A DNA stretch of 64,000 nucleotides from Tubulanus polymorphus (lineage: Eukaryota > Animalia > Nemertea), in contig NC_134029.1 of the NCBI RefSeq assembly GCF_964204645.1, forward strand, positions 15,680,950 to 15,744,949. Direction: 5' to 3'. The notes under the pieces are model-generated. The model made no database searches, had not been told where the DNA came from, and saw only the letters and a list, made by a program, of their open reading frames with translations. Below, piece after piece: positions 1 through 64,000 of the stretch (positions are counted from its first letter, which is position 1; every line of letters begins with the position of its first letter). The translations under genes and the position numbers were made by a program.

Positions 1-1016
1 AAGTGGTCATCTAAAACGCCATGTATTGCTCATTCATTCTGCCCAAATATCATGATCGTGATATTCTATGCTATATTACATCGAACATATAACTTCACGA
101 ACTTGAGAAAGTCCACTACAATGCTGACCGTTCAGCAACCTGTTGCATTCATGGCTCTAATACCTCAAATACCTCTCCATCTCAAACTAGCAGCCCCTGT
201 CATTAAGAACATTATATGTTCATGGAACTCAGTATCATGTACTAGTTAATATACATGAACACCGTTTCAAATTCTCAGTTGCCGAGTTTTGTTCTCTCAT
301 TCTATACACCCACGTTTTGTAAGAAACCCCAGACCATCCTCCATACCATTTAACACACCGGCTCAATCCCACCCATCCCGTTCCGCATGCGTATCTAATC
401 ATTGATACTGATGCCAACATTAGGACCCCCGTGTACTCGTTGTCGTTTCAAATTAAGCCGTCTACTTTAAAAATTTCACTGTTTCCGCCCCGTACGTTAA
501 GACCCTCAGTCGACGCAAGGGAATCCAACTAAATCTTCTCGAGCAGACTACTAGGAAAAGGCCAACTCTTTAATCACAATTCCACCTCCATCGATATAGA
601 TTCAACTAGTGTAAACTAATTCACCATGGCCAACAAGACCTGACACACAATATCAACTTCATCATCGTATTGCAGACAGCTAAATCCTGAATGACATTAT
701 ACGCTCTGTTAACATATCAACTCTGTAACGTGTGCATACATTTTTAGGGTTTTCTGACTTCTTGTAATTCTGTTGATTAATATTATTTACATATTTTCCA
801 CTTTTTTTCATCACAAAATTCATCTTCTCTCGGATTCGACAACTAACAGCTACTAAACGGAATGTTGAATTCTGATTGAAATATAACAGACTTTCTCTCT
901 GCGTAGATTCTATCAATGCACTCTCCATCATATTTTAAACTTAAAATTACTTTCAGACAGCTAACACCGGTGGAAATATACTACGCCGGTGATCGGCTAT
1001 CGGTATGTCCCTTCAG

Positions 1017-1328
1017 GTGTTCCATACTCCTGCATACGGTATACCTGAATGCGCCGATGAAACGATAATACGTCCAAGGAATGGTCCGATATCGGGTCCA
1101 AGTCCAAGCGTTTACGAGGCCGGCGTTCGCGAGTCCGACAGGTTTACAGGAATTTGTTTGTCGTTACCTCTTTTATATTATTGATTTCCGTTATTCCGGT
1201 TATTTTATTTAAATATATTGCTTATCTGTTCATGTAAACAAAAACACCAATAAATACATTTTGAACTGATCAAGTTTAAGTCAAGGTCGTTTAGTCGCGG
1301 GTGGCTACTAGAATTACGTTCGACTACA
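1017..1328 (+). repeat. Possible solo LTR
   Basis: TGT...ACA bounded ~310-bp segment with AATAAA at ~1248. TTCAG occurs at 1012-1016 and 1329-1333, but the left junction is off by one base. Confidence 0.25.
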
Positions 1329-2439
1329 TTCAGAGAGAAAATAACCAAGTATCAGGTGATTATCGATAGCCTACTACACACACAGACAGTTGACAAACAG
1401 TGTTAGGTCTGTGTCGGTTGGTGCGTAATGGGACTGAAATATACTGGTTGGTCAGAGTTGGTTCAGTTGTGAGAAGTGTGGAAACTAAGAAACCTACCGG
1501 TATTTATTTGTCTATAGGCCTATTATAGTAGCCAATACCATTTTAAGTACGAAGATGTTACCCGTACGTGACTGTACGGTGATCTCCACAGGTTAACCGT
1601 ACGTGAGTTCCTTCTGCGCATGCGTCAATAATCTACGTGTACGCGCATGCATCAAAGAATAGGCATAGGGTAGGGTTAGGTGAGGATATATGTAAATCAA
1701 TTTATCAACCCTGCAGTTGATAAATGTGGGTCAGTGGGTAAATCACTGGACTTCCGTCGGATTTTTGGTTTACCTTTGTCAGCGATATGATGATGGCATT
1801 GAGCCAATTCATGTAAAATTGCGGTAAGTTTTTTTATGTGAGCATTTGTTTCATTGGTTCTCGGGCTAAACAACGTATAATCGATGCGATTGAAGAAATG
1901 GCGAACATCCGTCGATGACATGGTCAACTGTGTTAAAATTATACGAAAAACTGTTTTTTTTGCGGGAAAATTCTTAGCTCTCGCGTATAAAATTGCAATG
2001 ACCTCGATTGGGGGGGGGGGGGGTCGTCTCTACGAGCGAATGGTATTGGCTGTTTTTCGGATATTCGGGGAATTCCGGCGCTACTAAAATAATTATGGGA
2101 AAGCCATAGAATGGCGTACGTTTCATTGGACTAGGTGCCGTATACGTGCGAATTTCAAATGCTCATTGCTGGTGAGGATGTAATTATTTCACTCATCCGC
2201 CATAGGTATTGTTCCATTTTAATACCCGGTGATTGTTTTGATTGACATTGAGGTGTAAGCGAATATAACTTACACGAAGCCTCCACATGCGTACAATACA
2301 CTAAAAAGGGTGATGCTGTAACGCGTGCACGTTTGACATGAAAATAGGCTGAATAATCGTAGCAGAAGATGAGCGCTGTGTTTTCTGTTCGAAAGAATTT
2401 GTAATAGATTGTAATTTCTTGTGACCTGAAAACGACGCG

Positions 2440-5400
2440 TGACGCGTGACGCTTTTAATCTGCTGAGTTGCCCCTATGATCCAAAATCGTTTCCTCAGAC
2501 GAGTTAAAACGGAATTTTTTCCCAAATGACCAACTGCAATGTGATTATGTACGATCAACAGCTTACCAACTGAAGTTTTTTTTGGTACTAGCAAAGGATG
2601 TTTTACATCATAAATTACGTTCGCTTTCCCGAGTCTACCTCCGACACGCATTAACCCATTCTCATCCAGAAACGGGTCTAACTGCGAAATAGTGCTGATC
2701 TTTGGTATCGACTTATCGGCTTTCAAAGCTTTTATCTCACGTTGAAAATGCGTCTGTTGTAAATATCGTATAATCGCGAATCTAGCATTATCCATTCCAT
2801 CCCTACTGATCTTAGACGATGCGTCACCTATTGATCGTTTATTGATCCGTGATCGTAGGTAATCTTTCACGCGAAGAAGCCAAGCGACCGATTTCAGTCT
2901 CGCCCAACTAGAATGATAGTCAAACAACTTCTCAATTGGATCCTCTCCATCGACCATAACTGAAGCAACTATTTTCTTCACTTCAGGATCATCGTCTGCA
3001 ATATCCATTGATAAGTTAAGAGATTGCGGCCATTCACATTCTGGTTTTCTAAGAAACGCTGGTCCATTTAGCCAAAATTCTCGTTTGGTTTCGATCTCCT
3101 TGAAAGTCAGACCTCGACTAGCCTAGTCAGCTAGATTCAATTTTCCATCTATATGTCGCCATTGTTCAACCATTGATGACTCTCTAATACGATTAACGCG
3201 ATTCGCGACTAATGTCTGATATCGAGCTGTGTCATTGGCAATGTATTTTAAAACAGCAGTACTGTCGGCCCAGTAAAACACATCAGTAACATCGTACTCC
3301 AACTCCGAATTGATGATGGCGTTCATCTTAACCAGTAATGAAGCGGCAGTTAACTCCATCCTGGGCGTAGTAACCTTCTTAAGTGGTGCAACTCACTCTT
3401 ACCAAGTACCAGATTACAGCTAATATTATCATTCCTCTCTTCCAGTCTCAAATATGACGCAGTACCATACCCTAGCTCCGACGAGTCGCTGAAATGATGA
3501 AGCTGACAGGAGACAGGAGAATCACCAAATCCCTTTGGTTTAAAACATCGTGGTGTTTCCAATTGTTCTAGTAAGGGTAGATCATTTTGCCACCAATCAG
3601 TCCAGGTTTTTATGTATTTTTCTGGTATCTGTTCATCCCAACAGACTTTCTCTCTACACAGGTCCTGTAATAGTACCCTTAGGTGGTAGGATGAAAGGTG
3701 ATGCAATACCGAGTGGGTCATATACCGTGCTAATAGTAGACAAAATCCCTTGACGAGTATTGTTAGTATTTCTTAGGGTGATCTTGAACCCAAAAGTGTC
3801 GTTTTCAATCTTCCAGTTAACTCCCAGCGCTCTCTCAGTGGGAAGACCAAAATCCAGTTCAATATCTTGATATGACTTAGTAAACCTCTCAATGCTGATC
3901 GATCATTACTAACGAATTTTGTTAGATTGAATGCTCCCTTCTCGCACAGTGATTTCAGGCTTTTGATGAAATCACAAGTCCTGGCGTCATCTTTGTGGGA
4001 TTTAAGACAGTCGTCTACATAAAAGTTTCTCAGTATTGTCGTGATGATCTCATTATTGAATAAATGACGATTATCTTCGGCCGTTCTACGCAGGGCCCAA
4101 TTGGAACAACTGGGTGACGATATAGCCCCGAATAGATGCACCAACATTCTGTACGGCACCGGTTCTCTGGTAGTGTCACCATTAGGCCACCATAAAAATC
4201 GAAGACAGTCAATATCTCGCGGATCCATTCTGACTTGGTAAATCATCGATTCGATATCAGCCATCACAGCTATCTTCTCCTGACGGAACCTTATCAATAC
4301 GCCCAAGAGATTATTCGTTATGTCCGGTCCTTGCATTAACAAACCATTCAAAGACAACCCTTGATATGTTGCAGGACAATCAAATACCACTCATACTTTC
4401 TCCGGTTTCTTTGGGTGATATACACCGTGGTGTGGAATGTACCAGATTCTACCAGTATCTTTATCCACTTCATCATCAGGAACCCTCGCGTATTGTTTCT
4501 CAAATAAATTGTCAATAAATACATTGTAATCAGTTTGAAACTTCTCATTGAATGTCAGTTTCGATTTCAAACTAACCAATCGCTGTTTCGCTTGTAGTAT
4601 GTTATTCGATGGTCTCACGCTTTCATTCCACCATGGTAGTGGTAACTGGTAATGACAATTTTCCATAACAACAGTGCAATCCATGATTTTCATAAACGCA
4701 CGATCTTCTAATGACCATTGTTTTCTATCTTCAGATATACGTTCAGGAAAATCAAAATTAATGCTATTCTGTACCAATTGATCCAGCGAAGTAACGGCAC
4801 AGGTGATCCTATTGACATTACTTCCATTTGTATTATCATCAGATATTACTACATTCCAGGGGATCCATCCTAACTTGGTGCGGGATGCATGTGGTGACCC
4901 TGGTGGTCCTGTTCGTAGCTCATACGGCATATATGCGTCAGGGACGTTATTTCCTATCAGTAGACCAATTTCAGCATTTACTTGAGGTAAACAGATATCT
5001 TTCATGTGCGGCCATCTCTTCAAATCTGCATCGATAGGTATTCGTTCCTTTGTTACTGGTAAAGTATCAATAGAGTAGACCACTGGTATTGAAACAGCTT
5101 CACCGCCTATGAGCTGTGTCAATTCTATACCATTCAATATTTCCGTTTCTATTCGTCTAGCCTGAGTAACTGTATCCAAACTCAAGTTGATTCGCCTACC
5201 GTTTAAAGAAAGTTTCTTCATCAGCGATTCTGTACACAATGATATACTGCTTCCGGGATCCAGAAAAGCGTATGTTACGATTTCATTAATTCTACCGTTT
5301 ACTCGTACACGTAGTGGTATTACGGCCATGGTACAATAGCCATCACTGTCAGTAACCTGCGTGACACTACATACTTTTCTTTCAGTCTCAGTACAAAACT

Positions 5401-6199
5401 TCTGATTTCCTGTAGAGTTTTCATCTGGGTTCTCAGATTGCTGGTTGATATCAGATGTTCTCTTATAATTATCACCATGCATAATAGTAGGGTGAAACTT
5501 CTTACAAGTCTCACTGGTCATTTTCAATCGGCAAAATCGTCTCGGGTGTCCAGTCCTCAAACAACCCCAGCATAAAACATTCTTCATTAAAATGGACCGA
5601 AAGTTTCATCATGGACGGACATAAATTCAAGACATGATCCTGCTTACAGTATAAACAAGGTCTTACGAGTGCCAGTTGATTTCTATTTTGATTCTGGTTC
5701 ATCATATCATTCTGATGAGTTGACGAGTTATAATTACCAATGGTAACAGATACAGTCTCCCTTTTCTTAGTCTTCGGGTTGGTCTGGTAGTATCCTTTCC
5801 CGATGCGGACATAATTACTTTACCGAATGTTGGGTCATTCACTTTCTTCGACTCCTGCTTGAAGAAACTGACAAGTGTCTTTAATGACACGCAATTTCTC
5901 GCCGACTTGGTTGACTGAACGACGGTTCGCCATCGCTCCTGCAAATTATACGGTAATTTGCTGACGAGTTTTCTCAAATTGTCCGGATATTCGAGCAGCC
6001 TTAAGGCATTTACCTCTTTTACAGCGTTTTCTACCTCAACAAAAAATACAGAGAAATCGTTCAATCCCTGACATTTAATCGATGGCCAATTTACCGCTTT
6101 ATCAATGAACGCATTGGCTATTGTTTCTGGATTACCGTATCGTTCATCAAATTCCCGCAATATCGCTTCATATGCTCTCGTTGAGTCCAGATAGCTGCA
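2440..6199 (-). pseudogene. pol: BEL/Pao Gag C-terminus plus protease, reverse transcriptase, RNase H and partial integrase (frameshifted)
   Basis: ORFs 5702-6160, 5511-5705, 4391-5587, 3773-4390, 3350-3721, 3123-3359 and 2301-3008 carry consecutive BEL/Pao motifs ([43 protein letters not shown]). Confidence 0.92.
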
Positions 6200-6820
6200 A
6201 GTAATAGGGGTTTAGTTGGTTCAGATCAAAGGTCGAACGGTCGAGTTCATTAAAAAACAAAACATTAAAAGTAATTTAAAACTATAATATATTTTCATAA
6301 CCGTGTACATTTTATATTATAACTAAATATTTATTCTAAGATATCAATAATTTAAAAAGCATATTGTATTAAATCAATTGGTCGCTCGGCGACCAATTGA
6401 TTTATTTACAATACACACATTCATATAATCAAATATATTCAAATAATAATAATTATTCTATTATTCAACTGAAATACACACGGTTATGAAAATATATTAT
6501 AGTTTTAAATTACTTTTAATATTTGTTATTAATGAACTCGACCATTCAACCTTTAACCTGAACCAACTAAACCCCTATTACTCTTAAAATATTATTAAAG
6601 TGTGATTGAAATAATGCATAGCTGTTTATACTAGAACATGATTCTATTTGAGCCTATATATCATTGAACTTCTAAAATCAATTTTAATAAAAAATTTAGT
6701 ATTAAAATGGAAGCAAATAAGTACTACTGTCCAACATGTAATATCAATGTAGATAAATCCCAAAAAGCAAGACACAATAAAACTAAAACACATTTAGAGA
6801 ATAAATTGAAACTAGAATAT
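6200..6820 (+). repeat. Polinton left TIR (contains internal palindrome 6200-6582 and the first 38 codons of a zinc-finger ORF from 6707)
   Basis: Reverse complement of 20318-20949 with scattered substitutions. Confidence 0.93.
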
Positions 6821-6859
6821 TTACAGTTATATTCAGAACAGTTAACAAAGGCAAAGAAA

Positions 6860-7428
6860 TAAGATTTAATAAAACATTGAAAACTAGAATGTGGAAATAC
6901 TTTACTGCTAATGAAACATATAAATATATCGATGTGTTAGATGATTTAGTGAAAGGTTATAATAATTCTAAACATTCAAGTATTGGTATGAAACCTATAC
7001 AAGCTAGAAAAGAAGATAATTCGGAAATAGTTTGGAATAATTTATATGGCGCGTTTGTTACACATGATTTCGGTGAACCTAGATTCAAAATTGGACAACA
7101 CGTTAGAATATCTAAATATAGAAAAACATTTTATAAAGGTTATACCCCTAATTTTACAGAAGAAATATTTAAGATTAAAAAGATGATATTAACTAAACCA
7201 TTTGTTTATAAACTAGAAGATCTAAAAGATGAAGAAATATTAGGTTATTTCTATGAACAAGAATTATCACTTGTACCAAATCCATATGAAATAGAATACA
7301 AAATAGAAAAAGTATTGAAAACAAAAACTATTAAGGGAAAAAAGTATTCTTTGGGGAAATATAAAGGGTATGATGATGAATTTAATGAATGGATTTTATC
7401 TAGTAAAATTAAAAGAATAAATGAATAA
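6860..7428 (+). pseudogene. Polinton retroviral-like integrase, C-terminal half with chromodomain; catalytic core N-terminal part deleted
   Basis: RFNKTLKTRMWKYFT...YNNSKHSSIGMKP...FKIGQHVRIS...KGYTPNFTEEIF and a chromodomain-like tail (YKIEKVLK..GKYKGYDDEFNEWI); the first two Asp motifs of the DDE triad are absent. Confidence 0.9.
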
Positions 7429-8032
7429 AGATTTATTTATATTTGAACCACATAATATGTTAATAACTGGAGTAACCAATTGTGGTAAAACACATTTCAT
7501 ATTAGATTTGTTAGAAACTATTTATAAGAATCATTTTGATAATATAATATTATTCTGTCCTACTTATGAATTGAATAAAACATATAATAGAGATATAGTT
7601 AAGATGAAAAAGTTTATTATATTAGATCCTAAAACAGTAAAAGAAAATTTAGATAATTGTATAAAAATAGCAATTGATACTTATAAAGGATCAAATACAT
7701 TATTCATTGTAGATGATTGCGCAAATTTACATGATTCAAAAGTTAGAGAAAGTGAGTTATGTTATCTAGCTTTCTCTGGGAGACATTTCGGGATAACAAC
7801 ATGGGTTTTAAATCAAAAATATAATTCAATTGTTAAATACTTTAGGGAGAATATAAGATTTCTAGTTTTATTTTATAACAAAGATAGAAAATCTATGCAA
7901 CAATCATTGGAAGAAAATCAAATTATACCTACTGAATTACATGATGAATATATGAATAAATTAAAGAATAATAAAGTTTCAAAATTATTACTGAGATTAC
8001 AATTTCCCTATGAATATAAATTTATAAAATAA
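7421..8032 (+). CDS. A32/FtsK-like genome packaging ATPase
   Basis: Walker A GVTNCGKT, Walker B LFIVDD, GRH...Q motif; adjacent to integrase as in Polintons. Confidence 0.92.
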   Translation: MNKDLFIFEPHNMLITGVTNCGKTHFILDLLETIYKNHFDNIILFCPTYELNKTYNRDIVKMKKFIILDPKTVKENLDNCIKIAIDTYKGSNTLFIVDDCANLHDSKVRESELCYLAFSGRHFGITTWVLNQKYNSIVKYFRENIRFLVLFYNKDRKSMQQSLEENQIIPTELHDEYMNKLKNNKVSKLLLRLQFPYEYKFIK

Positions 8033-8061
8033 CTATTTATAATTTGGAATATTATAGAAAC

Positions 8062-8398
8062 TAATTTATATATCTATGTACTAGACGTACGAGTAAGAAA
8101 GTAAGATTCTTGCCAAGAAAGTAAGAAAGTAAGATTCTTAGATTCTGACGTACGTCTAGTACATAGATATATAAATTATTAAATGAATTATATAAAAATG
8201 AATAAATTATATGTTTTCTCTTAATAATAATAAAAATAGATTATATTATAACTATTTCTATACTTAGATTAATGATTTTATGTTTTTAATTTTTATGAAA
8301 ACTATTATATATGTCTATGTACTAGACGTACGAGTAAGAAAGTAAGATTTCTTGGATTCTTGGATTCTTGGATTCTTACTCGTACGTCTAGTATATAG
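8062..8398. terminator. Twin hairpins between the convergent transcription units (putative bidirectional terminator/polyadenylation structure)
   Basis: 30-bp perfect stem 8062-8091/8149-8178 and 26-bp stem 8315-8340/8373-8398 with the same TACTAGACGTACG core. Function is inferred from position. Confidence 0.45.
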
Positions 8399-8440
8399 TT
8401 ATTTAAATTAGTTTTATAATAATTATTCTAATTTTGTTTC

Positions 8441-9640
8441 TTATATATTTATAAAATCATCTCTGTTTATATCTAATTCACCAAAAGTCTTAGGTAGATT
8501 TATTAATTTTAATTGAGCCATCTTAACATAATTAATAGTAGGTAAATTAGCTTTTTCTCTTAATTTTTCTAAGTATTCATCAAAATCATCATAATCAAAA
8601 TCAAAATGATGTCCAAAATTATTTATCAGATAATTTAAATCTATTTTTCTTAAATATAATGATTTATATATTTGTTCAGGATTATCTTCTGCATAAGCTA
8701 ATAATTTATCAAATAACAACTTATAGAATATATAATAATGGTTAGTTTTAGGATTAAAATATTTGATATATTTATTTGGGTTATTTAACAATGGTATCAT
8801 ACTCACCATTTTATAAACATTAATTAGATGTAACTTTGATTTATAATGAGTATTTTCATCAACAGGTTCAATTTTCTTATTACAATATTGGCACATTTTA
8901 TTTCTTTCTATTTCTTCTAATTTCTTATCATGTTCTTCTAACTTCCTTTCATTTTCGATATGCGCTTGAGATTTTTTATGTTTAGAAAAATTACTTTTAG
9001 AAATATCTAAATCACAAATGTTACAATGTTTTTTAGAATAATCAATTGTTTCATTATCATTAGTTTCAATTGTATCAACATTATCTGTTATATTATCTCT
9101 GGTATCATTTGTTTCAATTGTATTAACATTATCTATGATATTATCTATTATATTATTATCAGATATATTATTATCATTATTATTCCTTTCTTTTTCTATA
9201 TGTTTATTTGATTTCTTATGTGATGCCCAATTTTTATATGATATATATTTCTTACATACATCACAATATTTTTCATTTGTCTTTTTGGTTTTGATATCAG
9301 GTTCAATCTTATCATTATTTGATGTAGAAGGTATTACATTATTAGATGTAGTAGGTATTACATTATTAGATGTAGTAGGTATTACATTATTAGATGTAGT
9401 AGGTATTACATTATTAGGTGTAGTAGGTATTACATTATTAGATGTAGAAGGTATTACATTACTTAAATTATCAACAACACCACTTTTATTATTATCGATT
9501 TCTATTAGTTTAGTTTTATAAATTTTGAAAATAGGATCAAATATCAAAGCTATATTACAAGGTATTACATAATATAAACCATCATTATTTTCATGTGTAT
9601 CGATGTATGGAATATGTTTATATACTTTACCTCCTTCCAT
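8441..9640 (-). CDS. Polinton accessory protein with three C2H2 (U1/matrin-like) zinc fingers and NNVIPTTS repeats
   Basis: CDVC..H..H, CNIC..H..H, CQYC..H..H; intact 399-aa ORF starting at TAAATG. Confidence 0.8.
   Translation of the reverse strand: MEGGKVYKHIPYIDTHENNDGLYYVIPCNIALIFDPIFKIYKTKLIEIDNNKSGVVDNLSNVIPSTSNNVIPTTPNNVIPTTSNNVIPTTSNNVIPTTSNNVIPSTSNNDKIEPDIKTKKTNEKYCDVCKKYISYKNWASHKKSNKHIEKERNNNDNNISDNNIIDNIIDNVNTIETNDTRDNITDNVDTIETNDNETIDYSKKHCNICDLDISKSNFSKHKKSQAHIENERKLEEHDKKLEEIERNKMCQYCNKKIEPVDENTHYKSKLHLINVYKMVSMIPLLNNPNKYIKYFNPKTNHYYIFYKLLFDKLLAYAEDNPEQIYKSLYLRKIDLNYLINNFGHHFDFDYDDFDEYLEKLREKANLPTINYVKMAQLKLINLPKTFGELDINRDDFINI
9313..9460. repeat. 24-bp coding tandem repeat, about 6 copies (NNVIP[T/S]TS)
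   Basis: ATTATTAGATGTAGTAGGTATTAC units visible directly. Confidence 0.9.
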
Positions 9641-9683
9641 TTATTATATAAATAATATTTTTTTTTTTTTTAAAGTTAAAATT

Positions 9684-10931
9684 TTAATACATAACACTAT
9701 TTAATTGAGAATTTACAATATTTAATTGCGCGTCAGATATAATATAAATGTGCATTTTAAAATTTTTGATTCCTTTATTCTTTTTCATGAATAATTGTAT
9801 TCCATCTTTAGTGTTCTGTAGTTTTTTCCCAGAACCATGTAATGAATTATCCTCTGTTGTTCTAAAATCTAACCATAATGCATATTTATTGCCGGTATAA
9901 TAATCAATTTGATTAATATTACAATTTTCAGATGATTTTACTTTTTCATTCATAAAATGTTTTCTTATTTCTGGCCATTGATCAATCATTCTCATTCCTT
10001 GACAAAATATTTTATTTGCTATTCCTTCGATAGTTATTTCTACTTTTGTTATTTCAGGATTATAATAATTATCAACATTTATTGCGCCATTAGTATATGT
10101 TGCAATGGTAAAAAATATTAATATACCTTTAATAGATCTTCTTGGGAAGTTAATATTCTCATTAATTATTTCATCATTTGCATTAATAGTTACAGTTTTA
10201 AATTTATCAATATAATCATATAATAATGAAAATCCTTGATTGTATTGAGTTTGAATTATACTTGAAATATTTTCATCAGTTACTGTATCATATTCTAAAC
10301 ATATATTCGATAATTTATAACTCATATCTTTAACAACGCTAGATATAACAATTTCATTTACAGGAGCAAATGTTATTTCGAATATAACGTCTTCTTGAAT
10401 TGCGTATTTATATAAAGGCGCATTATTATTTATCAATTCAAAGTCTAATGGAATTTTATATTTGCTTCCATATATACTTTTTATCAATTTATCTACAGCA
10501 TTAGTCAATATTGCGCTATTAGCTTCTGATCTTAATTTATTTTGGTTTTCTGATTGGATTCCTTGAAATATCATATTATTTCTATTTTCTTTAGTTAACC
10601 ATAAATCTTTATAATGCATGAATAAATTATAATCATCTAATGAGAAAACTGTTTCTGGTCCAATCTTTATTGTTAATTTTTCAATCAAATATCTTCCAAC
10701 ATTATCAACAACATAATTATTATTATTACCGGTTACTTTTATATCGGCTGATAAATAAATACTATTTGGAACGTAAAAAGTATTTTGTGTTAATCTAGGA
10801 ATTCTAACATATAAAGTTTCATCGGGATTAATATTAGAAGGGTTATGAGTAATTATATGATGTGATCTTTCTGCTTTAATAGCATTAGATATTCTATGAT
10901 TCTTAGAAGGATTGATATAACTCCCACTCAT
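9684..10931 (-). CDS. Major capsid protein (double jelly-roll, hexon-like)
   Basis: Intact 415-aa beta-rich ORF with Polinton MCP-like motifs (NPSNINPDETLYVRIPRL, YKIPLDF, LSNICLEYD, ALWLDFRT..DNSLHGSG); conserved in the relic at 55753-56961. Confidence 0.85.
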   Translation of the reverse strand: MSGSYINPSKNHRISNAIKAERSHHIITHNPSNINPDETLYVRIPRLTQNTFYVPNSIYLSADIKVTGNNNNYVVDNVGRYLIEKLTIKIGPETVFSLDDYNLFMHYKDLWLTKENRNNMIFQGIQSENQNKLRSEANSAILTNAVDKLIKSIYGSKYKIPLDFELINNNAPLYKYAIQEDVIFEITFAPVNEIVISSVVKDMSYKLSNICLEYDTVTDENISSIIQTQYNQGFSLLYDYIDKFKTVTINANDEIINENINFPRRSIKGILIFFTIATYTNGAINVDNYYNPEITKVEITIEGIANKIFCQGMRMIDQWPEIRKHFMNEKVKSSENCNINQIDYYTGNKYALWLDFRTTEDNSLHGSGKKLQNTKDGIQLFMKKNKGIKNFKMHIYIISDAQLNIVNSQLNSVMY

Positions 10932-10971
10932 TTATTTAACAAAGAAATTAATTATTTATTTTTGATTATGT

Positions 10972-12309
10972 TTACTTGATATCTTTTGATATCATATTCA
11001 CTAACCCAAAAATAATAGCACTTACAACTGTAATTAAAAATAAAATAATATGTTCAGCAGCAAAGTTAATAATGTTTCCTGCAGATTTCAATATAAAACC
11101 AACAATTGATGCAATAACTCCTGGTAATGCTGCAGCAGATTTCTTTGATAGTTCCCATAAATATTTTGCTAATTTCTTTAAACCATCCTTAACTTTATCT
11201 TGTATAGAATTATTATCATTCGGGGGTTTATCTGGTTTATTGGGAGTAGGAGTAGATTTTAAAGCATTTGATATTGCTAAACCAATTGTTGTAAATAACA
11301 TAGTTACTGCTGTTAGAATTGAAAGAATTGTTATTCCTTCAAACTTAAATAATAATTTTATTCTATCTTTCAATGATATTCTAGAATCTGGTTTTATTAG
11401 ATATCTTTTAAAAACATCTTTTAATCTATCAATATTATAATCATATGATTTTAATAATGATTTAATTTCTTCTTTTTGTAATTCTATGTTATATTCTAAA
11501 TCATCTTTTTCTTTTTCTAAACGTAATTCTTTTTGCCTATATTCTATTTCATCAATTGCTTGACGATCAAGATCAGATTTTATTTTTTCTATTTCTTTAT
11601 TTTTATCAGTTAATTCTTTTTCTAAAGTTCTAATTTTAAAATCTCTTATACTTTTATCATGCATAATTTTATCAGATGCAAGTCTTATACTAATAATCTC
11701 TCTAATTGCTTTATCAGAAAATATATCTAAATCTTCTAATTGTTGATCTGTTGCATCAAGTAATCCCTTCGGTAAAATTTTTTCAGTTTGAACTTCTCTT
11801 GAATTAGGTCTACTAGTTTTGGAAGTTATATTCTGTTCAGAACTTGTTTCTGGTTCTAAATTATTATCGATTGTTTCAAATAATTCATTAATTCTTTGTT
11901 TAAATACTCTTTCATTTTTAATAATTTCTTGTGTTACATCTTCTATTTCATTACTATTTCTTATTCTTTTAATTCTAGATAGGTCTAACTTAAGCAAAGT
12001 TCTATCATTTATATTATATCCAGATTTTTCAAATATAGGTTTGAAATTATAAATATATTCATTATATTCTAAATTTTTCTTTAATAAATCTGGATTTTCA
12101 TTTTCAGGATCTATTCTCGATTCAGCTCCTTTAATATATTCATTTGTTGATGGGGCTTTAGAACCACTATCTGCTAAATTAGAATTATATGCTGATTCAT
12201 TACCATCATCAATATTAGTTTCTGCATCATTATAATCATCATCAATATATCCCTCATTATTATTTCCCATTTCTCCCATTTCATAATCTTCTCCACCTTC
12301 TACATCCAT
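10972..12309 (-). CDS. Polinton coiled-coil protein with C-terminal hydrophobic/amphipathic helices (putative membrane-active virion protein)
   Basis: Intact 445-aa ORF: acidic N-terminus, coiled coil, then ITILSILTAVTMLFTTIGLAI and ALPGVIASIVGFIL..IILFLITVVSAIIFGLV; directly upstream of MCP. Confidence 0.7.
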   Translation of the reverse strand: MDVEGGEDYEMGEMGNNNEGYIDDDYNDAETNIDDGNESAYNSNLADSGSKAPSTNEYIKGAESRIDPENENPDLLKKNLEYNEYIYNFKPIFEKSGYNINDRTLLKLDLSRIKRIRNSNEIEDVTQEIIKNERVFKQRINELFETIDNNLEPETSSEQNITSKTSRPNSREVQTEKILPKGLLDATDQQLEDLDIFSDKAIREIISIRLASDKIMHDKSIRDFKIRTLEKELTDKNKEIEKIKSDLDRQAIDEIEYRQKELRLEKEKDDLEYNIELQKEEIKSLLKSYDYNIDRLKDVFKRYLIKPDSRISLKDRIKLLFKFEGITILSILTAVTMLFTTIGLAISNALKSTPTPNKPDKPPNDNNSIQDKVKDGLKKLAKYLWELSKKSAAALPGVIASIVGFILKSAGNIINFAAEHIILFLITVVSAIIFGLVNMISKDIK

Positions 12310-12325
12310 TTACATAATAAAAAAT

Positions 12326-13711
12326 TTAAAATTTAATATATAATATTCCTCCGATTACAATTCCTATACAAGTTATAGCTAATTTAGCATTTTCATGGGA
12401 TTTATTATCATCATTTAGTTTAATTATATCATGTTGAATATTATCAGTTTTAATATTTTCTGATGTATTATAATCCGGTTTAGAATCATTATTTAATTTA
12501 ATATTCTTAGTTTTAGTTTCTGTTGATTGAATGTGTTTTTTATTTTTTTCGCATTAATTTTGGAGCAGTAATTATCTTTTTATTTATATCATTCAATCCA
12601 AATGAATTATTAATTGTTGCACTTTTAATTAGATTATTGTAACCAATTATGTTTCCCATCTTTAATACTAAATCATTAGAAATAATTAATAGATTAGGGC
12701 CTATACAATAATTTAATCTAATATGTGATTTATCTAAATAATTTTGATATCTAACAATGTTTTCTGGAATCGATCTATTTGTATCATTATGTATGGAATC
12801 TTCAAATAAAACTTTAAATTGTTTTTGTGTATCGAATGATGTCTTCAAATTTCCAATTATCGGGGATCTTGTTTCAACTTGTGCGCCTAGAATACATATC
12901 AAATAAGTTCTAATAGATTGATTTATTCTTTCTATACCTGATTTAGTAAAACCTTCACTATTTTCTAAAATGAAATAAACCCAACCATTATTGTTTTCTT
13001 GTTTTAAATGATAATAAAATTTCGGTAATTTATTGAAATTTAATGTTTCTAAATCCTTTGTTTCTATTTTACCATAACCTAATTTATTATTATAGATATT
13101 ATAAAAACTATTAGATGGTATGGGAAGTGCACAATATTCTGCAATCTTTTTAGGGCAAGGAAGTGATCTTATTGTTCCAATTTTTGTTCTAAAATCAGAA
13201 TTATTTATATCTATATTAAATTCATTACAAATTTTATAAAACTTTGATAAATTAATATAATTATCTAATTCTTTAAAATATCTAGATCCTGGTAAAGCGC
13301 ACTCTAATTCATTTAATATTATTCTGATTTGAAAGTATGTATGAAATCTAAAAAACTTTGAATTAATTTATATTTAGAATTATTCAAATGATCATTCCAA
13401 CTAATTCCACAACCTGTTGTTGCACAATAAACAGCAAAATTTAATTGGTTCTGCCAAAACTTCATATAAGATTTTTATAACCATTGTTTTTCATCTTTCA
13501 ATTTTTTAAAATTAATTAAATATACATGAAATATATTTTCCATCATTGCATTAAAATTATTAGTTTCAGTAACATAAATTTCTAAATTAGTTAATGAATC
13601 TAAAACTTCATTTCTATATGTAATATCTTTATTAAAATCTTTTTCTGGAATATTATATTTAATTGATTTATTATATTGGAAAGCTTTTTGAAAACTATCA
13701 ATTTCTACCAT
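12326..13711 (-). pseudogene. Conserved Polinton gene of unknown function with C-terminal membrane anchor (frameshifted)
   Basis: Fragments 13475-13711 and 12540-12902 plus intervening WQNQLNFAVYCATTGCGISW; collinear with the less damaged homolog at 62437-63739. Confidence 0.75.
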
Positions 13712-13727
13712 TTATATAATAAAAAAA

Positions 13728-14163
13728 TTAATAATTTATTAATTCTTTTAATAATTCATCTTGTTCTTCAACTGTTATATGGCCATTTAAACTTATTATA
13801 TAATCTAGTGTATTCTTTAATTTATTAATTTCTTTTATATTAGTTTTAATTTTTTCTTTATTACTTTTTATATTTAATGTTGAACTTATACCAGTTAAAA
13901 CACTTGAACTTAATCCTAATACACCAATTGATATAGCTAAAGGTGTTAATGGACTGAATATTGCTAGAAATGTTATTACAGAACTAATTGTAACCGAACC
14001 ACTTATAATCAAATAATATATAATTTTACTTTTTAAATATTTTTTTCTTTTTAACCTTTAAATCACTTTCAAATTCTTATATTTGTTTTTCGAAATATGT
14101 TTTTAATTTAGTTTTATTTATATCATGAGGAATAATATCAATATTATCAACTTTATCTTCCAT
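13728..14163 (-). pseudogene. Small two-TM Polinton protein (frameshift near 14045)
   Basis: ATG at 14163 in TAAATG context; the 94-aa ORF holds two hydrophobic segments; homolog at 63756-64000. Confidence 0.6.
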
Positions 14164-14247
14164 TTATTTAGCAAAAAAAATTACTAATTAGTAAATTTAT
14201 ATGCTACAAGTATAACAATAACTGTTCCACCTAAAATCCAAATTATT

Positions 14248-14604
14248 TCATATTTCAATTTCTTTACTTGGAGTATAATAATCTGATAATTTGGGTTTGT
14301 ATAGATGTAATTTTTCTTTATTTGTTACCGCGTTATATAAACTCATTGCATCATCAACTGATTGATAATCTCTATGTGAAATCTTCTGATCATATAATTC
14401 TTTGTTAATATAATCCATATAATTTTGCCTCTTTTCTCTATATTCTTCTGCTGCTTTATTGTATTTCTCTAATGCTAAGTTATGTCTTCTTTGTTCTCCT
14501 AATGAACTATTTTTATCAATATGCTTAAATGAATAACCGCCACCAGTAAATGCTAAAGCGTTAACAAATGCCGATCCTATAATAGTTATAATTGCAGAAG
14601 CCAT
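14248..14604 (-). CDS. Small Polinton protein with hydrophobic N-terminus and helical body
   Basis: 118-aa ORF MASAIITIIGSAFVNALAFTGGGY...EQRRHNLALEKY, TAAATG start. Confidence 0.7.
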   Translation of the reverse strand: MASAIITIIGSAFVNALAFTGGGYSFKHIDKNSSLGEQRRHNLALEKYNKAAEEYREKRQNYMDYINKELYDQKISHRDYQSVDDAMSLYNAVTNKEKLHLYKPKLSDYYTPSKEIEI

Positions 14605-14677
14605 TTATTTAGCAAAATAATTGCGCATTTATATGGGAGGAATATATTTTTGTTTTTCTAAATAATCAATAGTTAAA

Positions 14678-14851
14678 TTAGATTAAAGTAACTGCTAATG
14701 TTAACTTTAAAATATCATTTATATCAAATCTATCAACATTAACACTTCCCATTTTAAATACTTTTTTTAATACCATTGAATAACCAACAGTTCCAACTGA
14801 TAGTAATGCGCCATTATATAATCCAGTTATTATCCACTTATTATCACTCAT
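14678..14851 (-). CDS. Small hydrophobic Polinton protein (57 aa as read, probably truncated by a frameshift)
   Basis: Manual translation MSDNKWIITGLYNGALLSVGTVGYSMVLKKVFKMG...; TAAATG start; below the ORF-track cutoff. Confidence 0.55.
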   Translation of the reverse strand: MSDNKWIITGLYNGALLSVGTVGYSMVLKKVFKMGSVNVDRFDINDILKLTLAVTLI

Positions 14852-15002
14852 TTATTTATCAAAAAAATTACTCAAAAATTCATCAAAATATTTAGTTATC
14901 TTATTTATGATTAATTCAACATTTATTTCATTACTAGTTTCATTTGTATATATTTCAATTATTATTTTTTTAATATCATCGATGATAAAATCTTCATCTA
15001 AT

Positions 15003-15215
15003 TCATAAAATCTTAAAAGATTCTCTAATTAAATTAGTAATCTTTTCTACATTTAAAGTTTCTTTATCCATTGTTGTTTCATACTCAAATGTTGTTTCAT
15101 TAGAAAATGTAATATTTTTAATATGTGTAATTACATCATTAACGTTAAATTTCATTTCTTTCTCATGTTTAAAATCAAACCCAAAACATATACTCGGTCC
15201 AACAGTTATATTCAT
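15003..15215 (-). CDS. Hypothetical Polinton protein (possibly truncated)
   Basis: 70-aa ORF with TAAATG start inside the gene array. Confidence 0.5.
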   Translation of the reverse strand: MNITVGPSICFGFDFKHEKEMKFNVNDVITHIKNITFSNETTFEYETTMDKETLNVEKITNLIRESFKIL

Positions 15216-15231
15216 TTATATAGTGAAAAAC

Positions 15232-15985
15232 TTACTCTTTACATCCTATAACTAATTCATATATCACAGGAAAGTTATTCAAATCAATTAAATAACCATT
15301 ATGATTTCTTATTTCTAATCTAAAATTATTAAGTTTAGGAATGCAAGGTTTAAAATCACATTCTGTTAAATTATAATTTATTTGTGTTCCAAATTGTTTA
15401 ACATTTTTTAGCGGTAAAATATTTAGTATACTAGAACTACAAATTGTTTCTTTAGTTGCTTCGAAAGTTTTTGTAGGCTCGATTAAATTGCAATAAATAT
15501 GAAAGTGTGTAAAAGGTATTATATTTGAGCTGCCTTCTGCGTTTCCAGTAACTGTAAGAGGTTTAATTCCTAACATTTTAGCCAGTGGTTTGTTTACCAT
15601 AAATTTATGTTGTTCATTAGATATCTTTATTCTTATTTTATTAGTACTATCAATTTTATTAAATTTAATTTCAAATACAGAAGCGCCCGATTTTCAACCG
15701 AGCTCTTCTATTAATTTCCTGCGCTAATGATTCTAAATTATATAATCCTGGTTTTAAAAATATTTGAAACCATTTATCTTTATTTCTCATATAAATCATA
15801 AACCCTCTATGTTCAAAAGTTTTATCCGATATATTATGAAAAGAATTACATAAACTTATATTTACTAATTTTAAATAAACACAATTCTTGAATTCTCTAT
15901 CTAATTGAACTAGTAAATTATGTGATTTATAATTTGTAAGCCTTCTAGAATCAACAAATATTCTGTATTCTTTTAATTCTACCAT
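15232..15985 (-). pseudogene. Minor capsid protein (penton, single jelly-roll), split by a frameshift near 15670
   Basis: YRIFVDSR..NSFHNI..KPGLYNLESL..HIYCNLI..ILNILPL..LEIRNHNGYLIDLNNFPVIYELVI pattern typical of Polinton mCP. Confidence 0.8.
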
Positions 15986-15999
15986 TTATGCTACATATT

Positions 16000-16341
16000 T
16001 TATTCGAAATCTATTTCATGGTGCCCTTTTTCATTCTTACCTTTGTATACGAAATAGAAATCTCCAGAACATAATTCTTTATGAAATCTATGAAATCTAT
16101 CCGGTAAATATATTCTGAATTTATATGTATTTCCTTTTAATCCTTCATATTCTAAGTGTATAACTAATTTATCTCCATAGTTATTAGTAACTGTATCAAT
16201 ATTTGTAATTAGATATTTCTTATGGATTGTTAATTCTGTTAACTTTTTGAATTTATAATCTACAGATTTTACATTTGTTATATCTTTTATTCTATCTAGA
16301 AATAATTTGCTGTTCTCACTGTGTGTTTGTTTACTCTCCAT
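16000..16341 (-). CDS. 113-aa Polinton protein, possibly OB-fold/SSB-like
   Basis: Intact ORF downstream of pPolB (FKKLTEL..KYLI..YGDKLVIHL..YLPDRF..FVYKG). Fold assignment is a guess. Homologs lie in both TIRs of the relic at 52690-60884. Confidence 0.6.
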   Translation of the reverse strand: MESKQTHSENSKLFLDRIKDITNVKSVDYKFKKLTELTIHKKYLITNIDTVTNNYGDKLVIHLEYEGLKGNTYKFRIYLPDRFHRFHKELCSGDFYFVYKGKNEKGHHEIDFE

Positions 16342-16370
16342 TTATAATACATATTTTTATTAAAATTTGA

Positions 16371-19300
16371 TTAACACGTTAGAATTCTTTTCATTATCTC
16401 GTTCTCTTTTGTTTCTTCTCTTTTAAATTTTAAGTATTGATCTAAATTACAACCATATGCAACTGTATGAATTCCATCATCTAAAATATATCTTTTATCA
16501 TCAAATGGGTTTAGACTTATCTTTTCAATTTCTTCAATAAACATTTCATGATCTTCAGATCTTAAACATCTCATCTTATGTTTTCTAACTTCTTCATTGA
16601 ATATACAATTGATGTAATCTTTGAAATGAATATTCTTTTCTACTACACTTTTGGTTATTCCTTTTAACTTTTTAGCTTCATGTTCTTTAGTTTTATATGA
16701 ATACATTTTAGATCTAATACCTATGAACTCTATCATTTCTTCACCGCCTAATTCATCCTTAAACTTCCCTGGAACTTTTTTATTATCATTGCTAAACAAT
16801 TCATGATCTTAAGGATAATTACTAAAATCAAAATGATGTTTTAATGTTTTTAAATCATCTGTTATGTTATCAGTTTTTATCTTTAATATGTAACTGTCGG
16901 TATCAAAATATAATATTTCTATATGTTTTTCTCCAAAAAGTGGTTGTAATACATTATAATAGAATTCATACATTAGTAATTTTGATAATTCTAAAACTGA
17001 AGCGCCAACATAGATTGGTTTATTAAATTTCATTGATGTTCTTCTCATCTTAACTGCGGCTAAATTTTCATCAAATATTCTGTCACCAATGAACTTAGGA
17101 TATGATTGTAAATGTCTAATTCTTTTATCATTACTAACTAACTCAATATCATTTCTATTTCTAATATTTTCACAAGTCTTACCATAGAATGCATTGTTCA
17201 TTAACTTGAAGGAATCTTTCTCGAAATCAGTTTTAGCTTCAGTTCTCTGTTTGGTGTTTGGTAAAATCTATATATTTTTCTAACCACTTAGATTGACTGA
17301 ATGAAATATATCTATGTACTTTTTTTAGAACCATTCCTTGTTTTAGATAAAACTTCAACATTCTATAATGTACTACATAATTATATTTATCTTCTTGAGT
17401 TACCATTAACTTTTCTGTATGAATATGATTTTCGGGTTTAATTCTTTTTTGGTAATTTGATAATTCTTCATGAGTAACAGTTTTATGTTAGGACAGTTTT
17501 TTTGTTAGGACAGTATGCTAGATTTCTAGATTTAAATTTTTTATCTTCAGGATATTCTAAATCTACAACAAAGAAGTAACCAGTATCTGAATCATCTGCA
17601 ATATCTAGAATTCTTTTCTTCCAATCAAATTTATCATTATTTTCATTCTGTAAAACTTCAGTTAATTCAAATACTCCATAAGGTTGTGGTTCCATCATTG
17701 CCCAACCATACAAATTATTTGCATCTATATATAATAACTTATATCCAGGGTTATCATTTACATTGAAATATCTATCACCTAATACACCTGAAACTCCTCC
17801 TCTTATAGATTTTTCAAATAATAGTAATTGATCTATATTTGTTAACAAATCCATTTTTATATCTGTAAATTTTAATCCACAATCCCATGTTAAACCTGGA
17901 CTAGAATAACAATGACATGGATCAATGTTAAAATATTTTAGGTTTACATCTCTAAACCTTTCAAATATATCGGTTAAAAATAATACATCTGATTTTAGAT
18001 ATGAATCTACTAATTGTCCATGATTTTCTATTTTGAAATGATTCCAAATACTCAATGTTCTATTATATACTTCATCTTTAACATATTCATTTTTTAATTC
18101 ATCATAGAATTGTTCTTTCAATAATTCAGTTATGTTAAAATCATTATGATTTTTATAGAAAGAATATGGAATTGCGCCTTTATATCTCATTAATTGAAAA
18201 TCATCATTATTTGGATAGTGTTGCTTTAATATTTTAAATTCATCATCAACTAATGATTTTGATAAGTAATCTAATGAACTATTTAAAAATCTATATGAAT
18301 CTATAAATCTTAGGCAACCAAATTGGAATGATATATAATTCTCAGATGTTTTAGCTAACATTCTAAATTTATAAGTTGGTATTTTATCTTTTGATCTATT
18401 TGAATTTAATCTTTCTATTTCATTATTGATTTCTTCTATTTTATGGCATAACTGTTTGATAAATAAATGTGCATCATATCCTGATAGATTATGAAATATA
18501 ACTGGTACAAAATTAATTTTCTTAGCTTGCAAATTGCAATTCTCATGCGCAGCGCCTCTAAACTTTCCATTCAAATGATCATGGTCTCTTACTTTTTTAT
18601 CTTTATAATTAAATATCTTTTCACAATAATAACATTTATCTGCAAACGCAAATGCTTCTTTATCTTCTTCTGTCATTATAATTTCTATATTTGTATTCAA
18701 TAATTTACTAAATCTTATTTCATATTCAATTAATAAGTCACAAAAATGATTGATAACATTTTCATTTCTATAATGATAATATTCACTTTTGATTAGTTCT
18801 GGATAATCAGATTTTATATATAACCCGAAAGCAGCAGCTGATTGATGAATCTTTTTAATAGTATTTGTTTTTGGTGGTTCATCTGAAAAATCATTTTCAT
18901 TAGAATTTAATTTCTTTCTTTTATAATATATTTCTTTTCTATCTTGATCAGTTAATTCTTTATTTAATGATTCAAAATCTCCATATATTACAAATGGTAC
19001 TTTATTTTTGTAATCATATTTTTTGAATTCTAATATTTTATCTTTTTCATTTGGTAAAACTAATTTACAATAATCATGATTTTCACATAATTGTTTATGA
19101 TTTAATAATGCACTTTCAGTTCTGGATTTATGTAAACATTTTCTACATAGATATATTTTATTATCAAAATCATTTTCTGATTTGAAAAATAAATCAATTC
19201 TTATAATCCACATATAATGATTCTCATAATATAATATATCTATAACATCATTTGAATCATAATCTTTTGATAGATATAAAGGTTCTAATGTATAATGTTT

Positions 19301-20431
19301 TATATTGTTACCTTTTGTATTTGGCAATTTTATTAAATCAAATACATTTATTTTTAGATTATTATCTCTTTCTATTTTTGGGACGTTTTTAATTATAACA
19401 GGATACTTATCTATCTTATAATTATTTTCAAATGGTTTATAATGAGTTAATCTACAAATATTATAAGTTGCAGGATGTAAGCAACTAATTATTGACCATA
19501 GAAAACATTTATCATCAGAATTTTGTACATTTATAACAGCATTAGTTTTGTTTGGTAATTTGATATAACTTGATCCGTTAATATTATCATCTTTATGATA
19601 TGATGAATTATTTTCATCAATTGGTTTTGATTTAGTTAACTTATTAACTTATTATTTTGTGTTATAAACATGTAAAGTCATAAATATTATTTCATCAAAT
19701 ATTAAACTAGATCCTTCAAATTATTTCTCTTCTATTTTAGTTTTTACTTCATTATAACATTTATCTAATTTATCATCTATATGTTGTTTAGATATGATAT
19801 GTTGTGAATGAGAATTTATATTATATATTGGTTTATCTTCAGATTTTATAAACTTTACTTTAACTGATATACTAATTTTAGGGTATTCAACATCTGTAAT
19901 TATTTTTATAATATTTTTCATATTTTCTAAATGTTTTTTATTTTCTTCTAATGTTTTTCCTTTATGAAATTTAAACTCAATAGCTGCTGGGCCAATATCA
20001 CTTTTAAATGCTTCGGTTATCTCTATATCTTTTTTATTATCCAATAAATTAATATATTTTCTTACATCTTCCATGTATGGTCTTTTATTGTTTAATTCAT
20101 TTCTTATTCTTTTAATTGTCTTCTGTTTCTTATCATTATCTTTATCAAAATAATCTTCACCTAAAATATCATTATTCTTATTTCTAATATGACTTTTAGA
20201 TTTTAAATGTTCATTATAATATCTTTTATCACTGAACGATTGATTACATGTATCACATTTGTATGTTTCTTTTTCATTCTTTAATTCATCTAATTTAGTT
20301 TCTAATATAACATCTTTATATTCTAGTTTCAATTTATTCTCTAAATGTGTTTTAGTTTTATTGTGTCTTGCTTTTTGGGATTTATCTATATTGATTTTAC
20401 ATGTTGGGCAGTAGTACTTATTTGCTTCCAT
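16371..20431 (-). pseudogene. polB: Protein-primed family B DNA polymerase (N-terminal Zn fingers, OTU-like region, EndoVII-like insert, exonuclease, polymerase), several stops/frameshifts
   Basis: ExoI VIYGDFES, ExoII FHNLSGYD, ExoIII YLKSDV, motif A YIDANNLYGWAM, motif B MNNAFYGK, motif C YFDTDS, EndoVII-like CYYC..RDHDHLNGKFRGAAHENCN, and NVQNSDDKCFLWSI. Confidence 0.95.
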
Positions 20432-20949
20432 TTTAATACAAATTTTTTTTTTAAATTGATTTTAGAAGTTCAATGATATATAGGTTCAAATAGAATCATG
20501 TTCTAGTATAAACAGCTATGCATTATTTCAATCACACTTTAATAATATTTTAAGAGTAATAGGGGTTTAGTTGGTTCAGGTTAAAGGTTGAATGGTCGAC
20601 TTCATTAAAAACAAATATTAAAAGTAATTTAAAACTATAATATATTTTCATAACCGTGTGTACTTCAGTTGAATAATAGAATAATTATTATTATTTGAAT
20701 ATATTCGATTATATGAATTTGTGTATTGTAAATAAATCAATTGGTCGCGGAGCGGAGCGGCAGCGAAGTGGAGATTTAATACAATATGCTTTTTAAATGA
20801 TTGATATCTTAGAATAAATATTTAGTTATAATATAAAATGTACACGGTTATGAAAATATATTATAGTTTTAAATTACTTTTAATGTTTTGTTTTTTGAAT
20901 GAACTCGACCGTTCGACCTTTGATCTGAACCAACTAAACCCCTATTACT
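20318..20949 (-). repeat. Polinton right TIR (internal palindrome 20555-20949; includes pPolB start codon at 20431)
   Basis: Reverse complement of 6200-6820. Confidence 0.93.
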
Positions 20950-21888
20950 GCTGCAACCTCCAACAATCTTATTCGGCACCCCAGTCGTGTATTGGTCGAG
21001 AAAATTAAGACGTTCATCATCGCTGTCAGTATTTGCAACAATTCGCGACATTAACTGCCGCAAAAAACGTCGATACTCTAATGGGTTCCCATCGAATTTA
21101 CGGACATCGATAGTTGGTTTCTTCATATACTTAATGATCGAATCCAAATCCGCCGATTTCATATCAGTATCACGAGCAGGCGTAAATACAGTTGCGCCTG
21201 GATTGAGCGGTGGGTTTACGTCCGCACTGAGTGCCTCAACATCAACACTAAGACGAGACTCTCTTTCGACGCAATCTATTGCTTGACTCCTCGCATTGGT
21301 AGCGTCGATCTCAGTCTGCAACATCAGCGCTTCCTCTTCGAGTTTAAGCTCTAATCTACGACGCTCCAAATTCTGCTTCTTTCTAATCATGGCCAGCTGG
21401 ACATTGAGTCCTGCTTTCATTTGTTCCTCCTTGAGTCTCGCCGACAGTACGGTAGCTGACGAACCAGCCGATCGACGAGACGACCGTGAGACTTTCGATG
21501 ACCGTTGAGATCCTGAATCGGGCGGATTCACGATTGGCGGTTTCAATGATAATTCTGCTATCCGTTTCTCCGCCAGTACCTTGATATCTTTATAATAATC
21601 ATTTTGACTGGTTGCTAAATGATGCTGCTGCTTTTCCTCTTCTGATAACAGAGCAACATACTCTTCATTGGCTTTCAAATAACAATCGTATTCATTTACC
21701 CAAAGCTGGTGCAATGTCTGGAAAGTGGCGTGATCAATTTCTTTCTTACGCAATGTCGTATCGAGATCGTCAGTTTGTTTTCTCAAAACTCGCTCGAGCC
21801 GAATCCGTTCTCTTTCTTTCAATTCCATTTGATAATTTAATCCAGCTTCCGTGAGTTTTCTGACGCGTTGTTTACCATTTTCCATCAT
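20950..21888 (-). pseudogene. gag: BEL/Pao Gag N-terminal part (coiled coil plus DUF1759-like region)
   Basis: ORF 20869..21888 reads Gag up to ...KIVGGCS, then runs into Polinton TIR. Removing the insert and one TSD joins it in frame to YLDSTRAYEAILREFDERYGN at 6193-6130. Confidence 0.88.
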
Positions 21889-23150
21889 TTTTTAATCTAT
21901 TGCCTTATCACGTAATAATGTATTGGGCTTGTCAACGACGAACAAACATAATGCGTTAGCTTCCATTCGTTTTTTATTCAATTTTTATAGCTTACGATTA
22001 CTGAAAATATACAATATTTAAACACTCTTAACAATGAATACTTTACAAAATCAAAGAAATTAGAATAATACGAATATAACATACCGTGATAGTTTGGCTA
22101 TCAAGCCCACACAAAATTGATAAGCCATAGTTCTTCTTCGAACACAGTTTACAGAGTGACTAAATCCAAAATCCCAGAAAACAGGAAATTTTATTAGTAA
22201 AATTCTAGTCTGTGATAGGTTAGAAATGCAATGCTAAATATGAGAATTCACACATGGCATTTATTCTGACATGCCAGATTTTTGAATGGAATAAAGCTAT
22301 ACCAACTCACAGTGAAGTCGACCAAGCACGGAAAAACAAAATACCTGAACAAAACTTTATAAACTAAATCTGCTATTACTAAATTTGAGTGCAACTTTTA
22401 TAAAGGTATTAAAATGCATAGTTACAAAGCCCAAAGGTGAAAAATCTGTTTATTTTGCCCAAAAACTTTGTAAAAAAAATTCCTACCTACCTACCGACTC
22501 ATCCTGAAAAGTTGAGTCGGTGTTGCAGCAAACAGACAATTATTTGGGGATGGCCTTATTTGAATATTTTTTTCATTTTGTGAAACATATTTTTTGAAAA
22601 TATAAAATAGTTTCCCTGCCGCGCCTACCTGTACCCTACAAAATTTTGGACGTGGACCGTAAACAAATGTATATCTTTGGTCTTATTTGACTACAAAATA
22701 ATTCTTTAAGAAAGATAAAATACAATGTAAACTTGTGGAACTTTGAAGTCACGAACTAAAAAGATTTTTCAGGCAATGCCCTTATTCCAAACAACCTCTA
22801 GCTTTCAAGGTAAACCACACTTTGCCCATTGGCAATTTATTTTTCATTTGGTTTCGAATCCCAATATTACAAGTCAGAATTCTACTGCATTGCGCATGCG
22901 TCAACATACTTATACAGGCTAATCTGTGAAAATAACTGTACATTCATGTAGGGGTAACAACAGCATTTTAAGTATTGAGTGAGCTACCTTGTATTACAAA
23001 CACAACTTTTTCGCTCTCGTTGGCCCTACACTGATGTTACTATACTGGTGTCATTATAACATGGATAGGATTGGGTCAGGACTAGCCGTAAATCTAATTC
23101 AGTTTATTCACTTTTCACTCGATATTATTAAAACAATGCAGTATCCCTAA

Positions 23151-23558
23151 AGGTAGGGGTACGCGTATTTTTTCGCCCGATCGTGGCGAATTTATAAATC
23201 GCCCGAAAAATTCACTCGTGTGGCCACTCACGGCGATTTCGTCGGCCGAATCGATCGCCCGCATCATACATGTTTAATATTTTTGGCCGATTATTTACGC
23301 CGGCGATCGGATTGCCCGCAAATTCGCTCGTCTGCCCTCACTCTGCCGAGCGATCCATTTTTACCAACCAATAGGATGCATTGTTGATATCATGTGAGTT
23401 GTCAAATCTCTTCCACTACGTACCGGCCGCCGACCGAATTTCGGTTTTATTGCTACGTGTTCCCACTCGTATCAGGCGTATAAATTCGGCGACGAATTCA
23501 CTGGCGAATTTAAACGTCGCGATCGGGCGAAAAAAAATACGCTCGTGTGTCCCTACCT
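23151..23558. mobile_element. PIF/Harbinger-type MITE
   Basis: TIRs AGGTAGGG..CGTATTTTTTCGCCCGATCG / reverse complement; TAA TSD at 23148-23150 and 23559-23561. Confidence 0.75.
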
Positions 23559-25250
23559 TAAAGTATTCGCACACAGAAAGGCTAATTGAGAAATGTGTTT
23601 AAATTTTTCGCAGACCTTGTCTGCTGACCTGACATTTATAGTCAGAATAGATCCAAAACGTTCATGTGATCACGGCTTGTATACAAGAAAACAAGAAATC
23701 ATTATGTAGGCCTGTACATTTTGCTGTACGTAAGTTTGGTATACCGATTTCTCCAATCTCGACAGATGAGTGTACGGTTCAGCTGAACGCATTATACAAA
23801 TGGGAATAGGGCCTATTGATTGGGCTTATTATGCTTTAGAATATTGAAATAAGCCAATGTTCATTAAAATATCCAACATCGGTGAATATCCAACATCGGT
23901 CAACATACTGTATACATGTATATAGGTTTTCATGTTCTATGAATATTTTTTTGCAGTCAGCACCAACTCTCTTCGACCGATGTTGCATCATACCATATAC
24001 GGTCTGATTCTTTCAACTCAAGCAAAGCGATTAAAACGATCGACATAACACTGGAATAGCTTGCAGTGACTAACAGTTTATTAACTAGTGGAATAGGTTT
24101 GATATTTACGCACGTGTTGCAAGGTTTAAATTGTTTATCAGTATAGAATTAGTAATCCATAAAAACCAAAATCAACATCGGCCCGATACCCAGACCAAAG
24201 CAATTCATAATCTATCGATTGAATCTACGATACAGTATATTTATTTATTCAAATATTTCAATAAAAATATTAATTCCTTGATATCTATTCTGAATCCTAA
24301 TACGTTCTTATATCAGTAAATATATTCAACACCTATTGACTCAGCAGATTCTTAAGATGAGTTTCTTAGTAGAACAGATCCATTTTAAGCGTGGTGATAC
24401 AAAATAAATGCTTTGTCTAATCAATTCATATTTATTGATTTTACGTCTACGTAGGTTTGGTTTCAAAGCTGAATCACATTGGACGTTTACACGGTGGTTA
24501 TATATTAGGTTCGAATCTGTCAAAACATTATATTTCATGTATCGGCATTTAAATGTTCAATAATTCCTATCAACCTGAATGGCATGGTGCGTATTTGCAG
24601 AAAACCCATTATCGCTGCTTTGCAGCTATATTTTCTTTTTCTTTTGGTATTTGTGAACATGCATTAAATGTGCCATTTGGGATTTGGTATGTCTCGTATG
24701 TTTGTTACTTCTATTCAAGTCTAGTAAAGACTTATTTGATATGAAAAAAGTATTATACTCGAACTCGGCCTCCTTTTCTGATGCTTTCAAACACGGTTTC
24801 ATGGAAATGCTGAAATGGTCGTGAAACATTTGGAGCTGACAGATTCAGCCAATCTAGTTATTTATCCTCCGCGGACCAAAGCATTAATGTGATCAGTTGC
24901 CGAGATTCGACGACAGATTTACCTCTACTTGTTTGAAAAAAAAGATATTTGTTAAATTCATATCGTAGTCAATTGAATTGCTGCAAGGGTACAGCATCTT
25001 GCAGGTACTTAAAAATACATGTATTCTGTTCAATATTATTAGAGTTTTATGACCGTCATATGTATGTGTTTGCGTTTTTGCGTGTGTGTCGTATGTACGT
25101 ATAAGCTTTCAGAAACCGTATACCAGTACAAAATAAGCTTGAATACAATTTTACAGTAAATTGTCAACATGTGTATTTCGCTTATGTTATAAGAGAATGT
25201 GATATTTGTTATAAGAGAATGTGAAGTTGTTTTATGAAATTCACTTACAG

Positions 25251-25376
25251 ACATCGACGAATGTAAAACTATGCCTGCAGCTTGTCAGTTTGGAAGTTGT
25301 CTCAATACCTTAGGTTCATACCGATGCATATGTAACAGCGGATACAGAACCCATCCTAATGGAAAGAGCTGTATAG
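25251..25376 (+). CDS. FBN: Fibrillin-like gene, cbEGF exon
   Basis: cag|...|gtacgt, 126 bp, phase 1: (D)IDECKTMPAACQFGSCLNTLGSYRCICNSGYRTHPNGKSCI. Confidence 0.85.
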
Positions 25377-28300
25377 GTACGTATAAAAATATAATAAGTT
25401 GTTCTTTTCTGCAAATACGTATATTTGTTATCATCTTGGTGTTCGAAAATGGCAACGCCCTGCCCTAGGAGCATTTGCTTTGTATTTTGTATTTTATGTT
25501 ATCTTGAATTGATCTGAACTGTGGTTTTATCGCGGAGACCTCGAATATCTTTCAAATGTTGCTTATCCTTACATGTTAAAAAGTGATGAGTATTTCAGGT
25601 AAGGTAAAGATTTCGGGTCATGTAATCACTAGAAGGCTCTGATTTTTAGAGAATCCTGGCTAGCTATGTAAAACTCTATCCCGAGGGATATTTATAACTT
25701 GTTTTTCGTAGTTTTTTTTCAACCTATTATTAAACAGAGAATAGCAGAGTTAGATATATTGTTTCATTTAGGATCTTCGTAAATGTTGATTATTAGATAA
25801 TTGGGCCAAAGGAGGCTGGACAACACAGTTGGTATCACTAATATATAATCAGGGCTTTCCTCGGGTTTTCCTTGGTCGATAAGTACTTCTTTCTATCCTA
25901 TCTATCCGTACAGGGTCCGTATGTTGCGGTGTTTCGACTGTTTAAATCGAAATGAGCGTTAACGTCAACTGTATATCTATAACACGTAGTCAAAAGACTG
26001 CGATGGGTTCTGACCGATTCGGTGCGGTGGCCAATGCAGCGTATAGAGAAGAATCAGACTCGGTAGGTGTTCCAATCGGATCCGGTGTTTGGGGTCTTGG
26101 ATGTGGAGTGTTTGTTGAGAAAACGACACGCAGGGAGTGTATAGTCCGAGCGGCTACGGGGAAAAGTAACACAACCGCCCCTGTCGAGAATAAGCCCTTT
26201 TCAGGGCTACCCACATTTCGTCCCTTTTAATGCGCCTGCAGAAAAAGATGAGATTCTCAAGTAAAGTTTTTGAAGTCTCTTCATGCATAAATATGTCATA
26301 ATGCGATTCGTTGGCCAGATTGGTTCAGTCAGATCATATCTCCGCAACTTTTTATAAACCTATGCTTGAGAAACAACTGAAACTATTTTTGATATTCCAT
26401 GTTATTAAGTGAATGCTACTATTGCAATTTTGCGACAGAAAATGAAGATGAATTAGAATGATATTTCCTCAATTCTTTATGTAATTGGCCATTGAAGCAA
26501 ATTTGCAACATTTCAGAAAACTAGGTCAAATCGGCCAAAATTTATTTTCGTCAATAGGTATCGTTTAACTCTACCATATGGGTTGTATATGACAGAATTT
26601 AGAATTTTTTGCTATCAGAATTGTTACCTGTTAATAGGGGGTTTCAAATTGAGATGGAAATGGTTGGGGACTAACTGTAGTAGGTATCATAAGATTGTTG
26701 CCTTGCTGCCTCGGACTAAGAAGTAATAGTATTAAAGCAGCGACTTTGCCGCCTCGAATTAGAACTAATAGTAGAACAGCGACTAGTATTATTTACCTAT
26801 GACACCGTATATAAGATAGTGCAGCTCCACCCGATATTTTTCGTTCGGTTACAGAAATTCTGTTAGGCCGGATATGTATCTGGTAAACAGTCTCAGTTAT
26901 CTCAGTTATCCCATTGAAAATTATCTGAGGCTAGGAACCAGAAACCAGGAAGAAAGCCACTAAATATTTGGATGGATATATGAAAGCTGTGGGTACTGGA
27001 GTGTGTAATGGGTAGTGTAGTGTGATCTGTGTGCATATGTGTCCAGCACACAGATCACATTGTTCATTGGGGTTTGGTCCAGGACTCGCGAGATTTTCAA
27101 CAACACGGTAGTAACTTGTAATAAATGATGACTTGAATTGCATGACTACCTACCACCCCTCATTATTGTTGGAAAACTAAACGTTCCGCACTGACTAAAA
27201 ATTAGTAATAATAATTAATAACATTTTAGAAATGACCAGAATTTTAACTTAGGTTCTATCTCATTTTTATTTTACAACTGCGATTGGTATAATTTTTTTT
27301 AAACGGCCGTTAAGGCTTCATATTTCGTCTGCAATTCACTGCAAATAGTTACGCAACTACGCACATTTCAGTGTTTTTGGCAGCTATACACTCAATCGGC
27401 ACCGTTCGTGACTAGCTTCACTGCGGAATTATCATTAATTAACATCGCCATATCACATCATCAACTTATATTGTGCCTTAAAACCCTAACAGCCGAAATA
27501 ATTGAAATGCACACACGATTTCTATCATTGAAAATTGAGAGAGTGGCCGTGTTTGTGTTCTGCTGCTTCGCGTAAATCCCGCGGGGTGGCGCCACCGCGC
27601 GGAGTGGGGCCGATACGTCCAGTTCTACGACAAATTGTAAATGACAAATGTTTGATAAATGACCTGCTAAGTTTCTATTTAAATTTATCAACACCTAATC
27701 CTGGCCGCTATGACTCAGTAGGCTGTCATAATTTTTACCTTCATGACGTAGCCACAAAGGTTCTGAGTAGGTAGTGAGTCGATGACGTCATTTTCGTGTC
27801 GCCACTTATAACTTGTTGGTGGGAGTTCAGAGGAAGATTTGTCAAACGCATAAGTATGGGCGAATCACGGCGGCAGAGTGCTCCTGTGATAAGGCGGAAA
27901 TAATTCCATGTGACGGCAAAGCTATTAAATGATTAGACGGTCGGAGGTGGTTGGTCAACTTTTTGCAACTATAGTGCTGCTATTTTCCCTATCAAATTGC
28001 TAGATTTCGATCGTTTCTCATAAGTCAACACTTGTAATTCAAGTGTGATTTTGATGTGTGTAGAGATACATCGTGACAAGCGTATTGGATGGCGGCGTCA
28101 TGTTTAAGCTGCGCGTCGATCGTTGAATAGTGGAATTATAGGATGGAATTATCTTGATTGTATCCATACGAAGTTTATTAAAGGTCAGTGTCAACAAATG
28201 GTCCATTACAGTCCCTCTAATTAATGTGGAGAGACGCTCTTAACCGGCAAAACCGTAGTCTGTTTCGTGTTATCGTTGGCCTAAGTGACTGACCTTGCTT

Positions 28301-28544
28301 GAGCGTTCGCTGCCGGCGCGCTGCTTCAAAGTTATGGATAAAGTATTATATAACTTATTGTTAATGACATACAACAAATAAACCTTTGAAGAAAGGTACC
28401 TAATGTCTGACATTCTACTGAAAAATTCGAATCTTAATTGACTCCTATTGCATTGGCCAGAGCCAGACCCTCTGGAATTGAATTGTATTCGACACAGTAA
28501 TTCGCATGTAATTCGCGATGAATCTTTTTGAAAATTGGCTTGAA

Positions 28545-28945
28545 AATTGGTCTGACGAGATGTCCACCCCTATTGTAAAAAATGTCATTAGTTATCAAAT
28601 ATGGCTGCCATTGGGGTGGCCATCTTGAATTTCTTGTTGCACGATGCAACCCGCAATTCTTGATGGATTTCCACAAAATTTGGCGTTAGGATCAGGCTAG
28701 GTAAGCTGTCCATGCCTTTTGTATATGCAGGTTTCAAATATGGCCACCAGGTCAGTCATCTTGAATTTCTAGCGCGAAACTGCCTGCAATTCTCGATGCA
28801 TTTTAACGATACTAGGTGTAAGAATTTTGGTAGGTGAAATGTCTACCCCTTATTAAAAATTGAGTTCAAGTATGGCCACCATGGTTGCCATCAATTTTAA
28901 ATTTCTTTTCAGCACGATGCCTACACCAATTCTTGATGCATTTTT
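28545..28945. repeat. Degenerate ~125-bp repeat units with ATATGGC..GCCATCTTGAATTTC motif (interspersed repeat fragment)
   Basis: Three diverged copies of the motif near 28600, 28740 and 28870. Confidence 0.45.
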
Positions 28946-30918
28946 TCATGTAGTGTGATCTTTGGGGCAGCTAAAATGGGTTGTCTTTTCCTGTAAGGAT
29001 ATATTCCCAGAAACTGAACATTATCGCCACATAGCCTATACCATCTTAACTATTTTAAAACATCGTTACTATGTAAATCTTTCACTAAAACTTTGAATAC
29101 TGAATCATTCTTCTTCTTCTGCGTCATGCAGGTATAAGGCCCGCTTGTTACTGAATCGATCGACCAATATTTACATGAACTTGTTCAGTGTTACCAGGCT
29201 CACCAAACGAAGTGATTCATACGAGGGTAGTATCGTTCATATCAATAAATCATCACATTCCGCAGTGTTGCCAGACTTCCGGAAATTTCCGGAGTTCCGG
29301 AAATCGAAACTTTCAAAAAAAAATCCGGAAATTTTCTTCTCCGTACTGCGCGAAAATGCCGTTAATTTTTATTAGAACGGCCACCCATACGCATTCGCTG
29401 TGATGATTGCACCACCACCAATCGTCATGACGACGCCGCGCAGCTCTGCGGTCGAGCGGCTTTTGTGTAAGTATACAGAGTAGTGCTTATAACTTTATTG
29501 ATTTTATACTCGAATGTGTATTGTAAAATTTTGGAGTTCAATAAACTTCTGTACTGTAACCACGACTTGACTTGCTGATGCGCCGCGCTTGTATTAGATC
29601 ATCTTTATCAGAGCATTCATAGGTACGTCCCTTCAAGTTACACATCTATGATCATCTATATAGGCTTAGGCCTAAACTATCTATGATCCGTCCTTTTTTG
29701 AATGTTCAATTTTTTTATTTTCAATAGGCCCGTATGCGATAGTTCCCCGGAAAATGAGTTTACCAAGAATTGTTGATCGGCAGAGCTCCGACTTAAAAAC
29801 TATCGATGTAGCTATAAAAAACAAATTTAGGTGGAATTGGTTAGAGGAAAAGGATTTTCATGGTGATTTCTTGTCCGATTACATACGTAAACTCGAGGAA
29901 GGTGGCCTCGCGTATTGCTTGATATGCAAAGAAATTATTAAATACGGTGGTTGAGGAAAACGGGACATAGTAAACCACGCTAAAAAACAAAAGCACACGC
30001 AAATTAGAAAGGATCTGAAAAGGAATGAAGAACTACCCGCAAGCTACCAGCCGATCATTTCAACTGAAGGCAATGAACCGTCCACTAGTAACAGTTGTAG
30101 TACTGGTAGCTTACCAATGCCATATGGGGTTGCCCCGAATGTTCCTGGTGTCCAAGGAGAAAATCGCGATATCAGGCCGAAATTCGTACCAACTATCGAC
30201 AGAATATCCCATGCACAGGCCATGACTCTATCGTTCATAGCTGAGAACTCTCTCCCAATTTCCATGTCCGAGAAGTTGATTAAGTTTGCTAAGGAGCTCA
30301 GTCGCGATGAGAAAGCGGTTTCGCAGATTACGATGGGAAGAACGTGTGCTACGTACAAACTAAAAAATGGCCTGAGTACGCACATCCGCAAAAATGTTGT
30401 GGCTGATATGCGGAAATCGTTTTTCTCGATTAATACCGATGAATGCACTGCATTAAATTTCGAAAAAGTGTTCAGCATCCTGACTTCATATTATAGTGAC
30501 GAACTTGAACGGTGCGTAGTAAATCACTACACCTCATCATCGATTTCCCGAGTCAACGTGGCGTCAGTTACAGAATTAGTTCTTAGTAAACTGAAAGCGG
30601 ACGAAATACCACTGACCAACATAGTTTCAAGTTTGTCCGACTCAACCAACTATATGCGAGGCAAGGTCAGTGGGTTTGAGACAAGACTGCGTGAAGCGTC
30701 AGTAATAGGGGTAATGGGCTTTCATACCAAAGGTCGAAAGGTCGAGCTCATAAAAAAACAAAATATTAAAAGTAATTAAAAAACTATAATATATTTTCAT
30801 AACCGCGTGCATTTTATATCAAAACTAAATATTTATTCTAAGATATCAATAATATAAAAAGCATATTGTATTAAATCAATTGGTTGCGAATTTATTTTTC
30901 ATTTTCTACTCGCTAGAA

Positions 30919-31136
30919 AAAGTGTGAGTAAAGTGTGAGTGAAATAATTCATATTTTAACAGATTTCGAGTAAAAATATAAGTAAAATAAATGGATAACT
31001 AAAAGAATATAAAAGTGTGAGTAAAGTGTGAGTGAAATAGTTTATATTTTAAACATATTTCAATATTTATATTTGTATGAGTTAGATTTTTAAACATTAA
31101 AGTGTGAGTAAAGTGTGAGTGAAATAATTCATATTT
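30919..31136 (+). repeat. Three spaced direct repeats AAAGTGTGAGTAAAGTGTGAGTGAAATA (mirrored at ~35640-35855)
   Basis: Copies start at 30919, 31012 and 31099. Confidence 0.85.
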
Positions 31137-31199
31137 AAAACATTGAATATTTATATTTATATGTGTTGGATTCATTTTAATAAAAGTTTTGTTATTAAA

Positions 31200-31823
31200 A
31201 TGAAGACAGAAGAAGAAGAAGAACCCAACTTTAAAATCGAAATCAATGAAACCAATAAATCATTTTCACAGTTTTACATTAAAAATTATATTTCAGCAAC
31301 AAATTTAGTGTCCGCAAGACATTATAAAATCGATAATATTACTATGATTAATCAAATATTATCAAATGAAACATATTTACTTACTGAACTAGTAGATACT
31401 TTTGATAATGGCGTTAAAAATCCTAAAATATTCAATACAGTTTTAAATTTTAAAGGAACTTTAGATGAAAACATAATTAATATTCTTAAAACTCCTTTCA
31501 ATGAAAGAAATGATGATATAATACTTTCAAAAGATTACAATGATTTGATTGACTTAAGAATTGAAAGAAGACAATTATATTATTTCAATTTTGATAATAA
31601 ACAAATTATCTATAATGAAAATTCATCAAATATTGGAATTCAATGTGAATTAGATAATGAAAAATCATTTAAAGATATTGCAGTTCAATGTAATTTAGAT
31701 GATGAATTTAGAAAATTCAATCCTAATGAAAAAGTGCATTGTTATTGCGGAGGTAAATATTTAAAATCACATAAATCAAAGCATTATGAAACAATTAAAC
31801 ATAAAAACTGGCGTAAAGAGTAA
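31200..31823 (+). CDS. Palindromic element ORF1, 207 aa, C-terminal CxC..H..H zinc finger
   Basis: MKTEEEEEPNF...HCYCGGKYLKSHKSKHYETIKHKNW; start chosen at ATG 31200 because its upstream 25 nt match the Polinton TIR start context. Confidence 0.7.
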   Translation: MKTEEEEEPNFKIEINETNKSFSQFYIKNYISATNLVSARHYKIDNITMINQILSNETYLLTELVDTFDNGVKNPKIFNTVLNFKGTLDENIINILKTPFNERNDDIILSKDYNDLIDLRIERRQLYYFNFDNKQIIYNENSSNIGIQCELDNEKSFKDIAVQCNLDDEFRKFNPNEKVHCYCGGKYLKSHKSKHYETIKHKNWRKE

Positions 31824-31875
31824 CAATTCTACATTATAATTATTGAATTGAGTTAAAAGATTTAAATATCTAATA

Positions 31876-32112
31876 GACTGTTAAAATGATAAATTGTTTG
31901 ACAGTTGAAATGATAAATGATTTGACAGTTGAAATGATAAATTGTTTGACAGTTGAAATGATAAATTGTTTGACAGTTGAAATGATAAATGATTTGACAG
32001 TTGAAATGATAAATTGTTTGACAGTTGAAATGATAAATTGTTTGACAGTTGAAATGTTAAATTGTTTGATTGTTGAAATGTAAAATTGTTAGACTGTTGA
32101 AATGTTAAATTG
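31876..32112 (+). repeat. 21-bp tandem repeat, about 11 copies (mirrored at ~34661-34897)
   Basis: GACAGTTGAAATGATAAAT(TG/GA)TTT units, degenerate at the edges. Confidence 0.92.
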
Positions 32113-32197
32113 TTTGTTTGAAAATTTAATTGTTATTTGATTTGAAACATATAAATATTAAATATTTTATAAACTGTTTAATTTTTCTCTTAAATAA

Positions 32198-32416
32198 ATG
32201 GATGGTTTCATCCCAACTGGGAAAAGTGATTTGAAACATTATTTAGTTGCTGGAGGTTTAATATTGGCGGCATTATACTTTTACTATGAAAATATTTCAA
32301 AAGATTTGATGAATGAAAATAATAAATTGAGTAAAAAATTAAAGAAGTTAAATGGAAACAATCACAGAAATAAAAAGAATAAAAAAGTTAATTTAGAAAA
32401 TGATTTAGAGGATTAA
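32198..32416 (+). CDS. Palindromic element ORF2, 72-aa single-TM protein with basic tail
   Basis: YLVAGGLILAALYFYY hydrophobic stretch followed by K/N-rich tail; TAAATG start; identical in both arms. Confidence 0.65.
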   Translation: MDGFIPTGKSDLKHYLVAGGLILAALYFYYENISKDLMNENNKLSKKLKKLNGNNHRNKKNKKVNLENDLED

Positions 32417-32454
32417 AACAACATCTTTTAATTTCATATATTTTGACTATAAAA

Positions 32455-32757
32455 ATGAGTGAAAATATATTAAACTTATTACATCTAATATATAAAAATC
32501 AACAGAATATTAAATCAATTATTATGCTTACAGGTTTATTTTCATTCTCAGTTTATAGTATAAAACAGTTGTTAGAATTCTATGATTGCTGTAAAATTAG
32601 ATACACTGAATTAATAGAAAATATGAATTATATTTCAGATAGATTGAATAATATTAAATGCTGTGAAAAATGCAATAAAAGATATAAAAATAAAAAGAGT
32701 TTGAGAAATCACATGTATATTCATGAACTTGATGAAAAATTATATGAATCAAAATAA
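32455..32757 (+). CDS. Palindromic element ORF3, 100 aa, hydrophobic segment plus C2H2 zinc finger
   Basis: IIMLTGLFSFSVYSI then CEKCNKRYKNKKSLRNHMYIH. Confidence 0.68.
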   Translation: MSENILNLLHLIYKNQQNIKSIIMLTGLFSFSVYSIKQLLEFYDCCKIRYTELIENMNYISDRLNNIKCCEKCNKRYKNKKSLRNHMYIHELDEKLYESK

Positions 32758-32819
32758 GAAATCGACTGTTAAATTAGCTGAAAATATAAAATATATTAGT
32801 TGAAATGTATTGTATACTA

Positions 32820-33314
32820 ATGGATGAGTGGATGAATTGGATGAGTTGGATGAATTGGAAGAGTGGAAGAGTGGATGAGTGTAACAGAAGTAATTTATGT
32901 TTTAATTCATTCAAGTATGATATTTTAAATTCTTTACACTTGACTAGGATAATACTAGAGTGATATTAGTTAGTTGGCTTATTCAATAAGAGAAACAATG
33001 AAATAATACAAGAGTGATACTAACAGTTAAAGTTATTGAATTTCTTGTTAAATCTATTTGAATTCTAGTCAATTCTTGTTAACCAATAGCGTGAATAGAA
33101 ATCAAAAAGATTTAAATAAAAAAACAATAAGTTACATCAGTTAGAACCTTTATTATTTTTTAATTACTTCTGAGACTACAATTTCCATATGAATTTAAAT
33201 TTATAAAATAAAATCCTAATTCAAAATATTATAGAATTCACTGTATATTGATGGATGAGTGGATGAATTGGATGAGTTGGATGAATTGGAAGAGTGGAAG
33301 AGTGGATGAGTGTA
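32820..33314 (+). repeat. Two identical ~64-bp purine-rich blocks of TGGA(T/A)GA(G/A)T units (32820-32883 and 33251-33314; mirrored at ~33459-33522 and ~33890-33953)
   Basis: ATGGATGAGTGGATGAATTGGATGAGTTGGATGAATTGGAAGAGTGGAAGAGTGGATGAGTGTA occurs twice per arm. Confidence 0.85.
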
Positions 33315-34015
33315 ATAATATATAATTTACATATGTTTTTTATTTTTAAAACAGTAAGAGTTTGATTTGAAGTTATTTTATCAATTTTATACTATATTTA
33401 AATATTATTAAAATAATATATATATTGTATTAAATTTAATAAAGAATATAAATATTATTACACTCATCCACTCTTCCACTCTTCCAATTCATCCAACTCA
33501 TCCAATTCATCCACTCATCCATCAATATACAGTGAATTCTATAATATTTTGAATTAGGATTTTATTTTATAAATTTAAATTCATATGGAAATTGTAGTCT
33601 CAGAAGTAATTAAAAAATAATAAAGGTTCTAACTGATGTAACTTATTGTTTTTTTATCTAAATCTTTTTGATTTCTATTCACGCTATTGGTTAACAAGAA
33701 TTGACTAGAATTCAAATAGATTTAACAAGAAATTCAATAACTTTAACTGTTAGTATCACTCTTGTATTATTTCATTGTTTCTCTTATTGAATAAGCCAAC
33801 TAACTAATATCACTCTAGTATTATCCTAGTCAAGTGTAAAGAATTTAAAATATCATACTTGAATGAATTAAAACATAAATTACTTCTGTTACACTCATCC
33901 ACTCTTCCACTCTTCCAATTCATCCAACTCATCCAATTCATCCACTCATCCATTAGTATACAATACATTTCAACTAATATATTTTATATTTTCAGCTAAT
34001 TTAACAGTCGATTTC

Positions 34016-34318
34016 TTATTTTGATTCATATAATTTTTCATCAAGTTCATGAATATACATGTGATTTCTCAAACTCTTTTTATTTTTATATCTTTTATTG
34101 CATTTTTCACAGCATTTAATATTATTCAATCTATCTGAAATATAATTCATATTTTCTATTAATTCAGTGTATCTAATTTTACAGCAATCATAGAATTCTA
34201 ACAACTGTTTTATACTATAAACTGAGAATGAAAATAAACCTGTAAGCATAATAATTGATTTAATATTCTGTTGATTTTTATATATTAGATGTAATAAGTT
34301 TAATATATTTTCACTCAT
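34016..34318 (-). CDS. Mirror copy of ORF3
   Basis: Protein identical to 32455-32757. Confidence 0.68.
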   Translation of the reverse strand: MSENILNLLHLIYKNQQNIKSIIMLTGLFSFSVYSIKQLLEFYDCCKIRYTELIENMNYISDRLNNIKCCEKCNKRYKNKKSLRNHMYIHELDEKLYESK

Positions 34319-34356
34319 TTTTATAGTCAAAATATATGAAATTAAAAGATGTTGTT

Positions 34357-34575
34357 TTAATCCTCTAAATCATTTTCTAAATTAACTTTTTTATTCTTTT
34401 TATTTCTGTGATTGTTTCCATTTAACTTCTTTAATTTTTTACTCAATTTATTATTTTCATTCATCAAATCTTTTGAAATATTTTCATAGTAAAAGTATAA
34501 TGCCGCCAATATTAAACCTCCAGCAACTAAATAATGTTTCAAATCACTTTTCCCAGTTGGGATGAAACCATCCAT
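34357..34575 (-). CDS. Mirror copy of ORF2
   Basis: Protein identical to 32198-32416. Confidence 0.65.
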   Translation of the reverse strand: MDGFIPTGKSDLKHYLVAGGLILAALYFYYENISKDLMNENNKLSKKLKKLNGNNHRNKKNKKVNLENDLED

Positions 34576-34949
34576 TTATTTAAGAGAAAAATTAAACAGT
34601 TTATAAAATATTTAATATTTATATGTTTCAAATCAAATAACAATTAAATTTTCAAACAAACAATTTAACATTTCAACAGTCTAACAATTTTACATTTCAA
34701 CAATCAAACAATTTAACATTTCAACTGTCAAACAATTTATCATTTCAACTGTCAAACAATTTATCATTTCAACTGTCAAATCATTTATCATTTCAACTGT
34801 CAAACAATTTATCATTTCAACTGTCAAACAATTTATCATTTCAACTGTCAAATCATTTATCATTTCAACTGTCAAACAATTTATCATTTTAACAGTCTAT
34901 TAGATATTTAAATCTTTTAACTCAATTCAATAATTATAATGTAGAATTG

Positions 34950-35574
34950 TTACTCTTTACGCCAGTTTTTATGTTTAATTGTTTCATAATGCTTTGATTT
35001 ATGTGATTTTAAATATTTACCTCCGCAATAACAATGCACTTTTTCATTAGGATTGAATTTTCTCAAATTCATCATCTAAATTACATTGAACTGCAATATC
35101 TTTAAATGATTTTTCATTATCTAATTCACATTGAATTCCAATATTTGAGGAATTTTCATTATAGATAATTTGTTTATTATCAAAATTGAAATAATATAAT
35201 TGTCTTCTTTCAATTCTTAAGTCAATCAAATCATTGTAATCTTTTGAAAGTATTATATCATCATTTCTTTCATTGAAAGGAGTTTTAAGAATATTAATTA
35301 TGTTTTCATCTAAAGTTCCTTTAAAATTTAAAACTGTATTGAATATTTTAGGATTTTTAACGCCATTATCAAAAGTATCTACTAGTTCAGTAAGTAAATA
35401 TGTTTCATTTGATAATATTTGATTAATCATAGTAATATTATCGATTTTATAATGTCTTGCGGACACTAAATTTGTTGCTGAAATATAATTTTTAATGTAA
35501 AACTGTGAAAATGATTTATTGGTTTCATTGATTTCGATTTTAAAGTTGGGTTCTTCTTCTTCTTCTGTCTTCAT
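34950..35574 (-). pseudogene. Mirror copy of ORF1 with a +1 frameshift at ~35064 that removes the zinc finger
   Basis: Left GAATTTAGAAAA versus right GAATTTGAGAAAA; protein ends DDEFEKIQS*. Confidence 0.65.
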
Positions 35575-38500
35575 TTTAATAACAAAACTTTTATTAAAAT
35601 GAATCCAACACATATAAATATAAATATTCAATGTTTTAAATATGAATTATTTCACTCACACTTTACTCACACTTTAATGTTTAAAAATCTAACTCATACA
35701 AATATAAATATTGAAATATGTTTAAAATATAGACTATTTCACTCACACTATACTCACACTTTTATATTCTTTTAGTTATCCATCTATTTTACTTATATTT
35801 TTACTCGAAATCTGTTAAAATATGAATTATTTCACTCACACTTTACTCACACTTTTTCTAGCGAGTAGAAAATGAAAAATAAATTCGTGACCAATTGATT
35901 TAATACAATATGCTTTTTATATTATTGATATCTTAGAATAAATATTTAGTTTTGATTTAAAATGCACGCGGTTATGAAAATATATTATAGTTTTTTAATT
36001 ACTTTTAATATTTTGTTTTTTTATGAGCTCGACCTTTCGACCTTTGGTATGAAAGCCCATTACCCCTATTACTAGCGTCGCCACAGCTACTTGACATAGA
36101 CGGTGACGTTTGCCACCACATTCACAATTCCGTTAAAAACTTCTGTTCACACTTCGACACGATCGCCGAGAAACTAGCCGACGATATGCACACCGATTTC
36201 AAATATAGTCCAGACCTTCGTGATGCACTGGCCGAATTGTGTCAAATACTGGGAATCCCGTATGTCATCCCAGCCCAGCGCATTCCCCACCGCTGGTTGT
36301 CGGCATTTGACGTAACTGTTAAAAGCCTAAAGATCATCGAAGGGCTTTCCCTGTTTTATTTCACTTGGATACCTGAGAAGGCGAATTACCAAGAATTGAT
36401 TGTTAACATTCTCAGATCCGTTCCGGCAAATGCAAGAAAAAGGGTCTACGAAATCATCGGCGAGTTAAAAAAGAAAGATTTGACCTCTGATGGACGGAAC
36501 AGAAAAATGCGCATTGTAGATAAACTGTTTTTCAAGCGACGTGAAACCCTGATCATCATGTATTTTTACTCGCGAGTTCTTCCGTTATTCAAGTCGTTCG
36601 TTTTGGCATTCGAGAGTAGTGAGCCAAAAATGCACAAACTGCACGATAAACTCTGTGATCTAATGAGCCATTTTCTCTGTTGTTTTCTGAAACATGAAAC
36701 AGTATCTGGATTGTCAGCACGGAAACTGCTCACGCTAGACTGTACAAAAAACTACCTACCCGTTAATGAGATGTACGTCGGAGAGGAGGCAAAGCGATTG
36801 TTGGCAAAGTGTGATGTAACTGATCGCAACAGAATACTGTTAAAAATTCGAGGTGCATATACTGAAGCAGCAACGTATCTACAGAAAAAGTTACCGCTGG
36901 AGAACAAAGTTCTACGTTACATGTCTGCATTGGACCCTGAGGCCATGGGTCATTCGGATACGTGCACTGCTCTGAAGAGACTTGTGGCTTTCTTTCCTAC
37001 CGTAATCATGCCAGATGACCTTGATAGCCATGATTCTTACAAGTTAGAGTGCAGCAAGTTACAGTCAGACAAAACACTTCCACCTTGTGATGAAAACACT
37101 CGCCTTGACACGTGGTGGACAGACATCTTCAAAACGAAGAAATATCCTACACTGGCGAAGATTGTCAAAGCAGCAATTAGCGTCTTTACTGCACCTCGCA
37201 TTGAGCAATCGTTTTCAGCTATGAATGACTTGATCGATAAGAAGTCAAACCGGATGGCCACTTCAACGTATGCCGCTATACAGAACGTAAAATACAACCT
37301 GAAGTCACGCCAGACAACAACTCTTGAACTCTATCACCGAGAAAACATTCCCCAAAGTCCAGTAAACCGAGACATGGTGTAACACATGCAAACAGCTTGT
37401 GGCCGTCACAAGCGGCAACGGCAGGAGAAGCAACAAGCTCAGCTGGCAAAGAAACGAAAATTAGGACTAGATTCCATGGTAGCAACTGCTCCTGTTCTGT
37501 TACGACCAAAGATTGTATCCAGGAATAAGTCGAAGTCAATTGTTCGAAAACGAGCCACATTGTCAACTGCAGGTAGCCGACGAACCGTACATGAACTTGC
37601 CAAAGAGGCAAAACAGCGAATTATGAAAGCGGTCTTGGCGAAAAATAAGAGAAAAAACTAAAATGTTTACCGTGGTTAGTATGTTCCGTTGTTCGTATCG
37701 TTTTCACAGTCATTGAAGAAGGCATTTTCCATAATGAATAATAAAATGATAAATCATAGTTGACAAAATATGTGAATAAGTGTTTATTTTTTAATTTTCG
37801 TAATTTATTTCTGAACGCAAATTCCTTACTGAACACATTGATGCATAATATTCACGGATAAATTGATTATTAACGAAATTTTAAATATTTCCTTGCCAAC
37901 TAAGCGCTCAAGCGCTACGATCTTGAATTTGTGAGCGTTCATCGGCGCATTTGAACTGCAATAATTCAGGACTCGACCCGTAATGCGTGAGAAGATGCTG
38001 ATCGTCAACGAATGAGGATGTACCACATTGGAAATAGCCATTACCTTCCAGAATATAATAAGTTGTTCGTGGGTTCACGATCGCTCTAAGTGCTCGGAAA
38101 ACGCTTCTAATTTCTGAAATTTTCTTGGGGGGAGGGACCCCCAGACCCCCCGAAATGGCTTCGCGCCTTCGGCGCTCGCAAGTTTGTGTATGTCAATAAA
38201 TACTTCCGGATATAGCTAAGCTAGGTGCTGGCAACACTGATTCCGGGTACCGTTAATGGAAAGATGCATGCGGTGCCTTGTTGGTACAGGGTATCCCCGC
38301 GAGACAAAAAGGGTTATTATTCATAGTGAAAATAAAGAAATTCCGAGTTATTGGAAAAATCCCCAATTCCACGTTTCCAGAAATGACAACACCGCTTAAA
38401 GACCTACTCGGACTTTTGAAAAAGTTCTTCCAATGCTCGATCTTCCCATTTAAAACATAAAAATCCTGAAGCTCCAGTACTTTCCATTGATATCATTGTA

Positions 38501-39220
38501 CCGTATGTGCCTTTTCTTGAAAGGGTTTAAGTCCCACTTCACTAATTTTTAAGTACAATAGTAAAATAAAATATAACTGCAAAGCAGCGATAACGGGTTT
38601 TCTGACTAGTTGGTTGAAATATCGTACTTTGATTTGGTCGAAATCAATCTTAAATCAGTAGATAAATGACAGTTTTCTATACGAGCGCCATCGAGGGACC
38701 AGCACTAATAGCGGATAGAGATTAATGCGCTTCGCGAAATACAAAGAACTCTATGTACCAAGTACATTAAAGTTAAGTCAAAATAGGATAACGAAGATGT
38801 AGTAATAGATATCATGAGCTACAATTTCTCAATTTTCGAATTGATTGGTGGTAAAAATCGGTCAAAGTGTCATCAACATTTCCCATTCAAAACCTCTGCA
38901 AAAGTGCTGATTTTGCCGAACTGGACACATGTCGGCAATCTTGATTCTGATCTGTCTGTAGATTAAGGTTATAAACATACATAACAAACAATTAAGATCA
39001 TACATAAAAGCGTAACGAAAACTTCCCAAAAAGGCTAATAAAACTCTATTTGTTTTGAAATAGTGATCATAGAACAGATTAATAGGATGTTCAAACATGT
39101 TCAATAAATATGTCCAACCATAATTCGACAGTTGATGAGTAGGCTCTATCGAGATATATTTGCAATTATATCCATGAAACGACTTAAGATCCTTCATGCA
39201 ACTAAGTTGAATAAATATAA

Positions 39221-39430
39221 GCTCCGTAAAATGGCAAGGAGCGGTCTAGTGGCGGGGTTTCGTAACGTGGCCATTAGGTTCGAATCCCTTCCGGGGAGGA
39301 TTGTTTTGACGAATTATCAAACAAAATAAAATCGGCCTTTATAGGACGCTTAGCCTATTAGACGTGAATGTGGTTATAGGCAAAGCTAAGACAAATGATT
39401 TTCAACGGGCCGAAAGGCATGAAGCCACAC
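39221..39430 (+). mobile_element. tRNA-derived SINE-like sequence
   Basis: A-box-like GGAGCGGTCTAG (~39238) and B box GGTTCGAATCC (39277-39287); no complete cloverleaf; boundaries approximate. Confidence 0.45.
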
Positions 39431-40329
39431 GAAATCTTGTTTGAACAGTTTCCTGGTTTTAAAACCTGGTAGTGAAACAAATTGAGTCGTATATCTAGTT
39501 ATATTTGGGTAGATATGCATCACCCAAATACATAAACAGGGTAGGAAGATTAACTATATACCTACGTCAATGATACCGACTTGTAAATCAAGTGAAATTT
39601 GTTTGAAATGTTTTCCAACTACATTTTTCACTGTTGTGGGTGAACTTGTATCCGGGTCAGCAGGCTGGATCGGTTACTTTTTTCATTTCCCTTTTACAGT
39701 TTGCGGGATCAAATAGACTCCATTATAGTCGGTATCGGCATTTTCTTCGATACATTCGAAGATTGATTTCACTTTTCCCGATTGGATATACTCGGAGCAA
39801 TCGTTTTTTTTTTAATGTTGCAGAGACCAAGCTCGAGGTCGTCGGGTGAACTCATGAATTTAGGAATTATCAATAAAGGAATGGCGAATCTTTTAGTTCG
39901 GTGTCTGTATTTTCGTCGCGAGATTAATTCGACGAATAAATTTCAAAAAAGTCTAGCCTACGCACGCAGAGCGCTATATTGATAAGAGTTTTTATTACTG
40001 ATTAGTAGTAGAGAGGATAAAGTTTTTGTTTAAGTGGATAAATCACGACGATTACGATAGGATTTTCTTTGAAACAACAGAAAACCATAATAGCGTACTG
40101 ATAAATGATGAACTTAAATTCTAATCTACTGTGGGATATGAAAAATACCGTGTTAAGTTTGTGATGAAGTCTATCTAGTACAAACAGATCGAAATCTCAA
40201 CCAATTTGTATAAGAACATTAATGAAAAGTGCATTTGCAAATTTTTTTAACATCTCACAACTCTGACTTCGTACACTTAAACCAAATTAATTTATCCCTG
40301 TAATAACAGAATTAAATAGACACACTTTA

Positions 40330-40647
40330 AGCCGGGCATAGGTCGACCTCGCGATTAGACACGATCGTCGCGTTGCGTCACAAGTGGGGGTGTAAGTCGG
40401 TTGCGATGTGATTTCCAGCGACTGTGTGCGACTAGTTGCTCCCAGTCGCAAGAGCACGTAGGTCGGTTGCGACGGTCGCAGAACGTAGAACATGTGCGAC
40501 TCATTGCAACTGTCGTCGCTGCAAGTCGCAACCCGTCGCTGGCAGTCGCAAGGTAGCGTAGGTCGGTGAGTCGTTGTGACGCGATCGTCACTGGCGGTCG
40601 CAGTGAATCGCGTCGCAGTGAGTCGGAAGGCCGATCTATGCCCGGCT
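40330..40647. mobile_element. PIF/Harbinger-type MITE
   Basis: TIRs AGCCGGGCATAG(G/A)TCG; TTA TSD at 40327-40329 and 40648-40650; internal GTCGCA repeats. Confidence 0.8.
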
Positions 40648-41655
40648 TTAAGAATTCTTGACAACTCTGAAAACTGCGGTATTCTTGACAATGGTTTTCT
40701 CCTCATAAACTTATTTGAATGTTATATTTCTCGGCAATAAGGGTAAAACCCTTGTGTATCCTTTGATCCATTGTTTCTTTCCTTGCTTTCGTTTATATTT
40801 TTCACTCATTTATCGCCATTCGCTCTTCTGTGACAGTGGTATTATTGAGTTTCAACAGCAGTCTCAATTCATAGGCAGTGCTGCCATCTTCTAACGATAT
40901 CATAAACTATTCCGCATTCATTATCCAACTCATTCAACAGTGCCATCTTTCGTGATAAAACTTTCGAACTTTGTTCCAGCGTCAGCTTTCATATAACTTT
41001 TTGTACTGAGATTGAACCTTAGGAAAATTACGACTAATGCGCGTCAGTTGCTCGTAAGTATTTGCTTCTGCGAGCAACGACTACCGCTGAAGAACATAAT
41101 TCAAAGTTAATGTTACATTTTTCTGGGAAACTGTCACGTATAATGTCCTTTTGTGATTATTTCGGTTGAATAATGATATTTTTATGGGCAACGCTGTTGC
41201 GCTAACGACAAATTAACGGGCTTTGGCAATGTCGTTCGCTAATGAGATGGGTTGGAGAATTGACTATATATACTGGGGTTTTTGGACCGTGGGGGAGACC
41301 GCTAGAAATATTTAGATCGTTGAGATCAGTTCGTGAAATAAAAGTTATTTTGAAGACAGGAACTCGTTTATTCTTGGACGTTTGTTAACATTCTATCACT
41401 CAAGTGGAATTCAAAGATCCCGTTAGTGACACTTCTTATATTCACATTTGTTGTAATTTGCCCCTTTATTTTCATTTGTTAATAAGTGTTCTTTAATGTA
41501 ATACCCCTCTTGATTACTTAATTTGTCTCTTTGCTCTTGGAAAATATCCCATATTTCTGTTTTTGTTAGCTTGTTTAGAATGCATTTGCCGATGGACAAG
41601 TCGGCATTGTAGGATCGGAAGGAAACCATGGTTAATTGCATCATGTATTCTACAG

Positions 41656-41775
41656 ATATCGACGAATGTTCCATGGAGCAACGTGTTTGTCAACAAAAAT
41701 GTGTTAACTCCCAGGGAAGCTACACGTGTGGATGTCAACTGGGTTTTGTAGTTTCCATTGATGGCAGATGCAAAG
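41656..41775 (+). CDS. FBN: Fibrillin-like gene, cbEGF exon
   Basis: cag|...|gtaaga, 120 bp, phase 1: (D)IDECSMEQRVCQQKCVNSQGSYTCGCQLGFVVSIDGRCK. Confidence 0.85.
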
Positions 41776-42601
41776 GTAAGACTGAACATTTACCAAAATA
41801 GACATGATAATCAGAATATTGAGAAAACATCCATTTCGGTAAATGCCTATTGTTTTCCATCATTAGATAATGTTATATCATCACAGATTTTTTACTCTTA
41901 GGTTCAGGAGAGAGGGCTTGGCGTGAGAAACGAAAACGTACGTTTTCACAAGTAGTGATTTCTGGAATACAAATTTTAATTTTAGAAATTGTAATAGTTC
42001 CTATAATACGTTCCCTGTAAAAAAAAACATAAAATGCATGCGTGGGAAACGCCAGTCTGGTAAAAGAAAAAACGCGTGCCCCCCCCCCCCCCCAATTCAT
42101 CACATAGCTGGAGAGAGCGTCATCCTGGGTTGAAGGGTGAGATACGATAATTTTTCTGTAACTACCTTATAGCCTAGATCGATGATAATTAACCCAGAAC
42201 CGTTACCAGAGGTTACGCCTGATAATGGCGGTGTTTCCCATGCCGATGATTACAGGGCTTCTCACAACAGGGATCCTGAAACATCCGACAAAAAGGAGAT
42301 TGTCGAAACCGATGATCAAAAGACTGCCTTGAAGCTTTTGAACAAGTCGTTTTCAAGAAAATTGGAACGCGAATCCATCAATCTACCAAACTTTTTGCTA
42401 CCTTTTCGGCACAAATTATTTAAATACGGAATTAATTTATTTTTCATCCCATTAATGGTGATATAAATTTAAGCGTTTACAATATGCTATACATTTTGAC
42501 GCAATGAAGGATCCCAGCAATCCTTATGCTGTACACTCCGTGGCCGAGACCTTGAATAAAGAGTAGCAAAAAAGAAAAAAGGAAGAAAGAAGGTAAAGAT
42601 A

Positions 42602-42646
42602 ACGATGATGATGATGACGACGACGCCGACGACGACGACGACGACG
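42602..42646 (+). repeat. (GAT/GAC)n microsatellite
   Basis: Directly visible. Confidence 0.8.
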
Positions 42647-43566
42647 TAGAATTGACAGAGATGAGAATTCCCCGCTGTAATTCCGGGCTCACCCCTTAAT
42701 GCGTGAGATGCTGATTGTCATCGTATGAGATGTGCCACATAGGGAATAGCCATTACCTTCCAAAATATAAAAGTCGTTCATGATTTCAAGATCGTTCTAA
42801 GTGCTAACACATTTAATTTCTAAAATCTTCCCGGGGTTCATGATAGTGGTTCATAATGGATTTACCACTTAAATTTCGTCTCAGGACAAAATTATTTCTA
42901 AAGATTTTCATATTCCATAGATAAACTTCGGTTTTTATACACAGTCCCCTGGATACCCAACAATGAATATTTTCAAGGGCACTTTGATCAGAGTTATTAA
43001 ACCGATTAACAAATCTTTAAGTAGATTTAAGTAGATTGCTTAGTAGTTTCTTACAGGAACATAGTAGATGAAATGGTTTTTGATCTATCATTACCAAGGT
43101 AGATGTTTCTGAAGGAATCTGACGTTGAAATAACTTTTCATACCACTTTCCTTATCCAAAAGCGTAGAGAAAACTTTATCTTTATCAAGGTTAGCAAGCA
43201 TATATTCTGGAACAGTCTTTTTAAATACCATTCATAGTTCCGCATGCAGTTTGCTTACAAAATCTAATATTTCATATTTATCTCGGTGGGCAGGTTAAGC
43301 CGAACATTTCAGTGGACCATTTAAGGCCGCTTCCGCCACCTACAATGCATAGACCCTAAGTAATTAAAACCTGATGGGGATGCAAAATCTATTTGTTTTA
43401 TCTACATATATGGTTATTATGATATAATGTATCTATGACATCATTAACATCATAATCCTTAGATAAATATAAAGGTTCTAATGTAAAATGTTTTATAATA
43501 ATGTTTGTTTTATGAAATTTAATTAAATCAGATACATTTATTTTCAGATTATTATCTCTTTCTATT

Positions 43567-43765
43567 ATAAGATAAAAACCCACTATCTACAGGTGTGACA
43601 CAAACACCTGACGATGATCTCTAGGGTGAGATCGAAACGTCGTGTATTTCGTATATTTTAGATTGTTCGAATTGATGAATTTCTTGTTTTTAAATTCTTT
43701 TGATTTGTAGATAGTGGGTTTTTATCTTATTATCCGTTCACCACGTTTGAGTCTGGTTATCGTTC
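43567..43765 (+). mobile_element. Penelope-like element fragment with 5' inversion
   Basis: 14-bp TSD TATCTCTTTCTATT (43553-43566, 43766-43779), 25-bp inverted repeat 43567-43591/43706-43730, hammerhead motif inside. Confidence 0.65.
43604..43645 (+). ncRNA. Minimal type I hammerhead ribozyme (Penelope type)
   Basis: acac-CTGACGA-t-gatctc(tagggt)gagatc-GAAAC-GTC-gtgt: core boxes, stem II, stem I and vestigial palindromic stem III. Confidence 0.65.
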
Positions 43766-43840
43766 TATCTCTTTCTATTTTTCGTATTGCTTCATTGTAA
43801 CAGGAAAATTATCGATTTTCAAATGGTTTATAATGTGTTA

Positions 43841-44261
43841 AACGCGCTTCCGCTCACTGATTATCGCCTTTCATATTCCTCTCTTTGTTTTCAACTGATT
43901 ATCCCCCAGTTTGTCCTCACATTTTTATCACTTAAGTTTGTGTCTTTTGTTTATAGATTACTCTAATCTGTATTGCCCCCTGATTGCTATTGGTTACGTT
44001 ACTATTGTTTTCCAACCGTTATGTCATTACTTTAATCTGTTCCCCTTTCAACTTTTCAATCACTCACTCGGTTCTATTGTTTTGTTTTTGTATAAATATC
44101 TCGTAATATTCTCCTGTTCTAAGTACGCCTAATGATGGCTTTAGCCGAGACGTTGCGCAAATATATTTTCTCTTATTCATGTTTCTCGTTTTGGCTATAT
44201 TTATTGTGGGATTTCTCGCGTTTATTCATCATACACGGATATTGTGTTTTCTTCTCCTCTC
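43841..44261 (+). mobile_element. Second Penelope-like fragment with degenerate hammerhead at 44126-44157
   Basis: 14-bp TSD TTTATAATGTGTTA (43827-43840, 44262-44275); cgc-CTAATGA-tggc(ttta)gcc-GAGAC-GTT-gcg has two core mutations. Confidence 0.5.
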
Positions 44262-45964
44262 TTTATAATGTGTTATTCAATAAGCATGTTGATTACAATC
44301 TTCAACTGGATGCATACAAGAAATAATAAACCATAGAAAACATCATCAGAATTGTGTACACTTATAACAGCGTTATTTCTAAATGGTAATTTAATATAGC
44401 ATTATGTATTTATATTATCATCTTTAAAATATAAATTATTTTCATCAATAGCTTTTGATTTGTTTGATTCATTTTATTTTGTATTATAGACATGTAAAGT
44501 CATGAATATTATTTCATAAAATAAATACCCAGATCCTTAAAAATATCGGCCCTGCAATTTTATTCTTAACATTATCATAACATATCTTCGATTTGCTGTG
44601 TGTATGTTGTTTTGAAAAAAAAAATCAAACTGATGACAACTTATCTTTGAAAATTCTAATAATTATTTTCATGATATTTCCCATAATTTCAAAACATGTT
44701 TAATTTTTTTCTAATGTTTTACCTTTGTAAAATTTAGATTCGATAACTGCTGGGCCAATATTAGATTTAAACGCTTCAATTATCTCTATACCTTTTTGAT
44801 ATCCAATAAATTGCTTTAATTTCTTACATTTTGCAGAAACGATTTTTTATTTTCTAATTTTTTTATTTAATTTTATTTCTTATCTATCATCATCATATTC
44901 TGATTTTGATTTATTTTCTGAATGTGTCATAGATTCATTATGTCTATAATTTTTAGATTTAGCTATATTAATTTTACATATTGGACAGTAGTATTTCTTA
45001 CGGTGTTGTCATACTGCAGGATGAATGATTCGCGGAATTTAAAAAAAACACAGAATTTAAAATCATATTTAGAAAGCATATAACATCTGTTTATATTATA
45101 TTTAGAAAGATATTATGCATTATAGAATTATTTCTAATTGCAATATTATAGGTTGAAAATTATTTTGTTGAGAGATTGTATAATTTAGTTTTCAGGCTAG
45201 AGGGTGGGATACTGATTACATTACAAAATTGTTTTTGCATAATCTTATATTCTGAAATATTATATAGATTATAATATGATAGGTTTAATATTATTTTGTT
45301 GAGAGATTGTATAATGTGGTTTCCTGGCTAGAGGGAGAGAGAATGAGCAAAACAATTATAATAAGTAATTGAAAATTCTGAATACATTATAAAAACGGTA
45401 TAAGAGTGGGTTAAGAATGGATTTGAAATATACTCATGAAAACTTTGATAGCGTGGAAACGCCATCTTGAAATCACACTCGATATCGGTATAAATAAAGC
45501 GGGCTTAATATGAATCGAATCACGTCGGATCTTATGTGAACGGGACTAAATTGCAATTCACTAGCATAACACCTAGTTTCTTCAAATCGCAGAAATGCAG
45601 AAACGTAGAAACTGTTAATTTTACGGACAATGTTAAGGATTCATAAGAGCTGCCTGTTGTCAGTAACCCGAAGCTGCATGCAAACATATTTTTACTACAG
45701 CTGCACACAAACGAATTGGACCTTCGAACTCACTCACACTGCTTCCTCGTTTACGATTTTTAGGCTCGTTGCTGAGAAAATTTTAAAAAATTTGCTAATG
45801 TCAGCGGGCTATTTATACCACAAGTGTCGTTCATTGTTTATCTGTTAATCTGTAGCTGGAAACGCTTGCAAATTGATTTAAGTGTCTATGTGAGAGAAAG
45901 AATATTTCGATTTTTCAACGAATCTTTAAAAAACCAGCAAGTGTTACATCTTCGATATGATGAG

Positions 45965-48900
45965 CGGTTCCTGAACTTCGCTGAAAAAGCTGAAACACTG
46001 AAACCCTGAAATAAAAACGCTGAAATTTCTGGGAATTTCCGAAAAACGCCAAAATTTCAGGGAATTCCCGAAAACGCTGAAATCGTGCTAGGTACCGACA
46101 AAACACGTTTTGAAATATTTTCCGGGCCGGTATCCGCTGCCGATTCCTGAACCGTGTCTTAGTCTCTACCTTCGGTTACGGAGACATGCGTGGACAGTAT
46201 GTGTGGAGTATACTTCTAGAAGGCCACTTGTTGGACAAATTAATTCGCTTGAAATCCGAATTTTCAATTCATACAGGCAGCATAATGAGGAAAACCCATT
46301 CACAAACCGTGCAAGCCAACTTAAACACTATGCTCAATATTCCAAGAATATGGTTTACTTCTGCAAGACGCAAAAAATCTTATTTGACCGCTCATGTATA
46401 AAACATGATTATCACTCATGAGCAACTTTTCTTGTGTCAACATGTTGATGGGCGACGGACTATGGTATTCTCTGAAGGAGGTAAATTGAATTTGACAGCT
46501 AGTTATATAAATGATGCAGCTTTGGACAAAAGGGATCTAACTAAATTTCTTTTAATTCACCGTGGAATGGAATGGATTGACGCCAATGGCATGCAGTGGG
46601 CCCCTACGTGTGGGTCATTCTAATTAGCGTCAACCAATTAATCTAAATCGGGCAAACCATTCAACAATTGTGAATAATTTATTTGCTGTGGTGTGATAAT
46701 AATTAGTTTTTTTAAAAGAAATGACATACTTACTGTTTCATTAGGATATGAAGCAATTGAACCAGAACTCAAGCCCGAGTTAAGCGAACTATTGATTCTG
46801 ATATAATGTAAGAACTGATATCCTTTGTGTACTCTTGCAGAATGTGTTATGTATTATTTTAAGCTGTTAAATAATATAGTTAGACAAACGTACAATTATT
46901 GGATCTTTCTTGTTGAGTCGTTTAATTTTGTGAGTTTAGAGTTCCAGTCAATCCACAATGTGCAGTGCCTTGCCTTCATCTACATTAAAGCCAAGCCTGT
47001 GTATGGGAAAATGTCGTTCGACTCTTATAAGCCAGACAAATCAAAGCATGCAATATATTGCAGATAGTAGTCTCCAGCAAGTTGAAAGAGAAAGTAAACC
47101 AGGTTTTACCCCGTACCCTACCCGGGAACAAAAGACACTTCAAGACTCCTTCCTCCTTGTAGAAATATGGCACCCAATCGTAGCAAAGCTAAGTACAGTA
47201 TACCATGACGGTTGAACCTTTATCAACGAATTTCAATGACACCGAAAATAGAATCAAAATAATCATAAGTTCCATGCTATATGCTTAAAATTTCACGGCA
47301 GCGCGGCGGATCGCCGATCGGTCACGCTCGAGCAGCAGCAACAACATCGCGGTCGGCAACAACATTTAGTCTCCGCCCTTCTTTCACCAAATAAGGAATT
47401 CGGTTCCGCTAGCCACGTGCACTGCTTATTTACTTGAGCCGTAGATTCCCGGTACTCGACATTACCGGAGGATTAGAAACAAATGAATATTTTTTGTAAG
47501 AGAAATCAATTTTTGTATTGACATTTGAATTTTCCTGCTTAATTAATTCGATTCTTTCTGGCAGAAAATAATATTCCGATTGATGCGTTTCAACGCGTCT
47601 TCCATTTTTCTCCGTATCGTATCGTATCGTATCGTATCGTATCGTATCGTATCGTATCGTATCGTATCGTATCGTATCGTATCGTATCGTATCGTATCGG
47701 TTACAACCAACGGGAGGCATTATTTGCCTATTTCTAGTTTGTCTAATTAATCCGTAATAAAAAAGTTCGTAGTAATCTTCTTGTCCTTTTGTTTTCGGAT
47801 GGTGCTAATTTCTAAATTAACAACCAGGTCAAAATTCTTCAATCTTGCAAATAACCAGTCTCAGTCTGACTCAGTTTCACTTCGAAATGTCGGTTATATA
47901 GTGGTTCTGCAAAGTGGTTTAAACCATTGAATAATTCTTGATACACTAATCTAAATCGAAATAGTTTTTAGCAGTGATAAACATAGCTACGGGTAAGCCA
48001 AAGACCAAAAATTAATATTAATAACTAATTCAGTTGGAAAATTGGGTTTTTTTGGCAGAAAATTGAATTCATTATCTTAAAAGCCCAAATTTTCTATAAC
48101 CAGAAATGAATCAAACCTTAGAGTTACAGTTTCATCGTGTTTCCCCCTCCGCCAACCCTCTGGCATTATTTTTCATTTTTCCAAGTTTTATCTAAGAATT
48201 GATATGCTTTGGGCCCAAAGTACAATTTCAATTTGAAATAAAATTGATCAAAATTACTTTCCAGTTCCATGGGATTGACTACAATTAATTTTCTCTGTGT
48301 GTTCCTAGTCAATGACAATATTTTGAGTGTATTTCGTTTATACACTCAAAATACACAATACATACACAATTCACAATATCAAAATATAGCTGCATAGCAG
48401 CGATAACGGGTTTCTGCCTAACTGGTTCATATGTTGCAATGGGAAGCGTAAAAAAGATTTCATCGAAATTATTCAAATCCGTCCATAACATAGGACTATT
48501 TCCAAGACGCGCAACCTGGGTCAACAATATGCTGGATTATGTGGATCCAAAAGGGCTACCATGTAAAAAGTACCGATGTACCAAGTCTAATCAAAATGGC
48601 TTTGAGGATACCGAAGATATGGTCCCCCGGTGGCAGTTGTATCAACTTAAACGTCGCGTGTCGAGGCAGGTGGTGGCAAAAAAAAGAAATACTTCCGGGA
48701 AAATTTTTTTGAAGACGCAAGGCATTGACTGATCAATTGTGTTGTTTTCATTCTTAATTTACATTTGATTTGGCAGGTCATCTTGCTTAGCAGTCCGTTT
48801 GTCAAAGCATCAAAGCAACACAGTCCAACTTGTTCATGTCTCAGATGCAGCGGGCCAGGGCGGTCATTATATTGCTAACTTATCCAAATTACACTTACAA

Positions 48901-51067
48901 CAGCCCAACGTTTTTCAGTGTGTAAACTTTATCATATCTGCATTATAGGACATTCAGGAATTGAATTTTAGCCATCTGAGCCCTCGGCTTGATTCGAGCA
49001 TTTTCTAAATTTCTGAAGAATGCTTTCTCTGGTTTTAAGATCCATTCAATTTCAATCAAAGTCAATTAAATTTTCATTTTATTGAAAGAAATTCTACTGA
49101 TTACAGATTTTGAACTGAATGATGTGTTGATTTATCCAAGCCAAAAAAATTACAGCAAAATCAACTGGTGATCAACGAGTTGAAGTTTTCATTTATCTTC
49201 GGATATTTGTCTACCCCCTGATGATACAAGCTTTTTGGCTACACCTTTTGAAACATCAACGCCTGATCTAATCACACCAATTAGTCAGCCACAGTTGATT
49301 TTCATGCCATCTGACCTCTTTGCACCTGTAATTAAGCAATGAAATGTAATAATTACTCGGTTATATAATATCATAGAGGAGTGAAAGAAAGTATAATAAC
49401 TGATTACTTATCCAAATATTGTAAACATGGCAACTGAAAAAATAACAATTACATAAAACGTCAAGAACTTACAGCATCTGAGACAGTTGCGCTTAAGTTA
49501 CGAGAATGACGAAAAATCTTGATTTAGAACGTACACTTGCACACTGTGGTTTAAATTTATTTCCACCAGCTGCAAGAATCGGCAAAGGAATTGAAGACCG
49601 TAGTGACCAGTTCATTCCACGAATAATAGCTGGAAAGAAAGTAATCGAAATAAATAGTCGTACACATAAATGTAAACCAGCCTCTTACTAACAACTGAGG
49701 CTTTCCACTGTCTCTATTCACTACATTTAGGGCCTATTCTAGGTGTATCCCCCCAAAAAAGCTAGGTAAAGTAGCTAGCCAACAATGATCATTGCTTCAC
49801 CGAGTACTCATTTGCTACCATATGTACTAATATTATAAAGAAATCATGTAAAACATTCCCTGGTTAACGGATTCTCACCTTAAATTACGTAAAAACTGCT
49901 GTCGTTGTCATCGATCTGAGTCGTCGAGTGAACGCGGAGGTAAAAGTCCGTATGAAAATTCCTACCATTTCTGTCCATATTACGTTGAATCGAGCCAAAA
50001 ATCTTCAGGAAATGTAGCCAACGTAAATTGATTTACGAATAGAATTAACCAATTGACTCATTTTAAGGATCATGGTTTCGTGAAATTCATTAAAGGTCCT
50101 AAAACTCGCGATGAATTTAAGCCGAAAATGATTTCAACCATCCGCCATGTTTCATTCATAAGACACTTATTACGCACCGGCTGTAGTTATCGTTCGTGGG
50201 AAATGACGGATCCGGACTAATTGTTAGGCCGATTCCGTGATTTACGGTTGACTCAAGGTCGTGCGGTAAATTTTAGGCTTTTCGGGGTGCACTTTTATCA
50301 ATGGATGACGATTCTTTGCGTTATTCTTGTCGCTGTTTAGACCCGGTAATTATGCGGGATTAATTCATAATCGATTACTATACGCAAATTCGAAATGGTC
50401 AGGCGCTGAGTTATATTTCTGACAGAATTTAAAATTACGTTTATAAGCGGTTGGTAGTCGAATCTAAGAGGAGTTACATTTTATGAAAAATTTTTGGCTG
50501 GAAGGTGGACCATAAATAATAATAATAATCAACAGGAATACAAGAGGGTTTCTGCGAAAGCAGCAGAAACCCTAAATACACGAGGTTGTTTTCGAATCGA
50601 AATGATTTGTTAGTATAGAAAATCAAATTAAATCAAGCTGTGACGAAGCGTCCGTCACTTAGATTTCATCTATTACATATTATTACTGTAATTAAGAATT
50701 TATTCAATGTTAGATCGTACCGGTATATGCACATAAAACAAAAAACACATCTAACAATCCACGCAATCAGCAATCGATCAAGTCGAACATGACGACGACC
50801 TTAAGGCATGTCTCTGTAACCGAAGGTAGAGACTAAAACATGGTTCAGGACTCGGCAGCGGACACCGGCCCGGAAAATATTTCAAAACGTGTATTGTCGG
50901 TACCTCAACGATTTTAGCGTTTTTCGGGAATTCCCTGAAATTTCGGCGTTTTTCGGGAATTCCCTGAAATTTCGGCGTTTTTCGGAAATTCCCTGAAATT
51001 TCAAGGTTTTTATTTCAGCGTTTCAGCGTTTCAGTGTTTCAGCCTTTTCAGCGAAGTTCAGGAACCG
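45965..51067. mobile_element. Inner MULE-like element nested in the outer one
   Basis: ~225-260-bp TIRs starting CGGTTCCTGAACTTCGCTGAAA; 9-bp TSD TATGATGAG (45956-45964, 51068-51076); no intact transposase seen. Confidence 0.82.
47613..47697 (+). repeat. (CGTAT)n pentanucleotide microsatellite, about 17 copies
   Basis: Directly visible. Confidence 0.95.
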
Positions 51068-51715
51068 TATGATGAGTTTCCTTTTTCATCTGTAAATGAT
51101 TTCCTGACGCTGAGTATTACATTTGCAGGTTACGCATAACTCTTGGGTCCCTTCCAACTTTATCATGATATGATTGGATTTTTTATGAGTATGTAATGTC
51201 TAGTACACATTTTTTCAAAACCGTTGTCGGCACTATCGGGTTTTCTTATGTGCTTCAGCATTGGGTTTTGAATGAATTCTTAAGCAGCAGAATCATAAAT
51301 CTCAGTTTATTGATTTAATTGAAAATCATTCGTGGCTCATAACGACTGTGAATTTGGCTTCGTCGTCTGCATAATTTCAACAACACGGTATAACGGAAAT
51401 GACTGAAATTGAGCTAGATAAAGTAAAATTCAATTTAGCTTTATTGTCCGTTAAATTAACTCACCAATTTCTGCGTTTCTGCATTTCTGCGTTTTGAAGG
51501 AACCGCATAACACCATCCGATTTAACAAGTACTCTTAATTAACAATATAGAAATCCAATAGCATGACATAATTATGCAATATGTGAAGTGTTGACTCAGC
51601 TGTGCTAGGCAGCCTATGAAATGCAGCTGATTCCTTTGAGCTAGGCTTCTAGTTTTAAACGTAGAAGAGTTAATTTACCGCTATATATGTATCATCGAAA
51701 CATTTTGAATTGCAG

Positions 51716-51841
51716 ATATTGATGAATGTGACCAAGATCAAAATAAGTGCCGCCCATCAGGAGTTTGTGTCAACAGCGCTGGCAGCTTTAAGTGCGCCTG
51801 TCGTAGAGGTTTCCGAATGGGCGAGGATGGGAAATGCACAG
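51716..51841 (+). CDS. FBN: Fibrillin-like gene, cbEGF exon
   Basis: cag|...|gtaaac, 126 bp, phase 1: (D)IDECDQDQNKCRPSGVCVNSAGSFKCACRRGFRMGEDGKCT. Confidence 0.85.
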
Positions 51842-53437
51842 GTAAACGAGACGCTGAGCTAAACAGAAGTAGCAAATATTTTCAGCAAAATCTTTAACAA
51901 TAAAATTACTTCAAGCGTAATTTCAAACAAAGTATAAAAGTTTGCCACATGGTAAAAGCTCAGCAAAGTTAAGAATATTTCACAAACTCAACGGTTATAA
52001 GGCCTACGTTTATAGAACTATTCTGTACAACTGTGGTAGAATGGCGGAAATCAATTACTTTTAGACTGCTTCCGTAGAGTGATTGCACGTAATTCAAGCT
52101 TCAAATGTAAATCACTTCTGATCATATTGAAATGAATGGATATCGAATCTTTGTAAAAAGATAACTATCGTATTCAGTAGTTAACAAACACTTAGTACCA
52201 GTAAATTTTTTTTTAATTTTTTCATTAAACACTGAACACCTGAATGACAGGTGCGCGAATTTTCTGAACGCGCACTGGCTATTTTATATGCGTGCGACGT
52301 CGCACGGTCTATACAGTGATTACAACGTGCGCTGTACTCACATTATCATTGCAAGTTTTCTTCCTACTCGATGCCGACTGAATTCACGGTTAAGCATTGG
52401 AATTATTATTTTCATCATAACTCCAATCATTTTAAACGTAATCAATATTTGACAATTTTTACCTTCAATTGGCGTAGTAGCACGGTAGACAAACACGACG
52501 ACTAAGACGAGATTAAAACAGTACCAGTATAGTTTCCCACGCCATATGAGACATAAAGCGCAAGCTGATCAATGTAATATGCATACAAATCAGGTCATAT
52601 GAGATAAACACGGATAACTAAAACTTTGGGTAACATGAAATATCAATATGAATTTAGAAATTCCTGCGAGCTTGAATGCAGCGCGTAGCAGTAATTGTAT
52701 ATATATTGTTCTAGATCAAAGGTCGAACGGTCGAGCTCATTCAAAAATAAATATTAAAGTAATTTAAAACTATGATATATATTCATAGCCGTGTGTATTT
52801 CATATATTATAAATAGATATTTATTCAAAAATATTAATAATTTCAATTTTAAAAGCATATTGTCTGAAATCAATTGGTCAATTGGTATCCATATAATCAA
52901 ATATATTCTAATAATGATAATTATTCTATTATTTAATCTACAATACACACGGCTATGAAAATATATTATAGTTTTAAACTACTTTTAATATTTGTTTTAT
53001 AATGAGCGCAATCTTTCAACCTTTAATCTAGAACTATATATGAAAATCATATTTATGAAAATTTTAATAAAAAATTTGATATAAAGATAGAGAGTAAACA
53101 AATACACAGTGAATTCTTAGATAGAATTAAAGATAATACAAATGTCAAATCTGTAGATTATATTCATAAACAGATTTAACAATCTATAAGAAATATTTAA
53201 TTACAAATATTGAAACAATTACTAATAGGTATGGAGATAAATTAGTTATCCACTTAGAATGTGAAGGATTAAAAGGAAATAAATGTAAATTCAGAACATA
53301 TTTACCAGATAGATTTCATAGAATATCTAATGAAGATATCGAAGAGTTATGTTCTGGAATATTCGATTTCATATATAAAGGTAAGAATGAAAAAGGGCAC
53401 CATGATATAGATTTCGAATGAAAAATACATAAAATAA

Positions 53438-53863
53438 ATGCAAGATAAATTAAAAGAATATAGAATATTTGTTGATTCAAGAAGACTTACAAATTATAAA
53501 TCTCATAATTTATTGATACAACTAGATAGAGAATTTAGAAATTGTGTTGATTTAAAATTAGTTAATATTAGTTTAAGTAACTCGGTTTACAATATATCGG
53601 ATAGAACTATTGAACATAAAGCCTTTTTGATTTTAATAAACGTAAAAATAAATGGTATCATCTATATCTAAAACCAGGGTTATATAATTTAGATACATTG
53701 TCACAAGAAATTAATAGAAAAGCCTGGCAATTAGGTAGTGATTCCGGGTTTGGCGTTAGATTTTTAAAAAGTGATAGTTCTAATAAAATAAAGATTAGGT
53801 TAGCTCATAGTGAAAAACATCAATTTTTAGTTAAAAAACCTATAGCTAAACTGTTACGAATGT
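53438..53863 (+). pseudogene. Minor capsid protein, 5' part (relic)
   Basis: LKEYRIFVDSRRLTNYKSHNLLIQLDREF nearly identical to 15671-15985. Confidence 0.8.
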
Positions 53864-54315
53864 AAGATATCAAAATTATTTAGATAAATCACATATTAGA
53901 TTAAATTATTGTATAGGTCCTAATCTATTAATTATTTCTAATTATTTAATATTAAAAATGGGAAATATAATTGGTTATAATAATCTTATAAATACTGCAA
54001 CAATAAATAAACAGTTTGGATTAAATGATATAAATAAAAAAATTATCTACGCTCCAAAATAAATGGAAGGTGAAAAAATTTTAAAGAATATTCAATCAAC
54101 AGAAACTAAAACTAAGAATATTAAATCAAATAATGATTCAAAAATAAAAGATTATAATACATCAGAAAGTAAAAAAACTGATAATATCCAGCATGAAATA
54201 ATTTAAACTAATGATGATAATAAATCACATGAAAATACTAAATTAGCTATAACTTGTATAGGAATTGTAATAGGAGGAATATTATATTTTAGATTTCAAT
54301 CTTTTTATTATGTAA

Positions 54316-55727
54316 ATGGTAGAAGTCGGAGAAGCTTATGAAATGGACGACATGGGAAATGATGATGGATATTTTCATGACGATTATGATAGTGCAGGTG
54401 TTAAACTTGATAATGATAATGAAACAAAGCGTAATAATAATTTAAATACATCTGATTATATTAAAATAGCAGAATCACAAATAAATCCTGAAAATGTAAT
54501 TCCAGATTGAGTAAAAAAAAAGATTTAGATAATATAAACAATATACCTAAATTAAAACATTTACTTGAAAATTCTAAACATAATATAAATGATGGAAACG
54601 TTAAACCTTTAGCAGAAAAATTTGAATTTTTAGGTACTGATGACTGTTATTATTATTTGCAAGCCGATTATTATGTTGATATCACTTACATCAAAAAAAA
54701 TAAAATATTAGAAAGATTATCTTTGAGAAAATTAGACCCATCTAGAACTAAGAAAATAAATAATAATAATGAAATAACTGATGTTACCAACACAGAAAAA
54801 GGCCCATATAAAATAATACTTAGAAATAAAATTGATGACTTATTTGAAATAATAAAAAAAGTCGGAAACAACTTCTGAACAGAATATAACTTCCAAAACT
54901 AGTAAACTTAAATCAACCGAAGTTCAAACTGAAAAACTTTTACCGAATGGATTAATAGATGTAACAGATCAAGAATTAGAAGATTCAAATATATTTTCTG
55001 GTAAAAAAAAATTAAGAGAAATTTTTAGTACAAGACTTGCATCTGATAAAATTGCGCATGAAAAAGATATAACAGATCAAAAAATTAGATTTTTAGAAAA
55101 AGAATTATCTGATAAAAATAAAGAATTAGAACAATTAAAGTCTGATTTAGATCATCAAGTAATTGATGAAATAGAATATAGACAAAAAGAATTACGTTTA
55201 GAAAACGAAATTGATGATTTAAAAGATGCTTTAGAAGTACAGAAAGGTGAAAGAGATGTATTATTAAAAGAATTTGGTAATAATTTTAAAAGATTAAAAG
55301 ATATTCTTAAAAGATATCTAATAAAACCAAATTCTAGAATGTCAATGAAAGAAAGAATGGAATTATTTAAGTTAGAAGGTATCACAATTCTTTCAATTCT
55401 GACAGCTGTTACTATGATATTTACAACAATAGGTTTAGCTATATCAAATTCATTAAAATCTACACCTACACCTAATAAACCGGATACACCTCCAAGTCAT
55501 AATTCTATACAGGATAAAGTTAATGATGGTTTAAAAAAATTAGCGAAATATTTAATCTGCTTAAAAAATCTGCTGCAGCATTACCCGGAATTATTGCATC
55601 AATTGTTGGTTTTGTTTTAAAGTCTGCTGGAAATGTTATTAACTTTGCCGCTGAACATATTATTTTATTTTTAATGACAGTTGTTAGTGCAATTATTTTT
55701 GGATCACTTAACATGATAAAAAAATAA
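54316..55727 (+). pseudogene. Homolog of the 445-aa coiled-coil/TM gene (relic)
   Basis: EGITILSILTAVTMIFTTIGLAISNSLKSTPTPNKPD matches 10972-12309; frameshifted. Confidence 0.85.
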
Positions 55728-55752
55728 ATAATTAATTTTTTTTCTTAAATAA

Positions 55753-56961
55753 ATGAGTGGGAGTTATATAAATCCTTCTAAGAATTCTAGAATATCTAAT
55801 GCCATTAAAGCGGAAAGATCTCATCATATCATTACTCATAATCCTTCTAATATTAATCCTGATGAAACTTTATATGTTAGAATCCCTCGATTAACACAAA
55901 ATACTTGTTCCAAATAGTATTTATTTATCAGCTGATATAAAAGTAACTGGTAATAATAATAATTATGTCGCAGATAGTGTTGGAAGATATTTGATTAAAA
56001 AATTTATTGTAAAGATTGGGCCAGAAACAGTTTTTTCATTAGATGATTATAATTTATTTATGCATTGTAAAGATTTATGGTTAACAAAGGAAGATAGAAA
56101 TAATATGATATTTCAAGGAATTCAACCCTCAAATCAAAATAGAAGAAGATCTGGAGCTAATAATGCAGTAGTAGCTAATGACGTAGATAATTTAATAAAA
56201 CAGCTTTTTGGAAGCAAATATAAAATTCCATTAGATTTTGAATTGTTAAATAATAATGCGCCGTTATATAAATATGCAATTCAAGAAGATATTATATTCG
56301 AAATAACATTTGCTCCTGTTAATGAAATTGTATTATCTAGCGTTGTTTATGGGTTATAAATTATCGAATATATGTTTAGAATATGACACGGTAACTGATG
56401 AAAATATTGCAATTCAAACTGAATACAATCAAGGATTTTCATTATTATATGATTATATTGATAAATTTAAAACTGTAACTATTAATGCAAATGATGAAAT
56501 AATTAATGAGAATATTAACTTCCCAACAAGATTTATTAAAGGCGAATTAATATTTTTTACCATTGCAACATGTTCTAATGGTGCAATAAAAGTTGATAAT
56601 TATTATAATCCTGAAATATCAAAAGTAGAAATAACAATTGAAGGTATAGCAAATAAATTATTTTGTCAAGGAATGAGAATGATTGATCAATGGGTAGAAA
56701 TTAAAAAACATTTTATGAATGAAAAAAAAAAACTCTGAAGATTGTAATATTAATCAAATTGATTATTATGCTTGTAATAAATATGCATTATGGTTAGATT
56801 TTTAAACGACAGAGGAACTTATTACATGGTTCTGGTAAAAGATGGTATTCAATTATTTATGAAAAAGAAAAAAGGAGGGTTGAATTATAAAATGCATATT
56901 TATATTATATCTGACGCGCAATTAAATATTATAAATTCAATTAGATAGTGTTATGTATTAA
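55753..56961 (+). pseudogene. Major capsid protein (relic)
   Basis: MSGSYINPSKN...SVMY collinear with 9684-10931; several frameshifts. Confidence 0.88.
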
Positions 56962-56993
56962 AATTTTAATTTCAATAAAAAAATTTATAATAA

Positions 56994-57950
56994 ATGGAAG
57001 GCGGAATATATGAAATACAAATTCCAAGTGAAATGATATCAGATATATATTATATATTACCTTATGAATATAGTAAGTATTTTGGAGAATTCTTTAATCA
57101 ATTCAAGTATAGAATAAGTAAAATAGAAACGAATATTGAAACTAAAATAGAAGAAAATATTGAACTTAAAAAAGAAGATAAGAATAATATCGAATCTAAA
57201 ATAGAAGATAATATTGAAACTAAAATAGAAGATTTAACAGCATCTACATCTTATAATAAACCCTCTACATATGATATTGAATCAAAAAAGATTATTATAA
57301 TCCAAAATATTGTGATATATGTAAGGAATATATGTCATATAAAAATTGGACATCACATAAGAAATCAAAGAAACATGTAGAAAAGAAAAGAATAATAATG
57401 ATAATAATATATCTGATAATAATATCATAGATAATTTAATAAATAATGTTAATACAATTGAAACTAACGATACCATAGATAATATAACAGATAATGTTAA
57501 TACAATTGAAACTAATAATAATAATATAACAGATGACGAAACAATTGATGATTCTAAAAAACATTGTAACATTTGTAATTTAGATATTTCTTAAAGTAAT
57601 TTTTCTAAACATAAAAAATCTCAGGGACATATAGAAAATGAAAAGAAATTAGAAGAACATGAAAAAATTTAGCAGAAAAAAAAGAAATAAAACGTATCAA
57701 ATATTGTAATAAAAAAATTGAACCTGTTGATGAAAATACTCATTATAAATCAAAATTACATCTAATTAATGTTTATAAAAAGGCGAGTACGATACTATTG
57801 TTAAATAACCCAAAGAAATATATCAAATATTTTGATCCTAAAAGTAGGTAATATTATATATTCTGTAAGTTGTTATTTGATAAATTATTAGCTTATGCAG
57901 AAAATAACCCTAAACAAATATATAGATTATTATATTTTAGAAAAATAGAT
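56994..57950 (+). pseudogene. Zinc-finger accessory gene (relic)
   Basis: 3' two-thirds matches 8441-9640 at nucleotide level; the N-terminal repeat region differs. Confidence 0.8.
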
Positions 57951-57959
57951 TCTAATAAA

Positions 57960-60059
57960 AAATTATTAATTAATTTATTATATTTTGTATTGTACACATG
58001 TAACGTCATAAATATTATTTCATCAAATATTAAGCCAGATCCTTCAAAATATTTCTCTTCTATTTTACTTTTTAAAATACTTTTAAAATCTTACTTTAAC
58101 TGATATTCTAATTTTAGGATATTCTACGTCTGTAATTATTCTTATTCTTATGTTTTTCATATTTTCTAAATGTTTTTTATTTTCTTCTAACGTTTAACCT
58201 TCATGAAATTTAAATTCAATAGCAGCTGGTCCAATTTCAATTGTAAATGCTTCGGTTATTTCAATATCTTTTTTATTATCTAATGAATCAATATAATTTC
58301 TAACATCTTCCATGTATGGTCTTTTATTGTTTAATTTATTTTCTATTGTGTTAATTGTCTTCTGATTCTTGTCAGTATCTTTATCAAAATAATCTTCACC
58401 TAAAATATCATTATTCATATTTCTAATATGATTTTTGTTGTAATGGGTCCAAAAATCGAATTTTTGCTGACAAATGAGGTTATAACTTTGACACGAATTC
58501 ATGCAATCTACTATGTTTATGCGCAAAATGTAGCTTGATCATGCGGCTAAAATCTGTTGGAAATGGAATTTTGAATATCGCGTACATTTAAGAGAAATCG
58601 ACGAATTTTTGGCGATTTTTAAAGAAATTTCAAGGAGCATTTTGTTTCATAAAACGGCTAGAAGGCCGATGCATAACGTTACATTGAAGTAAAATAACTT
58701 CTCCCTGCGGTTGGCTGAGCTCCCGCTGTCAATCAATGTAAGGACATATTCGATTGACGCAGACAAACCGGTCTTTTAATCTTCTCATCTATTAATCTAC
58801 TCGGTTCTAGTTTCTCATTTCCCAGTCATGGGAGAGTCTTATATGTTACTTTTCAATTTGATAGCCGTAGTATCGATTCCGTCTCCCCATATCTACTTCA
58901 TTATGCAAATAACCGAAGATTCAATCAATACGCTACTTCACGGAAGATTATGCGCGCACAATCAAATAGGCCCAAACCTCGTCTCGCTTCAAGTTTTTAG
59001 TTAGCGATATTTTACTTACTATACAACGGCACGCATAATCCTTTAAGTATGATATCCTGACAATGTGTTGAATTCGATAAAACCTCACTTTGAACGCAAA
59101 AGATCACTAGAAATGTCAAAAAACTACCAAAAATCACAAATTTTAGCGATGGCGCTCGAAGCAGCTAACGGAAGTAATGACTGGTGCTGGGTGTCATCAC
59201 TTTGTTGTTGAGTTCAAGACTCTAAGGTGAATTTATTGCAGGCTACACTGATAAATATGAAATAATATTATGAAATAGAATTGATTTTTGAAGGACAACA
59301 CTCGTAGATTCATAATAAAAATATGAAAAGTACCCGGACTCGAACCAGCAATTGAAATTGGGCCGTCAAGTGCTGCCACCATGTGGCAACCAGTCTTTAC
59401 ATCTTCAGCCGTCCTAAAATGTTTTTTGATAATTTTAGGACACTTATAGTGATTTCTAGCCTCTGCAGTGAGGTTTTATCATATCCAACGTAACCGTAGG
59501 TTATCATATTTAAAGGATTACGCGTGACGATATATAGTAAGTAATATCGCTGATTGAAAACTTGAAGCGAGAGATTTTCATTGCAAATGAACTGGAGCAT
59601 GGCTGATAAAGGTTCCAATTTCCGGTTCAGACTAGCGCCATCAAACGATTTATTCAAGAACTTGAATTTGTCGATATCCCGTATTGCCGCGATGATTGCT
59701 GATTAGATTTCGATGATGTTGTTCACCGAAATCAGCAGATTTTACACATCCATGAAGTGTTCAAGGCAAACCTTAAAGATGCATCAATCAGATGGCGCCT
59801 ATACATTACATTATTAGATACATTCTGCGCCCGAGATATTAAGATCCGTGGGTCTCTTGTTAGATTTTAAATGTTCTTTATAATATCTTTTGTTACTGAA
59901 TGATTGATTACATGTATCACATTTATATATTTCTTTTTCATTTCTTTATTCTTCTGATTTATTTCATAAGTGTGTTTTATTTTTATTGTGTCTTGCTTTT
60001 TGAGATTTATCTATATTGATTTTACATGTTGGACAGTAGTACTTCTTCTTTGCTTCCAT
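57960..60059 (-). pseudogene. pPolB N-terminal fragment (relic), interrupted by an unrelated insertion
   Basis: MEAKKKYYCPTCKINIDKSQKARH at 60059 and DILGEDYFDKD..IGPAAIEFKFH match 19721-20431. Confidence 0.82.
58440..59856. mobile_element. Unclassified 1.4-kb insertion in the relic pPolB
   Basis: Abrupt GC shift; Polinton homology stops at 58439 and resumes after 59857; TTGTT on both sides; no clear TIR. Confidence 0.5.
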
Positions 60060-61160
60060 TTTGATATCAAATTTTTTATTAAAATTGATTTTATATTATT
60101 CGAAATCTATATCACGGTGTCCTTTTTCATTCTTACCTTTATATATGAAATAAAATATTCCAGAAAATAATTCTTCAATATCTTCATTAGATATTCTATG
60201 AAATCTATCTGGTAAATATGTTCTTAATTTACATTTATTTCCTTTTAATCCGTAATATTCTAAGGGGATAACTAATTTATCTCCATACCTATTAGTAATT
60301 GTTTCAATATTTGTAATTAAATATTTCTCATAAATTGTTAATTCTGTTACCTTTTTTAATTTATAATTCTACAGATTTGACATTTGTTGTATCTTTTATT
60401 CTATTTAAGAATTCACTGTGTATCCGTTTACTCTCAGTTTTAATATCAATTTTTTTATTAAAATTCATTTCATTTATATGATTTTCATAAATATGATTTT
60501 CGTATATAAAAATATTAGAGTAATTGTATACATGTTGTTCTAGATTAAAGGTTGAAAAAACAAACATTAAAAAAGTATATTTAATTTTAGATTAAATAAT
60601 ATAATAATTTTTATCATTAGAATATATTTGATTATATGGATATATTCTTTATTGTGTATTGTATTTAATCAATTGGGAGCGGAGCAAAACGACGCGACCA
60701 ATTGATTTTATACAATATGCGTTTAAAATTGAAATTATTAATATTTTAGAATAGATATTTATTTATAATATGAAATACAAACGGCTATGAAAATATATTA
60801 TAGTTTTAAATTACTTTTAATATTTGTTTTTTAATGAGCTCGACCGTTCGACCTTTGATCTAGAACAACATATATACAATTACTCATAGCCCCTATTACT
60901 TGGGTATGTAAGCATCAATCAGAGTATGGGTGTCTGATGGACTACGCATTGTGAACATTCCATCAAATTTACACTTTATAATCATTTATATTTCAGTAAT
61001 CCATCATTCATTACAGCTAAAATGTCTCATGAATTAATATTATGTATTTACATAACATTATTAATCGTTAAAAACAAATGCTCTTGTGGGCTACACGTGA
61101 TCTTTAATATTGAAAATGTATACGTCGACTGTTCATAATTTGTTTTGTCATTCATTGAAG

Positions 61161-61277
61161 ATGTGAATGAATGCAACCGAAAAAGTGGCCCGTGTAAATT
61201 TCAATGTCGAAACCAAATAGGTGGATATCGTTGTCGTTGCCCGAATGGTTACAAGCAAATTAACGGACAGTGCCTCG
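61161..61277 (+). CDS. FBN: Fibrillin-like gene, cbEGF exon
   Basis: aag|...|gtaagt, 117 bp, phase 1: (D)VNECNRKSGPCKFQCRNQIGGYRCRCPNGYKQINGQCL, resembling the IGGYRCSCPQGY module near the fibrillin C-terminus. Confidence 0.85.
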
Positions 61278-61699
61278 GTAAGTATTTCTATATAAGTTTT
61301 GACTTAAGGAGAAGGGTTCTAATATAGGTTACTGACGACATAGCCGCCGCAACAACTACGCCGGAGCAATTCATCGGCGATATCTACGCCAAAAACTTAT
61401 CCCGCACAATAGCAAGAACCATGCAGCTTCACATACATGTAGTACTGCGCCTGCCTTTATGATAAATTTATCCGTCAATCAGTAATGCGATCTCGATTCA
61501 TTAGAACCCCGTTCAATATTATCAAATGGTTCTTGACAGGTTTCTTGGGAGAACCATTTTGATGTAATATATTTTTAGGGTTCCTCATTCATTTTGACTG
61601 CTTAAGCTGTTCATGATTTGTCCATCCTCTGTTATGTTTGACTGCTCCCTTAATCCTCATGTGGATAACAAAACTGATGATAAGAATCGGATATATTAT

Positions 61700-64000
61700 T
61701 TTTTCTTTTTCTTACATACGTCACAATATTTTTCATTTGTCTTTTTGGTTTTGATATCAGGTTCAATCTAATCGATCTCCATACTCTTCCATTTCTGGAT
61801 CAACAGAATTAGGATTTAAATTTGGATTTTAAAATGGTGAATATTTGTTAATATCAATACCAACATTTGGTTCTTCTTCATTTATTCTATCGAGTGCATT
61901 CCATATAATTCTGAGAAATTCTGAACCACCTTTTGAACTTTCAATTGTAGATCCTGCTCGCATTCCAGGTTCAAAAATATGAAATGTGGATTATCTTTTA
62001 AAATTTGCATTACAATATCTTCTGTATCAACTTTATCTATTACATCTTTTGGTAATAATTCGTTAACAATTGTATCTATTACTCTACTTTTAATTCCATG
62101 TAATTGCCCTTTCAAATAAGGATCAGTTGTATTTACTAATCTATTCATTAAATCTTTTCTAAATGTTACGGGTTTAATAACTTCCCTTTCGGGAGCCGTC
62201 ATATATTCTTTAAATTTTTCACGCGTTTCGTAATCAATTACACTATCATCTTCATCAGCTAAACTAGAATTATATGATGGATCATCATCATCATTATTTA
62301 AATTATTATTATATGCGATCCATCATCATTATCAATATTAGTTTCATTAAAATCAGGTTGTGGTTCATCACTTATACCAGGGGCGTCACCAAAAGTATCC
62401 ATTGGAATATCTTCTTCCATTTATATAATAGAAAAATTAAAATTTAAAATATAATATTCCTCCTATTACAATTCCTATACAAGTTGTAGCTAATTTAGCA
62501 TTTTCATGTGATTTATTATCATTATTACTTTTAATTATTTTATGCTGAATATTATCAGTTTTAATATTTTCTGATGTATTGTTATCTTTTATTTTAGAAT
62601 CATTATCCAATCCAATATTTATAGTTTTAGTTTCTGTTGATTGAATATGTTTTTTAATTTTTTCACCTTCCATTAGTCTTGGAGCAGTAATAATCTTTTT
62701 ATTTATGTCATTTAATCCAAATGAATTATTTATTGTTGCAGTCTTAATTCAATTATTATAACCAATTATATTTCCCATCTTTAATACTAAATCATTTGCT
62801 ATAATTTATAGATTAGGACCTATATAATAATTTAATCTTACATGAGATTTATCTAACTGATTTTGATGTCTTACAATGTTTTCTGGAATCGATCTATTTC
62901 TATCATTATGAATTGAATCTTCAAATAAAACTTTAAATTGTTTCTGCGCGTCAAATGAAGTGTAATCATTTCCAACTATTGGGGATCTTGTTTCAACCTG
63001 TGTACCCTAGAATACAAATTAAATGTATTCTAATAGATTGATTTATTCGTTGTATACCTGATTTAGTAAAACCTTCACTATTATCTAAGATAAAATAAAC
63101 CCAACCATCATTATTATCAATTTTATAATTATGATAAGCACCAACTCTATGCATATAATCAATTCTTTTTATTTCAAACTGTTCACCAACACCATGTAAT
63201 TTACCATGCGCTCTAAAATCGGAATTAATATTTATATTAAATTCATTACATAATTTATAAAACTTAGATAGATTAATATTATCATCCAATTCTTTAAAAT
63301 ATTTCGATCCAGGTAAAGGGCATTCTAATTCGTTTATTATAGTTCTGATTTGAAAATATGTATGAAATCTAAATATTGTATGAATGAATTTTAAATCTGA
63401 ATAAGACAAATTTTTATCTAAGTTATTAAGATGATTGTTCCAACTTATACCACACCCTGTTGTTGCAGAATAAACAGCAAAATTTAATTGATTCTGCCAA
63501 TATTTCATATTACATTTTAATTTATATATATTATATTCATCCCGAGTAAAAGTAACATCATATGTATTAAATATATTTTCCATTTTAGAAATAGAATAAT
63601 TTGTTTCGGCTACATAAATTTCTATATTAACTAATGAGTTCAAAACTAAATTTTTATATGAAACATTTCTATTAAAATCTATTGCAGGGATATTATATTT
63701 AATTGATTTATTATATTGGAAAGCTTTTGGAAACCCCATTTATAAAATAAAAAAATTAATAATTAATTAATTCTTTTAATAATTTATCTTGTTCTTCAAT
63801 TGGTAAATTACCATTTAAACTTATGATATAATGTAGATATTTTTTGATTTATTAATTTCTTTTATATTGGATTTTATTTTTTCTTTATTACTTTTATATT
63901 TAATTTTGAACTTATACCAGTTAAAACACTTGAACTTAACCCTTACACACCAATTGATATAGCTAAAGGAGTTATTGGTGAAAATATTGCTAAAATGTTA
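61700..64000 (-). mobile_element. Further Polinton relic continuing beyond the window
   Basis: Homologs of the 13728-14163 gene (63756-64000) and the 12326-13711 gene (62437-63739), an acidic-start ORF at 62420 in the position of the 445-aa gene, and a ZnF gene fragment at 61707-61770. Confidence 0.85.
62437..63739 (-). pseudogene. Homolog of the 12326-13711 gene (frameshift near 63000)
   Basis: KAFQYNKSIKYNIP..WQNQLNFAVYSATTGCGISW..ENAKLATTCIGIVIGGILYFKF. Confidence 0.8.

What the first reader, a model, noticed from the sequence alone, without database searches (positions are those of the whole stretch)
30701..36073. Candidate Polinton satellite: a 5.4-kb gene-carrying palindrome with Polinton ends
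Seen: the element is one inverted repeat (2.62-kb arms, 130-bp AT-rich spacer at 33322-33451) with a 6-bp TSD. Its ends and first ~180 bp (AGTAATAGGGG..AAAGGTCGAA.GGTCGAG.TCAT..AAAACTATAATATATTTTCATAACCG..GCATATTGTATTAAATCAATTGGT) match the outer arm of the Polinton TIR at 6200-6382. Inside there is no pPolB, integrase, ATPase or capsid gene, only three small ORFs and repeat arrays that match nothing in any Polinton copy in this window. Known: Polinton integrase makes 6-bp TSDs, and pPolB initiates at TIR ends. Inference: this is not a simple deletion derivative but a separate parasite that borrows the Polinton's polymerase, integrase and perhaps capsid, analogous to transpovirons or viral satellites. 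A displaced single strand would snap back into a full duplex with a ready origin, which could give it a replication advantage.
Basis: partly seen in the sequence, partly recalled or inferred. Interest (0 to 1): 0.95.

Follow-up and report, generated by a model that had tools for sequence, protein, structure and literature searches.

The report
Gene-carrying snap-back Polinton satellite
This 5.4-kb mirror-image insertion has the ends of a virus-like Polinton transposon and is likely a folded-back, defective copy of a Polinton's left half that would spread on the Polinton's enzymes, carrying three small genes of which one shows signs of being kept by selection.

Summary
The palindrome is real. 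Its 2,621-bp arms differ at 9 sites around a 130-bp, 90%-AT spacer, with a 6-bp TSD, inside an otherwise in-frame hAT transposase gene. Its 187-bp ends are 89% like the Polinton terminus.

A TIR-adjacent motif, the 3' tail of the packaging ATPase (83% over 77 bp) and the module-plus-AT-spacer layout follow the order of the Polinton's left gene module. The fold therefore sits where the parent's two modules converge. Best reading: a copy-back (snap-back) derivative of a sister Polinton family, now a non-autonomous family.

Reads from a second study show roughly 7-15 ORF2/3 arms and 33-47 ORF1 arms, but only 2-3 spacers, per single-copy depth. All 7 listed ORF2 variants are synonymous, and ORF3 has a 66%-identical homologue. 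Whether the genes serve the satellite or come from an unseen autonomous Polinton is open, because no assembly was available.

This scan has already noted six palindromic Polinton satellites in other genomes (five gene-less), and a palindromic Polinton-like insert was reported in salmon in 2008. Verdict: new variant of a known kind.

The parts
30695..30700 (+). left 6-bp target-site duplication
30701..30887 (+). left terminus: outer arm of the Polinton TIR hairpin only (inner arm absent); presumed origin and integrase site
   Evidence: 89.4% to 6200-6385; alignments
30918..31172 (+). about three 87-93-bp repeats, each with the 24-bp motif found just inside the Polinton TIR hairpin; likely promoter region
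   Evidence: motif-to-ATG distance 90 bp here (ATG at 31200) and 110 bp in the Polinton
31161..31823 (+). ORF1, 220 aa (207 from the second ATG); C-terminal CxCG..H..H zinc-finger-like motif; N-terminal part unassigned
31876..32116 (.). 24-bp minisatellite, 10 copies
32198..32416 (+). ORF2, 72 aa, hydrophobic segment then basic tail; 7 of 7 listed variants synonymous
   Evidence: no homologue
32455..32757 (+). ORF3, 100 aa, hydrophobic segment plus weak C2H2 zinc finger; one 66%-identical homologue (P0015)
32811..32884 (+). purine-rich module, first copy, after the ORF3 stop
   Evidence: 97% to 33242-33315
33144..33236 (+). relic of the packaging-ATPase 3' end (33162-33236), preceded by a ~22-bp inverted piece of the adjoining ATPase sequence
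33242..33321 (+). purine-rich module 31 bp after the ATPase-relic stop (30 bp in the Polinton); sequence not homologous to the Polinton's module
33322..33451 (.). 130-bp 90%-AT spacer, the fold point; the Polinton's equivalent is 124 bp and 89% AT (8179-8302)
33452..36073 (-). right arm, mirror of 30701-33321; its ORF1 copy is frameshifted near 35064, ORF2 and ORF3 proteins are identical to the left copies
36074..36079 (+). right 6-bp target-site duplication
30117..37382 (+). hAT transposase gene interrupted by the element
   Evidence: Pfam hAT dimerisation domain; frame continuity
6200..20949 (.). co-resident, degraded Polinton (own 6-bp TSD; pPolB, ATPase, capsid-like and integrase-remnant ORFs); relative of the inferred parent or helper, not the parent itself
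8033..8440 (.). Polinton convergence region: two stem-loop modules around a 124-bp AT spacer, between the + strand and - strand gene modules

Best explanation
The element is a palindromic, non-autonomous Polinton derivative, likely born when the Polinton polymerase copied the left gene module of a sister Polinton and folded back at the AT-rich spacer where the parent's two gene modules converge. Shown: palindrome, TSD, Polinton terminus, TIR-adjacent motif, ATPase tail and spacer layout in the parent's order, multi-copy reads, and synonymous-only variation in ORF2. Inferred: integrase and most of the ATPase were replaced by ORF1-3. A helper Polinton's pPolB primes at either identical end, the displaced strand snaps back into a full hairpin with a duplex origin, and the helper integrase inserts the product with a 6-bp TSD. 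Copying through a hairpin would regenerate both arms from one template, which fits arms 99.7% alike while only 96 of 918 family reads are 99% or more like this copy. ORF2 and ORF3 are predicted small membrane-anchored proteins and ORF1 and ORF3 carry zinc-finger-like motifs. They most likely act on helper transcription, packaging or cell exit; this is untested.
For: Colinearity of four landmarks with 6200-8440. The ATPase-tail match beats all 300 shuffles. Stop-to-module distance is 31 vs 30 bp and the spacer is 130 vs 124 bp. All ORFs face inward like the Polinton's left module. In run X5 (second study; about 12% of the run read), arm depth is 58-264 against 2-9 in the six lowest flank bins, and 1,220 reads run off the terminus into mixed flanks (agreement 0.35). 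Inner-arm depth exceeds spacer depth: 3.9-fold in X5, and 1,559-2,062 vs 1,108 for listed X1 contigs. 7 of 7 listed ORF2 variants are synonymous (p 4e-6 to 3e-4 by null). No indel row falls in ORF2 or ORF3 (3 of 3 rows non-coding). Snap-back genomes holding one half of a viral genome are described for AAV (PMC8235507, passages).
Against: The purine-rich module and spacer are similar in layout only; 127 of 300 shuffles match the alignment score. No ORF has a relative in the window's Polintons, so the parent is unseen. Spacer depth in X5 equals only 2-3 copies against 7-15 ORF2/3 arms and 33-47 ORF1 arms, and X2 has zero depth over two spacer bins. This may reflect AT drop-out or divergent interiors, but most arms may also sit in other structures. 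Loose ends show ORF3 in other contexts (24 reads before 32453, 45 behind 32810, 22 before 32881). Only 2 of 6 listed ORF3 variants are synonymous. The variant table showed 40 of 127 rows. Many of the terminal loose ends can come from ordinary Polintons. No read across this copy's hAT junctions was among the rows shown.
Confidence: 0.65

Rival explanations
1. The arm is the ordinary gene-carrying long TIR or terminal region of an autonomous Polinton elsewhere in the genome, and this copy is a plain internal deletion. The selection signal then belongs to that Polinton.
For: ORF1 depth is 3-4 times ORF2/3 depth and about half of pPolB depth. Butterfly Polintons with ~2-kb gene-carrying TIRs are described (bioRxiv 10.1101/2025.02.07.637071, passages). 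Vertebrate Mavericks have accessory ORF regions flanking the core (PMC8097293, passages).
Against: Such a TIR would have to contain an ATPase stub plus the central module twice. The Polinton TIRs seen in this window (6200, 20949, 52701, 60884) begin with a 340-390-bp hairpin that the element lacks. None of the six listed X5 loose ends or the listed joints shows the arm's inner end (33321) running into other sequence (130 further loose-end rows not shown).
Confidence: 0.15
2. One reading: an independent satellite, akin to transpovirons, that acquired Polinton ends and borrows polymerase, integrase and capsid.
For: ORF1 and ORF2 have no full-length homologue in 5.8 billion proteins. ORF1 shares only a zinc-finger motif with other proteins; 4 of its 14 hits carry a GIY-YIG domain. 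ORF2 looks constrained. The central module is not homologous in sequence.
Against: The ATPase tail, TIR-adjacent motif and spacer layout lie in the parent's order. There is no helicase or other replication gene.
Confidence: 0.12
3. A cooperative sub-genome or segment: it supplies accessory proteins that the Polinton family uses, as proposed for AAV snap-back genomes.
For: Constrained ORF2 and conserved ORF3. AAV snap-back genomes modulate rep and capsid expression (PMC8235507, passages).
Against: No expression or functional data. Copy numbers of the parts do not match one another or pPolB.
Confidence: 0.05
4. Assembly or library fold-back artefact.
For: Reads across both hAT junctions were not seen in the rows shown. 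The spacer is thinly covered in X5 and partly uncovered in X2.
Against: The arms differ at 9 sites, the flanks are not mirrored, there is a perfect 6-bp TSD, and the hAT frame resumes on the far side. X5 reads cover the spacer-to-right-arm boundary (depth 12.6 then 5.6, no read fitting two places).
Confidence: 0.03

Closest known systems
Autonomous Polintons/Mavericks of animals (PMC8097293, PMC3014272, bioRxiv 10.1101/2023.08.22.554363; passages read)
   Same: TIR-type termini, 6-bp TSD, AT-rich intronless ORFs facing the centre; the parent has two converging gene modules
   Different: 5.4 kb instead of 13-25 kb; no pPolB, integrase or capsid gene and only an ATPase stub; the whole element is one inverted repeat
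Palindrome-containing Polinton-like insert upstream of Chinook salmon gh1 (PMC2584663, passages read)
   Same: a long palindrome assigned to a Polinton
   Different: that insert is ~20 kb with a 10-kb palindrome; the passages give no family, gene content or mechanism
AAV snap-back defective genomes (PMC8235507, passages read)
   Same: self-complementary molecule holding one half of the parent genome and dependent on helper enzymes
   Different: different virus class and replication chemistry; here the form is integrated with a TSD, amplified in the genome, and carries genes absent from the visible helper
Transpovirons (PMC5499653, listing and start of abstract only; gene content recalled)
   Same: small linear TIR-bounded parasite of a larger DNA virus
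   Different: no helicase gene; descends from its own helper; integrated in an animal genome
Palindromic Maverick satellites noted earlier in this scan (unchecked AI notes)
   Same: whole-element palindrome with Maverick ends; 6-bp TSD named in three of the six
   Different: five of six are described as gene-less and 11-18 kb; the sixth (5.1 kb) has one small gene and no spacer; none of the lines shown maps the fold point to the parent's convergence spacer

Membership tests
Autonomous Polinton/Maverick | protein-primed PolB gene | tested here: not met
Autonomous Polinton/Maverick | retroviral-like integrase gene | tested here: not met
Autonomous Polinton/Maverick | capsid, protease and ATPase genes | tested here: not met
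   only a 77-bp ATPase 3' relic
Autonomous Polinton/Maverick | TIRs and 6-bp TSD | tested here: met
Non-autonomous Polinton derivative | termini shared with a co-resident Polinton family, no replication or integration genes | tested here: met
   89% over 187 bp
Non-autonomous Polinton derivative | several dispersed full-length copies, each with its own TSD | tested here: inconclusive
   multi-copy depth and mixed flanks in reads; no assembly held
Non-autonomous Polinton derivative | mobilised in trans by Polinton enzymes | not testable with these tools
   inferred from termini and TSD length
Snap-back/copy-back defective genome | self-complementary, one parental end duplicated, colinear with one half of the parent | tested here: met
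   (colinear at four landmarks; the ORFs between them are unrelated)
Snap-back/copy-back defective genome | free or packaged form; interference with the helper | not testable with these tools
   needs extrachromosomal or nuclease-protected DNA
Transpoviron | own superfamily 1 helicase (recalled; linked to transpovirons in the title of PMC5499653) | tested here: not met
   no such Pfam match in ORF1-3
MITE / Foldback element | non-coding, ends of a cut-and-paste transposase family (recalled) | tested here: not met
   three ORFs, constrained ORF2, Polinton ends

The most novel reading that the evidence does not exclude
A defective snap-back Polinton genome has become a true satellite with its own gene set. 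ORF1-3 exist only in helper-dependent palindromes, are maintained by selection there, and act on the helper's expression, packaging or cell exit. This would be a germline-fixed record of the step from defective interfering genome to gene-bearing satellite of an animal endogenous DNA virus, with the fold point marking where pPolB switches template.
Probability: 0.3. Interest if true: 0.82.

Novelty: new variant of a known kind. Interest (0 to 1): 0.57.

Why it matters
To my knowledge (recalled), replication of animal Polintons has not been shown directly, and the panhandle strand-displacement model rests on analogy. A palindromic derivative whose fold maps to the parent's convergence spacer gives a specific, testable template-switch site. 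It also predicts a 2.7-kb hairpin or 5.4-kb linear free form. If its genes are selected within the satellite, animal Polintons have their own gene-carrying hyperparasites, which supports their behaving as viruses. The interest is tempered because palindromic Polinton derivatives recur across animal genomes in this scan and one was mentioned in print in 2008.

Tried and rejected
Whole-genome search was not possible, because no assembly is held.

ORF1: no homologue among 73 candidates and none in viral contigs. Atlas hits were 0.85 or lower, so leads only. The single-sequence fold had pLDDT 33.8, so no fold search was run. The idea of a degenerate GIY-YIG nuclease was rejected: the N-terminal 165 aa scored 1.2 bits against a four-sequence GIY-YIG profile, and 179 of 498 reported shuffles did as well.

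ORF2: no homologue; best Atlas hit 0.77. ORF3: nothing in viral or metagenome contigs; P0015 is a singleton with no name or context. A terminal motif found nothing in viral or metagenome contigs.

No RNA holder was listed, which says nothing on expression. No earlier notes exist for this genome, and the one sequence look-alike was unrelated. The minisatellite frame (65 aa at 31886) was rejected as a gene. Kapitonov and Jurka 2006 is not held. Repbase entries and bioRxiv supplements could not be seen, and a palindromic non-autonomous Polinton may be described there.
Full report
OBSERVATION. Self-BLAST shows 30701-36073 as one inverted repeat. A global alignment of the arms gives 8 substitutions and one single-base indel over 2,621 bp, around a 130-bp spacer that is 90% AT. 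The same six bases flank both ends. The element sits in a hAT transposase gene (Pfam hAT dimerisation domain) whose frame has no stop across the empty site and continues into the ORF at 36186. With arms only 0.3% apart, the insertion is young. The first 187 bp are 89.4% identical to the terminus of the Polinton at 6200-20949, which has its own 6-bp TSD. That Polinton's TIR opens with a 383-bp hairpin (z -22.6, 0 of 100 shuffles fold as well), and the element carries only its outer arm. Each arm has three inward-facing ORFs of 220, 72 and 100 aa. An artefact is unlikely: the flanks are not mirrored, the arms differ, and the TSD and hAT frame are intact.

The interior does contain Polinton DNA. 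A 24-bp motif just inside both Polinton TIR hairpins recurs three times upstream of ORF1 (7 window matches, 0 in 100 shuffles). It lies 90 bp before an ATG, against 110 bp in the Polinton. 33162-33236 is 83% identical to the last codons and downstream DNA of the packaging ATPase (7983-8059; E 3e-16; ATPase by Pfam Pox_A32; score 88 against a maximum of 42 in 300 shuffles). A ~22-bp inverted piece of the adjoining ATPase sequence precedes it. In the Polinton the ATPase stop is followed after 30 bp by a stem-loop module, a 124-bp 89%-AT spacer and a second module. This is where its + strand and - strand genes converge. In the element the relic stop is followed after 31 bp by a purine-rich module, the 130-bp spacer and the mirror image. 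Module and spacer agree in layout, not in sequence (127 of 300 shuffles match). One arm thus reads terminus, motif, genes, ATPase tail, module, spacer, which is the order of the Polinton's left half. At 83-89% identity the parent is a sister family, not the copy in this window.

IS IT A FAMILY? No assembly is held. Of 10 runs listed, 4 from one study hold the stretch or part of it, and X1 may be the window's own source. I laid 3 of the 10: X1, X2 and X5, the last being raw genomic reads from a second study, about 12% of the run, laid at 92% likeness. The six lowest flank bins of X5 have depth 2-9 (mean 5.6). Against a baseline of 5.6-8, pPolB gives 62-89 copies, the ORF1 region 33-47 arms, ORF3 10-15, ORF2 8-11, the inner arm 7-10 and the spacer 2-3. 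1,220 reads leave the terminus into mixed flanks, though many may be ordinary Polinton ends. Inner-arm depth exceeds spacer depth 3.9-fold in X5, and 1.4-1.9-fold among the listed X1 contigs. This is the direction a palindrome predicts, but AT drop-out inflates it and the tool warns that contig depth is no copy number. Only 96 of 918 X5 reads are 99% or more like this copy, so copies differ far more than the two arms do. Against a uniform family: joints and loose ends show variants lacking 32759-33244 and ORF3 in other contexts, and ORF1 is 3-4 times deeper than ORF2/3. I saw no read across this copy's own hAT junctions in the rows shown.

ARE THE GENES REAL? One search listed 40 of 127 variant rows. 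All 7 in ORF2 are synonymous (expected share 0.17-0.31; p 4e-6 to 3e-4), although several may mark one subfamily. 2 of 6 in ORF3 are synonymous. All 3 indel rows lie outside ORF2 and ORF3. The one indel shown in ORF1 is 3 bp, with 12 of 56 rows shown. ORF3 has one homologue, 66% identical over 87% of its length, from a 1-kb contig (1 of 2 candidates). ORF1 matches 14 proteins, 13 of them only through its C-terminal zinc-finger-like motif; 4 of the 14 carry GIY-YIG, but ORF1's N-terminal part does not score as GIY-YIG. ORF2 and ORF3 each have one hydrophobic 19-residue window (1.27 and 1.48). So ORF2 and probably ORF3 are real genes. Whether selection acted in the satellite or in an unseen parent cannot be told from these data.

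MECHANISM. From established pPolB biology (recalled), the polymerase primes at a terminus and displaces the other strand. I infer that a polymerase coming from the left end of a sister Polinton switched template at the structured, AT-rich convergence region and copied back, giving a molecule with two identical left ends. Integrase and most of the ATPase were replaced by ORF1-3, before or after this event. Such a molecule keeps origin and integrase sites at both ends. Its displaced strand would anneal over its whole length, so both arms would be rebuilt from one template in each round, and the helper integrase would leave the 6-bp TSD. Packaging and any replication advantage are untested. Confidence 0.65; rivals are listed separately.

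COMPARISON. It fails membership of autonomous Polintons (no pPolB, integrase or capsid gene), transpovirons and MITEs. It meets the tested features of a non-autonomous Polinton derivative and works like an AAV snap-back genome (PMC8235507, passages). Converging modules and accessory ORF regions are described for vertebrate Mavericks (PMC8097293, passages). Gene-carrying 2-kb TIRs are described for butterfly Polintons (bioRxiv 10.1101/2025.02.07.637071, passages). A 20-kb Polinton-like insert with a 10-kb palindrome was noted in Chinook salmon (PMC2584663, passages). Anolis had no apparent non-autonomous copies (PMC3014272, passages). Listings from eight searches and term searches in PMC6431247, PMC11296320, PMC9341512 and bioRxiv 10.1101/2023.08.22.554363 (passages) showed no description of a gene-carrying palindromic Polinton family. 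Kapitonov and Jurka 2006 was not held, and Repbase and preprint supplements were not visible. I recall, without a call, that Repbase lists non-autonomous Polintons. Earlier notes of this scan describe six palindromic Maverick satellites in other genomes (unchecked), so the architecture recurs.

VERDICT. Real, recent, multi-copy; a new variant of a known kind. What this case adds is the mapped fold point and the constrained cargo gene. Interest 0.57; the satellite-with-own-genes reading has probability 0.3 and would merit 0.82.

Noticed in passing
window 6200-6582, 20555-20949, 52701-53041, 60518-60885: These Polinton TIRs begin with a 340-390-bp imperfect hairpin whose two ends both look like element termini, so each TIR contains a complete mini-palindrome (z -22.6 for the first). 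Reads also show hairpin tips on the element's own type of terminus (122 reads at 30887/30888).
   Followed up: partly
window 30701-31050 and its mirror: 6 of the 8 arm substitutions lie in the outer 350 bp (post-hoc p about 1e-4); two look like CpG decay. This may mean the arms are corrected from the centre outward.
   Followed up: partly
window 52690-60884: An 8.2-kb scrambled Polinton derivative of another family with different terminal letters and a 5-of-6 TSD, immediately followed by an 11-bp terminus of the 6200 type ending at 60900.
   Followed up: no
window 6200-20949: This Polinton is itself defective: only the integrase C-terminal part remains, directly after the left TIR, and pPolB is split over several ORFs. 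It lies between BEL/Pao-like retrotransposon ORFs (family labels from sequence appearance).
   Followed up: no
window 32811-32884 and 33242-33315: The purine-rich module occurs after both the ORF3 stop and the ATPase-relic stop, as stem-loop modules do after the converging Polinton stops; a possible transcription-termination signal. An older 72% inverted repeat (33030-33133) lies between them.
   Followed up: no
window 61160-61280: Short stretch that reads like a calcium-binding EGF exon of a host gene (seen, by eye).
   Followed up: no
window 61700-64000: A further degraded Polinton fragment, 80-97% like 9248-13975.
   Followed up: no
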